The notes: generated by a model from the sequence alone, not told the origin. Counted from the first letter of the stretch, positions 1 through 64,000 are shown. The stretch is 64,000 nt of DNA from Lachnospiraceae bacterium UBA7160 (GCA_002491565.1 DKWE01000060.1:15688-79687); one strand, 5' to 3'. Translations and numbers: made by a program.

Positions 1-326
1 TCCTGAATGAGTCCGAAGGGACACAGGAAACCGCAGATGGTGCGGCCAAGGATCAGGCCAAAGAGCAGCAGGATGCCGACGATGTAAAAGGGAGCGCGGT
101 TGCCGCTCGAAGCCAGCGCATTCTGCAGAGCGCCCAGGGGGCAGGCTCCGACTGCCCCGGGACAGGAATAGCAGTTCAGCCCGGGAACACAGACCGATTT
201 GGTGTTGCCAACATAGATTTCACCTTCGATATAGCCCTTGAGGTTGGCATTGTATAAGAGCGCTGCGTAAAGCTGGATCAGGCGGCGCTTTGAGGGCAGG
301 TGATTTTTTATCCAATTATTTTTCAT
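1..326 (-). CDS. Membrane 4Fe-4S binding protein (NapH/YccM-like), 3'-partial at window edge
   Basis: Not in ORF track; manual translation MKNNWIKNHLPSKRRLIQLYAALLYN...CVPGLNCYSCPGAVGACPLGALQ...GRTICGFLCPFGLIQ has CxxC/CxxxCP motifs and TM segments. Confidence 0.85.
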   Translation of the reverse strand, partial: MKNNWIKNHLPSKRRLIQLYAALLYNANLKGYIEGEIYVGNTKSVCVPGLNCYSCPGAVGACPLGALQNALASSGNRAPFYIVGILLLFGLILGRTICGFLCPFGLIQ

Positions 327-330
327 ATTC

Positions 331-1410
331 TTATCCAAGTCCGATACACTCCGTACATATATTGATAGCTTTGACCAGTACATCCCACATGCCGCCGTTT
401 TGCAGCCCGAGTACGATCAGAATGATAGCAGCTGCGAAAACAAAGATGCGGCAGACGGTAAGAGGGATGCCGATTTTTGTGGTATCTTCAGCAGAAGTAA
501 CGTCAGCGGTGTTTTTTGCGGAAGCCGTATCCGCTGTGGAAGCAATGTTCTTGGCGGAAACTGTCTCCGCCGTGGAAGCGGCGTTCATAGCGGGAGTCGT
601 ACTCGTCGTGTAAACGTCGCTCTTAGCGAAAACTGTATCCGTCGTGGAAACAGTGCTTTTAGCGGAAGCTGTATTCGTCGTGGAAGCGGTGCTCTTGGCG
701 GAATCCGATTTCTCGTTGGAGGATACTGTGTCAGCTTTTCGCTTAGGGGCAGCTTTGAGCAGGTCAATTTCCTTCTGGATGCTCTTGCCGCACAGCCAGG
801 AAGCCAGGCAGGCCGCAGCGAAGCCGAGCGCAGTCCAGGGAGCCACATGGAGCAGCATGCTTCCGATTACCGGTTCCAGGTCCAGACTGGTGAAATTTTC
901 CTGCTGCAGCAGATACCAGGCGCAGGGGATTGCACAGATGGCAATGAAAATGCCCGCTGCGAGCCGGATCGTCTGTCGGCGGCGCTGCTCGGCGAGCGCC
1001 TCTGCCGGCAGCTTGGCCACTCTGGCGCGCAGCCTGCCAAGAGTATCCTCTGCCATGGGCTTGCTTTTGTGCGTGCGGGAACCATGGGAAGCAGCATCGC
1101 TGGTTCCGGATTTACCGCCGTTAAGATGGCTTCCGCGTGCGTGGGAAATGCTGTATCCACAGGCTGCCTGGAGGATCAGTCCTGCCACAATGAGGATCAG
1201 GTAAATCGTGAGCACAGGTGTGATTTCAGCCAGCTTCTGGCCGATCACTTCCCGGGAATAGACCTGCTCGATGCGCACGCCGGGAGAACTGAAATTCTCC
1301 GGGCGGTTGCCGGTCTGGTAGATGGAGATTGTCTGACGGCAAAGCAGCAGACAGACCACCACCGTAAACACGGCCAGCGCAAGGCGCAGGATGCGTAATG
1401 CTTTTGTCAT
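331..1410 (-). CDS. Multi-pass membrane protein with Ser/Thr repeat linker and C-terminal CD1871A-like CxxC module
   Basis: ORF 331..1458; ATG at 1410 after GGAG-like RBS; about 5 hydrophobic segments; ends VLVKAINICTECIGLG. Confidence 0.75.
   Translation of the reverse strand: MTKALRILRLALAVFTVVVCLLLCRQTISIYQTGNRPENFSSPGVRIEQVYSREVIGQKLAEITPVLTIYLILIVAGLILQAACGYSISHARGSHLNGGKSGTSDAASHGSRTHKSKPMAEDTLGRLRARVAKLPAEALAEQRRRQTIRLAAGIFIAICAIPCAWYLLQQENFTSLDLEPVIGSMLLHVAPWTALGFAAACLASWLCGKSIQKEIDLLKAAPKRKADTVSSNEKSDSAKSTASTTNTASAKSTVSTTDTVFAKSDVYTTSTTPAMNAASTAETVSAKNIASTADTASAKNTADVTSAEDTTKIGIPLTVCRIFVFAAAIILIVLGLQNGGMWDVLVKAINICTECIGLG
487..702 (-). repeat. Six degenerate 36-bp tandem units (12-aa SAKSTASTTNTA-type) inside the CDS
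   Basis: Units at 487,523,559,595,631,667 align in DNA and protein. Confidence 0.85.
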
Positions 1411-1516
1411 GAAAAGACTCCTTTCTTTATTTCCGCGAGCAACGAACCAAGTAGTCATGCTTGCATGGATATTTGGCGGTGCTGTGTGTCGGTGTTGCTG
1501 ACCCCCGGTGGGGCTT

Positions 1517-1620
1517 GTTTAGCACCGACCGAGCCGGACGGCGAGACCACACGTTTAGCACCGACCGAGCCGGACGGCGAGACCACACGTTTAGCACTGA
1601 CCGAAGCGGAGCGTAGACCA
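1517..1620. repeat. REP-like tandem repeat: two identical 36-bp units plus a degenerate third
   Basis: GTTTAGCACCGACCGAGCCGGACGGCGAGACCACAC at 1517 and 1553, then GTTTAGCACTGACCGAAGCGGAGCGTAGACCA at 1589; no spacers. Confidence 0.85.
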
Positions 1621-1682
1621 AATACCCCGCAGCTCTGCAGCGTTGCAAGTTTGATACCTCGTTGCTTGCAGCGGGGTATTTG
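1619..1682. repeat. Palindromic element CAAATACCCCGC...GCGGGGTATTTG
   Basis: 12-bp perfect inverted repeat abutting the tandem repeat. Confidence 0.65.
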
Positions 1683-1758
1683 ATTTGCTGCTTCTCAGTT
1701 TGGAAGCATGTTTTCCGCTCTGCCATGACAGAGACGGGCAGATGCAGGAACTGCTATG

Positions 1759-1787
1759 ATTATAGTCTTTTGAGTATAAAATTGCAA
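1759..1787 (-). promoter_or_regulatory. sigma70/SigA promoter for the leftward operon
   Basis: Minus strand TTGCAA-17-TATAAT. Confidence 0.65.
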
Positions 1788-1810
1788 TAAAGATGCCGGG
1801 GAACTGCGGC

Positions 1811-1839
1811 TTGACACCCGGTATTTTTCAAACTATAAT
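1811..1839 (+). promoter_or_regulatory. Consensus sigma70/SigA promoter for the TlpA-like gene
   Basis: TTGACA-17-TATAAT. Confidence 0.8.
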
Positions 1840-1940
1840 TCAGTTTGTGAGTTTTTCATGCCTGACCAGAGAGGGCTGCAGGTGATGAATTTGTCTGTTC
1901 ACTGGGATTAGGCTTTCACAGAAAAAGGAGGATATGCCTT

Positions 1941-3803
1941 ATGAGAAGGAAACAGGTATTCGGCAAGGTTTTTGCTGCGGGAGTGTCAGCGCTGGCGCTT
2001 TCCATTAGCAGTATGGGCGTCTGGCAGCCAGCGGTGCAGGCGGAGGAGACTGAGGCAGTGAGTGAAGCGGCAGAAGATGCGCAGTCCGGTGCGTTCGTTC
2101 CGGCAGCGCCGATCGGTACTGAGGTGGGCGCGGGGATCCGTGATTTCAAGTTCACGACCTATGACGGACGCGAGCTCAGCCTGTATGAAACGCTCCAGGA
2201 AAAGAAGATGGTGCTGATCAACTGCTGGGCTTCCTGGTGCGGGCCGTGTCAGGCGGAGTTTCCGTTCATGGAAGAGGCTTATGAGAAATACAAGGATGAT
2301 GTGGAAGTATTTGCGATGTCCTGCGAAGAAGAGGACAGCGATGAGGTGCTGGCGGATTATGTGGCGGAGATGGGAATGACCTTCCCGGTAGGCCGTGACG
2401 AGGCGAAGATTTATAATGATTATTCCACCGGCTATATCCCGCTCTCTATCGTAGTAGACCGCTATGGTGTGGTGTGTCTTGCGGAAGTGAGCTCCCAGTC
2501 CTCGTCGGCTGCGTTTGAGCGACTGTTCGATGTATTCTGTGCCGAGGAGTATCCGGAGTCCGTGATTCTCGATGGCTTCCCGCCTGCAGTTCCGGATGAG
2601 GAGCCGGTGGATCCGGCGAAGCTGGCGGAGGTGCTCGGAGGCGAGGGTCTGACCTATGTGAACCCGGAGGATGAGTATAACTGGCCGTTTGTGATTGAGG
2701 AGGATCATGTCGCATCGACCAACCAGGAGGAAAACAGCACAGCTTCTTCCCTGGATGTGAAGCTTACGGCAGCAGAGGGCGATGTATTTGCGCTTGACTA
2801 TAAGGAATCCACAGAGATGGGCTTTGACTTCCTGCGGATCTATGTCAATGGAGAGCAGGTCAAGTTCAGCAGCGGCGAGCGCGACTGGACGACCTGGGGC
2901 TATCAGTTTGCAGAAGCGGGCGATTATACCGTTACCTTGTCCTATGAGAAGGATGAGGCAAGCAGTGAAGGCGAGGATACCGTATGGTTGAAGAATCTCC
3001 GTCTGCTTACTGGCGAAGATGCCACTGCGCTTATGGAATCGCTTCCGGTCTATCCGATGGCAGAGGAGACCATGCTCAGCATCAGCAGTGAGAATGCCCG
3101 CGAAGTCGTGATCAATGATCCGGCTAGCTGGATTACCGGTGCGTTTGGTGAGTACAGAGCTTACATTGTTTCCGGAGAAACAGCAGAATTTACGGCTGCG
3201 CTGGCAGAAGGCCTGGATGCGGAAAGCGCGGTCTTCAATAACAGCTTCGATGGAGTGGCTAAGGTCCTGAGCGACTGCGTGGAAGACGATCATTATGTGT
3301 ATACTGTGAACGGCCTGAACAGCTACGCTACGACAGGAAGCGGCTATACACAGGTAGCGCTGATTCCCTCTGCGGACACAGCGGATGAGACCATTCTTCT
3401 GTTTGCAGGCGAGGCGGACCTGAATACTTTCCTGATCCGCAACAGCAGGGAGGATACGGGCGTGATTTCGACGACCTGGAAATATGCAGATGGTTCTGCA
3501 CCGGAGACGGTGAATGTGATTACCGAGGTGGAGGCGCTTGCTGAGGGCGAGGCGCTGTACCAGCTGGTATTTGTGGATGAGAACGGGAATCCGGTCGAGG
3601 GCGCGATCGCAAATGTCTGCGACGACAGCTCCTGCTCGCCGATGACTTCCGATGCGAACGGCATGATCAGTTTCGCGAAGCCGGCATTCGCTTACCACAT
3701 TCAGGTCATCAAGGTGCCGGAGGGATATGAGTATGACACGACACAGGAGAGCTATCTGGATGAAAAGGGCGGCGTGACTACCTTCACACTGGGTACAAAA
3801 TAA
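1941..3803 (+). CDS. Secreted acidic TlpA/ResA-like thiol-disulfide redoxin with additional beta-sandwich domains
   Basis: AGGAGG RBS; signal peptide ending AVQA; INCWASWCGPC motif; C-terminal FVDENGNPVEGA..CDDSSC..VPEGY prealbumin/CnaB-like segment. Confidence 0.8.
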   Translation: MRRKQVFGKVFAAGVSALALSISSMGVWQPAVQAEETEAVSEAAEDAQSGAFVPAAPIGTEVGAGIRDFKFTTYDGRELSLYETLQEKKMVLINCWASWCGPCQAEFPFMEEAYEKYKDDVEVFAMSCEEEDSDEVLADYVAEMGMTFPVGRDEAKIYNDYSTGYIPLSIVVDRYGVVCLAEVSSQSSSAAFERLFDVFCAEEYPESVILDGFPPAVPDEEPVDPAKLAEVLGGEGLTYVNPEDEYNWPFVIEEDHVASTNQEENSTASSLDVKLTAAEGDVFALDYKESTEMGFDFLRIYVNGEQVKFSSGERDWTTWGYQFAEAGDYTVTLSYEKDEASSEGEDTVWLKNLRLLTGEDATALMESLPVYPMAEETMLSISSENAREVVINDPASWITGAFGEYRAYIVSGETAEFTAALAEGLDAESAVFNNSFDGVAKVLSDCVEDDHYVYTVNGLNSYATTGSGYTQVALIPSADTADETILLFAGEADLNTFLIRNSREDTGVISTTWKYADGSAPETVNVITEVEALAEGEALYQLVFVDENGNPVEGAIANVCDDSSCSPMTSDANGMISFAKPAFAYHIQVIKVPEGYEYDTTQESYLDEKGGVTTFTLGTK

Positions 3804-3924
3804 AGGAAAACGAAGGGGTACAGCCTTATCAGGAGGAGAAGGGTGGCGTGCCTGCTTTCACACTGTGGGCTAAATAAAGTAATACAAAAGATACGGCTTG
3901 TAACGAGGAAAGCCAGAGCTTAGG

Positions 3925-3956
3925 AAAAGGACTGTCGGATGCGGCAGTCCTTTTTT
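3925..3956 (+). terminator. Intrinsic (probably bidirectional) terminator
   Basis: AAAAGGACTGTCG-GATG-CGGCAGTCCTTTTTT. Confidence 0.75.
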
Positions 3957-4123
3957 GTATGCTCATGAAATCAGTTGCGCTGATGTGAAATGTTTTGCCA
4001 GATAAGATTATGAGAGCACGAAGTGCAAAACAATCTGTCCGGTTGGTAGCTTTCGATATCATGTAATCAGAAGCTGCTTCTTATGAAACGTGTTATGAAT
4101 GGAGCTTAACAAATTGGGGTGTG

Positions 4124-4996
4124 TTATCGGGCGATCGAATCGCTGTCACTTAGCTGCTTCCGGAACTGGGTCGGCGACATGCCACAGTTCTTTTTAAACA
4201 GGCGGCTGAAGTACAGGGAATTTTCATAGCCGACAATCGAGGCAATCTCCGTGACAGTGCAGGAGGTAGATTCCAGGAGGCTCTGGGCATTGGAAATGCG
4301 CAGAGAGAGGAGATACTGGGCAGGAGTTGTACCGGTATAGTCCTTAAAATTCCGTATAAACCAGCTGACACTCATTCCGCGTTCTCTTGCGTACGCTTCG
4401 ATACTGATCTGCTGATTGTAATTGGAATGAAAATGTGTGACGGCCCGGTTCATTTCATCCATAAGGAACGCGCTTTTTTCGCGCGGCTTTTTTCCCTGCA
4501 AACGAAAAAGCAGGATGAACAGATATTCAAGCTCGTGTGCGAGTACTGTCTCATAGAAAGGCTTGCACAGCTTGAGCTCCTGAATGAAATGCAGGAAAAT
4601 CTGTTTGTATTCCAGGGAGGTCCCAGTGTGGATGACGTGAGCTTTGTCCGGAAATCCGTATTTCCTTAAAATATTTGTGACGTTGTTCCCGGTAAAATGG
4701 ACCCAGTAAACCTCAGTCTGATCGATGCCATAATAATAGTAGCGCTGTTCCTCCTTTGGGCGGTAGAGCACCATATTGCCAGCAGGAACGATTTCCTCGG
4801 CTCCGTGGAAGAAAAAATGAGCCTTGCCTGAGGCGATATAGAGCAGCTGGAAGTCCAGACGGCCGCGCGGCCTGTGTGTCGGCAGCTTCGGTCGGGTAAA
4901 CAGATGATAGGTGCCCGCGCTTCCTACAAAGAGCGGATGCTTTTTATCCTTAAAATCCAGGACTTGATTGTGCCAGTAGGCATTGTCTGTGTACAT
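4124..4996 (-). CDS. AraC family transcriptional regulator
   Basis: N-terminal cupin-like domain, C-terminal EIASIVGYENSLYFSRLFKK HTH; start MYTDN after AGGAG. Confidence 0.9.
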   Translation of the reverse strand: MYTDNAYWHNQVLDFKDKKHPLFVGSAGTYHLFTRPKLPTHRPRGRLDFQLLYIASGKAHFFFHGAEEIVPAGNMVLYRPKEEQRYYYYGIDQTEVYWVHFTGNNVTNILRKYGFPDKAHVIHTGTSLEYKQIFLHFIQELKLCKPFYETVLAHELEYLFILLFRLQGKKPREKSAFLMDEMNRAVTHFHSNYNQQISIEAYARERGMSVSWFIRNFKDYTGTTPAQYLLSLRISNAQSLLESTSCTVTEIASIVGYENSLYFSRLFKKNCGMSPTQFRKQLSDSDSIAR

Positions 4997-5104
4997 AGAT
5001 GGCTCCTTTCCTGGTGCGGCGGCTGCCCGCATCAAAAATATTGTATCATTTTGTGCATATTTTGTCTATTTAAATTTATTCTCATATATGTAAAAACGCT
5101 GTAA

Positions 5105-8245
<3,141 letters not shown>

Positions 8246-8503
8246 GAGAAGGTCTGCTGCAGTCACCGGGGATGTACAGTTGGCACAAACCTCTCAGGTG
8301 AGGTCCGGCAGGTACGGGAAACGTTATGAGACCTTCCGCGGGAGTCGCAGTTTTAAAGCCTATGAAAAGCGACAGATTCTCAAACCATTACGAGAGTCAT
8401 GGCAGAAGTCCCGGAAGGCTGCAGTGTAGTGAATTATTAAGAGATGTTATGATTCAAGCTAAGCTACCCGGAAGAAACTGGGAGAAAGGAAAAGAGTAAT
8501 AAA

Positions 8504-9946
8504 ATGAATGAGAAAAAATATTTAACCTGGGCTAATAAGGTTGGCTATGGTTCCGGTGATATCGCCGGTAACGTCGTATATGCGCTGCTGTCTGCGTTTG
8601 TTATGATCTTCCTTACCGATACGGTCGGACTGAATGCCGGGATTGTCGGTACTCTGATTGCCGTATCAAAGGTCTTTGACGGCGTCAGCGATATCTTCTT
8701 TGGCGCGATGATTGACAAGACGCACAGCAGGATGGGCAAGGCGAGGCCCTGGATGTTCTACGGCTACTTTGGATGTGCCCTTTGCCTGGTTGCTATCTTT
8801 TGTATCCCGGCGGATCTGAGTGATTTTGCGAAATACGCATGGTTCTTTGTGGCCTATACGGTACTGAATGCGGGATTTTACACCGCAAATAACATCGCGT
8901 ATTCCGCGCTGACTGCCCTGATCACAAAGAATAACCACGAGCGTGTGCAGATGGGTTCCATCCGGTTTATGTTCGCGTTTGGTACAAGCATGCTGATCCA
9001 GACGATCACGGTGGGCTGCGTCGCTTACTTTGGCGGCGGCGCCGCGGCATGGAGAACGGTGGCAATCATTTATGCGATTGTCGGTGTGATCTCAAACTCT
9101 ATCTCTGTATTTTCAGTCAGGGAGCTGTCAGAGGAGGAGCTGGAGGCCGGAGAACACACTGGCAGCAGTGAGCACGAAGACAGGGAGCAGGCAGGCGAAG
9201 CGCTGGCAGATAGAGAACGAGCAGGCGGGACGCTGCCAGAGAAGCTTCCGGAAGAAAAGTACAGCCTGATCGATGCGTTTAAGATTCTTGCCCACAATAA
9301 GTATTACCTGATGATTTGCGGCTCGTATATTCTTATGCAGATATACTCCGCAACCCTGAACATGGGGATTTATTTCATGACCTATGTACTGAAGAATGCG
9401 AATCTGCTCGGCGTATTTTCCTGGGCGATCAATATACCGATGATTCTTGGTCTGCTGTTTACACCTGCACTGGTCGCACGTTGGAAGGGAATGTACAAGC
9501 TGAATATCTGCGGCTATACGCTGGGTACGGTTGGACGGCTTGGCGTTGTGATTGCCGGATATATGGGAAGTGTACCGCTGATGCTTGCATGCACGGCAAT
9601 CGCCGCAATCGGCATGAGCCCGCTGCAGGGAGATATGAATGCCCTGATCGCTACCTGTTCAGAATATACGTATCTAACAACCGGCAAGCGCGTCGATGGA
9701 ACCATGTATTCCTGCACCTCCTTCGGAACTAAGATTGGAGGCGGCATTGGCACAGCGCTTGCAGGCTGGCTGCTTGCCTGGAGCGGCTATGTGGGAGGCG
9801 CGGCGGAGCAGTCCGCTTCCTGTATGAATATGCTCCATATTATGTATCTGTGGCTGCCGATGATCTTTAATTTGTTGATCACTCTGATCCTGATCAGACT
9901 GAATGTGGAGAAGGCGAATGAAGAGCTTCGCGCGAAAGCGAAGTAA
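8504..9946 (+). CDS. MFS glycoside-pentoside-hexuronide (GPH) cation symporter
   Basis: GYGSGD, DKTHSRMGKARPW, TGKRVDG motifs; about 12 TM segments. Confidence 0.88.
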   Translation: MNEKKYLTWANKVGYGSGDIAGNVVYALLSAFVMIFLTDTVGLNAGIVGTLIAVSKVFDGVSDIFFGAMIDKTHSRMGKARPWMFYGYFGCALCLVAIFCIPADLSDFAKYAWFFVAYTVLNAGFYTANNIAYSALTALITKNNHERVQMGSIRFMFAFGTSMLIQTITVGCVAYFGGGAAAWRTVAIIYAIVGVISNSISVFSVRELSEEELEAGEHTGSSEHEDREQAGEALADRERAGGTLPEKLPEEKYSLIDAFKILAHNKYYLMICGSYILMQIYSATLNMGIYFMTYVLKNANLLGVFSWAINIPMILGLLFTPALVARWKGMYKLNICGYTLGTVGRLGVVIAGYMGSVPLMLACTAIAAIGMSPLQGDMNALIATCSEYTYLTTGKRVDGTMYSCTSFGTKIGGGIGTALAGWLLAWSGYVGGAAEQSASCMNMLHIMYLWLPMIFNLLITLILIRLNVEKANEELRAKAK

Positions 9947-9986
9947 GATAGATTTGCGATCCGTGTAAGGATATCAAAAAAGACTG

Positions 9987-10038
9987 TGTAAACAGGGGAG
10001 ACAGTAACGTAGATGCGTCACTGTCTCCCCTGTTTACA
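9987..10038. terminator. Long hairpin between the convergent permease and pyrG
   Basis: TGTAAACAGGGGAGACAGT...ACTGTCTCCCCTGTTTACA, 19-bp perfect stem. Confidence 0.7.
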
Positions 10039-10131
10039 GCCAGCAGACTGTTTCCGGACTCTCCGGTGCATGGCTCTGGCAGGCCGTCCGTATAAAAAGT
10101 ATGTCAGAATTATGTCAGAAGGTGAAAAGCT

Positions 10132-11748
10132 TTATTTTGTGTCATGCCTTGTGACCGCTGCCTCGATAAATCCGCGGAAGAGCGGATGCGGGCGGTTCGG
10201 GCGGGATTTGAGTTCCGGGTGCGCCTGCGTTCCGATGAAGAATGGATGATCCTTAAGCTCGATCATCTCGACGATCCGGCCGTCCGGCGAAAGGCCTGAG
10301 AGCGTCAGACCGTGGTCGGTCAGCACCTTGCGGTAATCGTTGTTGACCTCGTAGCGGTGTCTGTGGCGCTCATGAATCTCGCGCGTGCCGTACAGCTGGT
10401 ATGCTTTGGTGGACGGCTCCAGCACACACGGGTAGGAACCGAGCCGCAGCGTACCGCCGATGTCCTCCACGCCGTTTTGATCCGGCAGCAGTGCGATAAC
10501 CGGATGTGGCGTCTGAGGATCAAGCTCGATGCTGTGTGCGTCCGCAAGTCCGGCAGCGTGGCGTGCATACTCGACGATTGCGAGCTGCATGCCGAGGCAG
10601 AGTCCGAGATAAGGGATACTGTGGGTGCGCGCGTAGCGGATGGCTTCGATCATGCCGTCGATGCCCCGGTCTCCGAAGCCGCCCGGCACCAGAATGCCGT
10701 CTACACCTGCAAGCAGTTCGCCTGCATTTTCTGTGGTGACATCTTCGGAATTGATCCAGCGGATGGAAACGGTCGCATGGCTGGCGATGCCGCCGTGCTT
10801 CAGTGCTTCGACCACGCTGATATATGCGTCATGGAGCGCAGTGTATTTTCCGACGAGAGCGACCTCCACATCGCGGGTCGGATTGTGCAGCGCTTCGACC
10901 ATTGCGGTCCAGTCGGAGAGATCCGGCTCTGGGCAAGGCAGCTCCAGGCATTCGCAGGCCACCTGCGCGAGCTGCTCCTGTTCCATTGCGAGCGGGGCCT
11001 CATAGAGATATTCCACATCGAGGTTCTGGAGAACATGGCTGCTTGGAACGTTGCAGAACAGTGCGATCTTGTCCTTGATCTGGCGATTCAGCGGATGTTC
11101 GGAGCGGCAGACAATAATGTCTGGCCAGATGCCCATGCTCTGTAAAGACTTGACACTCATCTGCGTCGGCTTTGTCTTCATTTCTCCGGATGCTTTCAGA
11201 TACGGGATCAGCGTTACGTGCACGATGATGGCATTCTCATGGCCGATGTCGTGCTGGAACTGGCGGATTGCCTCCAGAAATGGCTGGCTTTCGATATCGC
11301 CGACGGTGCCGCCGACCTCGATGATTGCGATCTGCGTCTCGTCAGTGATATTTGTATAATCACGGTAAAACCGGCTCTTGATTTCATTTGTGATATGGGG
11401 AATGACCTGGACCGTGCCGCCTCCATAATCTCCGCGCCGCTCCTTCTGGAGTACAGACCAGTAGATTTTTCCGGTCGTCACGTTGGAATTCTTGTTCAGG
11501 CTCTCATCGATGAAGCGTTCATAGTGGCCGAGGTCGAGATCGGTCTCGGCTCCATCATCCGTCACGAAGACCTCGCCGTGCTGGATCGGATTCATCGTTC
11601 CGGGGTCGATATTAATGTAGGGATCGAACTTCTGCATCGTCACTTTGTAGCCGCGTGCCTTGAGCAGACGCCCAAGAGATGCCGCTGTGATCCCTTTTCC
11701 GAGTCCGGAGACAACGCCGCCTGTTACGAAAACATATTTCACTGCCAT
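10132..11748 (-). CDS. pyrG: CTP synthase
   Basis: [26 protein letters not shown] motifs; start MAVKY after AGGAGG. Confidence 0.97.
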
Positions 11749-12023
11749 AGGTTTCCTCCTTCGCTGATATGTGCCCCCTCCGGAGGTTACTATTTGCGGC
11801 TTGCAGGCCATCTGTCATGTACGGCTATGGCCTTTTCAGCTCGTGCGCATATAGAGATAGTACACAGTTTTCTGTCATTTGCAGTTTCTATGCAGGATGT
11901 ATGCGCAAATACTGCCGCGAATCGTAACTTCTGAACGCCTTATTATACAACGCTGCCTGTGGAAAAGCCATTCTTTTTTCCTGGGATTTCACAGAAATTT
12001 TAGAAACAAATTGATTTCTGGTA

Positions 12024-12052
12024 TTGATTTATGGATTATGTCTCTTTATAAT
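12024..12052 (+). promoter_or_regulatory. Putative sigma70 promoter of ftsH
   Basis: TTGATT-17-TATAAT. Confidence 0.55.
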
Positions 12053-12118
12053 AGTAAGGACGCGATACGGAGCGCGCGTCTGCTCTGGAAGAGACGCGGC
12101 GCGAATGAGGAGGAGAAT

Positions 12119-14368
12119 ATGGATAATAATCAGCAAAAGAATAACCAGCAGGGAGGCAACGGCCCTGGACCAAGACCGGGCGGGGGCAAGAAGCCGCCGC
12201 TTATGGGCATTCTGGCAATTATTCTGGTAGTGCTGCTCGGAATTACGATGTTTTCAAATCTGTTCGGCGGTTCGTCCTCGCAGGAGATATCGTATGACAA
12301 ATTCCTGGACTGGCTGGATGCCGGTTATATCAAGAGTGTGACACTTTCAAATGCACGAATCGAGATTGAGCTGAAGGGCGAGGAGCTCCGTGCACTCAGC
12401 GGACAGGGGGCAGTCACATATTATACAGGAAATCCTGGGGATTTGCTTTTGGTGCAGCGCTTGAACGAGGCGGGGGTCACATTCCGTGAGAAGATTGACA
12501 GCGGAATGGGCGGGTTGATCCTGGAGATGGTGATCTACTTTGTCCTGCCGCTTGTAGGCATCTGGGTATTGATGGGGTTTCTGATGCGCCGCATGGGCGG
12601 CGGAGGCGGAGGCGGCATCATGGGTGTCGGCAAGAGCCGGGCGAAGGTGTACAGCCAGAAAGAGACTGGTGTGACCTTTAAGGATGTTGCAGGTCAGGAT
12701 GAGGCGAAGGAATCGCTGCAGGAGGTTGTGGATTTCCTGGAGAATCCCGGGAAGTATACGCAGATCGGTGCAAAGCTGCCGAAGGGCGCGCTTCTGGTCG
12801 GCCCTCCTGGTACTGGTAAGACGCTGCTGGCGAAGGCTGTGGCGGGAGAGGCTCACTGTCCGTTTTTCTCAATTTCCGGTTCAGATTTCGTGGAGATGTT
12901 CGTCGGTGTCGGCGCATCGCGTGTGCGTGACCTGTTCGAGGAAGCAAAGAAAAATGCGCCGTGCATCATTTTTATCGATGAGATTGACGCAGTTGGCCGC
13001 AGCCGTGATACGAAGTTTGGTGGCGGGAATGATGAGCGCGAACAGACGCTGAACCAGCTGCTGGCGGAGATGGACGGCTTTGATACGTCGAAGGGCCTGC
13101 TGGTGCTGGCAGCCACGAACCGTCCGGAGGTGCTGGACCAGGCGCTGCTGCGTCCGGGACGTTTTGACCGGAGAGTCATCGTGGACAAGCCGGATCTGAA
13201 GGGCCGTGTGGATGTCCTGAAGGTGCATTCGAAGGATGTCAGTATGGATGAGACGGTGGATCTGGACGCGATCGCACTTGCAACGTCCGGAGCAGTTGGA
13301 TCGGATCTTGCGAATATGATCAATGAGGCTGCGATTCTGGCAGTCAAGAAAGGGCGCAAGGCAGTGTCCCAGCAGGATCTGTTTGAGGCTGTCGAGGTGG
13401 TGCTGGTCGGCAAGGAGAAGAAGGACCGGATTCTCAGCAAGGAGGAGCGCCGGATTGTTTCTTACCATGAAGTCGGACATGCACTGGTGAGCGCGCTGCA
13501 GAAGGATTCTGAGCCGGTACAGAAGATTACGATTGTACCGCGTACGATGGGAGCGCTTGGCTATGTCATGAATGTGCCGGAAGAGGAAAAATACCTCAAT
13601 ACAGAGAAAGAGATCCGCGCGATGCTCGTTGAATTTGTGGCCGGGCGTGCGGCGGAGGAGATTGTCTTTGACACTGTGACGACAGGCGCGGCGAATGATA
13701 TCGAGAAGGCTACGCGTGTTGCACGCGCGATGGTGACGCAGTACGGCATGTCGAAGAAGTTCGGCCTGATCGGGCTCGAGGTACAGGCAAGTCAGTATCT
13801 GGACAACCGTCCGGTGATGAATTGCTCGGATGTGACAGAGGCAGAGGTGGATCAGGAGGTTATGCAGGTGCTGAAGGACTCCTACGAGGAGGCAAAGCGT
13901 CTGCTGACAGAGCACCGGCAGGCGTTGGATAAGATCGCAGAGTTCCTGATCGAAAAGGAGACGATCACCGGCAAGGAGTTCATGCGGATTCTCCATGAGA
14001 TTGAGGGCACCGGGGACGAGGCAAAGGAGCCGGCGGCAAGAATCAGCGAGAAGCAGGGGCATGAGTCAGAGAAAGCAGTACAGGCAGAGGGAACAGATCA
14101 AGCCAGCGGTGCTGATAGCGCAGCAGGGGCAGGTCAAGCCAGCGACGCTGTAGTGGAGACGCGGATGTCTGTTGAGGATACGGCTCCGCAGGAGCCGGAA
14201 GCTGCGGAACCGGAGGTTTCCGGGGATGCGAAGCTGCAGGCACCGGAGGCTGACGGAAGAATGATGCCGCAGACGCAGGAGGATCAGGAAGCTACAGAGC
14301 AGATGACTGAGACTGCGGACGAGACAGCAACGCAGGTATCGGAATCTGTCGAAGATACGCTGGCGTAG
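12119..14368 (+). CDS. ftsH: ATP-dependent zinc metalloprotease FtsH with long acidic tail
   Basis: 2 TM segments, [23 protein letters not shown]; start MDNNQQ after GAGGAG. Confidence 0.95.
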
Positions 14369-14486
14369 CCATCAGAAGATGTCACAGGCACCACTGAGCA
14401 GGCAGCGGAGGTGTTGGCGAAGGGAACATCTGCAGAGACCTCCGATGAGTGATTACTGTTCTGAATATAAAAGAATATAAAATTGG

Positions 14487-14522
14487 AAAGGCCAGTCTGC
14501 ATTGTGCGGATTGGCCTTTTTT
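14487..14522 (+). terminator. Intrinsic terminator after ftsH
   Basis: AAAGGCCAGTCTGCA-TTG-TGCGGATTGGCCTTTTTT. Confidence 0.8.
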
Positions 14523-14609
14523 AAACCTTAAGTTTTTCGAAATTGGTTGCGAATAGCGCAAGTGCGTGGTATGGTAGAAAGCGTGGAAAAAGTAGGACGA
14601 GGTGATTTT

Positions 14610-16247
14610 TTGGATATACTAAGGAGAATAGAAGACTATGCGCGTGCGTGTCCGCAGCGGGAGGCAATCCGGTGCGGAGCGAAGGCGCTGACGTATGAGG
14701 AACTATGGACGTATTCGGATGCGCTGGGAGGCTGGCTGCATCGGTACTGTGGTGACAGAAGAGACCCGATTGCAGTGTATGGACATAAGAATCCGTGGAT
14801 GCTGGTTTGTTTTCTGGCCTGCGTGAAGGCTGGACATGGCTACTGCCCGATCGATGTGTCTGTGCCGGAGGCACGGGTGGAGTTGATTCTGCAGGCATTG
14901 CCGGACGGTCCGGTGCTCTGCACAGAGCGGCTGCAGGCGGATGCGGGGCGGCATGAGATATTTGGACTGGAGCAGCTGCAGGAACTGGTGCGGGAAAAGC
15001 GGTCCAGGCCAGTGGAAAGTGCGTACACTGAAGTGGGTGAATCCTGCCAGGCATCAGCGGAAGAGGTGTATGCGGAGCTGGATGCAGACTGCCGGGTACA
15101 GGGCGATGAGACGTGGTACATTATTTTCACATCGGGAAGTACCGGAACTCCGAAGGGGGTACAGATTTCTGCAGACTGTCTGAATCACTATCTGGACTGG
15201 TCGGTTACACTTGCGGACAGTGAAGCGGAGAAGCTTGGCAAGGTATTCTTGAATCAGGCGCCGTTTTCGTTTGACCTTTCTGTGATGGATCTTTACACTT
15301 CGCTTGCCTGTGGCGGGACCTTATATTGTCTGGAAAAATCCGTGCAGTCGGATTATAAGCAGCTGATGCAAGCGCTGCAGGATTCCAGCGCGGCAGTCTG
15401 GGTGTCTACGCCGTCTTTTGCGGAGGTCTGTTTGTCGGAGAGAGCGTTTGACGCGTCTATGATGCCAAAGCTTGCCACTTTTTTGTTCTGTGGGGAGACA
15501 CTGGCGAACCGGACGGTGCAGAAGCTTCAGGCGCGTTTCCCGGATGCGAAGATCGTAAATACCTATGGCCCGACAGAGTCAACGGTCGCGGTGACAGAAG
15601 TGCTGGTCACGCCGGAGCTGGCGGAGACGGTCAATCCGCTTCCAGTCGGCAGACCGAAGCCGGGAACCGAGATCCGAATCTGTGATGAACAGGGTGCGGG
15701 GCTTCCGGACGGAGAAAAAGGTGAGATCGTGATCCTCGGCGATACGGTCAGCATCGGGTATTACAAGCAGGAAGAACTGACGAAGAAAGCATTTTTTATA
15801 GAAAGCCGCAAGAAGGTTGCCGGGCAATTGGGAGAAGCGCTGCGCGGCTACCACACCGGGGACAAGGGGTATTTGAAAGACGGCATGCTGTTCTACTGCG
15901 GGCGTATCGATTTGCAGATCAAGCTTCACGGCTATCGGATCGAGCTGGAGGACATCGAAAATAATATCCGCAGGCTACCAGGGATCGAGCATGCAGCGGT
16001 GCTGGCGAATGAGCGGGACGGGAAAGTGAAAAGCCTGACTGCCTGTGTCGTGGAGAAGGAGCTGCCTGCTGACCCGCGCAGCGAGACAAAGGCGCTGAAA
16101 CAAGGACTTCTTGCATTTGTGCCGGACTACATGGTACCGAAGAAGTTTGTATTTCTGGAGCAGATGCCGATGACCGCAAATGGCAAGGCGGACCGGAAGC
16201 GGCTGCGCGCTTATCTGGAGCAGGGGCAGGAGGCAGTGACGCAATGA
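14610..16247 (+). CDS. dltA: D-alanine--D-alanyl carrier protein ligase
   Basis: YIIFTSGSTGTPKG, NQAPFSFDLSV, NTYGPTE motifs; TTG start after GAGGTG; followed by dltB,C,D. Confidence 0.93.
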   Translation: MDILRRIEDYARACPQREAIRCGAKALTYEELWTYSDALGGWLHRYCGDRRDPIAVYGHKNPWMLVCFLACVKAGHGYCPIDVSVPEARVELILQALPDGPVLCTERLQADAGRHEIFGLEQLQELVREKRSRPVESAYTEVGESCQASAEEVYAELDADCRVQGDETWYIIFTSGSTGTPKGVQISADCLNHYLDWSVTLADSEAEKLGKVFLNQAPFSFDLSVMDLYTSLACGGTLYCLEKSVQSDYKQLMQALQDSSAAVWVSTPSFAEVCLSERAFDASMMPKLATFLFCGETLANRTVQKLQARFPDAKIVNTYGPTESTVAVTEVLVTPELAETVNPLPVGRPKPGTEIRICDEQGAGLPDGEKGEIVILGDTVSIGYYKQEELTKKAFFIESRKKVAGQLGEALRGYHTGDKGYLKDGMLFYCGRIDLQIKLHGYRIELEDIENNIRRLPGIEHAAVLANERDGKVKSLTACVVEKELPADPRSETKALKQGLLAFVPDYMVPKKFVFLEQMPMTANGKADRKRLRAYLEQGQEAVTQ

Positions 16248-17404
16248 ATTACTACGAGGGCATTGCCTTTTTCCTTCTTCTGATACTCGTGCTGGTGGGC
16301 GCTATTGTGATCGGCTGGCTGGAGAAGCCGCTGAAATGGTACAGTCTGCTCGCATCCCTGTTCTTCGCAGCGCTGATATTCTGGGGTAATCCGGCTGGCA
16401 TTTTGTATTTGCTGGCATTTTACCTCTGGTCGGTGGCGCTGATCCGGATTTATTTTACCATCCGGGTGCGGGACGGCAGAAAAGAAGGCATTTACCATGT
16501 GTTTGTCTTGCTGTCTCTGATTCCGCTTGTGCTCTGTAAGGTGACGCCGCTGTTTCACGCAAATGTGTTCGGGTTCATTGGGATCTCTTACCTGACCTTC
16601 CGTGTGGTACAGATGATCATCGAGATCTATGACGGCGTAATCAAAGAGGTGTCGGTTCTGGAAGTAACCGCGTTTCTTGCGTTTTTTCCGAGCTTCAGCT
16701 CCGGTCCGATCGACCGCAGCCGGAGGTTTCTCGCGGACTGGAACCGGGTGCTGCCGCGCGCAGAGTATCTGGAGCTGTGCGGGAAGGGAATCTGGAAGCT
16801 GCTGCTCGGCGCAGTCTACAAAATGGTGATCGCAGCGGGCGCTTATAAGGTCATGGGGTATCTGGATACCGGGACAGCCTGGTATCATCTGGTCGGATAT
16901 GCGTATGCCTATGGCATGTATCTGTTCTTTGATTTTGCGGGCTATTCTCTGATGGCAGTCGGCAGTTCCTATATCCTTGGGATTGAGACGCCGGAGAATT
17001 TCCGGCAGCCGTTTATCAGCAAGGATATCCGGGAATTCTGGGACCGGTGGCATATCACGTTGTCCCATTGGTTCCGCGATTTTATCTTTACGCGGTTTGT
17101 GATGTACAGCTCGAAAAAGAAATGGTTCTCCAACCGTCTGCAGCGCGCATGTGCGGGATTTTTTGTAGATATGGGAATCATGGGGCTGTGGCATGGCATC
17201 ACACCGTCCTATATTCTGTATGGCCTGTACCATGGCGCTCTGCTCGCAGGGACAGAGACCTGGCAGAAAAAATCGAAATTCTATAAGAAACATAAGGATG
17301 AGACCTGGTATCAGGTGCTTTCGTGGGCGGTCACGATGCAGATGGTGTTTTTCGGGTTCTTCCTGTTTTCCGGAAAGCTGATGACAATATTTGGGCTACA
17401 GTAA
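16244..17404 (+). CDS. dltB: MBOAT D-alanyl transfer protein
   Basis: SGPIDR, FFDFAGYS, FWDRWHITLS, MGLWHG. Confidence 0.93.
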   Translation: MNYYEGIAFFLLLILVLVGAIVIGWLEKPLKWYSLLASLFFAALIFWGNPAGILYLLAFYLWSVALIRIYFTIRVRDGRKEGIYHVFVLLSLIPLVLCKVTPLFHANVFGFIGISYLTFRVVQMIIEIYDGVIKEVSVLEVTAFLAFFPSFSSGPIDRSRRFLADWNRVLPRAEYLELCGKGIWKLLLGAVYKMVIAAGAYKVMGYLDTGTAWYHLVGYAYAYGMYLFFDFAGYSLMAVGSSYILGIETPENFRQPFISKDIREFWDRWHITLSHWFRDFIFTRFVMYSSKKKWFSNRLQRACAGFFVDMGIMGLWHGITPSYILYGLYHGALLAGTETWQKKSKFYKKHKDETWYQVLSWAVTMQMVFFGFFLFSGKLMTIFGLQ

Positions 17405-17594
17405 TAGTCGTTGGATAGGATTCTGTTCCGGAATTCAGCCGCCTGTCGGATGATCTGGTCGGTTGTTCGTTCCGTGGCGATGGCGCTGGAAAATCAAGCT
17501 GTGAAAATTTACCAGATAAGAGCAGGACAGGTTTTGATATACAGGAAGCAGATTTTGAATCAATCGGTACACTTAGTAGAAAGGAAGAAAAGCA

Positions 17595-17825
17595 ATGAGA
17601 GAAGAAGTATTGAATTTACTGGCAGAGATTTGCGAGGATGATGCGGTAAAGGAGGATTTGCAGACGGAGCTGTTTGAGTCCGGTCTGATGGATTCGCTTG
17701 GGTTTGCGGAGTTTCTGGTAGAGCTCGAGGATCAGTGCGGGGTGGTGATCTCTCCGTCTGAGGTAGAGCGGAAGGACATCGATACTCCGGAGAAGATCCT
17801 TGCGCTTGTGGAAGCAAGGAGATAG
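17595..17825 (+). CDS. dltC: D-alanyl carrier protein
   Basis: LFESGLMDSLG phosphopantetheine site, DTPEKI. Confidence 0.9.
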   Translation: MREEVLNLLAEICEDDAVKEDLQTELFESGLMDSLGFAEFLVELEDQCGVVISPSEVERKDIDTPEKILALVEARR

Positions 17826-17827
17826 CC

Positions 17828-19150
17828 GTGAGACGGATGAAAGCATTTCTGGCAGCTCTGCTTCTTTTTGCGGTGACGGTACTGGGCTGCCATCTCTACA
17901 TACAAAATCAGGGCGTGAACGACAGCGCTTCCTTTGCGCTTGCACCGAGTGAGGAGAAAGGCAAGCTGCGCGCTGCGCTGACAGAGAATATGCCCAAGGA
18001 CGGATATCCGGTGTTCGGCTCTTCCGAGTTCATGCATGGAGCGGATACGATCTACCATCCGGCGAACGTTTTTGCACAGACCGATTTTCATCCAATGCTG
18101 ATCGGGGCAGGGTATTATCAGTCTTTGAGTCATGCGGTCACGCTGGCCTCTATTGAGGAGAGTATGCAGGTGCGCAAGGCAGTCCTGATTCTTTCCCCGC
18201 AGTGGTTCCGCAAGACCGGTGTGGTGGACCAGGCATATGCGTCACGCTTTACTGAGACACATTATGCGGCGGCAATGGGAAATGAAAAGCTGTCCGATGA
18301 GACGAAGCAGTATATTTCAGACCGGACGCAAAAGCTTCTGAAGGTAGATGAGAAGACACGCGTGCGCGTACTCCGGTATGACGAGGTGCGCTGGAAGCAG
18401 GAGGGGGGCCCGCTCGCTGAACTCCGGGAGGAGGCATGGTCGGCGTTCCTGTATGAGAAGGAGCTGTTTGAGACGATGCTGCTCGGGAAATCGCTGAAGC
18501 GTCAGGAAAAGCGTCGGGCTGAGACTGCATCAGAGGTGCCGCTTGTACTGGAGGGGGCCGAGGATGCATCAGCTATACCAGAGATCTCAGAGCCTTCTGG
18601 AAACATGCCGGCTATACTAGAGACATCTGGAACTTCAGAAAATGAATTGCCGGTGGCAGAGGCATCTGAGTTTGCGGAAGGCGCGTCATATGTTCCGGAC
18701 TGGTCTGCGCTGTATGAGCTGGCAGAAAAAGAAGGCGAAGAGCAGAACCAGAATGAGTTTTTCATAGACGACGCCGCTTATAAGCGGCTCGTGCCGCACC
18801 TTCCTAAAAAGAAGGGAGTGAGCAGTGATGCGGTCAAGGGCTACCAGACCGGGCCGGAATTTGATGATCTGCGCTGCTTTCTTACCGTGTGCCGGGAGCT
18901 TGGCGTGGAGCCGATGATTGTGGTCGTCCCGGTGAACGGGTACTATTATGATTATACCGGGTTCCCGAAGGAGGCACGGCAGGCATACTACGCGAAGGTG
19001 AAGGGAATTGCAGAAGAGTACGGTGCGAAGGTTGCGGATTTCTCTGATCAGGAATACACAAAGTATTTCTTCGAGGATCGGGTTCACCTCGGGAAGAAAG
19101 GATGGCTGATGGTAAATGAAAGCCTTTATGAATTTTACAAAGAAGCTTGA
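17828..19150 (+). CDS. dltD: D-alanyl-lipoteichoic acid biosynthesis protein
   Basis: PVFGSSE, LSPQWF, DRVHLGKKGW; GTG start; acidic internal insertion. Confidence 0.9.
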   Translation: MRRMKAFLAALLLFAVTVLGCHLYIQNQGVNDSASFALAPSEEKGKLRAALTENMPKDGYPVFGSSEFMHGADTIYHPANVFAQTDFHPMLIGAGYYQSLSHAVTLASIEESMQVRKAVLILSPQWFRKTGVVDQAYASRFTETHYAAAMGNEKLSDETKQYISDRTQKLLKVDEKTRVRVLRYDEVRWKQEGGPLAELREEAWSAFLYEKELFETMLLGKSLKRQEKRRAETASEVPLVLEGAEDASAIPEISEPSGNMPAILETSGTSENELPVAEASEFAEGASYVPDWSALYELAEKEGEEQNQNEFFIDDAAYKRLVPHLPKKKGVSSDAVKGYQTGPEFDDLRCFLTVCRELGVEPMIVVVPVNGYYYDYTGFPKEARQAYYAKVKGIAEEYGAKVADFSDQEYTKYFFEDRVHLGKKGWLMVNESLYEFYKEA

Positions 19151-19277
19151 GGATCATCCGAGGCTGCAGTTTGTGCTGCAGACGCTCGGATTCTATGTGC
19201 TGATGATGGTGCTGTTTCTGTACTTTATGACCGCAAATCTGTCGACGGCGCCGAAGTTTGTGTATTCGCAGTTCTGA
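19128..19277 (+). CDS. dltX: Teichoic acid D-alanylation small membrane protein (49 aa)
   Basis: Not in ORF track; MNFTKKLEDHPRLQFVLQTLGFYVLMMVLFLYFMTANLSTAPKFVYSQF has one TM and the DltX-type F-x-Y-x-x-F C-terminus; overlaps the dltD end. Confidence 0.85.
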   Translation: MNFTKKLEDHPRLQFVLQTLGFYVLMMVLFLYFMTANLSTAPKFVYSQF

Positions 19278-21065
19278 TTAAAATGTTTCTTCCTGCTGTT
19301 CAATTTTCTGGAGCATTCGCCACAGGGTCGTGCGGCTGATGCCGAGCTTTCGGGCAGCGGTGCTCTGGTTGCCGCCGCATTCCGCGAGGATCTGCCGCAG
19401 GATGTCGAGATTGATCTCTTCAAGAGTACGGTGCAGGTCCAGGGACGGTGCGGAGACCGCGCATGGAAGCTCTCTGCGGAGCAGACGGCTGACTTCGGAA
19501 GCACGGATGTAGGGAGAGTCCGCAGAAGCAACAAGTTCATTCATGATCCGCTCGAGCTGGTCGTAGTTGCCGGGCCAGGTATAGGATTGCATTTGACGGA
19601 TGCCCTCCGGCTCGATGCCGACGACTTCTTTTGCGAGCTTCATATTCAGATTGCCGATATATAAGCTGACGAGGTTTGGCATGTCGGAGAGATGCGTGCG
19701 CATCGGGGCGATTTCAAGGAGCAGGCAGGTGAGCCGGTTGAGCACTCTGCGGCACCGCGCAGGCATGTTTCCGTCCGCATCATAGTGGAACGTGATCAGG
19801 ATGCGGTTTTTCTGCGTCAGATTCAGATCTACGATGATGCCAAGCAGCTCTTCAAACTGAGCATCGGAGAGCTGGCTGATATTCTGGAGATAGATTGTTG
19901 TATTGGTGTCGGACAGAGGAGAAGAGTTATGGCTGGTCAGAAATGTCCAGCCTTTTTCATTGATCCGCGCGCAGTCAATGATTGCCATTGGCCGGTTCTG
20001 CAGGCGGCTCCTTGCATAGATCAGCCTTGCGAGGGATTCCTTTCCGGTTCCAGGCTCACCTATGATCACGAGAGGCGCGTTGCTCGCCGCATACTGCTCA
20101 ATCGACATGCCCTGGGGAGTAGCGGAGTGTGTGATGCCATAGAAGCTGTTGTAAAAGATGTCAAACGCTTCCTCGCGGTTGATATAACGGATGCCGTTTT
20201 TGGTCAGGGCAAGCGGGACCTTGCGGTGGTTAATATAATAGATTACATAGGTTCTATCTTCAAAGACCTTCCGGCAGCCCTGCATAACGTACAGAAGCCC
20301 GGAATATTCGTGGTAAATTTTCTTTTCTCCCTGCTCCAGTACTCCTGGCAGGTTCGCTTTAAGCGCGGCAATGACAGGCTCCGAAAGCTCGGAAACCCTT
20401 GTGAGCAGCACAGGCTTTGCATTCTCGTCAAAGACGACAACCGGCCAGGGGTGGTTATCAAGAATCAGACGCGAAAAGCCAAGGCCAGACTTCAGCCGGT
20501 CATGGGAGCGCCCGATCTGTACGGCAGAGTCAAAGGCGGATTCCACACTCTCTATGCCGGATGCAATCAGGATAGAGGTGAGGCCATAGCGCATCGCAAT
20601 AGAATTTGTAATCATGTCGCAGAGTACCATGCGGCAGCCCTCCCGCTGCAGCTTTTCCAGGATATCAGTCGCTTCTCTTTCATTGTGAATTGTATAGATG
20701 TCGATGCTGTACTGCATCATATCGCATAGAAAATGGGCATTCCGCGTGATTGCCGGAAAGCCGACGAGTGCATACTTGCTGGTATAATTTTCTGCCAGCT
20801 TGATGGAGCGGAAGATGTCATAGACCGAAAGCGGGATGTCGACGACGGGAAATGTTGTTGTTTTACGGATTAGCTCAGCAGTGCCTCCGCGTGAGATGAT
20901 GACGTCCGGGTCAGTCTGCGTATACCGTGAAACGATTGCGGCGCCAGCTTCCATATCTCCGGTAAACACTTCCAGTTCCACATCGTCTCTGCGGGCGGCT
21001 GCCTGCTGCATTAGATTTTGAATTCCTTCATAGGGCGCAATGCCCAGTATTTTCACTTTTTTCAT
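19278..21065 (-). CDS. PrpR N-terminal domain regulator with degenerate AAA+ domain and Fis-type HTH
   Basis: IISRGGTA PrpR_N motif, GEPGTGKE, WPGN, AARKLGISRTTLWR; no GAFTGA, Walker B reads IYLQNI. Confidence 0.88.
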   Translation of the reverse strand: MKKVKILGIAPYEGIQNLMQQAAARRDDVELEVFTGDMEAGAAIVSRYTQTDPDVIISRGGTAELIRKTTTFPVVDIPLSVYDIFRSIKLAENYTSKYALVGFPAITRNAHFLCDMMQYSIDIYTIHNEREATDILEKLQREGCRMVLCDMITNSIAMRYGLTSILIASGIESVESAFDSAVQIGRSHDRLKSGLGFSRLILDNHPWPVVVFDENAKPVLLTRVSELSEPVIAALKANLPGVLEQGEKKIYHEYSGLLYVMQGCRKVFEDRTYVIYYINHRKVPLALTKNGIRYINREEAFDIFYNSFYGITHSATPQGMSIEQYAASNAPLVIIGEPGTGKESLARLIYARSRLQNRPMAIIDCARINEKGWTFLTSHNSSPLSDTNTTIYLQNISQLSDAQFEELLGIIVDLNLTQKNRILITFHYDADGNMPARCRRVLNRLTCLLLEIAPMRTHLSDMPNLVSLYIGNLNMKLAKEVVGIEPEGIRQMQSYTWPGNYDQLERIMNELVASADSPYIRASEVSRLLRRELPCAVSAPSLDLHRTLEEINLDILRQILAECGGNQSTAARKLGISRTTLWRMLQKIEQQEETF

Positions 21066-21163
21066 GTTTCCTTTCCTCGGTTATTTTTCTTGTCAGTGGT
21101 GTCCTCTGTTTTGTCTTGCTGCAGTTGCTTCTAACTGTTCCAATTTTACCATATTTTGCTAAA

Positions 21164-21326
21164 TATTTCAATTATAAACATGAATGTTTCGAAATAAAAC
21201 AATAACACGCAAAAAACGCCGATAAATATATTGAAAAATAAAAAAATTATGGTAATATAGAACATACAAGAAGCGGAAACGGGAAAACCCATCCGCAAAA
21301 ACACCATAATGTTTCATATAGAAACA
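21164..21326. promoter_or_regulatory. Three 17-bp TGTTTC-N5-NAAACA pseudo-palindromes around a sigma70-type promoter
   Basis: Sites 21164 (TATTTCAATTATAAACA), 21185 (TGTTTCGAAATAAAACA), 21310 (TGTTTCATATAGAAACA); TTGAAA(21231)-16-TAATAT(21253) with TG extension. Confidence 0.6.
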
Positions 21327-21351
21327 AACAAATAAGGAGGGGCATTACAAG

Positions 21352-22908
21352 ATGAAAAAGAAAGTAGTATCCGGACTTCTTGCTATGACGATGGCGGCTA
21401 CCATGCTTAGCAGCACTGCTTTTGCAGAGGAGTCCTCCGACAACAGCTACACAATGTTTATGAGAAATACCTATGCAGGCTGGATTAAGGAGCTGAACTG
21501 GTATGACGTTGCGGAGGAGCGCACAGGTATTCATGTGGAGTATGTGGAAGGACCGGATGAGTTCAGTGATGTGTACGCGGAGGTTGACCAGAGAATCATT
21601 TCCGATACACTTCCGGACGCGGTGATGACAAAGCTGGCGCAGACAAATGTATACGGACCGCAGGGCGCGTTCGCGGACCTGGCTCCGTACATAGAAAAAT
21701 ATGCGCCGAACCTTCAGAAATACATCGATGACAATCCGGATTATAAGGCTCTGGTATCAGATGAAAACGGCGCGATCTACGGGCTGGTAAAGGAATCTCC
21801 AATCTTTCAGGATTTCCTCGGGTATCGTGTAGATCATCTGGAAAAGGCAGGCATCGATGCAGCTTCTATTCAGACAGTGGATGACTTCACAGAAGCGATG
21901 CGGACCTTGAAGGAGTTTTACGGCAAAGACAACCCGAACTACTATCCGCTGACCGGGCGCGAGGGTGTGTTCCGCTTCGGTGCATGGTTCCAGTGTCTGA
22001 GCAGCGTTGGCGCTGAGGGCAGCCATGGTATTTATATCGCACACTGCAAGGACTATTCATTCGACATTATGAATGAGAATGCATATACGATGGTTGAAAC
22101 AATGAAGACCTGGTACGATGAAGGACTGCTTCAGCCGCAGTTTGCGGAGGGGACCTTTACAGAGGGCGACTGGGAAGCAGATATGATCAACGGCAACGGC
22201 ACCTTCTTCTATGATTATTACAACCGCGCAGAGTGGTTCATGGAGAACGGCGGCCCGGAGGCTGACCCGGATTACCAGATGGGCGTGCTGGACAACTTTA
22301 AGGATGCGGATGGAAATCTGATCGTTGGCGCAGGTACATGCAAGTACAACGAGGAGTGTGTGACGGCAGTCAATGCGAAGTGCGACGAAGAGAAGATTAA
22401 GACAATCCTGACCTTCATTGATTACTTCTATAGCGAAGAGGGTATCACGCTTGCAAATTACGGTGTCGAGGGGGAGAGCTACGAGGTAGCGGAAGACGGA
22501 ACCAAGCAGTTTATCGCAGACTATGCGACGGAAGAAGCAAAGCCGGAAGGGGAGAAGAAGTGGTCCTTCCTGAGCGACCGCTTCACAGTCTGCAAGCCGG
22601 TAGACAATGAGGCATTTTTCGCATGGAATGCTCCGCTGATCGCAGACGCCTGCAGCAAATACATGGTAGATGACCATATCCGCACGGGCGTGAACATGAC
22701 CTACACAGCGGAGGAGACCGAGGAGCTGGCGAATCTGGTAGCTACCGTATACGATGCAGAGATCGCAGGCATGACTGCATTCGTTACCGGAAGCAACGAG
22801 CTGAACGAAGAGAACTGGGCGGCATTCCAGGAAGAGATGAATGGCCTCGGATTGTCCAGAATTGAGGAGATTCAAACTGCATCCTACAACAGAATGTATA
22901 GTGAATAA
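21352..22908 (+). CDS. Carbohydrate ABC transporter substrate-binding protein (family 1, LplA-like)
   Basis: Signal peptide, DLAPYIEKYAPNL, NYGVEGESY motifs. Confidence 0.88.
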   Translation: MKKKVVSGLLAMTMAATMLSSTAFAEESSDNSYTMFMRNTYAGWIKELNWYDVAEERTGIHVEYVEGPDEFSDVYAEVDQRIISDTLPDAVMTKLAQTNVYGPQGAFADLAPYIEKYAPNLQKYIDDNPDYKALVSDENGAIYGLVKESPIFQDFLGYRVDHLEKAGIDAASIQTVDDFTEAMRTLKEFYGKDNPNYYPLTGREGVFRFGAWFQCLSSVGAEGSHGIYIAHCKDYSFDIMNENAYTMVETMKTWYDEGLLQPQFAEGTFTEGDWEADMINGNGTFFYDYYNRAEWFMENGGPEADPDYQMGVLDNFKDADGNLIVGAGTCKYNEECVTAVNAKCDEEKIKTILTFIDYFYSEEGITLANYGVEGESYEVAEDGTKQFIADYATEEAKPEGEKKWSFLSDRFTVCKPVDNEAFFAWNAPLIADACSKYMVDDHIRTGVNMTYTAEETEELANLVATVYDAEIAGMTAFVTGSNELNEENWAAFQEEMNGLGLSRIEEIQTASYNRMYSE

Positions 22909-22944
22909 GCCGTATAAGCTGGCGGGAAAGAGGTAACGCTTTAT

Positions 22945-23097
22945 CAGAAAGAGGGCTGCTGCTTTGCGTGAGTCTGTCCGATATCGGGTAGCCTGGGCAT
23001 TGCAGCAGCCCTCTTTCTGGAAAGTCCTGTCTGAAAATTAATTTCTGCGGCTGATGGTAAGGAGCCATATGAACCGCAGAAATTAGTTTTCAGGCAG
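22945..23097. repeat. Two tandem long hairpins after the SBP gene
   Basis: CAGAAAGAGGGCTGCTGC/GCAGCAGCCCTCTTTCTG and CTGAAAATTAATTTCTGCGG/CCGCAGAAATTAGTTTTCAG. Confidence 0.75.
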
Positions 23098-23149
23098 CTT
23101 GTACGTATGGAGGCTGAGAGGCGGACAGCAGTGAGAAAGGAGCTATAGG

Positions 23150-24118
23150 ATGTCACGAAAAAGAGGAAAAGCGGCTGTGGCAGTGCAGAACCGGAAGAGT
23201 CTTCCGCAGCGCATCAAAAAGGACCTGAAGCGAAACTGGATTCTGTATCTTTTGCTTTTGCCGGGCGTGCTCAGTCTGATTTTGTTTAAGATCGGGCCGG
23301 TGGGCGGCATGGTAATCGCGTTTGAAAAATTCAGTGCATTTCAGGGGATATTTGGAAGCAAATGGGTAGGACTGGACAATTTTGTTAAGATTTTTAAGGA
23401 TCCGTATATTCCGAAGGTAATTGGAAACACAATTATTCTTGCGGTGCTTTCTGTGGTCGTTGTATTCCCGTTCCCGATTATTTTTTCCCTGTTTTTAAAT
23501 GAGGTGAAGCAGAAGAAAATCCGCAGTACGGTGCAATCTTTAAGCTTTCTGCCGTATTTCATTTCCGCGGCAGTCATGGTCAGTATCCTGTATCAGCTGA
23601 TGAGCCCGACCTCCGGACTGGTGAACAATATTATCCGCAGCTTTGGCGGAAAAGCGACGAATTTTATGGCAAAGCCAGAATGGTTCCGGCCATTGTATGT
23701 GCTCCTTGAGATCTGGCAGACATTCGGCTATTCCGCAATTATCTATATCGCTGCGATTAACAATATCGATCAGGAGCTGTATGAGGCAGCGGAGGTAGAC
23801 GGCGCGAATCGCTGGGACAAAATGTTCCGCATCACGCTTCCGTGCATCTCAACGTCAATTATCGTCATGCTGATTATCAGTGTCGGAAATATCTTTACGG
23901 TCAATCTCGACCGGATCCTGTTGATGTACAATCCGAGCGTGTATGAGACAGCGGATGTGATCCAGACGTACGTGTACCGGATCGCGTTTGAGTCGAAGGG
24001 CTTCCCGGATTACAGCTATGGCACGGCGGTGAATCTGCTGAAATCAGTCATTGCGTTTGTGCTGGTAATGGCGGTCAATAAGCTTGCGGATAAATTTGCA
24101 GAGACGCGTCTGTTCTAA
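23150..24118 (+). CDS. Carbohydrate ABC transporter permease (LplB-like)
   Basis: SKWVGLDNF, LYEAAEVDGA EAA loop. Confidence 0.92.
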   Translation: MSRKRGKAAVAVQNRKSLPQRIKKDLKRNWILYLLLLPGVLSLILFKIGPVGGMVIAFEKFSAFQGIFGSKWVGLDNFVKIFKDPYIPKVIGNTIILAVLSVVVVFPFPIIFSLFLNEVKQKKIRSTVQSLSFLPYFISAAVMVSILYQLMSPTSGLVNNIIRSFGGKATNFMAKPEWFRPLYVLLEIWQTFGYSAIIYIAAINNIDQELYEAAEVDGANRWDKMFRITLPCISTSIIVMLIISVGNIFTVNLDRILLMYNPSVYETADVIQTYVYRIAFESKGFPDYSYGTAVNLLKSVIAFVLVMAVNKLADKFAETRLF

Positions 24119-24135
24119 AATAGTAGGAGGAAATT

Positions 24136-25017
24136 ATGCGAAAGAAAAAGAAAATTCCGGTGTTTGATTTTGTGAACAATACGATCCTTCTGCTGGTAGG
24201 GCTCGTCTGTGTCTATCCGTTTTTGTATGTCCTGTTTACCGCATGCAGCGACGGTGCGTTTTTGCAGAGGGGCGAGGTCAGCTTTCTGCCGAAGGGATTT
24301 CACCTGGAGGCATTTAAGTACATTATGGGCAGCTCCAAATTTCATGTGTGGAGCGGACTGAGAAATTCCTTTCTCTATACAATCGGGGGTACGGCAATAT
24401 CAATCTTTCTGACGTACATTACGGCATATGCACTTTCCAGAGAGCGCGTGAAGGGTCGGTATTTCCTGATGGGTGCGTTCATTGTGACCTGGGTGTTTGA
24501 TGCGGGAATTATTCCACAGTACATTATCTATAATCAGCTCGGCTTTATCGATAATCCGTGGGTCATGATCATTCCCGGTGCGATCAATACGCAGTTTTTG
24601 ATTATTACAAAGACATTCATCGAGGGCATACCAAAGGAGCTTGAGGAGGCAGCATTTGTAGACGGTGCAAATGACTGGACAGTGCTTACCCGAATCTTTT
24701 TCCCATTGTCCAAGACGATTGTGGCGACGATCGGCACTTTCTACGCGGTATCGATCTGGAACCAGTACCTGATTCCCCAGATTTATCTGAAGTCGGACCA
24801 GTATAAGGTGATCCAGCAGGTGCTGAAGGAGGTCGTCATCACCGATGCAGGCGCGAGCACCGCATTCAAAAACGTCATGGTAAACGGGATCACACTGAAC
24901 CAGCAGAATCTGAAGGCGGCAGCGATCTTTATTGCGATGCTCCCGATCGTGCTGGTGTACCCGTTTGTACAGAAATACTTTAAGAAGGGGATTATGATCG
25001 GGGCGGTGAAGGGCTGA
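24136..25017 (+). CDS. Carbohydrate ABC transporter permease (LplC-like)
   Basis: LEEAAFVDGA, YPFVQKYFKKGIMIGAVKG. Confidence 0.92.
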   Translation: MRKKKKIPVFDFVNNTILLLVGLVCVYPFLYVLFTACSDGAFLQRGEVSFLPKGFHLEAFKYIMGSSKFHVWSGLRNSFLYTIGGTAISIFLTYITAYALSRERVKGRYFLMGAFIVTWVFDAGIIPQYIIYNQLGFIDNPWVMIIPGAINTQFLIITKTFIEGIPKELEEAAFVDGANDWTVLTRIFFPLSKTIVATIGTFYAVSIWNQYLIPQIYLKSDQYKVIQQVLKEVVITDAGASTAFKNVMVNGITLNQQNLKAAAIFIAMLPIVLVYPFVQKYFKKGIMIGAVKG

Positions 25018-25159
25018 GCGCCGGATTCGATTTGCAGAAATGATGAAGGCTTGCGGGCTGCATCAGATTTGTGGCGCGCAGCGCCGAATGTACGCGGTCT
25101 GCAGACATCTGCAGGAGGAGCCTGCAGGTTCTGCGCGAAGGAAGGGAAGGAGGAGTCTC

Positions 25160-26326
25160 ATGAGAGAATATATCGAACTGAATACATTGAAAGAGGATGG
25201 AAGACTGTATCACAACAATCTTTTGGACAGTGTGGAGGCACTGATTCCGAACCAGTTTGCGTCAGTGCATGCGGCAGATCTGCTGGAACTGCCGAACGGA
25301 GATCTGCTTGCGTGCTGGTTTGCCGGAAGCGATGAGGGAAATGCCGATATCAGCATTGCACTGTCGAGGCTGAAAGCGGGTGAGAGCCAGTGGAGCGCAG
25401 GAGAGATTGTCTCGGATGACCCGACACGCTCGGAGCAGAATCCATCGCTGTTTCTCACACCGAACGGGGAGATCTGGCTGATGTATACCGCACAGGTTTC
25501 CAGGACGCCGGAGTACAGTCCGAATTTTAATCTCCAGTATACGGCAGAGATACGAAGGAAGATTTCGAAGGACAATGGCTATACGTGGGGGCCGACGGAG
25601 ACCATGTTTTCGCGGCCGGGGTCCTTCTGCCGCCAGAAGATTCAGGTACTCTCAAATGGCAGATGGATTTTTGGAAACTGGATCTGCTTTCCGGATGAGA
25701 CCCGCAATGGGAGTGATATCACGGTGGTGCAGATCTCGGATGACGAGGGAAAAACGTGGCGCAGCGTGGAAATTCCGGACAGTGCCGGGCGCGTGCATGC
25801 GAACCTGATTGAGACGGAAGCGGGAAAGATTACAGCAATTTTTCGCAGCCGGTTTGCGGACAATATTTACATTGCCTACAGTGAGGACTATGGCGATACG
25901 TGGACCAGCCCGGTGCGCACCTGCCTGCCGAACAATAATTCGTCCATTTCCGCGGTGAAGCTGCAAAGCGGCGCACTGGCGCTGATCTACAACGCGCTTC
26001 GCTTTAACGACGACATGACGCGGACGGTATGGCCGAATCAGAGATGTCCGGTGACGTTTGCAATTTCAGATGACGGAGGAAAAACATGGCCGTACAAGCG
26101 CATCATTGAGATGGGGGAGGGCTTTGTCGGAGAATACAACGATATCAACAACCGCAGGTATGAATACCCGGTGATGATGCAGGGCCGTGACGGGAAAATT
26201 CATGCAGCATACAGCTTTGGGAGCCGCAGGTGCGTGAAATATGTCTGTGTGGATGAAACCTGGATCCGTGGCGAGAAAATGCTCCCGGGAGCGGAGGGGG
26301 ACCCTGCTATGCCTTGTCAGAGATGA
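25160..26326 (+). CDS. Cytoplasmic BNR/Asp-box sialidase-fold glycoside hydrolase
   Basis: Asp-boxes SKDNGYTW, SDDEGKTW, SEDYGDTW, SDDGGKTW; YEYP; no signal peptide; start MREYI after AGGAG. Confidence 0.85.
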   Translation: MREYIELNTLKEDGRLYHNNLLDSVEALIPNQFASVHAADLLELPNGDLLACWFAGSDEGNADISIALSRLKAGESQWSAGEIVSDDPTRSEQNPSLFLTPNGEIWLMYTAQVSRTPEYSPNFNLQYTAEIRRKISKDNGYTWGPTETMFSRPGSFCRQKIQVLSNGRWIFGNWICFPDETRNGSDITVVQISDDEGKTWRSVEIPDSAGRVHANLIETEAGKITAIFRSRFADNIYIAYSEDYGDTWTSPVRTCLPNNNSSISAVKLQSGALALIYNALRFNDDMTRTVWPNQRCPVTFAISDDGGKTWPYKRIIEMGEGFVGEYNDINNRRYEYPVMMQGRDGKIHAAYSFGSRRCVKYVCVDETWIRGEKMLPGAEGDPAMPCQR

Positions 26327-26460
26327 CAGGTGAAGCGGTAAAATGGCAGGCGTGCTGGAGAAAATACAGGCGAAGCGCGGAATGACAAGGGCGTCAGAGG
26401 CAACACCGAGGAAGCGCTGGAATAGCAGGCGTGCCGGAGAAAATATGAGGAGGAATCTTG

Positions 26461-27618
26461 ATGGCAGTGTATCAGATAAAAATTCCGTCCTGCATGTATG
26501 CAGGAGAAGGCAGCATCGAAAAAATTTGTGAGATCATTGCGCGGGAACAGGCAAAATCAATTCTGGTCTTTACGGATCCGGGCATTCGTGCGACGGGGCT
26601 TCTGAAGCTTTTGACGGAACAGCTTGACGCGGCCGGTGTTGCATACCGTGTATTTGACGATCTGAAGGCAGAGCCTGCGTACACAGATGTGGAGCGGGTG
26701 GTTGCGCAGGCGGAAGCGTTTGCAGGGGATTTGATTGTAGCGCTCGGCGGAGGCAGCGTGATGGATGCGGCAAAGCTGACGGCAGTGCTGTACCATGCGC
26801 CGTATACGATCCGTGACCTGCTGGAAAATCCAGCGCAGGCGTGCAGACAGATGAAATCTGTCATGATTCCTACGACATGCGGCACCGGAGCGGAGGCAAC
26901 GTGCAATGCGATTGTCGCGATTCCGGAGGAACAATCCAAGAAGGGGATTGTCAATGACAACATGATTCCGGATTATGTAATTCTGGACGCACAGATGATC
27001 CGCCGCCTACCTAAAGCAATTGTGGCGGCGACTGGGGTGGATGCGCTGGCGCATGTGGTAGAGTGCTTTACATCGAAAAAGGCAACACCGCTGAGCGACA
27101 CCTATGCAAAGGCAGGGGCAGAGCTGATCTTTGGCAATATCCGCAGAGCATACGAGGATCCGGATGATATGGAAGCAAAGAGCTGGATGCTGCTCGGCGC
27201 GTATTATGGCGGAGTGGCGATCACGGCGAGCGGGACGACAGCAGTTCACGCACTTTCCTATCCGCTGGGCGGACGGTATCACATCGCGCACGGCGTATCA
27301 AATGCAATCCTGTTTGCGCATGTAATGGAGTTTAATATGGAGGCATGCCAGGAACAGCTTGCCCGTCTTTCCGATGCGGTGAATCCGGGGATAGCGCGAA
27401 AAAGCACACAGGAAAAGGCAAAATACCTCATTGATGAGATTGCGGATATCGTGCGGGTGACAGAAATTCCGACAGATCTGGTGCGATTTGGAGTAAAGAG
27501 GGAGGACCTGGATTTCCTCGTGGATGCGGGGAGCCGGCAGACACGGCTGCTGGTGAATAACCGGAGGGAGCTTTCGCTGACAGATATCCGGTCGATATAT
27601 GAAAAAGTGCTGCGGTAG
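26461..27618 (+). CDS. Iron-containing alcohol dehydrogenase
   Basis: GGGSVMD, PTTCGTGAE, DALAH, VHALSY, HIAHG. Confidence 0.92.
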   Translation: MAVYQIKIPSCMYAGEGSIEKICEIIAREQAKSILVFTDPGIRATGLLKLLTEQLDAAGVAYRVFDDLKAEPAYTDVERVVAQAEAFAGDLIVALGGGSVMDAAKLTAVLYHAPYTIRDLLENPAQACRQMKSVMIPTTCGTGAEATCNAIVAIPEEQSKKGIVNDNMIPDYVILDAQMIRRLPKAIVAATGVDALAHVVECFTSKKATPLSDTYAKAGAELIFGNIRRAYEDPDDMEAKSWMLLGAYYGGVAITASGTTAVHALSYPLGGRYHIAHGVSNAILFAHVMEFNMEACQEQLARLSDAVNPGIARKSTQEKAKYLIDEIADIVRVTEIPTDLVRFGVKREDLDFLVDAGSRQTRLLVNNRRELSLTDIRSIYEKVLR

Positions 27619-27639
27619 CACGGTCAGGAGGAGAACAGG

Positions 27640-28695
27640 ATGCTAAGACCGATTTTGGGAATTACAATGGGGGATCCGGCGGGAAACGGGCCGGAGCTCT
27701 CGGTGAAGGCGCTGGCAAAGGCAGAGACGTATGAGAAATGCCGTCCAATCATCATTGGGGATGCGAACTGCATGGAGATGGCTGTGGCAGTTACCGGAAA
27801 TCAGGAGAAGGTCCGTATTCGCCCGGTCCACAGTGTGAGAGAGGCAAAATTTGAGTATGGGGTAATCGATGTGCTGGATCTGGGTCTGGTGGATATCGGA
27901 AAGCGTCAGTACGGCAAGGTGTCGGCAATGTGCGGGGAAGCAGCATTCCAGTATGTAAAAAGAGTGATTGAGCTTGCGATGGCGGGAGAGGTAGATGCGA
28001 CGGTGACGAATGCGCTGAATAAGGAAGCGATCAACCTGGCAGGACATCACTATTCCGGTCACACGGAAATCTATGCGCATTATACGAATACGCCGAAGTA
28101 CACGATGATGCTGGCGCATGAGGGACTGCGTGTCGTCCATGTATCGACACACGTATCTCTGCGTCAGGCATGTGATCTTGTGAAGAAAGAGCGCGTACTC
28201 GATGTAATCCGGATTGCGGATGAAGGGTGCCGGGCGCTTGGAATAAAGGAGCCGAAGATCGGTGTTGCCGGGCTGAATCCACACTGTGGGGAGAATGGCA
28301 TGTTCGGAACGGAGGAGATCGAGGAGATCCAGCCGGCAATTGACGCGGCACTTGCGGAGGGGATCAACATTCCGGAGAGAAAGCCGACACCTCCGGATAC
28401 CGTTTTTTCAAAGGCACTCGGCGGGTGGTATGATATTGTCGTGGTAATGTATCATGATCAGGGGCATATTCCGTTAAAAGTAAAAGGTTTCGTTTACAAT
28501 CAGGAGCGGAAACGCTGGGATGCGGTTGCAGGCGTCAATGTGACGCTTGGTCTTCCGATTATTCGTGCTTCTGTAGACCATGGCACAGGCTTCGGGCATG
28601 CGGGAGATGGCAGCGCAAATGAGCTGAGCCTTGTCAATGCGATGGACTATGCGATTGTGATGGCGAACGCGAAGGCAGAAAAGGACACCAGATAA
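27640..28695 (+). CDS. pdxA2: PdxA-family 4-phospho-tetronate dehydrogenase (PdxA2-like)
   Basis: ITMGDPAG, GHTE, GLNPHCGE, MYHDQGHIP, SVDHGT; adjacent to a DUF1537 kinase. Confidence 0.85.
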   Translation: MLRPILGITMGDPAGNGPELSVKALAKAETYEKCRPIIIGDANCMEMAVAVTGNQEKVRIRPVHSVREAKFEYGVIDVLDLGLVDIGKRQYGKVSAMCGEAAFQYVKRVIELAMAGEVDATVTNALNKEAINLAGHHYSGHTEIYAHYTNTPKYTMMLAHEGLRVVHVSTHVSLRQACDLVKKERVLDVIRIADEGCRALGIKEPKIGVAGLNPHCGENGMFGTEEIEEIQPAIDAALAEGINIPERKPTPPDTVFSKALGGWYDIVVVMYHDQGHIPLKVKGFVYNQERKRWDAVAGVNVTLGLPIIRASVDHGTGFGHAGDGSANELSLVNAMDYAIVMANAKAEKDTR

Positions 28696-28709
28696 ATTGG
28701 AGGTGGCCT

Positions 28710-29963
28710 ATGTTGAAGTTGTTGATCATTGCGGATGATTTTACAGGAGCGCTGGACAATGCGGTTCAGTTTGTGAAAAAGGGAATTGAGACACAGGTAG
28801 TGACCGGAGCGCAGCTTGACCGGACCGCAATTTCCGCGACTGCACAGGTGCTTGTGGTCGATTCAGAGACACGGCCGATGTCTGCGGCGGATGCTTACCA
28901 CTCTGTGATGAGGATTGTCCGGCAGGGGATCCGGATGGGTGTGAAAGTGATTTATAAGAAGACGGATTCTGCGCTGCGCGGCAATGTTGGAAGCGAGCTT
29001 TCCGCGGTTTTGGATGCGACCGGGGGAAAGCGGATTTACTTCATCCCCGCGTTTCCAGCAGTGCGCCGGATAACGCTCAAAGGAGTGCACTATATTGACG
29101 GCGTGCGCCTGGAGGAGAGCAGCTTCGGACAGGACCCATTTGACCCGATGGACTGCTCTTCTGTGCCGGAGATTCTGGCACGTCAGACGGAGAAACCGGT
29201 GATCTCTGTCTCTGTGGGAGAGCCGATACCGCGGCAGAGAGCCGGGCAGGAGATCCTGGTATTTGATGCACTGAAGGATGGAGATATCCTGACACGCGTC
29301 GAGGAGCTGCGCCGCAGGGGAGAGTTGTGTCTGCTGGCAGGATGTGCCGGGTTCGCTTCATTTCTTCCGGATGCACTTGGGCTGACAGGAAATTACCGGG
29401 GCGAAGTGCGCAAGTCAAAGTGTTTTTATGTAGCGTGCGGCAGTCTGAACCCGATTACACGGGAACAGCTGCGGTATGCACAGGAAAACGGGTTTTACCG
29501 GGGCACACTGACGCCGGAGCAGAAACTCTGGCCGGAGTACTACGAGACGGAGCAGGGAGGCAGGTTTCTGCAGCGCCTGACCGGGATTTGCCAGAGCAGA
29601 CGGCTTGTAGAGATGGACAGTTTTGATCCGGATGGGCAGGAAACCACGGATGAGTATGCGGCACGGTTTGGAATTGGAAATGAGGAAATCCGTTTTTCTG
29701 TGAGCGCCTGTCATGGAAGAATTGTGCGGCATTTGTTAGAGCAGAATATGGATATGACGGTGCTGATGACAGGCGGCGATACGCTGATGGGGTTTATGAA
29801 GGAAATCGGGGTCAACCAGCTTACACCTGTCGCGGAGGTAGGGCAGGGAACTGTGCTGTCACAGCTTTTATGGAAGGGGAAGGTATTGCAGGTGATTTCG
29901 AAATCTGGGGGATTTGGAGATGAAGCGGTACTGGTGAAAATTGCGCAGCAGGTGGTCGCATAG
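28710..29963 (+). CDS. Four-carbon acid sugar kinase (DUF1537, DtnK/DenK-like)
   Basis: IIADDFTGA, YKKTDSALRGN, TGGDT, KSGGFG. Confidence 0.9.
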   Translation: MLKLLIIADDFTGALDNAVQFVKKGIETQVVTGAQLDRTAISATAQVLVVDSETRPMSAADAYHSVMRIVRQGIRMGVKVIYKKTDSALRGNVGSELSAVLDATGGKRIYFIPAFPAVRRITLKGVHYIDGVRLEESSFGQDPFDPMDCSSVPEILARQTEKPVISVSVGEPIPRQRAGQEILVFDALKDGDILTRVEELRRRGELCLLAGCAGFASFLPDALGLTGNYRGEVRKSKCFYVACGSLNPITREQLRYAQENGFYRGTLTPEQKLWPEYYETEQGGRFLQRLTGICQSRRLVEMDSFDPDGQETTDEYAARFGIGNEEIRFSVSACHGRIVRHLLEQNMDMTVLMTGGDTLMGFMKEIGVNQLTPVAEVGQGTVLSQLLWKGKVLQVISKSGGFGDEAVLVKIAQQVVA

Positions 29964-30062
29964 CAGGAGAATGGCCTGACTGGAAATCGCGGGAGTACCG
30001 GACCGGGGAAAAGCAGAGAGGCGGCTGATGAGAAAAGCGCAGGACGAGGAGGCGGAAAAATA

Positions 30063-31022
30063 GTGAAAATCGAGGGAATTGTAGCGGCAATGCAGACTCC
30101 AATGCATGAGGATGGAAGCATCCATGAGGAGGAGATGCGAAGACAGATCAACCGGCAGATTGACGCAGGGGTGGATGCTGTGTTCTGCCTTGGGACAAAT
30201 GGGGAATTTTATGCACTTGATGTGGAAGAAAAGCTTCGTGTGATGGAGATCTTTGTGGACGAGGTGCGCGGACGTGTGCCAGTCTATGCAGGAACCGGGT
30301 GCATTACCACAAAGGATACGATTGCACTTTCAAGGAAAGCAAAGGAGATCGGAGTGGATGTGCTCTCGGTCATTACGCCATACTTTGCAGCGCTTAGCCA
30401 GGATGAACTCTGTGATCATTACGCTGCGCTTGCGGAGGCTGTGGATCTGCCGATTGTGATGTATAATATTCCGGCGCGGACAGGCGTATCCATTGCGCCG
30501 GAGACCGCGGCACGGCTGGCATCGCGGTATCCGAATATCGCAGGAATCAAAGACTCCAGCGGGAATTTTAATCATATTCTTCAATACATCGATGCGACGG
30601 ATCCAGAAACCTTTTCTGTGCTGTCCGGAAATGATGCGCTGATTCTCTGGACTCTGCTGGCGGGCGGCAAGGGCGGAATTACCGCAATTGCAAACATCCT
30701 GCCAGCTGTGATGGTCAGCATTTACCAGAACTACCGGAAGGGGGATCTGGCTGCAGCGAAGAAGGCGCAGGCTTCTATCGCTCCGATCCGCGCGTGCTTC
30801 CGGTACGGCAATCCAAATTCGATCGTCAAGCGTGCGACGAACCTGATCGGACAGCCGGTTGGTCCGTGCCGTGCTCCGTTTGGGAAAATTCCCAGGGAGG
30901 CTGACCTGGCAATCATGGAGACTATTGACCGCTATTATGCTCAATATCGTGCTTCCCACCGCCCGGATGCCCCGCAGGGCAGTACGAGCCCGCTTTCACG
31001 GACTGGAAGCCCGATTTCCTGA
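30063..31022 (+). CDS. DHDPS/NAL-family pyruvate-dependent aldolase
   Basis: GTNGE, YNIP, GIKDSSG; GTG start; 3' end overlaps the convergent gene. Confidence 0.88.
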   Translation: MKIEGIVAAMQTPMHEDGSIHEEEMRRQINRQIDAGVDAVFCLGTNGEFYALDVEEKLRVMEIFVDEVRGRVPVYAGTGCITTKDTIALSRKAKEIGVDVLSVITPYFAALSQDELCDHYAALAEAVDLPIVMYNIPARTGVSIAPETAARLASRYPNIAGIKDSSGNFNHILQYIDATDPETFSVLSGNDALILWTLLAGGKGGITAIANILPAVMVSIYQNYRKGDLAAAKKAQASIAPIRACFRYGNPNSIVKRATNLIGQPVGPCRAPFGKIPREADLAIMETIDRYYAQYRASHRPDAPQGSTSPLSRTGSPIS

Positions 31023-31804
31023 GACTCTACGTGACCGCCCAGCTTCCGAAGCTCCGTAGAGATCAGGTACGTCAGCACGGCAGGCGCGAGCCCGGTCGTG
31101 TAGGAATTGACGAGGAAGAAGAGCGGCTGGTCACTGAGCAGCTGTGCCGCAAGGCGGATAAATGGATGAATGGAATCTTCGATTTTCCAGATTTCCCCCT
31201 TGGGGCCGCGGCCGTAGGATGGCGGATCCATGATAATCCCGTCATAATGATTGCCGCGCCGGATCTCCCGCTCTACGAATTTCGTGCAGTCGTCTACCAG
31301 CCAGCGGATCGGTGCATCCGAAAGGCCGGAAGCGGCTGCATTTTCTTTGGCCCAGCCGACCATGCCCTTTGAGGCATCGACGTGCGTCACTGCAGCCCCC
31401 GCTTTCGCCGCGGCCAGCGTCGCGCCGCCGGTGTAGGCAAATAGATTCAGCACCCGGATCGGGCGGCCGGCATTCCGGATCTTCTCGGAGAACCAGTCCC
31501 AGTTCGTCGCCTGTTCCGGGAACAGACCTGTATGCTTGAAGCTAAATGGCTTCAGATGAAAGGTAAGCTCCCGGTACTGGATGCTCCACTGCTGCGGGAG
31601 ATCAAAGAACTCCCATTCTCCGCCGCCCTTTGCGCTTCGGTGATAATGTCCGTTCGGATGGCGCCACCCTGCTTGTACACGCGGGGTATCCCAGATCACC
31701 TGCGGGTCCGGCCTCACCAACAAATAATTCCCCCAGCGCTCCAGCTTTTCTCCCTTTGAGGTATCTATCACTTCATAATCCTTCCATTGATCGGCAATCC
31801 ACAT
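30941..31804 (-). CDS. Class I SAM-dependent (rRNA) methyltransferase, RlmI/RlmK-like
   Basis: HTGLFPEQ, VLNLFAYTGG, MDPPSYG; start MWIADQW after AAGGAAGG. Confidence 0.88.
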   Translation of the reverse strand: MWIADQWKDYEVIDTSKGEKLERWGNYLLVRPDPQVIWDTPRVQAGWRHPNGHYHRSAKGGGEWEFFDLPQQWSIQYRELTFHLKPFSFKHTGLFPEQATNWDWFSEKIRNAGRPIRVLNLFAYTGGATLAAAKAGAAVTHVDASKGMVGWAKENAAASGLSDAPIRWLVDDCTKFVEREIRRGNHYDGIIMDPPSYGRGPKGEIWKIEDSIHPFIRLAAQLLSDQPLFFLVNSYTTGLAPAVLTYLISTELRKLGGHVESQEIGLPVRESGLVLPCGASGRWEARY

Positions 31805-31961
31805 AAGCTTGACCTGTTCCTTCCTTATATAATAGTCTCCTCTAGTATAAGCGATGTGGGCAGTGGAAGCAAGTAAAGCCAGAAAAATAATTACAAGTTC
31901 CAGTAAATCATGAATGCGTAAAAATATTGAGCACAATCCATTTATAATAAGAAAAATCCGA

Positions 31962-31990
31962 TTGCAATAAAGCATCATATGTGTTATAGT
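31962..31990 (+). promoter_or_regulatory. Promoter of the small toxin-like ORF
   Basis: TTGCAA-17-TATAGT with TG extension. Confidence 0.6.
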
Positions 31991-32061
31991 TCTCTATAGT
32001 CAGATTAGGACAAATAGGGATAGTCTGGTGGTGATCTTCCGGAAACGGAAAGGAGAAAACA

Positions 32062-32139
32062 ATGAATACGCTTGAAGTGTTGACATTGGTGCTCGTGATT
32101 TTTGCAGCGCTTTCTTACATAGATAACCACCGTCAGTAA
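32062..32139 (+). CDS. 25-aa hydrophobic type I toxin-like (holin-like toxin) peptide
   Basis: Not in ORF track; AAAGGAG RBS; MNTLEVLTLVLVIFAALSYIDNHRQ, one TM helix plus polar tail. Confidence 0.75.
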   Translation: MNTLEVLTLVLVIFAALSYIDNHRQ

Positions 32140-32141
32140 TG

Positions 32142-32176
32142 AAAATGGCTACTCCCTACGGCAATAGGGAGCAGCC
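32142..32176 (-). terminator. Terminator of the antisense RNA
   Basis: Minus strand GGCTGCTCCCTA-TTGCCG-TAGGGAGTAGCC-ATTTT. Confidence 0.7.
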
Positions 32177-32250
32177 AGTGTAGCTTGATAACATTTGCTA
32201 TTTAGCTTCCGGTGTAACCATCGGACACTCTGCAAAGCCCGTTGGTTCTA
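32142..32250 (-). ncRNA. Putative antisense antitoxin RNA (about 110 nt)
   Basis: Lies between a perfect minus-strand promoter and a minus-strand terminator, with no ORF. Confidence 0.65.
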
Positions 32251-32255
32251 CTCTG

Positions 32256-32284
32256 ATTATAGAGCGGTTTGACAGAAATGTCAA
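32256..32284 (-). promoter_or_regulatory. Perfect consensus sigma70 promoter of the antisense RNA
   Basis: Minus strand TTGACA-TTTCTGTCAAACCGCTC(17)-TATAAT. Confidence 0.8.
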
Positions 32285-32416
32285 ATACTTTACGCACAGG
32301 AGCTGTCGATTTGGCGGCTCCTTGCTGTGGATTCGCTGCCAGCACAGAAGTGAAAGCTGCTTGTACAAAATAGATTGTATTAAAAGAAGTACAATCTATT
32401 TTTTTGAAAAAACCCC

Positions 32417-32445
32417 TTGCTTTTGCTTTTTTTTTCCTATATAAT
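32417..32445 (+). promoter_or_regulatory. S10 operon promoter
   Basis: TTGCTT-17-TATAAT with AT-rich upstream element. Confidence 0.7.
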
Positions 32446-32451
32446 ACAAAA

Positions 32452-32553
32452 GCTGTGACATTGATAGCGTAGAAGCGTGAGGTTGCTGCACAGTTGATGC
32501 AGGTTTTCCGTGGAGCGAATGTCAAGTTATGAAAACTGGCGACAAGTCACTGT
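32452..32553 (+). ncRNA. Structured S10-operon leader (S10-Clostridia r-leader-like)
   Basis: GTGAC...GTCAC closing stem, TGACATT/AATGTCA and GGTTTTC/GAAAACT pairings directly after the promoter; family assignment from recollection. Confidence 0.55.
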
Positions 32554-32685
32554 ACAAGAAGAAGCAAGTCCATCCATGTATGGAAACACCGTGTGGGATA
32601 GCGCAGCCATTGCGATACACACGGGAGCGTGTACAGTCACCGCTTGTCGTACTGAAAAGAGTGCGAAAAGGAGGCGACTTTTTTT

Positions 32686-33003
32686 ATGGCAAGTCAGGTA
32701 ATGCGAATCACATTGAAGGCGTATGATCATCAGTTAGTAGACGCGTCTGCTAAGAAAATTATCGAGACTGTGAAAAAGAACGGATCACAGGTGAGCGGCC
32801 CGGTGCCACTTCCGACCAAGAAAGAGGTAGTCACGATCTTAAGAGCAGTACACAAGTACAAGGACTCCAGAGAGCAGTTCGAGCAGCGTACCCACAAGAG
32901 ACTGATTGATATTACGGCTCCGACGCAGAAGACAGTGGATGCACTGTCCAGACTGGAAATGCCGGCTGGTGTCTACATCGACATCAAGATGAAGCAGAAG
33001 TAA
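32686..33003 (+). CDS. rpsJ: 30S ribosomal protein S10
   Basis: [16 protein letters not shown]. Confidence 0.98.
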
Positions 33004-33139
33004 GCATCAAAAACTGCAAAGCAAATCCTATCAGGTTGATATAGAAGCAACATGAAAGCAGATGTTCCACTTATATCAGATCCTGTCAACTAGGATGATC
33101 GCCACGGCGATCCGCTGTAGAAAAACAGGAGGGAAAAGA

Positions 33140-33775
33140 ATGAAGAAAGCAATCTTAGCAACAAAGGTTGGAATGACTCAGATCTTCAACGAAGACGGAG
33201 TGCTCACTCCGGTAACTGTTCTTCAGGCTGGTCCGTGTGTTGTCACACAGGTAAAGACCGTAGCAAAAGATGGTTACAGTGCAGTACAGGTTGGTTTTGT
33301 CGACAAGCGCGAGAAGCTCGTAGCGAAGCCGCAGAAGGGCGCCTTTGACAAGGCAGGCGTTTCTTACAAGAGATATGTAAGAGAGCTGAAGCTCGACAAT
33401 GCAGAGAGCTATGAAGTGAAGCAGGAGATCAAGGCAGACATGTTCGCGGCAGGCGACAAGGTTGACGCGACCGCCATTTCCAAGGGCAAGGGCTTCCAGG
33501 GCGCAATCAAGCGGCACGGCCAGTCCAGAGGACCGATGGCACACGGTTCCAAGTACCATCGTCACGCAGGTTCCAACGGCGCATGCTCCGACCCGAGCAA
33601 GGTATTCAAGGGAAAGAGAATGGCAGGCCATATGGGCCACAAGCAGATTACCGTACAGAATCTTGAGGTAGTCCGCGTAGACGCAGAGAACAACCTTATT
33701 TTAGTAAAAGGCGCTGTTCCGGGACCGAAGAAAGCACTGGTAACTGTAAAGTCGACCGTGAAATCCGGGAAATAA
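33140..33775 (+). CDS. rplC: 50S ribosomal protein L3
   Basis: [14 protein letters not shown]; start MKKAIL after GGAGG. Confidence 0.97.
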
Positions 33776-33805
33776 GCCTGAAACCAGGAAAGGAGGAAGA
33801 CACAC

Positions 33806-34426
33806 ATGGCATCTGTAAAAGTTTACAATATGGAAGGCAAAGAAGTTGACACGATGGAGCTGAACGATTCCGTGTTCGGCGTAGAGATCAACGAGCATCT
33901 CGTACATCTCGCAGTAGTCGCGCAGCTTGCAAATAAGCGCCAGGGTACACAGAAGGCAAAGACCCGTGCGGAAGTATCCGGCGGCGGCAAGAAGCCGTAC
34001 AGACAGAAGGGTACCGGCCACGCAAGACAGGGTTCGACGAGAGCTCCGCAGTGGACAGGCGGCGGTATCGTATTTGCTCCGACGCCGAGAGAGTATACGA
34101 TCAAGATCAATAAGAAGGAGAGAAGAGCGGCGCTTAGATCCGCACTGACCTCCAGAGTACAGGAGAACAAGCTGGTGGTTCTGGACGAGCTGAAGCTTGG
34201 CGAGATCAAGACAAAGCGCATGCAGGAAGTTCTGGACGCACTGAACGTCAAGAAAGCGCTGCTTGTAATTGCAGATCCAGATGAGAATGTACAGCTTTCC
34301 GCGCGCAACATCGCAAATGTGCGTACGGTTCTGACAAGCGGCATCAGCACATTTGACATTTTGAAATATGACACCATGGTAGTCACGAAGGCTGCTGTGG
34401 AGAAGATCGAGGAGGTGTATGCATAA
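33806..34426 (+). CDS. rplD: 50S ribosomal protein L4
   Basis: [28 protein letters not shown]. Confidence 0.98.
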
Positions 34427-34725
34427 TGGCAGATATCAGATATTATGACGTCATTCTCAAACCGGTTATCACCGAGAAGAGCATGAACGCAATGGCTGAC
34501 AGAAAGTACACATTCCTGGTACACCCGGATGCAACAAAGTCGCAGATTAAGGATGCGGTTGAGAAAATGTTCGCAGGCACAAAGGTTCAGACAGTCAACA
34601 CGATGAATCTGGGCGGCAAGAATAAGCGCCGCGGCATGGTATACGGGAAGACGGCGAAGACAAAGAAGGCAATTGTCACGCTGACAGCGGACAGCAAGGA
34701 CATCGAGATCTTCGAGGGACTTTAA
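34426..34725 (+). CDS. rplW: 50S ribosomal protein L23
   Basis: PVITEKS, KKAIVTL. Confidence 0.97.
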
Positions 34726-34830
34726 TCGTTCGCAATTTATCTGCTGAGAAGCAGGATAACCAATATCGCATGATGCCGCACAGAGCAGGGAATGCAGCTG
34801 TGAGGCTTCATGGCATGAAAGGAGACCATC

Positions 34831-35673
34831 ATGGGAGTCAAGACATATAACCCATATACACCTTCCAGAAGACACATGACGACACTGGACAATTCCGAGA
34901 TCACAAAGAAGTCTCCGGAGAAGTCCCTTCTGGTATCCAAGAAGAAGAATGCGGGCCGCAACAATCAGGGTAAAATTACCGTAAGACATCAGGGCGGCGG
35001 AAACAGACAGAAATACAGACTGGTAGATTTCAAGAGAAATAAAGATGGCATCCCGGCAACGGTCATCGGCATCGAGTATGATCCGAACAGAACAGCAAAT
35101 ATCGCACTGATCTGCTATGCAGACGGCGAGAAGTCCTACATCCTTGCTCCGCAGGGCCTGACCGACGGCATGAAGGTTATGAATGGACCGGAGGCTGAGG
35201 TACGTGTAGGCAACTGCCTGCCGCTTTCCGAGATCCCGATTGGTACTATGGTACACAATATTGAGCTCTATGCAGGCCACGGCGGACAGCTCGTCCGTTC
35301 CGCTGGAAATGCAGCACAGCTCATGGCAAAGGAAGGAAAGTACGCAACGTTAAGACTTCCGTCCGGCGAGATGAGAATGGTTCCGCTGAACTGCCGCGCA
35401 ACGGTCGGCATCGTGGGAAATGCGGAGCACAACCTGGTAAATATCGGTAAGGCAGGAAGAAAGCGCCATATGGGCATCCGTCCGACTGTTCGCGGTTCGG
35501 TTATGAACCCGAATGACCATCCGCATGGCGGCGGCGAAGGCAAGGCTGGTATCGGCCGTCCGGGTCCGTGCACACCGTGGGGCAAGCCGGCTCTCGGCCT
35601 GAAGACCAGAAAGAGCAAGAAGGCTTCTGACAAGCTGATTGTGAGAAGAAGAAACGGCAAAGCGATCAACTAG
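34831..35673 (+). CDS. rplB: 50S ribosomal protein L2
   Basis: [22 protein letters not shown]. Confidence 0.98.
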
Positions 35674-35701
35674 GATTGGAGAAGGATAAGGAGGTAACCA
35701 A

Positions 35702-35983
35702 ATGGCTCGTTCACTGAAAAAAGGCCCATTTGCTGATGAGAGCTTACTGAAGAAGGTAGACGCGATGAATGCGTCTGGAAGCAAGCAGGTGATCAAGACC
35801 TGGTCCCGCCGCTCCACGATCTTCCCGCAGTTTGTAGGACATACGATCGCGGTTCACGACGGAAGAAAGCATGTTCCGGTATACATCACAGAGGATATGG
35901 TAGGCCACAAGCTCGGAGAGTTCGTTGTGACCAGAACGTACCGTGGACATGGCAAAGACGAGAAGAAGTCCGGTGTTCGGTAG
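35702..35983 (+). CDS. rpsS: 30S ribosomal protein S19
   Basis: [15 protein letters not shown]. Confidence 0.98.
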
Positions 35984-36121
35984 GACACGGCATACGGTTA
36001 TAAAGCTTTACGGAGCGGGGCATGCGCGCCGCTTCGGGGGCTGACTCCGGCGCAGAAGGCCGGGGCCCTATGAGAAGGAAAGTCCCGCAAGGGCATAGAT
36101 TTCGAAAGGAGGCTACATCCA

Positions 36122-36508
36122 ATGGCTAAAGGACATAGATCCCAGATCAAGAGAGAGAGAAATGCTCAGAAGGATACGAGACCGTCAGCAAAGCTGTCGT
36201 ACGCTCGCGTATCTGTTCAGAAAGCATGTTTTGTATTGGATGCCATCAGAGGAAAAGATGTTCAGACTGCACTCGGTATCGTAACATACAATCCGAGATA
36301 TGCGTCTGAGGTGATTGCGAAGCTGCTGAAGTCCGCGATTGCAAACGCAGAGAATAATAACGGTATGAGCGCAGAGAATCTTTATGTAGAGGAGTGCTAC
36401 GCGAACAAAGGACCGACGATGAAGAGAATCAGACCGAGAGCACAGGGCAGGGCTTATCGCATTGAGAAGAGAATGAGCCACATTACGATCGTGCTGAATG
36501 AGAAATAA
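36122..36508 (+). CDS. rplV: 50S ribosomal protein L22
   Basis: [17 protein letters not shown]. Confidence 0.97.
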
Positions 36509-36519
36509 GGAGGGCAATC

Positions 36520-37170
36520 ATGGGACAGAAGGTTAATCCGCATGGCCTTAGAGTCGGCGTTATTAAGGACTGGGATTCAAAGTGGTACGCAGAAAAGGAT
36601 TTTGCTGACTGCCTGATCGAGGATCACGAGATCAGAAAATTCCTGAAAAAGAAATTATACAGCGCAGGTGTTTCCAAGATTGAAATCGAGCGTGCGGCTG
36701 ACCGCGTGAAGATTACGATTCACACCGCAAAGCCGGGCGTTGTTATCGGCAAGGGCGGAGCAGAGATCGAGAAGCTCAAGGCTGAGCTGCAGAAGCGCAT
36801 TTCCAAGAAGCTGATCGTTGATATCAAGGAAATCAAGCGTCCGGATAAGGATGCGCAGCTGGTAGCAGAAAATATCGCAGCACAGCTGGAGAACCGTGTG
36901 TCCTACCGCCGTGCAATGAAGTCCACGATGAGCAGAACGATGAAGAGCGGCGCGCTCGGCATCAAGGCAGCTGTTGCAGGACGTCTGGGTGGTGCAGATA
37001 TTGCACGTTCCGAGTTTTACAGCGAGGGTACTATCCCGCTTCAGACATTAAGAGCAGATATTGACTATGGTTTTGCTGAGGCAGATACCACCTACGGCAA
37101 GCTTGGCGTAAAGGTGTGGATCTACAAGGGCGAAATCCTTCCATCTAAAAAAGAAGGGAGCGATAAATAA
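36520..37170 (+). CDS. rpsC: 30S ribosomal protein S3
   Basis: [22 protein letters not shown]. Confidence 0.98.
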
Positions 37171-37610
37171 TGTTAATGCCGAAAAGAGTAAAGCGTCGTA
37201 AGCAGTTCCGCGGTTCCATGGCAGGAAAGGCGCTGAGAGGAAATACACTTGCATATGGTGAATACGGTCTTGTGGCTACTGAGCCGTGCTGGATCAAGTC
37301 TAACCAGATTGAGGCAGCCCGTATAGCCCTGACACGTTACATCAAGCGTGGCGGTAAAGTTTGGATCAAGATTTTCCCGGATAAGCCGATCACGGCAAAG
37401 CCGGCTGAGACCCGTATGGGTTCTGGTAAGGGTACCGTAGAGTACTGGGTAGCGGTCGTAAAGCCGGGCCGTGTCCTGTTTGAGCTGGCCGGAGTACCGG
37501 AGGATGTTGCGAAGGAAGCATTGCGTCTTGCTATGCACAAGTTACCCTGCAAGTGTAAAATCGTTTCTCGTGCAGACTTAGAAGGCGGTGATAACAATGA
37601 CAAGAATTGA
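37170..37610 (+). CDS. rplP: 50S ribosomal protein L16
   Basis: [15 protein letters not shown]. Confidence 0.98.
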
Positions 37611-37803
37611 GAAGTATGTAAAGGATTTAAAGACAAAGTCGGTTGCAGAATTAAATGATGAATTAGTAGCAGCTAAGAAGGAACTTTTCAATCTGAGATT
37701 CCAGAACGCGACCAACCAGCTCGATAACACCAGCCGGATTAAAGAGGTTCGCAAGAACATCGCCAGAATTCAGACCGTTATCAATGAGAAGGCAAACGCG
37801 TAA
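37597..37803 (+). CDS. rpmC: 50S ribosomal protein L29
   Basis: [17 protein letters not shown]; exact start uncertain. Confidence 0.95.
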
Positions 37804-37842
37804 GCCACTGCGGCAGACGGATGAATAGAAAGGAGAATTTCC

Positions 37843-38097
37843 GTGGAGAGAAATCTTAGAAAGACCCGTACGGGTAAGGTTGTCAGCAATAAAATGGACA
37901 AAACAATCGTTGTTGCAGTGGAAGACCATGTAAGACATCCGCTTTATAACAAGATCGTAAAGAGAACTTACAAGCTGAAGGCACATGATGAGAACAACGA
38001 GTGCAATATCGGAGATACCGTAAAGGTTATGGAAACCAGACCGCTGTCCAAGGACAAGAGATGGAGACTGGTCGAGATCGTTGAGAAAGTTAAATAA
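37843..38097 (+). CDS. rpsQ: 30S ribosomal protein S17
   Basis: [20 protein letters not shown]. Confidence 0.98.
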
Positions 38098-38114
38098 TTA
38101 GGAGGTATATCGGC

Positions 38115-38483
38115 ATGGTACAGCAGGAAACCAGACTGAAAGTTGCTGATAACACTGGTGCAAAAGAACTTCTCTGCATTCGCGTTATGGGCGGTTCCAC
38201 CAGAAGATATGCGGGCATTGGCGATATTATCGTTGCTTCGGTTAAAGATGCAACGCCCGGTGGTGTTGTAAAGAAGGGCGATGTTGTAAAGGCTGTTGTT
38301 GTTCGTACAGTGAAGGGCGTTCGCCGGAAAGACGGTTCCTATATCCGCTTCGATGAGAACGCTGCAGTGATCATCAAGGACGACCTGAACCCGAGAGGAA
38401 CTCGTATTTTTGGGCCGGTAGCCAGAGAGCTTCGTGATAAGAAGTTTATGAAGATCGTATCCCTGGCTCCGGAAGTATTATAA
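38115..38483 (+). CDS. rplN: 50S ribosomal protein L14
   Basis: [15 protein letters not shown]. Confidence 0.98.
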
Positions 38484-38496
38484 GGAGGGCCTGGAA

Positions 38497-38796
38497 ATGA
38501 ATAAGATCAAGACTGGCGATACGGTAAAGGTGATCGCAGGTAAGGATAAAGGCAAAGATGGAAAGGTGCTCGCGGTAAAGGACGGCAAGGTTCTTGTAGA
38601 GGGCATCGGCATGGTAACGAAGCATACGAAGCCGTCAGCTGCAAATCAGCAGGGCGGTATTGTGACAAAGGAATCCTACATTGACGTATCGAATGTAATG
38701 CTTCTCTATAAGGGCAAGACTACGAGAGTCGGATTCAAGCTGGACGGAGATAAGAAAGTCCGTGTGGCGAAGGCTACCGGCGAAGTAATTGACTGA
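38497..38796 (+). CDS. rplX: 50S ribosomal protein L24
   Basis: [14 protein letters not shown]. Confidence 0.97.
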
Positions 38797-38817
38797 TAGA
38801 GAGAGGAGGTTGCACAG

Positions 38818-39357
38818 GTGAGCAGACTTAAAGAAGTTTATCAGAACGAGATCGTAGATGCTATGATCAAGAAATTTGGATATAAGAACATCATGGAAGT
38901 TCCGAAGCTTGACAAGGTCGTCATCAATATGGGTGTCGGCGAGGCAAAAGAAAATGCAAAGCTTCTGGAATCTGCCGTGAAGGACATGGAGACCATCACT
39001 GGTCAGAAGGCAGTCCTGACGAAAGCAAAGAATTCAGTGGCGAACTTCAAGATCAGAGAGGGTATGGCAATCGGCTGCAAGACAACCCTGCGCGGTGAGA
39101 AGATGTATGACTTCGTAGATCGTCTTATCAACCTTGCACTGCCGCGTGTCCGTGACTTCAGAGGTGTCAATCCGAATGCATTCGATGGCAGAGGAAACTA
39201 TGCGCTCGGCATCAAGGAACAGCTGATCTTCCCGGAAATCGAGTACGATAAGGTAGACAAGGTGAGAGGTATGGACGTCATCTTCGTTACGACCGCAAAG
39301 ACGGACGAGGAAGCACGTGAGTTACTGAGACTGTTCAATATGCCGTTCCAGAAGTAA
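38818..39357 (+). CDS. rplE: 50S ribosomal protein L5
   Basis: [15 protein letters not shown]. Confidence 0.98.
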
Positions 39358-39386
39358 TCGGCATTGTATGATAGGAGGAAAATTTC

Positions 39387-39572
39387 ATGGCTAAAACGTC
39401 AATGAAGATCAAGCAGCAGCGCAAACCGAAGTTCTCCACAAGAGCATATACTCGCTGCAGAATCTGCGGACGTCCGCATTCAGTCCTGAAAAAGTACGGC
39501 ATCTGCCGTGTCTGCTTCCGTGAGCTGGCTTACAAGGGCCAGATTCCGGGCGTGAAGAAGGCAAGCTGGTAA
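39387..39572 (+). CDS. rpsZ: 30S ribosomal protein S14, zinc-binding type Z
   Basis: CRICGR...CRVCFRE; 61 aa. Confidence 0.96.
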
Positions 39573-39589
39573 GAGAGACGTGCGAGCGA

Positions 39590-39710
39590 ACAGCAGGCTC
39601 GGAAATGCTTCCCATTTCCTCGCTGTGGGCGTCTCGCCCACCGTCAAAACGCAAACCCAGTCCGCAGCAGGCAAGCCTGCCACGGCCTGCCTTTCCGTTT
39701 TGCTGCTGTT
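39590..39710. repeat. Nested-hairpin REP/MITE-like insert between rpsZ and rpsH
   Basis: GGAAATG/CATTTCC, GTGGGCG/CGCCCAC, GCAGGC/GCCTGC stems within ACAGCAG...CTGCTGT. Confidence 0.55.
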
Positions 39711-39769
39711 TTCAACGGGAAGACATGTAAAGTCTGACAGGGACTAAATGATAGAAGGAGGAAACTTAC

Positions 39770-40171
39770 ATGACAATGAGTGATCCGATCGCGGATATGC
39801 TGACAAGAATCCGTAATGCAAATACGGCAAAACATGATACCGTCGACGTACCGGCATCGAAAATGAAGATTGCAATTGCAAACATCCTTTTGGATGAGGG
39901 CTACATTAAGAAGTATGATCTGGTAGAGGATGGCCCGATCAAGACAATCCACATCACATTAAAATATGGCGCAGACAAGAACGAAAAGATTATCACCGGC
40001 CTGAAGAGAATCTCTAAGCCGGGCCTTCGTGTGTACGCAGGCAAAGACAATCTCCCGAAGGTGCTTGGCGGACTCGGCGTAGCAATCCTGTCCACGAACC
40101 AGGGCGTTATTACAGATAAAGAGGCTAGAAAGCTCCAGGTAGGTGGCGAGGTACTCGCATTCGTCTGGTAA
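39770..40171 (+). CDS. rpsH: 30S ribosomal protein S8
   Basis: [21 protein letters not shown]. Confidence 0.98.
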
Positions 40172-40247
40172 GGAGCTTTGGCACATACTGAAAACAGAGA
40201 GAGCGCACAGACTCTCTCCGAAAATCTAAGTAAGGAGGAGACAGGAC

Positions 40248-40787
40248 ATGTCACGAATTGGTAGAATGCCAGTCGCAATTCCGGCAGGAGTGACGGTTGA
40301 GATTGCTGAGGGCAACAAGGTTACTGTAAAGGGACCGAAGGGGACTCTCGTTAGAGAGCTTCCGCATGAAATGGAAATTAAAATCGAGGACGGTCATGTA
40401 ATCGTTTCAAGACCGAACGATCTGAAGAGAATGAAATCTCTCCACGGCCTTACCAGAACACTGATTCACAATATGACAATCGGTGTCAGCGAGGGTTATA
40501 CAAAGACTCTGGAAGTAAATGGTGTTGGTTACAGAGCTGCAAAGGCAGGCAAGAAGCTGACCCTGAATCTTGGCTATTCCCATCCGGTAGAGATGGAGGA
40601 TCCGGAAGGCCTTGAGACAAAGGTAGACGGAAACAAGATTATTGTATCCGGTATCAGCAAAGAGAAGGTTGGCCAGTACGCAGCGGAGATCAGAGACAAG
40701 AGAAGACCTGAGCCGTACAAGGGCAAGGGCATCAAGTATGCTGATGAGGTAATCAGACGTAAGGTTGGTAAGACCGGTAAAAAATAA
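40248..40787 (+). CDS. rplF: 50S ribosomal protein L6
   Basis: [14 protein letters not shown]. Confidence 0.98.
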
Positions 40788-40805
40788 ATAAGGAGAGTGT
40801 GAAGA

Positions 40806-41174
40806 ATGGTTAGCAAAGAATCAAGAGCGAAAATTCGCCAGAATAAGCACAGAAGAATGCGCAACCGCTTTGCGGGCACAACGGAAAGACCGCGTCTGGC
40901 TGTGTTCAGAAGTAACAGCCATATGTACGCTCAGATCATTGACGACTCCGTGGGACATACTCTGGTATCTGCGAGCACGCTTCAGAAAGAAGTGAAGGCA
41001 GAGCTTGAGAAGACCAATGATGTTGCGGCAGCAGCTTATCTTGGAAAGGTAGTTGCTGAGCGCGCACTGGAAAAGGGCATTACCGAGGTGGTCTTTGACC
41101 GCGGCGGTTTCATCTATCAGGGTAAAGTCAAAGCGCTTGCCGAGGCTGCAAGAGAAGCTGGACTGCAGTTCTAA
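40806..41174 (+). CDS. rplR: 50S ribosomal protein L18
   Basis: [16 protein letters not shown]. Confidence 0.98.
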
Positions 41175-41192
41175 TAAGGGAGGAAAAGACAC

Positions 41193-41702
41193 ATGAGACA
41201 TGAGATCATTGACCCGAGCCAGTTCGAACTGACTGACAAGGTTGTGTCAATTAAGCGTGTATCCAAGACTGTCAAAGGCGGACGTACCATGCGTTTCACG
41301 GCTCTGGTTGTTGTCGGCGATGGAAACGGCCATGTAGGCGCCGGACTTGGCAAGGCAACGGAGATTCCGGAAGCAATCCGGAAGGGCAAAGAGGATGCGA
41401 TGAAAAAGCTGATCCACATCGAGCTCGATGACAATGCAAGTGTTCCGCATGATTTCATCGGTAAGTTCGGCGGTGCGTCTGTACTGCTGAAGCGTGCTCC
41501 TCAGGGTACTGGTATCATCGCAGGCGGCCCGGCTCGTAACGTGCTTGAGATCGCAGGCGTAAAGAATATCCGTACAAAGTCGCTGGGTTCCAACAACAAG
41601 CAGAACGTTGTTCTCGCAACGTTGGCAGCTCTGAAGCAGATGAAGTCCCCGGAAGAGGTTGCAAGACTCCGCGGCAAGTCTGTAGAAGAGATTCTGGGCT
41701 AA
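41193..41702 (+). CDS. rpsE: 30S ribosomal protein S5
   Basis: [15 protein letters not shown]. Confidence 0.98.
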
Positions 41703-41715
41703 GGAGGTTTGAACA

Positions 41716-41898
41716 ATGGCAGACAAGCTGAAAATCACGTTAGTTAAATCGCCGATCGGTGCGATTCCGAAGCATCGCGCGACGGTTGAGGCGCTTGGCC
41801 TTAAGAAGATGCACAAGACGGTTGAGCTTCCGGACAATGCGTCTACCAGAGGAATGGTTGCACAGGTTGCACATCTGGTAAAGGTAGAGGAAGCATAA
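41716..41898 (+). CDS. rpmD: 50S ribosomal protein L30
   Basis: KITLVKSPIG, ALGLKK. Confidence 0.97.
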   Translation: MADKLKITLVKSPIGAIPKHRATVEALGLKKMHKTVELPDNASTRGMVAQVAHLVKVEEA

Positions 41899-41923
41899 GC
41901 AATAAAAGATAGGAGGTGTCATC

Positions 41924-42364
41924 ATGGATTTATCGAATTTAAGACCTGCTGCTGGCAGCGTACAGAGTGATAATTTCAGAAGAGGACGCGGACACGGTTC
42001 AGGAAACGGCAAGACAGCCGGCAAGGGACATAAGGGTCAGAAGGCTCGTTCCGGCGCACCGAGAATCGGATTCGAGGGTGGCCAGATGCCGCTTTACAGA
42101 CGTCTTCCGAAGAGAGGCTTCAACAACCGGAACACACTGGATATCGAGGCGATCAATGTCAGTGCCCTTGAGGTATTTGACAACGACGCAGAAGTGACCA
42201 TTGATGCTCTGATTGAGAAGAAGATCATTAAGGACGCAAAGGACGGTGTCAAGATCCTCGGCAACGGTACCCTTACAAAGAAGCTGAACGTGAAGGTAAA
42301 TGCGTACAGCGAGAGTGCAAAGGCGAAAATCGAAGAGCTCGGCGGAAAAGCAGAGGTGGTCTGA
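41924..42364 (+). CDS. rplO: 50S ribosomal protein L15
   Basis: [19 protein letters not shown]. Confidence 0.98.
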
Positions 42365-42365
42365 T

Positions 42366-43682
42366 ATGCTCGAGACACTGAAAAATGCGGTTAGAATTAA
42401 AGATATACGGAATAAGTTGATCTTCACATTCTGCATGATGGTTGTGATCCGAATGGGGTGCCAGCTGCCGGTGCCGGGGGTAAACAGATCTTACTTCCAG
42501 CAGTGGTTTGCACAGAACTCCAACGATGCATTTAATTTCTTCTCTGCATTTACCGGTGGCTCTTTTGAGAAAATGTCTATTTTCGCACTTAGTATTACAC
42601 CATATATCACATCTTCCATCATTATGCAGCTTATGACCATTGCTATCCCGGCTCTGGAAGAGATGCATAAGGATGGAGAGGATGGCAGAAAGAAAATTGC
42701 TGCAATCACCAGATATGTGACAGTGGCGCTTGCTCTGATTGAGAGTGTCGCTATGACGGTTGGATTCGGGAACTCCGGACTGATTCCGGATATGAACTTC
42801 CTGAAGGGGCTTACAGTGGTCGTTACTTTAACCGCTGGCTCTACTGTACTGATGTGGCTCGGTGAACGTATCACAGAGCGCGGCGTCGGAAACGGGATCT
42901 CGATCGTCCTGATGATTAATATCCTTTCCAGCATTCCGGCAGATATCAATGGTCTGTTCGAGATGTTTGTAAAGGGTAAAACGCTGGCGCACGGACTGCT
43001 TGCCGCACTGATTATCCTTGCGGTAATCGTCGTGACAATCGTGCTTGTTATCATCCTGAACGATGCAATCCGTAAGATTCCAGTGCAGTATGCAAAGAAA
43101 ATGCAGGGGCGGAAGATGGTAGGCGGACAGTCTACGTTTATTCCGCTGAAGGTGAATACCGCAGGAGTGATTCCTGTTATCTTTGCTTCGTCGCTGATGT
43201 CCATTCCGAATATGATTGTCGCTTTCACGGGCGCAAATGTCGGGACAGGTATTGGGGGCACCTTGATTGGTATGCTGAGCCAGAATAACTGGTTTAATTT
43301 CAATCACCCGCTTTATTCTGTAGGTCTGCTGTTGTACATTGTATTGAATGTATTTTTTGCTTACTTCTATACATCCATTACTTTCAATCCGATTGAGGTT
43401 GCGGATAATATGAAGAAGCAGGGCGGCTTCATTCCGGGTATTCGTCCGGGCAAGCCGACGCAGGAGTATCTCGAGAAGGTGCTGAATTACCTGGTATTTA
43501 TCGGTGTGGCAGGCCTGATTATCGTTGTGATTATCCCGATCTTCTTCAATGGAGTATTCGGTGCACAGGTATCGTTTGGCGGCACATCGATTATCATTAT
43601 CGTAGGTGTCATCCTCGAAACATTAAAACAGATTGAATCTCAGATGTTGGTACGAAACTACAAGGGATTCCTGTCAAACTAA
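42366..43682 (+). CDS. secY: Preprotein translocase subunit SecY
   Basis: SIFALSITPYITSSII, GVGNGIS, FIPGIRPG; start MLETL after GAGGTG. Confidence 0.97.
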   Translation: MLETLKNAVRIKDIRNKLIFTFCMMVVIRMGCQLPVPGVNRSYFQQWFAQNSNDAFNFFSAFTGGSFEKMSIFALSITPYITSSIIMQLMTIAIPALEEMHKDGEDGRKKIAAITRYVTVALALIESVAMTVGFGNSGLIPDMNFLKGLTVVVTLTAGSTVLMWLGERITERGVGNGISIVLMINILSSIPADINGLFEMFVKGKTLAHGLLAALIILAVIVVTIVLVIILNDAIRKIPVQYAKKMQGRKMVGGQSTFIPLKVNTAGVIPVIFASSLMSIPNMIVAFTGANVGTGIGGTLIGMLSQNNWFNFNHPLYSVGLLLYIVLNVFFAYFYTSITFNPIEVADNMKKQGGFIPGIRPGKPTQEYLEKVLNYLVFIGVAGLIIVVIIPIFFNGVFGAQVSFGGTSIIIIVGVILETLKQIESQMLVRNYKGFLSN

Positions 43683-43782
43683 GAAGTGTACTCCGCTTCC
43701 TGTGGGTACCGGGAACAAAGTCCGTCTATCAAAGCCGGAGGGCGTTCCGGTACTTTGGGGAGAGGAGCACACTTTTCTTTTT
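43683..43782 (+). terminator. Long hairpin with U-tract after secY
   Basis: AAGTGT.CTCC..GTACCGGGAAC / GTTCCGGTAC..GGAG.ACACTT followed by TTCTTTTTT. Confidence 0.65.
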
Positions 43783-43914
43783 TGGAAGAAGCAAGGCTGC
43801 AATGGGGCCGATACAATCCAATGAGAAATCAATCGCCGCTGCTTGTTTGATAGGACTGGTACAGGATGCTGGTCAGAGCAGGCAGAGCAACTACCTGCAA
43901 GAAGGAGAAAGAGA

Positions 43915-44559
43915 ATGAAAATCGTTATGTTAGGTGCGCCAGGTGCCGGTAAGGGGACACAGGCGAAAATGATTGCATCAAAATATGAAATCCCGCATAT
44001 CTCTACAGGGGATATTTTCCGTGCAAATCTGAAAAATGGCACGGAGCTTGGAAAGAAAGCGAAGGTCTATATGGATCAGGGCCTTCTTGTACCAGATGAG
44101 CTGACGGTCGATCTGGTCATGGATCGCCTTGCACAGGAAGATTGCAAAAAAGGTTATATTCTGGACGGCTTTCCGCGCACAATTCCGCAGGCAGAGGCTC
44201 TTGACGCAGCGCTGACCCGTATCGGGGAGAAGCTTGACTATGCGGTAGACGTTGATGTGCCGGATGAGAATATTGTGACGAGAATGTCCGGCAGACGGGC
44301 CTGCACAGGATGCGGTGCAACCTATCATGTAGTCTTCAATCCTTCAAAGAAGGGGGATATCTGCGAGACCTGCGGCGAACCGCTGGTGCTTCGCGAGGAT
44401 GATAAGCCGGAGACGGTACAGAAGAGGCTGGATGTCTACCATGATCAGACACAGCCACTTATTGAATATTATACAAAGCAGGGAATTCTGAAGCGTGTCG
44501 ATGGTACGATGGATATGAATGATGTGTTCGCTGCGATTACAGATATTTTGGGGGCGTAG
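43915..44559 (+). CDS. adk: Adenylate kinase (Zn-lid)
   Basis: GAPGAGKGTQ, LDGFPRT, CxxC..CxxC lid. Confidence 0.97.
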   Translation: MKIVMLGAPGAGKGTQAKMIASKYEIPHISTGDIFRANLKNGTELGKKAKVYMDQGLLVPDELTVDLVMDRLAQEDCKKGYILDGFPRTIPQAEALDAALTRIGEKLDYAVDVDVPDENIVTRMSGRRACTGCGATYHVVFNPSKKGDICETCGEPLVLREDDKPETVQKRLDVYHDQTQPLIEYYTKQGILKRVDGTMDMNDVFAAITDILGA

Positions 44560-44561
44560 TT

Positions 44562-45317
44562 ATGTCAGTATCTATTAAAACAGCACATGAAATCGAACTG
44601 ATGCGCGAAGCCGGCAGGTTGCTGAATATTGTACACAAGGAGCTTGCAGCTGCGATCCGTCCGGGTATCTCGACCTACGAGCTGGATAAGATCGGTGAGC
44701 GTGTGATACGCAGCTTTGGCTGTGTTCCGAATTTTCTGAATTACAATGGCTTTCCGGCATCGTTCTGCATCTCCGTCAATGACGAGGTTGTCCACGGCAT
44801 TCCGAAAAAGGGAAGGATTTTGCACGAGGGGGATATCGTAAGCGTTGATGCAGGTTTGATTTACAAAGGTATGCACTCCGACGCAGCGAGGACCTACGGG
44901 GTAGGAAAGATTTCGCCGGAGGCGCAGCAGCTGATTGACGTGACGAAAGAATGTTTCTTCCGCGGCATTGCGTATGCAAAGGAAGGACATCACCTTCATG
45001 AGATTTCCCGCGCTATCGCGGATTATGCGGAATCCTTCGGGTATGGTGTTGTGCGTGACCTGGTAGGTCACGGAATCGGGAAAGCACTACATGAGGACCC
45101 GCAGATCCCGAACTTCCGTCAGAAGACAAGAGGTATCCGTCTGGTAAAGGGCATGACGCTGGCAATCGAGCCGATGATCAATGCAGGGCGTGCCGATGTC
45201 GAGTGGCTGGACGATGACTGGACTGTTGTGACGGAGGATGGCAGTCTCTCCGCACACTACGAGAACACCATCCTGATCACCGATGGTGAGCCGGAGATTC
45301 TGTCGCTTACCGAGTAG
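44562..45317 (+). CDS. map: Type I methionine aminopeptidase
   Basis: VVHGIP, GHGIG, IEPM, SAHYENT. Confidence 0.97.
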   Translation: MSVSIKTAHEIELMREAGRLLNIVHKELAAAIRPGISTYELDKIGERVIRSFGCVPNFLNYNGFPASFCISVNDEVVHGIPKKGRILHEGDIVSVDAGLIYKGMHSDAARTYGVGKISPEAQQLIDVTKECFFRGIAYAKEGHHLHEISRAIADYAESFGYGVVRDLVGHGIGKALHEDPQIPNFRQKTRGIRLVKGMTLAIEPMINAGRADVEWLDDDWTVVTEDGSLSAHYENTILITDGEPEILSLTE

Positions 45318-45327
45318 GGAGGGACCT

Positions 45328-45696
45328 ATGAAAGAGCAGAAGGGGAAAACGGCCGTCCTGCCTGACGAACTGGCAGCGCTGCTGGAAGCAGGAAAGCACG
45401 GAGCGGCAATCGCGTGTACAATGCTTGCCGAGTCAAAGGCAGGCCACGATAAAGGAACTCTGTATGTGGTTCTCTATCAGGAAGGCGAATGGCTGTATCT
45501 TGCAGATGGTTGCCGTCGTACTCTGGACAGACCCAAAAAGAAAAAACGCATGCACGTACAGCCGGTTACGCATCTTGCTCCACAGCTGCAGGATGCCATG
45601 TGCCGGATTTCACAGGATGCGCACATCCGCAGAATCATAAAACAGTATCGCGAATCAATTTCGCAGACGAATCCGGCAGAAATTGCCGAAGACTAG
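45328..45696 (+). CDS. KOW-domain L14e-like RNA-binding protein
   Basis: SKAGHDKG...LADG..RTLDRPKKKKRMH; conserved position between map and infA. Confidence 0.8.
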   Translation: MKEQKGKTAVLPDELAALLEAGKHGAAIACTMLAESKAGHDKGTLYVVLYQEGEWLYLADGCRRTLDRPKKKKRMHVQPVTHLAPQLQDAMCRISQDAHIRRIIKQYRESISQTNPAEIAED

Positions 45697-45849
45697 TACG
45701 TCGAAAATTAAATAGCTGATTCAATCGCGCAGGATATTTCAGTGAGAGTGCGCTTCCCAAAACGCAGACGATGCGGGCATCGCTGAGATAGACAAGTGCT
45801 GGTGTTAGTTATTTATTATTCGATAGATCAGGAAAACCAGGAGGTAGAA

Positions 45850-46068
45850 ATGTCGAAAACAGATGTCATCGAAGTAGAAGGCAAAGTACTGGAAAAGCTT
45901 CCAAATGCCATGTTCCGGGTAGAGCTGGAAAATAAACACGTCGTCCTTGCACATATCAGCGGCAAGCTCCGCATGAACTTTATCCGTATTCTGCCGGGCG
46001 ACAAAGTAACCATCGAGCTCTCCCCATATGATCTCACTAAGGGACGAATTATCTGGAGAGATAAATAA
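45850..46068 (+). CDS. infA: Translation initiation factor IF-1
   Basis: [23 protein letters not shown]. Confidence 0.98.
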
Positions 46069-46100
46069 TCGTTTCAATGAAATATTTGGTCAGAAAAAGC

Positions 46101-46129
46101 TTGCATTGTAGCGCACCTTGTGCTACAAT
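46101..46129 (+). promoter_or_regulatory. Alpha-operon promoter embedded in an inverted repeat
   Basis: TTGCAT-17-TACAAT with TG extension. Confidence 0.6.
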
Positions 46130-46215
46130 ACAAGCTGAACTTTTTGTGGAGACACTCTCTCTGTGTATTTTTATGCCCAAAAAGGGAGAACAAATGGTGA
46201 AAGGAGGATAAACCA

Positions 46216-46329
46216 ATGAAGGTTCGTTCATCAGTAAAACCGATCTGTGAAAAGTGCAAAGTTATCAAGAGAAAGGGCAGTATCCGCATCATCTGCGAGA
46301 ACCCCAAGCACAAGCAGAGACAGGGTTAA
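46216..46329 (+). CDS. rpmJ: 50S ribosomal protein L36
   Basis: Not in ORF track; [37 protein letters not shown] after AAGGAGG. Confidence 0.98.
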
Positions 46330-46678
46330 GCACCTAAAACGGCGGAATGGCGGTGGGATCCACCCCGTCATACATTTTTCAATATACGATGGAATAAATA
46401 AGACCTGGATTCTTTTTATATAGATATAGATGATACCAGAGGGATTTATTTCGTTGCAATATTGGCTTATAATACCAGCCCAGGATTCAGGCAGTCCACA
46501 GTTCTGCGCGAACCGCTGTGCGCAGGAGAAGTATGCCTCGCAAGAATAGCAGCATATTTTCGGATATACTGCAGAGAGATTCAAGGCTTAATGGGATGGA
46601 AAGGCTGCGGGTGTGCCGCAGCTGGGCAGTGTACACTGCCCCAGTTAGGGACAATACAGAAAATGGAGGAACAATTAC

Positions 46679-47047
46679 ATGGCACGAATTGCTGGTGTAG
46701 ACTTACCAAGAGAAAAGCGTGTGGAGATCGGCCTGACTTACATCTACGGAATTGGCAGAGCAAGTTCAGACAAGATCCTGGCTGCAGCGAATGTAAATCC
46801 TGATACACGCGTCAGAGATTTGACGGACGAAGAGGTCGCTCGTATCCGCGATGTCATCGACGAGCATTATATGGTAGAAGGTGATCTGAGAAGAGAGACC
46901 GCCCTCAACATCAAGAGGCTGCAGGAGATCGGATGCTACAGAGGTATCCGTCACAGAAAGGGACTTCCGGTTCGTGGTCAGAAGACGAAGACCAACGCGA
47001 GAACCAGAAAGGGTCCGAAGAGAACAGTAGCGAATAAGAAGAAATAA
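46679..47047 (+). CDS. rpsM: 30S ribosomal protein S13
   Basis: [17 protein letters not shown]. Confidence 0.98.
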
Positions 47048-47077
47048 TGAATAAGGAAGAAAGTAGGTTAGTTTGAT

Positions 47078-47479
47078 ATGGCAGCAGCTAAGAAAGTTAC
47101 GAAAAAGGTGACAAAAAAGCGTGTAAAGAAAAACGTTGAACACGGACAGGCACATATCCAGTCTTCATTTAACAACACGATCGTTACCCTGACCGATGCG
47201 CAGGGAAATGCATTGTCATGGGCAAGTGCCGGTGGTCTGGGATTTAGAGGTTCAAGGAAATCTACTCCGTACGCAGCACAGATGGCTGCGGAAACCGCTA
47301 CAAAGGCAGCTTTAGTACATGGCTTAAAGACGGTAGACGTATTTGTAAAGGGACCGGGTTCGGGACGTGAGGCGGCGATCCGCGCACTTTCCGCAAATGG
47401 TCTTGATGTAGTAAGCATCCGCGACGTGACTCCGGTACCGCACAATGGATGCCGTCCGCCGAAGCGCAGAAGAGTTTAA
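47078..47479 (+). CDS. rpsK: 30S ribosomal protein S11
   Basis: [19 protein letters not shown]. Confidence 0.98.
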
Positions 47480-47497
47480 TCAGGGAGGTCTATAGAA

Positions 47498-48091
47498 ATG
47501 GCAGTTAACAGAGTTCCTGTTCTTAAAAGATGCAGATCACTTGGTCTGGATCCGGTATATCTGGGGATTGACAAGAAGTCTAACAGAGAGTTGAAGCGCG
47601 CGAACCGCAAGATCAGCGAGTATGGACTTCAGCTTCGTGAGAAGCAGAAAGCAAAGTTTATCTACGGCGTACTTGAGAAGCCGTTCCGCAACTACTACGA
47701 GAAGGCTGACCGTATGAAGGGCCAGACCGGTGAGAACCTGATGGTTCTTCTGGAGACGAGACTGGACAATGTTATTTTCCGTATGGGATTCGCGAGAACG
47801 AGAAAAGAAGCACGTCAGATCGTTGACCATAAGCATGTGCTGGTAAATGGCAAGCAGGTCAGCATCCCGTCCTACCTTGTAAAGGCTGGCGACACCGTTG
47901 AGATCAAGGAGAAGTGCAAGAGTTCACAGAGATACAAGGATATTCTTGAAGTGACTGGCGGCAGACTTGTTCCGGAGTGGTTGGAAGCGGATCAGGAAGC
48001 ACTGAAGGGAACTGTGAAGGAGCTTCCGAAGAGAGATATGATCGATGTTCCGGTAAACGAAGTGCTTATCGTCGAGTTGTATTCTAAGTAA
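47498..48091 (+). CDS. rpsD: 30S ribosomal protein S4
   Basis: [26 protein letters not shown]. Confidence 0.97.
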
Positions 48092-48228
48092 GCGTAGCGT
48101 CACCCTCAAACACAAGAAGACTTTAGAAGGCTGGTATTGTTCGCTGCTGCAGGGCGGCGGGCAATACTGGTGTCTTTTAAGAGATGCGCACAGATGTGTG
48201 CGTGGTCATAAATAGGAGGGCCAAAATA

Positions 48229-49194
48229 GTGTTCGATTTCAACAAGCCGAAAATTGAAATTGCAGAAATGTCCGAGGACCGGAGATTTGGAAGATTTGTG
48301 GTAGAGCCCCTTGAGAGAGGCTACGGCACCACCCTGGGTAATTCCCTGAGAAGAATTATGCTTTCTTCTCTGCCGGGCGCCGCTGTCAGCCAGGTTAAAA
48401 TCGAAGGTGTGCTGCATGAATTCAGTTCAATCCCCGGCGTGAAGGAAGACGTAACCGAGATTATCATGAACATCAAATCGCTGGCGATCAAGAACAACAG
48501 CGAGACGAATGAGGCGAAGGTTGCGTACATTGAATTCGAAGGCGAAGGCGTGGTGACGGCAGCTGATATCCAGGTAGATCAGGATATCGAGATTATGAAT
48601 CCGGATCAGGTGATCGCACATCTGAATGGTGGTGCGGACAGCAAGCTCTATATGGAGCTGACGATCACGAACGGACGCGGCTACGTCAGCGCGGAGAAAG
48701 GCAAGACCCCGGATATGGCGATTGGCGTAATTGCTGTCGATGCAATTTACACTCCGGTGGAGCGTGTAAATCTTGCGATTGAGAATACACGAGTTGGTCA
48801 GGTGACTGACTATGATAAATTAACTTTGGATGTCTATACGAATGCTACACTGGCGCCGGATGAGGCTGTCAGCCTTGCAGCGAAGGTGTTGAGTGCACAT
48901 CTGGGTCTCTTCATCGATCTCTCTGAGAATGCAAAGTCTGCAGAGGTCATGATTGAGAAGGAGGACAACGAGAAAGAGAAAGTGCTCGAGATGAATATCG
49001 ATGAGCTGGAGCTCTCCGTTCGTTCGTTCAATTGCCTGAAGCGCGCTGGCATCAATACCGTAGAAGAATTGTGCAACAGGACTTCCGAGGATATGATGAA
49101 GGTCCGCAATCTGGGCCGTAAGTCACTCGAGGAAGTGTTGGGTAAGCTCAAGGAGCTTGGCTTGTCCCTCAATCCGAGCGAGGAGCAGCAGTAA
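48229..49194 (+). CDS. rpoA: RNA polymerase subunit alpha
   Basis: [29 protein letters not shown]; GTG start after GGAGG. Confidence 0.98.
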
Positions 49195-49345
49195 AGATAG
49201 AGATAGCGCCCCAATGTTCAGCCAGACAGGTCTGTAAACAGCCGTGTTTGTCTGTATATAGAGGGTGGAATATTAATAGAGAGTAAAATGCACGGTCAGT
49301 AAGCCCGAAGAGCATGACTGTGTGTTCCGAATGGAGGAAAATAAG

Positions 49346-49882
49346 ATGGCAGGATATAGAAAACTCAGCAGAACGGCGCCGCAGAGAAAGGCACTGCTTC
49401 GGAATCAGGTAACAGCTCTGATTTATAGAGGCAAGATCGTGACAACCGAGCAGAAAGCAAAGGAAGTTCGCAAAATCGCAGAGGGCCTGATCGCGATGGC
49501 AGTTCGTGAGAAGGACAACTTCGATACCGTGACAATTACCGCAAAGGTGCCGCGCAAGGATGCGGATGGCAAGCGCGTGAAAGAGGTTGTCAACGGCAAG
49601 AAGCGCACGCAGTATGATGAAGTGCAGAAGGAGATCAAGAAGGATCGTCCGAGCAGACTGCATGCACGCCGCCAGATGCTGAAAGTACTGTACCCGGTTA
49701 CTGAGGTGCCGGCAGAGGCAGCAGGCAGAAAGAAGAACACGAAGGAAGTGGATCTGGTTGCGAAGCTGTTCGATGAGATTGCACCGAAGTATGCAGACCG
49801 CAACGGTGGTTATACCAGAATCGTAAAGATCGGCCAGCGCCGTGGTGATGGCGCGATGGAGGTTGTGCTGGAGCTGGTATAA
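49346..49882 (+). CDS. rplQ: 50S ribosomal protein L17 with internal insertion
   Basis: [21 protein letters not shown]. Confidence 0.95.
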
Positions 49883-49917
49883 AGTCCGGTCAGATGCGCT
49901 TAGAAAGATAGGAAGCT

Positions 49918-49952
49918 AAGGCAGGTTCTCAGGTTGGGGACCTGCTTTTTTT
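49918..49952 (+). terminator. Terminator of the alpha operon
   Basis: AAGGCAGGTTCTC-AGGTTG-GGGACCTGCTTTTTTT. Confidence 0.8.
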
Positions 49953-50120
49953 ATATATCTATTTGTGTGCACTGCTGTTACTATTCACGATATCACTATA
50001 CAGAGAAGTGTGAACTGCTGTATTGGCGTCACTCTGTCCTATACTTTTTCTGGATTTTTACTGGTTCGTGTGGTATGATAGAGAGCAGTAAGACGGGATG
50101 AGAAAAGGAGAGGCGAGAGT

Positions 50121-51605
50121 ATGCCAGTGTTTGATTTTAGCGAATCTCCAAAGGGGAATGGAGACGGCGTGTGTACCTATACGATTGTCCGGTCGGAGGA
50201 ACAGACGGCGACTGCGGAGCGGCCCATGCTGCTTCTGGATAATGCGAAGCGTGCGTGGAAGCACCATTCGTGCGGAATGTTTACGAATCCGGTCAAGCGT
50301 TCTTCCTTCGAATTTAAAGAGGAGGACGGGGTATACGCGGCAGACATTTTGCAGATTGACGCGCGCTTTGTGAGTCTGGTACGCTGGCTGGGAGAGAACC
50401 ATATCAGTGTCCGGCTGTCTGGACAGAACCGGGCGGATGGCTACGCAGTCTACAAGATCCGGGAGACAGCATTTGGCGGTGGGACGAAGCTCTCAGCTGA
50501 GGACGGATTCCTGCAGTTTATGATCGGGCGGCTATTATCCTGCAGCGCGCCATCGGAGGAACAGGATGAGGACGAAGAGGAAGAAACTGCGGATCACATG
50601 AAGCTGACCAGCCTGCAGAGCATCACAGACTTCATGACCTGTGCGGGCAGGACGCTTCCGGACAATATCAGGCTGTGGGCGCGTCGGAATCTGGCGGTTG
50701 CCCGGTCAAATGAGGTATCTCCGGAGGAGCGTCGTCATGCGCAGCGCGCTCTTTCCATCATGATGAATATTCAGTGGAAGCATCAGTACTTTGAATCCAT
50801 CGACCCGAAGGAGGCCCGCCGGATTCTGGACGAGGAGCTCTACGGGCTTGAGCGGGTGAAGCAGCGCATCATCGAGACGGTGATCCAGATCAACCGGACC
50901 CATACGCTTCCTGCTTACGGGATTCTGCTTGTTGGACCGGCAGGGACCGGGAAGTCACAGATCGCCTACGCAGTAGCGCGAATCCTCAAGCTGCCGTGGA
51001 CGACTCTGGATATGAGTTCGATCCACGACCCGGAGCAGCTGACCGGCAGTGCGCGTGTCTATGCAAATGCGAAGCCAGGGATTATCCTGGAAGCATTTCT
51101 GGCAGCCGGCGAATCCAATCTTGTCTTCATTATCAATGAGCTGGACAAGGCATCCTCCGGCAAGGGAAGCGGGAATCCGGCGGATGTACTGCTGACGCTG
51201 CTGGACAATCTCGGCTTTACTGACAATTACATGGAGTGCATGGTGCCGACTTCGGGTGTTTACCCGATTGCGACCGCCAATGACAAGGAGAGGATCAGCG
51301 CGCCACTTATGTCGCGGTTTGCGGTCATCGATATCCCGGACTATACTCCGGAAGAAAAAAGGATTATTTTCTCCAGGTTTGCGCTGCCCAGAGTGCTACA
51401 GCGGATGGGACTGCATGAGGACGAGTGTATCATTGCGCCGGACGGTCTTGACGAGGTAATTCGCTATTATGCGGGCACGACAGGAATTCGCGGGCTGGAG
51501 CAGGCGGCAGAGCACATCGCAGCAAACGCGCTCTACCGGATCGAGGTAAGCGGCGTTCGTTCTGTGACTTACGATGCGGTGATGGTGCGGGAATTGCTCG
51601 CGTAG
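50121..51605 (+). CDS. Lon-like AAA+ ATPase without a protease domain
   Basis: ARRILDEELYGLERVKQRI, GPAGTGKS, FIINELDK, IATAN, PLMSRF, GIRGLEQ align with the Lon AAA module; ORF ends after it. Confidence 0.8.
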   Translation: MPVFDFSESPKGNGDGVCTYTIVRSEEQTATAERPMLLLDNAKRAWKHHSCGMFTNPVKRSSFEFKEEDGVYAADILQIDARFVSLVRWLGENHISVRLSGQNRADGYAVYKIRETAFGGGTKLSAEDGFLQFMIGRLLSCSAPSEEQDEDEEEETADHMKLTSLQSITDFMTCAGRTLPDNIRLWARRNLAVARSNEVSPEERRHAQRALSIMMNIQWKHQYFESIDPKEARRILDEELYGLERVKQRIIETVIQINRTHTLPAYGILLVGPAGTGKSQIAYAVARILKLPWTTLDMSSIHDPEQLTGSARVYANAKPGIILEAFLAAGESNLVFIINELDKASSGKGSGNPADVLLTLLDNLGFTDNYMECMVPTSGVYPIATANDKERISAPLMSRFAVIDIPDYTPEEKRIIFSRFALPRVLQRMGLHEDECIIAPDGLDEVIRYYAGTTGIRGLEQAAEHIAANALYRIEVSGVRSVTYDAVMVRELLA

Positions 51606-51783
51606 AGCTTGATCCCCTGTTGTTTGCGGGGGGCATATGATTTGGATATAGGTATGCAATATGCAAATTGTTTGGCTTATAAAGTTTCACGTCTTTTACA
51701 GACAGTATGAGCAGCTTGCTGGCAGTTCGTCTGTCTGCCAGACAGACGGGGGGCTTTTATAGTAATAGAAAGGAAGGTATCAT

Positions 51784-53280
51784 ATGAAAGCATCAAAGAA
51801 TTACAAGTTTTGGTTTGCGACCGGGTCGCAGGATCTTTATGGGGATGAATGCCTCCGGAAAGTAGCGGAGCACTCGAAAATCATCGTTGAGAAGCTCAAT
51901 GCTTCCGGTGTGCTGCCGTATGAAGTCGTCTGGAAGCCGACCCTGATCACGAATGAGGTCATCCGCCGCACATTTAATGAGGCGAATGCAGACGAGGAGT
52001 GCGCTGGCGTCATCACCTGGATGCACACTTTCTCACCGGCGAAGTCCTGGATCCTGGGCCTGCAGGAGTTCCGCAAGCCGCTGCTGCACCTTCATACACA
52101 GTTTAATGAGGAGATCCCATACGATACCATCGATATGGACTTCATGAACGAGAACCAGTCCGCACACGGCGACCGTGAGTACGGCCACATTGTGACACGC
52201 ATGGGCATCGAGCGCAAGGTCATCGTCGGACATTGGAATGACCGCCGCGTGCAGGAGCGGATCGCGTCCTGGATGCGCACAGCGATCGGTATCATGGAGA
52301 GCAGCCATATCCGTGTGATGCGTATTGCGGACAACATGCGCAACGTAGCCGTGACCGAGGGCGACAAGGTTGAGGCTCAGATTAAGTTCGGCTGGGAGAT
52401 CGACGCATATCCGGTCAACGAGATCGCAGAGGCGGTTCAGGCTGTTGGCAAAGCAGATGTCGATACACTGGTAGAAGAATATTACGACAAGTATGAAATT
52501 CTCCTGGAGGGCAGAGATGCGCAGGAGTTCCGCAGACATGTAGCAGTACAGGCGCAGATCGAGATCGGCTTTGAGCGTTTCCTGGAGGAAAAGAATTATC
52601 AGGCGATCGTGACGCACTTCGGAGATCTCGGCGCTCTGCAGCAGCTTCCGGGATTGGCGATCCAGCGCCTGATGGAGAAGGGCTATGGATTTGGCGGAGA
52701 GGGTGACTGGAAGACAGCGGCAATGGTGCGTCTGATGAAGATCATGACACAGAATGTACCGAACGCAAAGGGAACCTCTTTCATGGAGGATTACACCTAC
52801 AATCTCGTTCCAGGCAAGGAAGGCGTATTGGAGGCGCATATGCTTGAGGTTTGCCCGACCATCGCGGACGGCCCGGTCAAGATCAAGGTAAATCCGCTTT
52901 CCATGGGCAACCGGGAGGATCCGGCGCGTCTCGTATTCACATCGAAGGAAGGACCGGCGATTGCCACCTCTCTGATCGATATGGGCAATCGTTTCCGCCT
53001 GATCATCAATAGTGTGGACTGCAAGAAGCCGGAAAAGGAGATGCCAAAGCTTCCGGTAGCGACCGCGTTCTGGACGCCGCAGCCGGATCTGGCGACTGGC
53101 GCTGAGGCGTGGATTCTGGCAGGCGGCGCGCACCACACCGCATTCTCCTACGATCTGACCGCGGAGCAGATGGGCGACTGGGCGGCAGCGATGGGCATCG
53201 AGGCAGTCTTTATCGACAAAGATACGACCATCCGCAGCCTGAAGAATGAGCTGAGATGGAATTCTATCTATTATAGATAG
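51784..53280 (+). CDS. araA: L-arabinose isomerase
   Basis: GSQDLYG, WMHTFSPAK, GFGGEGDWK, HMLEVCP, GGAHHT. Confidence 0.96.
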   Translation: MKASKNYKFWFATGSQDLYGDECLRKVAEHSKIIVEKLNASGVLPYEVVWKPTLITNEVIRRTFNEANADEECAGVITWMHTFSPAKSWILGLQEFRKPLLHLHTQFNEEIPYDTIDMDFMNENQSAHGDREYGHIVTRMGIERKVIVGHWNDRRVQERIASWMRTAIGIMESSHIRVMRIADNMRNVAVTEGDKVEAQIKFGWEIDAYPVNEIAEAVQAVGKADVDTLVEEYYDKYEILLEGRDAQEFRRHVAVQAQIEIGFERFLEEKNYQAIVTHFGDLGALQQLPGLAIQRLMEKGYGFGGEGDWKTAAMVRLMKIMTQNVPNAKGTSFMEDYTYNLVPGKEGVLEAHMLEVCPTIADGPVKIKVNPLSMGNREDPARLVFTSKEGPAIATSLIDMGNRFRLIINSVDCKKPEKEMPKLPVATAFWTPQPDLATGAEAWILAGGAHHTAFSYDLTAEQMGDWAAAMGIEAVFIDKDTTIRSLKNELRWNSIYYR

Positions 53281-53342
53281 GATCAGAGGCTTTTTCAACT
53301 ATCCTCTGGAATGATACTTTACTGGAAAAATAAATAGCAATA

Positions 53343-53448
53343 GAAGAGGGTGTTGCAGAACTGCCGGAATCTACATTCTATGGTATATAACCGCTCGGTT
53401 ACACTACCAGAGTTTGTGGCCTTGGAGTATTTTGCAGCACCCTCTTTC
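53343..53448. repeat. About 105-bp long-hairpin / MITE-like element
   Basis: Terminal inverted repeats GAAGAGGGTGTTGCAGAA / TTTTGCAGCACCCTCTTTC with internal TGGTA..TAACC/GGTTA..TACCA stem. Confidence 0.55.
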
Positions 53449-53589
53449 CCTATCATTTCTGTCAGTGATCAAATTTTGGAAAATACACAAAAAGTTGAAC
53501 CTGTTACTCTATTATTTTTCGGCTTTGCAAATGCGAATAAAATGGATATAATGGAGTCCGGAATTATGTTTGGAAAGAATGGAGAAGCT

Positions 53590-54099
53590 ATGAAAAATAA
53601 CATTTTTTTAATTGGTTTCATGGGAGCAGGGAAATCTTCTGTAGCACATGTTCTGCATCGCAGGTATGGGAAGCGGCTGATTGAGATGGACGAGCAGATC
53701 GAGAAACAGGAGGGCCGAAAGATATCTGAGATCTTTGCGTCGGACGGGGAAGCGTACTTTCGCGGGCTGGAGACTGCGCTGCTGCGCGCTCTGGAGGGAG
53801 AGAGGGATGTGGTTGTCTCGTGCGGAGGAGGCGTTCCTCTGCGCTCGTGCAACGTAGAAGCAATGCGCGAAAGCGGCTGCATTGTATATCTCGCCGCGCG
53901 CCCGGAGACCATCTACGAACGTGTCAGGGATTCGCACAACCGTCCGCTTCTGGAGGGGAATATGTCTGTTTCCTACATACGCACGCTCATGGAAAAACGG
54001 CTTCCGGCATATCTCGCTGCTGCGGATGTGACCATTGAAACTGACGGCAAGTCTATGGGGACAATTGCAGCCGAGATTGTCCGGGCAATTGCACAGTAA
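53590..54099 (+). CDS. aroK: Shikimate kinase
   Basis: NIFLIGFMGAGKS, GEAYFR, SCGGG, RPLL. Confidence 0.93.
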   Translation: MKNNIFLIGFMGAGKSSVAHVLHRRYGKRLIEMDEQIEKQEGRKISEIFASDGEAYFRGLETALLRALEGERDVVVSCGGGVPLRSCNVEAMRESGCIVYLAARPETIYERVRDSHNRPLLEGNMSVSYIRTLMEKRLPAYLAAADVTIETDGKSMGTIAAEIVRAIAQ

Positions 54100-54281
54100 C
54101 CAATCACCTTCTGTATATTTTTGGCATTTTAGTCTGGAATTGTGCTTTTTTGTATGGTAAGATATACAGATAGAGGGGAATGGAAGGTGTGCGGAGCTAT
54201 TCTGCATGCTGCACTCCATTGATATTTGAGCGTGGAATGCACTGAGAGAAAAGGGAGTCAGGCTGGAAAGGGTTGCAGAGG

Positions 54282-57200
54282 ATGGACAGACAGAAAGAAC
54301 AGCTAATCATAAAGGCGATATCAGACAGCTATATGTCGATGCATCTGCTTGATATGAAGAAGGGCACTTATGAAGAACTGTACGCAGTTCCTGCGATACA
54401 TCAGGAGCTGGACGGGCGCGGGCAGGTCAGGGAGACATTTAAGACGATGCTCGGCCATCTGGTCCGGAGCGAGAATTTACAGGAAGTGCTGGAATATATG
54501 GATTTAGAGGTTCTGGGCAGGAATATCCGTGACGGCGGCAAGAAAGAATGTGAATTTCTCAGTGTCTACGGAGGGTGGCGCAGGCTGCGTCTTTTGCCTG
54601 TATCCTGGGCGGAGGATGGGACTCCTGCGACCGGAATTCTGATGATTGAGTGTATCGACGAAGAAAAAGAACGCGAGTCAGAGTACCGGAAGCGCCTGGA
54701 GGATGCCATCCGGTTGAACGAGCGATTGAAATATGTCGATGAGCTGACAGGCTGTCTGAATAAGCAGGGCTTTTTTTCCTGGGTAAAAAAGAAGCTGAAG
54801 AAGCATCCTGAACGGCAATATGTGGTTTGCTACAGCGATATCAGCAACTTAGGCTATGTCAACAGCACCTCCGGCTATGAAATTGGCAATCAGCTTCTCC
54901 GCAGATGGGCTGCCTATATGAAGGAATCTCTCGCGGAGGATGAGACCTTTGCGCGTATTTCCGGCGACTGTTTTGCCACGTTTCTGCGGATGGATAATGC
55001 AGGACGCAAGCAGGAGATCGAGGAGCTCTATGAAAAAGTAAGTAAACAGGTCAATGATTATTTCCAGCAGTTTGACCGTCATTTCTATGTCAATATATAT
55101 ACCGGGATCTATATGATTACGCAGAAGGATCTTCTGGACTTCTCAGTGGAACGGATGCTGAACAGCGCCGCGATTGCGCAGAAGAATGCCAAAGATACCG
55201 GCGGAAACAAGATCTCTTATTTCAACAATGATCAGTGGGAAAGGCGGTGGCGCAACATCGCCATCAAGCAGCACCTGTCTTCTGCCATCGAGGACGGCGA
55301 GATCGAGGCGTGGATCCAGCCGCAGTATGACTACCAGGCGAATAAGATTATCGGTGCGGAAGTATTGTGCAGGTGGAACAGCTCCTTTATGGGGAAGATT
55401 TCCCCGGCAGAATTTATCCCGGTGTTGGAGGAGAGCGGCCAGGTATTCGAACTGGATCTGTTCATGTGGGAGCAGGCGTGCAAATTTATGCGCAAATGTC
55501 TGGATAAGGAGGGCTGTGAACTGGTGCCGCTTTCTGTAAATATTTCCAGACGTGATATCATGGAGGAAAATCTCGGGGATTGTCTGCAGTCGCTGCTGAA
55601 AAAGTATGATCTGAGCCCGGAAGTCCTCCGGCTGGAAATCACAGAAAGCGCCTATATGAAGGAGCCTGAGAAACTGATTGAGCGTGTGCAGGAGCTGCAG
55701 AATATGGGCTTCATCATTGAGATGGACGATTTCGGCAGCGGATATTCTTCTCTGAATATGCTCAAAGAGGTGCCGGTCGATATTTTGAAGATGGATTTGC
55801 ACTTCCTTGCCCACAACGGACAGGGACGCAGGGGCGGCGGCAATATTATCAGCTCTGTCATCCGTCTCGCACAGGGGCTCAACATCGCGGTGATTGCAGA
55901 AGGCGTTGAGACAATGGAGCAGTCGGATCTGCTGAAGAATATGGGCTGCTTTATGATGCAGGGGTATTATTTTGCGAAGCCAATGCCGATGAAATCTTTT
56001 GAGGAGCTTCTCCAGACGGAGGAGACAGGCAAGATGCGCGGCAAGTTTGTGGATGACAATCTTGTCTATATTTATGACATCATGGATACGGACAGCAAGA
56101 GCTCCTACATTTTTAATCATTTCAGCAATGCGTCGGCCGTGCTGGAATTTGACGGGGATCATGTGGAACTCATGTGTGTCAATGATGAGTATCTGCATAC
56201 TCTTGGGGATTATGAGGGAATCAGCAGGCAGCATATGAAGGACGGACTGTACCTCGTGCAGGAGGAGGACCGGGCGCTTGTCAAGGAAGCGATATACGAG
56301 TCAATTGAGAAAGGACGCGCAGAGTGCGAGATTTTTCTGAAGCGGACAGCGCGCTGGGTGCGTGTGACGCTGCGGCATGTATTTAAGAGCCGCTCAGCAG
56401 ATTACTTTTTCTGCGAAGTGGTGAATACGACAGAGGAGCATCGTCTGACTGTGCAGCTTAACAATCTGATGGAGGAAGTCAACAAGCAGATCAATCTGCT
56501 TCCGGTCGGCGCATTCCGCTATGAGGCGGATGGAAAGCAGGAGTTTGCGTTTATCAGCGACGGCATGCTCTCCCTGCTAAAGTATCCGACGGTAGAGGCA
56601 TTCCGCCGGAAATTTCACAATAACTTTCCGGAGATGATCTGCGCAGAAGACCGCGAGCGTGTGCTGCGGGAAATCGATGAGCAGATCGCGTGCACCGGCA
56701 GCTATGATTACTGCGAGTACCGTATTGAGACTGGAGATGGGACGCTGAAATGGGTGTACGACCATGGACGGCTTCTGACCGATGAAAACGGGAAAAAGTG
56801 GTTCTACGTTGTGATCGCGGATCTGGATCAGGTGAAACGGGAACGGCAGGAGAAGCTCTGGCAGGAGAAGAAATATCAGACGCTCGCGATGGTGCCGGGC
56901 GTGAACATGTTTGAGTATGACTGGGAAAGCGACTGCCTGCGGATGGACATGGTCAAAAAGAACGGTCGGCCGCGCACGATTTCTATAGAGCACTATCTGG
57001 AGCAAATGGATGCGTGCGGCTGGGCGGCAAAGGAGACAACGGAGGTCATTCGCAAGGCGTTTGAGGAGGCATCCCAGAAAGTCGTAAGCGGATCGTTCCG
57101 GTACGATGGACGCTTTGAAGGCGAGGAAATGCGGAATTACCGGTGCTTCTATGCAAGTGTTGCCGACGAGAACGGGAAAATTATCCGGATCGTCGGAAAT

Positions 57201-57722
57201 GCGGCGAATATTGAGCAGGAGGCGCGGGAGATGTCTGGGTGGCGCGAACGTGCGCTGCGTGACAATATGACGGGGCTTTTGAATCATGATGCGACCATAG
57301 AGGCAATCCAGAGGCTGCTGTCGATCCACAGGGGCGGCGTGCTGATGATGCTGGATGTGGATAACTTCAAGCAGATTAATGATACGAGGGGACATTTGTT
57401 CGGCGATAAGGTGTTGAAGCAGATTGCAGGGCTTTTGGCAGAAAAATTCCGCAAGACGGATGTCGTTGGCCGGTTCGGCGGGGACGAGTTCGCCATTTTC
57501 CTGCCGGAGGTGGGCGACCGTGATTTCGCTGCGGAGAAAGGACAGGAGGTTGCCGAGGCGCTGAAGAGTATCGAGATTGCGGAAAACAGGACAGTACATG
57601 TGAGCATTGGCATTGCGGTAGATGATACCGGCGAAATTTCTGCGGAGAAGCTGCTGAATCAGGCAGATACGCTGTTGTATGACGCGAAGGCAAAGGGGAA
57701 AAACTGCATACGAATGGAATAA
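54282..57722 (+). CDS. Soluble c-di-GMP enzyme: degenerate GGDEF, EAL, PAS, intact GGDEF
   Basis: SGDCF; EVLCRW and DDFGSGYSSL; PAS-like EDRERV..EYRI..KWVYDHG; RKTD-VVGRF-GGDEF; start 54282 or 54273. Confidence 0.9.
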   Translation: MDRQKEQLIIKAISDSYMSMHLLDMKKGTYEELYAVPAIHQELDGRGQVRETFKTMLGHLVRSENLQEVLEYMDLEVLGRNIRDGGKKECEFLSVYGGWRRLRLLPVSWAEDGTPATGILMIECIDEEKERESEYRKRLEDAIRLNERLKYVDELTGCLNKQGFFSWVKKKLKKHPERQYVVCYSDISNLGYVNSTSGYEIGNQLLRRWAAYMKESLAEDETFARISGDCFATFLRMDNAGRKQEIEELYEKVSKQVNDYFQQFDRHFYVNIYTGIYMITQKDLLDFSVERMLNSAAIAQKNAKDTGGNKISYFNNDQWERRWRNIAIKQHLSSAIEDGEIEAWIQPQYDYQANKIIGAEVLCRWNSSFMGKISPAEFIPVLEESGQVFELDLFMWEQACKFMRKCLDKEGCELVPLSVNISRRDIMEENLGDCLQSLLKKYDLSPEVLRLEITESAYMKEPEKLIERVQELQNMGFIIEMDDFGSGYSSLNMLKEVPVDILKMDLHFLAHNGQGRRGGGNIISSVIRLAQGLNIAVIAEGVETMEQSDLLKNMGCFMMQGYYFAKPMPMKSFEELLQTEETGKMRGKFVDDNLVYIYDIMDTDSKSSYIFNHFSNASAVLEFDGDHVELMCVNDEYLHTLGDYEGISRQHMKDGLYLVQEEDRALVKEAIYESIEKGRAECEIFLKRTARWVRVTLRHVFKSRSADYFFCEVVNTTEEHRLTVQLNNLMEEVNKQINLLPVGAFRYEADGKQEFAFISDGMLSLLKYPTVEAFRRKFHNNFPEMICAEDRERVLREIDEQIACTGSYDYCEYRIETGDGTLKWVYDHGRLLTDENGKKWFYVVIADLDQVKRERQEKLWQEKKYQTLAMVPGVNMFEYDWESDCLRMDMVKKNGRPRTISIEHYLEQMDACGWAAKETTEVIRKAFEEASQKVVSGSFRYDGRFEGEEMRNYRCFYASVADENGKIIRIVGNAANIEQEAREMSGWRERALRDNMTGLLNHDATIEAIQRLLSIHRGGVLMMLDVDNFKQINDTRGHLFGDKVLKQIAGLLAEKFRKTDVVGRFGGDEFAIFLPEVGDRDFAAEKGQEVAEALKSIEIAENRTVHVSIGIAVDDTGEISAEKLLNQADTLLYDAKAKGKNCIRME

Positions 57723-58011
57723 ACGATTGCAGTTTAACAATCAGGCAGGGAGGCATGTCCACTTCTCTGGATATTGGCTGAGCTGATATGGAACAATAGA
57801 AGTATAGATGGGAAGAAATGGTGCATACTAAACAGAGAGTCATCTTGTTAAGGTTTGGCTGGCCTGGCCCGGGAGTAAGTCTGGATGTATCGGAGGGAGT
57901 TAGACGGGCTTTTCCAGGCAGAGGCTGGCTGGCCTGCAGCGTTATTTCAATATGGGGCGGCGGATTGCGCAGGGTGGAACGCCGTTTCCTAAAAGAAAAA
58001 GGAGACGTGTC

Positions 58012-60402
58012 ATGAAGGACAAAGTGTTTGGTGTACTCCAGCGGGTAGGGCGCAGCTTTATGCTGCCGATTGCGATTCTTCCGGTCGCTGGACTGCTGCT
58101 CGGACTGGGCAGTTCCTTTACGAATGAGACAACGATAGAGACGTACCGCCTGGGGCGGATTCTGGGAGATGGTACGGTGCTTCACGCGCTGCTGGTAATC
58201 ATGAATGAGGTCGGCAGCGCGATTTTTGACAATTTGCCGATTATTTTTGCGGTCGGTGTTGCGATTGGCATGGCGAAGCGGGAAAAGGAGGTTGCCGCTC
58301 TGTCAGCGCTGATTGCCTTTTTTGTGATGCACGTGGCGATCAATGGTATGCTGGTTCTGACCGGGCGGATCCTGGATGACGGATCGATTGCCCCGGAGGT
58401 GCTGGAGGGTACGATCGCATCTGCATGCGGCATCCCGACTCTTCAGATGGGCGTGTTCGGCGGTATCATAGTCGGAATCGGCGTGGCGTCGCTGCACAAT
58501 CGGTTTCATCGGATCGAGCTGCCGAGCGGGCTTTCCTTTTTCGGAGGTTCGCGGTTTGTTCCGATTATATCGACGCTGGTCTATCTGTTTGTCGGAATCC
58601 TCCTGTATTTTATATGGCCTGCGGTGCAGAATGGCATTTACGCGCTGGGGGGTCTCGTGACTGGGACAGGCTATTTTGGGACACTGATCTTCGGTATCGT
58701 AAAAAGGGCGCTGATCCCGTTCGGACTGCATCATGTCTTCTATATGCCGTTCTGGCAGACAGCAGTTGGCGGGACGATGGAGGTCGGCGGTCAGCTCGTA
58801 CAGGGCGGACAGAATATCTTTTTTGCTCAGCTTGCAGACGCGGCAAATATCACACATTTTTCTGCAGACGCGACAAGGTATTTTTCCGGTGAGTTTATTT
58901 TCATGATATTTGGCTTGCCGGGCGCAGCGCTTGCGATGTATCAGACCGCGCGTCCGGAGAAACGGCGGCAGGCGGGAAGCCTTCTGTTCTCTGCGTCGCT
59001 CGCCTGCATTTTCACAGGAATCACAGAGCCGCTGGAGTTTTCCTTCCTCTTTGTTGCACCGATACTGTTCGCGGTGCAGGTAATTCTGGCAGGAAGCGCC
59101 TACATGATCGCACATATGCTGAATATTGCAGTTGGGCTGACGTTCTCAGGCGGATTCATTGACCTGCTGCTGTTTGGAATCCTGCAGGGGAACGCGAAGA
59201 CGGGCTGGCTTCGGATTCTGCCGGTCGGTGCGGTGTATTTCCTGCTGTATTATCTGATTTTTCGGTATCTGATTCGCAAGTTCGATCTCAAGACACCGGG
59301 CCGTGAGGAAGAGGACGGTGAGACGCGGCTGTATACGAAAGCGGATGTCAATGCGAGAAGGAACGGTTCGCAGGGAACAGGGGCTGCTGGTGCGCAGGGC
59401 AGCGGGAACGTGCCGGAGGGTTATTCTGTTTCTGCGCAGATTGTCCGGGGGCTTGGCGGGGCGGCAAACATTGAGGATGTCGACTGCTGTGCGACGCGTC
59501 TGCGCTGCACGGTTGTAGATCCGTCGCTGGTCCAGACCCCGGTACTCAAGGGGACCGGAGCCTCCGGCGTACTGAACCGGGGGAAGGGAGTACAGATCAT
59601 TTATGGCCCGCAGGTCACGGTGATCAAGTCCAATCTGGAAGATTATCTTGCGTCCGGCATGGAGGAATATGAGCCGGAATCTGAGTGGGATGAAGGGCCG
59701 GTATTGGAAGCGGAGCATGGGGGGAGGCTTATGAAGCGAGTTTCGGAGCGGGAAACTGTAGGGAAAACGACACGGAGAGATGAACTGGACATGGATCTTG
59801 CAGAGCATGATGCGAGAGAGGGCGCTGGCAGCGAAGCGGCGGAGCCAGATGGCTCTGACACGTCGACATTGGGTGCAGACAGGCAGCACAGAGGGCACAT
59901 GGCACAAAGGAAGAATGGGCAGAATGAACAGAATAGAACAGCGCAGGGCGCCGGGATCGTTGTCTGCAGTCCAGTGACCGGAATTGCAGCCCCGCTTTCG
60001 ACCGCTCCGGATCCAGCGTTTGCCGAGGGAATGGTTGGAGACGGCGCAGTCGTCACACCAGAGGACCCGGTCATCTGTGCGCCGGACGACGGGAAAGTCG
60101 AGATGGTGTTTGCGACAAAGCACGCGGTTGGCTTCCGAACAGACTCCGGGCTGGAACTTCTGATCCATGTGGGAATCGATACCGTGCAGCTGAACGGCAA
60201 GGGCTTTGAGACGTTGGTGCGGGAGGGACAGCATGTCAAAAAGGGCACGCCGCTTCTGGTAGCGGATCTGGACTACCTGAAAGCATATGCACCTTCCACG
60301 GTCACTCCGGTTCTGTGCACTGGTCTTTTGGATGGCCAGCGGGTACGTCTGCTCGCGGACGGAGCAGTACGGGCAGGGGAGCCGCTGTTCGAGATTTACT
60401 GA
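58012..60402 (+). CDS. PTS glucose/maltose-family EIICBA
   Basis: LQRVGRSFMLPIA, PFGLHH, GITEPLEF, DCCATRLR, LIHVGIDTV. Confidence 0.93.
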   Translation: MKDKVFGVLQRVGRSFMLPIAILPVAGLLLGLGSSFTNETTIETYRLGRILGDGTVLHALLVIMNEVGSAIFDNLPIIFAVGVAIGMAKREKEVAALSALIAFFVMHVAINGMLVLTGRILDDGSIAPEVLEGTIASACGIPTLQMGVFGGIIVGIGVASLHNRFHRIELPSGLSFFGGSRFVPIISTLVYLFVGILLYFIWPAVQNGIYALGGLVTGTGYFGTLIFGIVKRALIPFGLHHVFYMPFWQTAVGGTMEVGGQLVQGGQNIFFAQLADAANITHFSADATRYFSGEFIFMIFGLPGAALAMYQTARPEKRRQAGSLLFSASLACIFTGITEPLEFSFLFVAPILFAVQVILAGSAYMIAHMLNIAVGLTFSGGFIDLLLFGILQGNAKTGWLRILPVGAVYFLLYYLIFRYLIRKFDLKTPGREEEDGETRLYTKADVNARRNGSQGTGAAGAQGSGNVPEGYSVSAQIVRGLGGAANIEDVDCCATRLRCTVVDPSLVQTPVLKGTGASGVLNRGKGVQIIYGPQVTVIKSNLEDYLASGMEEYEPESEWDEGPVLEAEHGGRLMKRVSERETVGKTTRRDELDMDLAEHDAREGAGSEAAEPDGSDTSTLGADRQHRGHMAQRKNGQNEQNRTAQGAGIVVCSPVTGIAAPLSTAPDPAFAEGMVGDGAVVTPEDPVICAPDDGKVEMVFATKHAVGFRTDSGLELLIHVGIDTVQLNGKGFETLVREGQHVKKGTPLLVADLDYLKAYAPSTVTPVLCTGLLDGQRVRLLADGAVRAGEPLFEIY

Positions 60403-60469
60403 TAGTTACAGGCTGGCTGAACTGCAACTTCACGAATGCATTTCTCGTTGGTTTAGACGAACTCCCCCA

Positions 60470-60498
60470 TTGAAAAATACACTTTCTTACAGTATAAT
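60470..60498 (+). promoter_or_regulatory. sigma70 promoter of the MATE gene
   Basis: TTGAAA-17-TATAAT. Confidence 0.65.
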
Positions 60499-60621
60499 AA
60501 GAAAGTGCGTGTACGCCGAAAGGGTGAAAATACTTTTCCTGTGCGTGAACAGCAACCAGTTTCTATATCGGTACGTGTGATGTGGACACGTACATTTGCA
60601 ATACGGGGAGGAATGAAAAAA

Positions 60622-61977
60622 ATGCAAAAGGATCTCACAAAGGGCAGTGTCTGGAAGGTTCTGGTCCAGTTTTCGCTGCCTTATCTTTTGTCCTGTTTTC
60701 TGCAGACCTTTTACGGGCTTGCAGATCTCTTTATCACGGGGCAGTTTAATGGAGCCGCACCGATTTCTGCGGTGTCTATCGGAAGCCAGGTGATGCACAT
60801 GATCACGGTGATCATCGTCGGTCTGGCGATGGGCTCGACAGTCACAATCAGTCAGGCGGTGGGTGAGAAGAATGGGAAAAGGGCGGGAAGAGGCGTCGGA
60901 AATACAGTGACGCTGTTCCTTCTGTTTTCCGTGGCGCTGACTTTGGCGCTGCTCCTGTGTGTGAATGGGATTCTCACGCTTATCGCAGTCCCGCCGGAGG
61001 CAGTCAGCCAGACACGGCTCTATCTGATGATCTGCTTTGCAGGAATTCCGTTTATTACTGCCTACAACATCATCAGCTGCATCTTCCGCGGGATGGGGGA
61101 TTCTAAAAGCCCGATGTATTTTATTGCCGTTGCGTGCGTGCTGAATATCGTGCTGGATTTCCTGTTCATCGGAGGTTGCGGGATGGGTGCGGCTGGCGCG
61201 GCGCTCGGCACCGTGATTTCTCAGACTGTGAGTGTCCTTGTGGCGCTATGGGCTATCCGGAGAAAGAATTTTGGCCTTGCGGTTACGAAGGAGGATTTGC
61301 GTCCGGATCCGTCCTGCATGGGGAATATCCTGCGAATCGGAGTGCCGATTGCCTTCCAGGACGGTTTCATCCAGGTGTCCTTTATGATGATCACGATCAT
61401 CGCAAATCACCGCGGCGTTGTGGCGGCGGCGAGCGTCGGGATTGTGGAGAAAATCATCAGCTTTGTATTTCTGGTGCCGTCCGCGATGCTCTCCTCAATT
61501 TCAGCGATCGCGGCGCAGAATGTCGGGGCAGGGAAGTACCGCAGGGCAACGCAGACGCTTGGCTACGGCATCGGGATTTCTGTCTGCTTCGGCGCGCTTG
61601 TGGCGGTCATCTGCCAGATCGTTCCCGGGCAGATTCTGGGATTGTTTACGGATGAGACAGAAGTCATCCGGATGGGCAGCCAGTATCTGCGCTCCTACAT
61701 ATTTGACTGTATGGCGGCGGGCATCCACTTCTGCTTCAGCGGTTATTTCTGCGCATATGGGTACTCCGGACTGTCATTCCTGCAGAATCTTGCATCGATT
61801 GTGCTTGTCCGCGTCCCGGGAGCCTATCTCGCTTCAAAGCTGTATCCGGATACGCTTCTTCCCATGGGCATGGCAGCCCCGCTCGGTTCACTGCTGTCTG
61901 CGCTGATCTGTGTCGTTTTCTTTGTTTGGAAGCGAAAACAGTTGCTGCCGGGAGATACGGGGGAGAAGGAGTCTTAG
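60622..61977 (+). CDS. MATE family efflux transporter
   Basis: DLTKGSV, RGMGDSKSP, NIVLDFLFI, GAAGAALGT; start 60613 or 60622. Confidence 0.93.
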   Translation: MQKDLTKGSVWKVLVQFSLPYLLSCFLQTFYGLADLFITGQFNGAAPISAVSIGSQVMHMITVIIVGLAMGSTVTISQAVGEKNGKRAGRGVGNTVTLFLLFSVALTLALLLCVNGILTLIAVPPEAVSQTRLYLMICFAGIPFITAYNIISCIFRGMGDSKSPMYFIAVACVLNIVLDFLFIGGCGMGAAGAALGTVISQTVSVLVALWAIRRKNFGLAVTKEDLRPDPSCMGNILRIGVPIAFQDGFIQVSFMMITIIANHRGVVAAASVGIVEKIISFVFLVPSAMLSSISAIAAQNVGAGKYRRATQTLGYGIGISVCFGALVAVICQIVPGQILGLFTDETEVIRMGSQYLRSYIFDCMAAGIHFCFSGYFCAYGYSGLSFLQNLASIVLVRVPGAYLASKLYPDTLLPMGMAAPLGSLLSALICVVFFVWKRKQLLPGDTGEKES

Positions 61978-62060
61978 AGGAGATGAGGGAAAAAAGAAGG
62001 CTGCTGTTTGCAGGTATATGGAAAAGAGATTGTGAGAATAGAAAATAAAGAGCAGGGGAG

Positions 62061-63182
62061 ATGCAGTTGTTTACTTTGTGGATGTTTTTTTTGGCACTAC
62101 TGATGGCTGTAATTCTGGGAGGGCTTTTCTGGATAACGGGAAGATACCTGTCCTTTTGGGGACTTGCAGGGAGAGTAAAACATAGCCGGATGCTGCGTTT
62201 CGGCCTGACGCTGCTATTCGAGGTGATTTGCCTGAAGTCGCGAATGGCTGCGTTGGCTGTCCTTCATTTGCTTGCGATCTTTGCACTGACAGAGCTGGCT
62301 GTCTTTCTGATCCGGCGTATGAGAAGGAACAGAGGGAGCAGACGCAGACGTCTGTTTGCGGGAAAGATATATCGCAGCGGCGTCGTTCCGATCCTTCTGA
62401 CCGGGCTGTTTCTGGGATACGGATACAACAATATGCAGCACATTGCCAAAACGGAATATACGGTCAGCTCGGATAAGCTGTCGGGTGATTATAAGATTGT
62501 TCTGATCACGGATACGCACTATGGCACGATTCAAGATCCATCTGTTCTGAAAAGTGCAGTGGAAGAGATCAGCGGGCAAAAGCCGGATGTGGTGATTCTT
62601 GGCGGGGATATTGTGGAGGAAGGGACTTCAAAGGAAGCAATGGAGGAAGCATTTTCCGTGCTCGGCAGTATTGAGAGCCGCTACGGAATTTATTATGTGT
62701 ATGGAAACCATGACCGGCAGCTTTATACCAGAGTGCGTGCCTACACAGAAGACGAGCTGGCAAATGCAATCGAACAGAGCGGAATTGAGATTTTGAATGA
62801 CCGGGTGATTCCGGTAAATGAGGAGATTGTGCTGGCAGGGCGTGAGGACGTCGCAAAGGCTTCGGGGCGGAAGCCTTTAGAAGAATTGCTTGGGGAAGCT
62901 GACAGGGACCAGTTTCTCATCGTGGCGGATCATCAGCCGGTGGAGGCGGAAGAAAATGCCAAATTGGGCGTCGATCTGGAGCTGGCGGGTCATACGCATG
63001 CCGGACAGATTTTCCCGGTTGGCGTGATCAATGAACTGACCGGGTTCAATTACGGCGCGTATCAGGTAGGGGACTGTACGGTCATTGTATCTTCCGGCGC
63101 GACCGGCTGGGGCTTTCCTGTTCGTACGCAGAAGCACTGTGAATATGTGGTTATCTCATTGGAGAAGGAATCAGACACATAG
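62061..63182 (+). CDS. Membrane-anchored calcineurin-like metallophosphoesterase (YkuE-like)
   Basis: DTH, GD, GNHD, HQP, GHTHAGQ; N-terminal TM segments. Confidence 0.9.
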   Translation: MQLFTLWMFFLALLMAVILGGLFWITGRYLSFWGLAGRVKHSRMLRFGLTLLFEVICLKSRMAALAVLHLLAIFALTELAVFLIRRMRRNRGSRRRRLFAGKIYRSGVVPILLTGLFLGYGYNNMQHIAKTEYTVSSDKLSGDYKIVLITDTHYGTIQDPSVLKSAVEEISGQKPDVVILGGDIVEEGTSKEAMEEAFSVLGSIESRYGIYYVYGNHDRQLYTRVRAYTEDELANAIEQSGIEILNDRVIPVNEEIVLAGREDVAKASGRKPLEELLGEADRDQFLIVADHQPVEAEENAKLGVDLELAGHTHAGQIFPVGVINELTGFNYGAYQVGDCTVIVSSGATGWGFPVRTQKHCEYVVISLEKESDT

Positions 63183-63510
63183 CTGGCTGCGGAGTTTGCT
63201 TGTCTCAATTGCCAGGAAATTTGGCAAACTTTCTTGCTTGTAAACAAAGGACTGTGGCAGGGATAATTCCAGAAATGCTGCGTTTCCAGGTTATGTGTGT
63301 TCGCAGGATTGTCCACATGGCACGGAACTTATTGAGCAATATTTTGTATTTGCTCATTTATAGTGATCAGGATGAAATATGCGAACAGGGGAATCGCCTG
63401 AAAAATTCTTTGGGGCGGATAAAAGAGGGATTTCCGGGACAGACTAATAGGATCGTTCAGAGTTTGTGCAAAGGATTTGCAGGGTAAAGAGAGAAGGGAG
63501 TGTGACAGCT

Positions 63511-64000
63511 ATGCAGAAATTGTTTTACGGCGGGGATATTTTGACCATGAGGGACGAGCGGGATGCGCCGGAGGCGGTGCTGGTGGACGAGGGCAGGATT
63601 GTCTATGTCGGCGCGCAGGAGGCAGCCCGAAGGCTGGCGGGTGAGGAAGCTGAATTAGTGGATCTGAAAGGGAACACATTGATGCCGTCTTTTATTGATC
63701 CGCACAGCCATATCGCCATGTACGCACAATTTTCTTCGTTTGCAGATCTCTCAGAGTGTGAGAGTTTTGATGATATTCTGGATGTGTTGAGAGCCTGGCT
63801 GAAGGCGCATCCGGTAAGTGAGGATGGCGCGGTGATGGCGCACGGATACGACCACAATTTTCTGAGGGAGGGAGCACATCCGACGGCAGACGTGCTCGAC
63901 CAGGTATCGGATCGGATTCCGATTTGCCTGTTTCACACCTCCGGTCACATGGCAGTGGCTAATACACCGCTGCTCGCTGCCTGCGGTATTACAAGAGATA
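63511..64000 (+). CDS. Amidohydrolase 3 (YtcJ-like), 3'-partial
   Basis: Manual translation MQKLFYGGDILTM...GRIVYVG...DLKGNTLMPSFIDPHSH...SGHMAVANT. Confidence 0.85.
   Translation, partial: MQKLFYGGDILTMRDERDAPEAVLVDEGRIVYVGAQEAARRLAGEEAELVDLKGNTLMPSFIDPHSHIAMYAQFSSFADLSECESFDDILDVLRAWLKAHPVSEDGAVMAHGYDHNFLREGAHPTADVLDQVSDRIPICLFHTSGHMAVANTPLLAACGITRD

Follow-up and report, generated by a model that had tools for sequence, protein, structure and literature searches.

A conserved Lachnospiraceae operon as a candidate catabolic system for a seven-carbon 2-keto-3-deoxy sugar diacid, possibly the pectin sugar Dha

The window, a 64,000-nucleotide stretch of DNA from a rodent-gut Lachnospiraceae bacterium (UBA7160), contains at positions 19278 to 31022 eight genes in one orientation and, divergent from them, the gene for a PrpR_N-type regulator. 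Domain searches located every gene of the original prediction where it had been placed, and the features are as follows.
19278–21065, minus strand: regulator with a PrpR_N sensor, a degenerate sigma-54-type AAA+ domain and a Fis-type HTH_8 (Pfam)
21066–21351, no strand: divergent control region between regulator and operon (consensus promoter matches)
21352–22908, plus strand: ABC importer SBP, 518 amino acids (N-terminal signal peptide, distant PDB relatives)
23150–24118, plus strand: ABC permease 1, CUT1, UgpA/MalF-like (BPD_transp_1)
24136–25017, plus strand: ABC permease 2, CUT1, UgpE/MalG-like (BPD_transp_1)
25160–26326 (open from 25040), plus strand: cytoplasmic BNR_2 protein with a six-bladed sialidase fold, presumed ketosidase (Pfam, structural model)
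26458–27618, plus strand: Fe-ADH, presumed aldehyde-acid (threuronate) reductase (Fe-ADH and ADH_Fe_C)
27640–28695, plus strand: PdxA-family NAD-dependent oxidative decarboxylase, PdxA2-like (Pfam, TIGR00557)
28710–29963, plus strand: DUF1537 four-carbon acid-sugar kinase (SBD_N and NBD_C)
30063–31022, plus strand: DHDPS/NAL-family class I pyruvate aldolase (Pfam, signature motifs)

The regulator matches PrpR_N (175 bits), HTH_8 and AAA_lid_14 in Pfam and Sigma54_activat only in part; a regulator of the same type lies divergent to the operon at 48 of 80 related loci and may control its expression. Sigma-70-like promoters in the control region (plus strand, 21231–21258; minus strand, 21171–21143) are consensus matches only. 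The SBP gave no Pfam or NCBIfam matches, and its best PDB relatives (E values of 1e-18 to 1e-12) are Smon0123 (5XS8, 5GUB) and AlgQ1/AlgQ2, distant relatives with acidic oligosaccharides as ligands, unsaturated glycosaminoglycan disaccharides and alginate oligosaccharides, respectively. It adjoins the permeases at 67 of the 80 loci. Both permeases carry a BPD_transp_1 domain; permease 1, which is 80 to 93% identical to its counterparts in the closest loci, matches the UgpA and MalF NCBIfam models below cut-off, and permease 2 matches UgpE and MalG. No ATPase gene for the importer lies within the operon.

The BNR_2 protein (196 bits in Pfam) has no signal peptide. Although its reading frame is open from 25040, homologs are ∼388 amino acids long and start at the Met at 25160, so the ATG at this position is probably the real start. 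An AlphaFold2 model (mean pLDDT 93) was used for a Foldseek search, in which the best structural matches were GH33 sialidases with a TM-score of about 0.7 and 15 to 20% identity. Arg2, Arg3 and the nucleophile Tyr of sialidases have their aligned counterparts in Arg229, Arg295 and Tyr336, while the first Arg of the triad, in the RIP motif, is replaced by His37 and the catalytic Glu is missing, with His213 in place of the Glu partner. As modeled, the active site is non-canonical for a sialidase. The protein is retained even in clusters whose transporter is of a monomer type, which makes a role as ketosidase uncertain. BT1020, a GH143 hydrolase of Bacteroides thetaiotaomicron, is reported (Ndeh and colleagues, 2017) to release Dha from the RG-II backbone, which is the activity that we propose for the BNR_2 protein, but it is of another family and works in another compartment of the cell. 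Among the top 50 Foldseek matches, nearly all of them GH33 sialidases, there was no GH143 structure.

The aldolase displays the signature motifs GTNGE, TPxF, YNIPxRTG and KDSSG and matches DHDPS in Pfam at 271 bits. Among NCBIfam models it exceeds the cut-off for dapA (218 against 206), scores 194 with HpaI-not-DapA and stays below cut-off for both NanA models (168 and 155). Its final 22 codons form an extension that is absent from homologs and overlaps a convergent methyltransferase gene. Elsewhere in the same genome, on other contigs, are a dapA–dapB pair and a nanE–nanA–SSS cluster, which argues that the operon aldolase is neither the DapA nor the NanA of the cell. The Arg equivalent to DHDPS Arg138 (in YNIPxRTG) is invariant in 57 of 57 operon-linked orthologs and in the E. 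coli protein, Phe occupies the position of DHDPS Tyr107, and the genome's own NanA has Leu at the Arg138 position. Since this Arg binds the carboxylate of aspartate semialdehyde in DHDPS, its conservation favors a diacid substrate; the spacing between aldehyde and carboxylate in threuronate is that of aspartate semialdehyde.

A sialidase fold next to a NAL/DHDPS-family aldolase could also denote an ordinary operon for utilization of sialic acid, KDN or Kdo, and the system proposed here resembles sialic acid (nan) catabolism at its front end, where a 2-keto-3-deoxy acid sugar would be released from a ketoside and split by a class I pyruvate lyase. However, nanK, nanE and nagA are absent from the operon, as had been claimed at the outset, and the genome has the separate nanE–nanA–SSS cluster. 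The aldolase falls under the NanA cut-offs and has the DHDPS-type Arg rather than the Leu of NAL, the Arg triad of the hydrolase is incomplete, with His for its first Arg, and the ManNAc, mannose or arabinose released from such sugars would provide no substrate for the tetronate back end of DUF1537 kinase and PdxA2. We therefore regard a conventional operon of this kind as very improbable.

The Fe-ADH falls below every NCBIfam equivalog cut-off, with scores of 252 bits for lactaldehyde reductase, 248 for ErcA and 201 for 4-hydroxybutyrate dehydrogenase. The PdxA-family protein (332 bits for PdxA in Pfam; 317 for TIGR00557, cut-off 290) scores 322 against the D-threonate-4-phosphate dehydrogenase model NF002891, whose cut-off is 583. 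At 45% identity, it is the reciprocal best match of a protein of E. coli CFT073 that carries the RefSeq name D-threonate 4-phosphate dehydrogenase. For the kinase, the best NCBIfam match is D-threonate kinase (185 bits, cut-off 450), followed by 3-oxo-tetronate kinase (105); it is 24% identical to the E. coli ortholog, named dtnK in RefSeq, of which it is the best match in the window's genome. A D-threonate catabolic pair of DtnK, a DUF1537 kinase, and PdxA2, a decarboxylating 4-phospho-D-threonate dehydrogenase, was reportedly characterized by Zhang and colleagues (PNAS, 2016). The same two families are adjacent in the window, with DHAP and CO2 as the predicted end products; unlike that pair, they are accompanied by an importer, a sialidase-fold protein, an aldolase and a reductase, and threonate would be made inside the cell. 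That kinase and dehydrogenase score below the equivalog cut-offs weakens the identity of the back-end substrate, and D-erythronate is as possible an intermediate as D-threonate. Between the PdxA2 proteins of E. coli and Salmonella, identity is 75% (PMC12928451).

Conservation was assessed at 80 genome loci with an orthologous BNR_2 gene, counting the five enzymes within 10 kb. The original prediction had called for a neighborhood analysis of the five-enzyme set, and the full set is kept at 62 of the 80 loci; all eight genes are present at 58, and seven gene orders occur. Lachnospiraceae, Oscillospiraceae, Christensenellales, Spirochaetes, Coriobacteriaceae and Paenibacillaceae, from several phyla, are represented, and the gene grouping is far beyond chance. 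The five enzymes are also clustered in E. coli CFT073, in Rhizobium, in a Comamonadaceae isolate and at 30 to 35 of 51 metagenome loci. Sister clusters rely on an SLC13/DASS or CitMHS permease, as in E. coli and other Lachnospiraceae (54 to 78% identity between the two), a TRAP system or a tripartite tricarboxylate transporter; plant bacteria are among the carriers of versions with di- or tricarboxylate transporter families, and such families are consistent with a diacid. In Amycolatopsis, BNR_2, PdxA and DUF1537 genes occur with an HpcH/HpaI class II aldolase in place of the DHDPS-type aldolase and an aldo-keto reductase in place of the Fe-ADH, non-orthologous replacements that fit the roles of aldolase and reductase.

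The E. coli version, a 'pdxA-like cluster', is located in genomic region GR6 of B2/ExPEC strains between nagE and glnS; Sinorhizobium meliloti 1021 has three such clusters, one of which is of this type (PMC12928451; Thiaville et al. 2016 as cited there). The E. coli cluster has five enzyme families in common with the window, all reciprocal best matches, with identities of 42% for the hydrolase, 42% for the aldolase, 38% for the Fe-ADH, 45% for PdxA and 24% for the kinase, but has an SLC13-type permease, YhcH and a DeoR regulator in place of the CUT1 ABC importer and PrpR_N regulator of the window. The original claim of novelty is right only in part, as the genes of the cluster are already listed in the literature, although with neither substrate nor pathway (PMC12928451). 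Our literature search found no published account of Dha catabolism.

We propose that the operon serves to break down a glycoside of a seven-carbon 2-keto-3-deoxy dicarboxylic sugar acid by way of D-threuronate and D-threonate, a reading to which we give about even chances. The CUT1 importer would bring in an acidic oligosaccharide, such as Dha joined to galacturonate, and the sialidase-fold protein would release the acid sugar in the cytoplasm. Cleavage by the class I aldolase would yield pyruvate and D-threuronate (2,3-dihydroxy-4-oxobutanoate), the aldehyde of which the Fe-ADH may reduce to D-threonate; phosphorylation by the DUF1537 kinase would then give 4-phospho-D-threonate, and oxidation and decarboxylation by the PdxA2-like enzyme would give DHAP and CO2. 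The original chemical logic, from ulosaric acid to pyruvate and a C4 aldehyde-acid and on to DHAP, holds, and a Fischer projection check agrees that the D-lyxo configuration leads to D-threuronate and D-threonate. The route is redox-balanced, with one NAD(P)H in and one NADH out, and costs one ATP. The galactarate/glucarate pathway, with the aldolase GarL, the tartronate-semialdehyde reductase GarR and the glycerate kinase GarK, follows the same order one carbon shorter, from keto-deoxy diacid to pyruvate and aldehyde-acid, then hydroxy-acid, then phosphorylated product, and the HpcH/HpaI aldolase of the Amycolatopsis version belongs to GarL's family. In contrast, the window's substrate would be C7 rather than C6 and require an additional oxidative decarboxylation, and the families are class I aldolase, Fe-ADH and DUF1537 kinase.

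Another hypothesis is that the enzymes form two independent pairs. The substrate of the aldolase would be a 2-keto-3-deoxy aldonate, such as a deoxy-hexonate or pentonate, and its products pyruvate and lactaldehyde or glycolaldehyde; the Fe-ADH, by analogy with FucO, might reduce this aldehyde to the diol. Kinase and PdxA2 would separately use free D-threonate, D-erythronate or 4-hydroxy-L-threonine from the other part of the imported compound. Lactaldehyde reductase is indeed the best, if sub-threshold, match of the Fe-ADH, and the Amycolatopsis replacement is compatible, as HpcH/HpaI-family aldolases include 2-keto-3-deoxy-L-rhamnonate aldolase. Pairs of DUF1537 and PdxA2 have also been tied to 4-hydroxy-L-threonine recycling (Thiaville et al. 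2016, as cited in PMC12928451). However, the operon has no dehydratase to form a keto-deoxy aldonate, the invariant carboxylate-binding Arg and the di- and tricarboxylate transporter families favor a diacid, and the five enzymes have stayed clustered despite seven rearrangements and several changes of transporter, as one linear pathway predicts. Two separate pairs thus seem improbable to us.

In a further reading, the same enzymatic steps would act not on an RG-II fragment but on a small glycoside that joins the acid sugar to an α-glucoside or sucrose. Much as with raffinose in msm-type operons, the hydrolase would detach the acid sugar, and a phosphorylase or glucosidase would act on the sucrose or glucoside that remains. 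At 19 of 80 loci, the hydrolase gene is directly followed by a GH13_18 sucrose-phosphorylase-like gene, with spacings from short overlaps to 124 bp from the preceding ORF (ORFs from a simple ORF finder). These genes fall into three divergent subtypes only 30 to 42% identical to one another, which indicates that the link was gained or kept independently. One of them reaches 806 bits with the sucrose phosphorylase equivalog and has a fructokinase-like PfkB as its partner in Paenibacillaceae; another resembles the Ilumatobacter sucrose-6F-phosphate phosphorylase 6S9U and is preceded by a P-loop kinase. At two loci (L083 and L084) the operon includes a GH63-like gene, and in Eisenbergiella it is followed by a GH31 gene. 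Recurrent neighbors of these kinds suggest an α-glucosyl or sucrose part, which is absent from RG-II. The GH13_18, GH63-like, GH31 and fructokinase neighbors of other lineages did not figure in the original prediction.

Against such a glycoside, about three quarters of the loci, the window included, lack these accessory genes, none occurs in the examined E. coli, Rhizobium and Comamonadaceae clusters or among the recurrent families of the metagenome loci, and we know of no natural glycoside that joins such an acid sugar to an α-glucoside or sucrose. A pectic origin is a better fit to the neighbors of the stand-alone hydrolase: in two Lachnospiraceae MAGs, BNR_2 orthologs 86 to 89% identical to that of the window adjoin AraC, GH28, GH88/105 and GH43 genes. 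A PdxA search (E 1e-40 or better) found none in these two MAGs or in three further genomes with a stand-alone BNR_2. Overall, we consider the α-glucoside or sucrose conjugate rather unlikely.

The evidence for a plant-pectin origin of the substrate is indirect. The window's genome contains uxaC and two GH28 genes, and 318 plasmid or chromid matches come nearly all from Rhizobium, Sinorhizobium, Pantoea, Ralstonia and Agrobacterium. Beside the operon, no RG-II-specific enzyme was found in the loci examined, save one GH127 and one weak GH106-like match. Most likely, the operon converts an imported acidic plant-wall sugar fragment, with the rare pectin sugar Dha as the best candidate, to pyruvate, DHAP and CO2. 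The control genome of B. thetaiotaomicron, the model RG-II degrader, gave no DUF1537 match, and Dha could therefore remain for cross-feeders.

Open reading frame and domain searches recovered, within 19278-31022 of the window, every gene from which the original prediction had assembled a catabolic pathway for Dha (3-deoxy-D-lyxo-heptulosaric acid, a rare sugar of pectin RG-II). The genes are arranged as follows.

19278-21065, minus strand: regulator of 595 aa; domains PrpR_N, sigma-54 AAA (weak match) and Fis-type HTH (HTH_8)
First of eight genes, plus strand: solute-binding protein (SBP) of 518 aa with a signal peptide and without a Pfam match
After the SBP, plus strand: two MalF/MalG-type permeases
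After the permeases, plus strand, in this order: BNR_2 protein, Fe-dependent alcohol dehydrogenase (Fe-ADH), PdxA-family dehydrogenase, DUF1537 kinase and DHDPS-family protein

A spacer of 286 bp separates the regulator from the plus-strand genes. The match of the regulator to the sigma-54 interaction domain is partial (residues 321-371 only), and judging from its domains the protein may not act via sigma-54. Homologues of the BNR_2 protein (hereafter the hydrolase), which carries no signal peptide, are ~388 aa long, and its start therefore probably lies at 25160, not 25040. The kinase gene adjoins the PdxA gene with a gap of 14 bp. The open reading frame of the DHDPS-family protein (hereafter the aldolase) extends ~22 codons beyond the C-terminus of its homologues (319 versus about 297 aa), and this tail (30941-31022) shares 82 bases with the convergent methyltransferase gene (30941-31978, minus strand). 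Both flanks, this methyltransferase downstream and the dlt operon upstream, are unrelated to the operon. The dlt genes (D-alanyl carrier ligase, MBOAT and DltD) occupy 14547-19150, and an AraC regulator, a GH2 beta-galactosidase (1019 aa) and a GPH/MFS_2 sugar transporter at 4124-9946 form a separate lactose or galactoside unit. The nearest relatives are from Lachnospiraceae. The DNA recurs almost unchanged in gut metagenomes of rats and mice sampled in several studies, and RNA-library contigs from one study, whose libraries may hold DNA, cover parts of every operon gene at 95-100% identity, a weak hint of transcription in the rodent gut.

The five-enzyme set (hydrolase, Fe-ADH, PdxA, kinase and aldolase) is conserved. 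In a survey of hydrolase orthologs with one genome per species (80 loci, 53-89% identity), 62 loci hold all five enzymes within 10 kb and 58 hold all eight genes, and those short of the full set are mostly on short contigs. Carriers include Hungatella, Eisenbergiella, Anaerocolumna, Lachnoclostridium phytofermentans, Oscillospiraceae and Christensenellales, as well as Spirochaetes, one Coriobacteriaceae genome, Paenibacillus and Fontibacillus. Seven gene orders occur among these loci: the commonest is kinase, ADH, aldolase, PdxA, SBP, permease, permease, hydrolase, and the order found in the window (SBP, permease, permease, hydrolase, ADH, PdxA, kinase, aldolase) recurs only in Blautia sp. OF03-15BH and one MAG. 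The trait is patchy, with a hydrolase homologue in 2 of 36 other genomes of the genus (52-53% identity) and in 13 of 400 genera of the family (46-53% identity). The region was read in five of those 13 genomes; all five have the regulator, kinase, hydrolase, aldolase and PdxA, four have the Fe-ADH, and the ABC importer is replaced by an SLC13/DASS-type permease in three and by a TRAP DctM protein in one, with no transporter identified in the fifth. Because the set outlasts extensive rearrangement and exchange of transporters, it is one functional unit. More distant relatives of the hydrolase (37-45% identity; P0140, P0148, P0175, P0128 and P0146) sit in settings unrelated to the operon or on short contigs, and are uninformative on it, and among 300 genomes from the phylum of a MAG labelled 'Bacteroides' (G061) the hydrolase query matched only the MAG's own contig.

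The hydrolase is a six-bladed beta-propeller with Asp-box repeats, as in the GH33 fold, and four SxDxGxTW boxes are conserved. Its AlphaFold2 model (pLDDT 93) has GH33 sialidases as the best Foldseek matches, with a TM-score of about 0.7. In a profile alignment Arg229 and Arg295 correspond to Arg2 and Arg3 of the sialidase arginine triad; the triad is incomplete, the RIP-motif position being occupied by an invariant His37 (motif HAA or HAS) in all cluster-linked orthologues. Sequence and profile alignment, with no superposed structure, places an invariant Tyr336 (motif EYP) on the position of the nucleophile Tyr, and by alignment only the position of its Glu partner is His213 (Gln in distant relatives) and the acid/base Asp of the YD.R motif falls in a gap, with an invariant Glu59 nearby. 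As the RIP arginine, the Glu partner and the acid/base Asp are not matched in these alignments, we describe the protein as sialidase-like in fold and, as far as its aligned residues indicate, only partly so in catalysis, and do not file it as a GH33 member. Further arginines are invariant (a CRQ motif, an FRSR motif and Arg356), and we speculate that they serve a second carboxylate.

The aldolase scores 218 bits against the dapA model TIGR00674 (cut-off 206) and falls below the cut-offs of two NanA models (168 bits against 281 and 155 bits against 382). It carries the Schiff-base Lys, Tyr133, Thr44 and Arg138 of DapA: where it reads GTNGE, YNIPARTG and GIKDSSG, the DapA of the same genome has GTTGES, YNVPSRTG and GVKEASG at the aligned positions. 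The Arg of YNIPxRTG is kept without exception in the 57 operon-linked orthologues and the E. coli protein; in the NanA of the same genome, which reads YNIPQLAG, this position is Leu. A true DapA was rejected given the Phe that all 57 orthologues have at the position of DHDPS Tyr107 (TPxF versus TPYY), the lack of a dapB context, and the better dapA (344 bits) that adjoins dapB on another contig. A true NanA was rejected on the scores, on the Arg in place of Leu, and on the separate nanA, which is clustered with nanE and a sodium-solute symporter (SSS) gene (G000, the window's own genome, contig C19:36445-40311, locus L007); from this cluster the organism is probably also a user of sialic acid. 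With a true dapA-dapB pair and a nanA-nanE pair elsewhere in the genome, the operon aldolase is a third paralogue with a different job. Its conserved Arg corresponds to Arg138 of E. coli DHDPS, the residue to which aspartate semialdehyde binds through its carboxylate. In D-threuronate the aldehyde and the carboxylate sit on a four-carbon skeleton like that of aspartate semialdehyde, and we infer that this Arg would bind a distal carboxylate here.

The kinase has the SBD_N and NBD_C domains and the PdxA neighbour typical of DtnK; it scores 185 bits against the DtnK model NF047819, below the cut-off of 450, and is 24% identical to E. coli DtnK. Membership of the dehydrogenase in the PdxA family is clear (TIGR00557, 317 bits, cut-off 290); against the D-threonate 4-phosphate dehydrogenase model NF002891 it scores 322 bits, below the cut-off of 583, and it shares 45% identity with the E. 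coli protein that takes its name from that model. A second DUF1537 kinase of the genome lies outside the window in a different sugar cluster (contig C119:119-19250, locus L178), together with GH2, ROK, a GH13_18 sucrose-phosphorylase-like gene, a 996-aa FAD oxidoreductase, two GH38 alpha-mannosidases, an Asp/Glu racemase-family gene, an FGGY kinase, a class II FBP-type aldolase and an SIS protein.

Related clusters extend beyond the Firmicutes. The nagE-glnS region of E. coli CFT073 encodes SLC13 family permease, YhcH-family, sialidase family, TerC-family and DHDPS-family proteins and an Fe-ADH, and, divergently, dtnK, a D-threonate 4-phosphate dehydrogenase (both RefSeq names) and a DeoR regulator. 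Identities between the window and CFT073 are 42% for the hydrolase, 42% for the aldolase, 38% for the ADH, 45% for PdxA and 24% for the kinase, and the best match of each CFT073 cluster protein in the window's genome is the corresponding operon gene. This E. coli region (GR6) and a similar Sinorhizobium meliloti cluster have been listed as a 'pdxA-like cluster' without a pathway, with 75% identity between the E. coli and Salmonella PdxA2 proteins and 40% between the kinase and Salmonella DtnK (PMC12928451). A metagenome scan returned E. coli-type relatives only, with SSS, SDR, YhcH, DeoR, LysR, TRAP and CitMHS neighbours; of the contigs bearing E. coli-type hydrolases, the 51 that reach 9 kb mostly hold Fe-ADH, aldolase, PdxA, kinase and DeoR with an SSS transporter, SDR and YhcH, and pectin enzymes were found near none of these loci. 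The five enzymes also accompany an Opp-type ABC system on a Rhizobium leguminosarum plasmid and a tripartite tricarboxylate transporter (TTT) binding protein in a Comamonadaceae isolate from an Arabidopsis leaf. In Amycolatopsis solani a hydrolase ortholog (42% identity) is clustered with an Opp-type ABC system, DeoR, PdxA and DUF1537; here an HpcH/HpaI-family aldolase and an aldo-keto reductase take the places of the DHDPS-type aldolase and the Fe-ADH, a non-orthologous displacement that fits the roles of pyruvate aldolase and carbonyl reductase. The HpcH/HpaI family is best known for HpcH and GarL, which cleave C7 and C6 keto-deoxy diacids.

The SLC13/DASS, CitMHS, TRAP and TTT families carry di- or tricarboxylates or organic acids, and their recurrence beside the module fits a dicarboxylic substrate. 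Because the hydrolase is kept in clusters with monomer-carrier-like transporters, it may catalyze a reaction other than simple removal from an oligosaccharide. The SLC13/DASS permease of a Lachnospiraceae locus (L182; G518:C1, ~15233-16450 of the locus) is 78% identical to that of CFT073 (NC_004431.1:738713-739993), far above the enzymes (38-45%, window versus E. coli), which suggests recent horizontal transfer between gut Firmicutes and E. coli. The window's own transporter has the MalF/MalG-type permeases and the signal peptide-bearing SBP of a CUT1 importer; no ABC ATPase gene is present in the operon. The sole solved relatives of the SBP, at low similarity, are Smon0123, which binds unsaturated glycosaminoglycan disaccharides (PMC5717064), and AlgQ1/2, which bind alginate; the ligands of both are acidic oligosaccharides.

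The stereochemistry on which the original prediction depends is correct on paper. In Fischer projection, C5 and C6 of Dha survive retro-aldol cleavage as a threo pair which, drawn with the aldehyde on top, is D-threuronate, and reduction followed by renumbering from the carboxylate gives D-threonate. Such a route would use each enzyme once, be redox-neutral and cost one ATP, and it parallels the galactarate route (GarL, GarR and GarK), which is one carbon shorter.

All vascular plants have RG-II in their cell walls, and gut microbes use it as a nutrient. Several directions of indirect evidence link the operon to plants and pectin. Two Lachnospiraceae MAGs have a hydrolase, with 86-89% identity to that of the window, that lies with an AraC regulator beside GH28, GH88/105-family and GH43 genes. 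The other seven operon genes were not found within 10 kb, and a PdxA search of these two MAGs and three more genomes with a stand-alone hydrolase gave no match at E 1e-40 or better; in the two MAGs the hydrolase seems only to trim a pectic oligosaccharide. Hydrolase homologues are found on 318 plasmids or chromids, almost all from Rhizobium, Sinorhizobium, Pantoea, Ralstonia and Agrobacterium, a count that overstates the plant link as the collection is rich in rhizobial megaplasmids. The window's genome encodes uxaC and two GH28 genes, and so the host could use galacturonate from the same fragment. DUF1537 had no match in the control genome of Bacteroides thetaiotaomicron, which fits cross-feeding on the leftovers of that degrader.

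Some accessory genes do not fit an RG-II fragment. A GH13_18 gene directly follows the hydrolase gene in 19 of the 80 loci, in three subtypes that are mutually 30-42% identical. The Anaerocolumna-group copy (locus L025) reaches 806 bits against the sucrose phosphorylase equivalog model; the Paenibacillaceae copies, ~42% identical to it, have an AraC regulator and a fructokinase-like PfkB gene ahead of them; and the third subtype, similar to the sucrose-6F-phosphate phosphorylase 6S9U, comes after a P-loop kinase-like gene. The latter, between the hydrolase and GH13_18 genes (L047:11174-12163, with equivalents in L037, L048 and L057), encodes a ~330-aa protein (GGSGVGKS) with no Pfam or NCBIfam match that may be a new sugar kinase. 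A GH63-like gene, for which sequence comparison gave no informative PDB relative, is part of the operon in two loci and adjoins it in another two; GH31 and GH127 genes follow the operon in one Eisenbergiella, and a weak GH106-like protein follows it in L. phytofermentans. RG-II is not known to contain glucose or fructose, yet such genes recur, which raises the main but less likely alternative that the same enzymes act on an acid sugar linked to an alpha-glucoside or sucrose. The sucrose and alpha-glucoside genes are either neighbours of convenience or the mark of a differently decorated substrate in some lineages.

Taking the RG-II and the alpha-glucoside- or sucrose-linked substrates together, comparative evidence supports well, and makes probable, a linear route in which the operon would convert a dicarboxylic keto-deoxy sugar acid to DHAP by way of a four-carbon acid. 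This line of the original prediction is supported by the comparisons; its naming of Dha from RG-II stands as the best specific candidate substrate only, and we consider the case for it evenly balanced. More tentatively, the operon could constitute the first route described for the breakdown of Dha, the one remaining RG-II sugar whose fate has yet to be established, and at once supply the physiological source of D-threonate for DtnK and PdxA2, found a new family of cytoplasmic Dha ketosidases with a His-Arg-Arg site and unrelated to GH143, and allow gut Firmicutes to scavenge Dha fragments left by Bacteroides.

Full-text literature searches, incomplete in coverage, turned up no account of how Dha is catabolized. 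According to a 2026 preprint on RG-II, B. thetaiotaomicron secretes several sugars whose pathways are unconfirmed in other gut microbes; the breakdown of Dha is not among its subjects. Among the entries listed in the L. phytofermentans ISDg RNA-seq tables, Cphy1403 is the only BNR gene and does not belong to such a cluster (PMC4230839). The gene cluster itself is already catalogued, without a function (PMC12928451). To this the window adds the version with a CUT1 ABC importer in gut Firmicutes, the aldolase signature at Arg138, the enzyme swaps in Amycolatopsis, the pectin loci in which the hydrolase stands alone, and the sucrose and alpha-glucoside accessory genes. Because the cluster is widespread, in gut Firmicutes, E. 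coli, rhizobia and plant-pathogenic Ralstonia and Pantoea, thousands of genes would be annotated by a single set of assays, and the pathway, if true, would give the sialidase-fold family a new specificity and define a subfamily of DHDPS-like aldolases now misnamed dapA.
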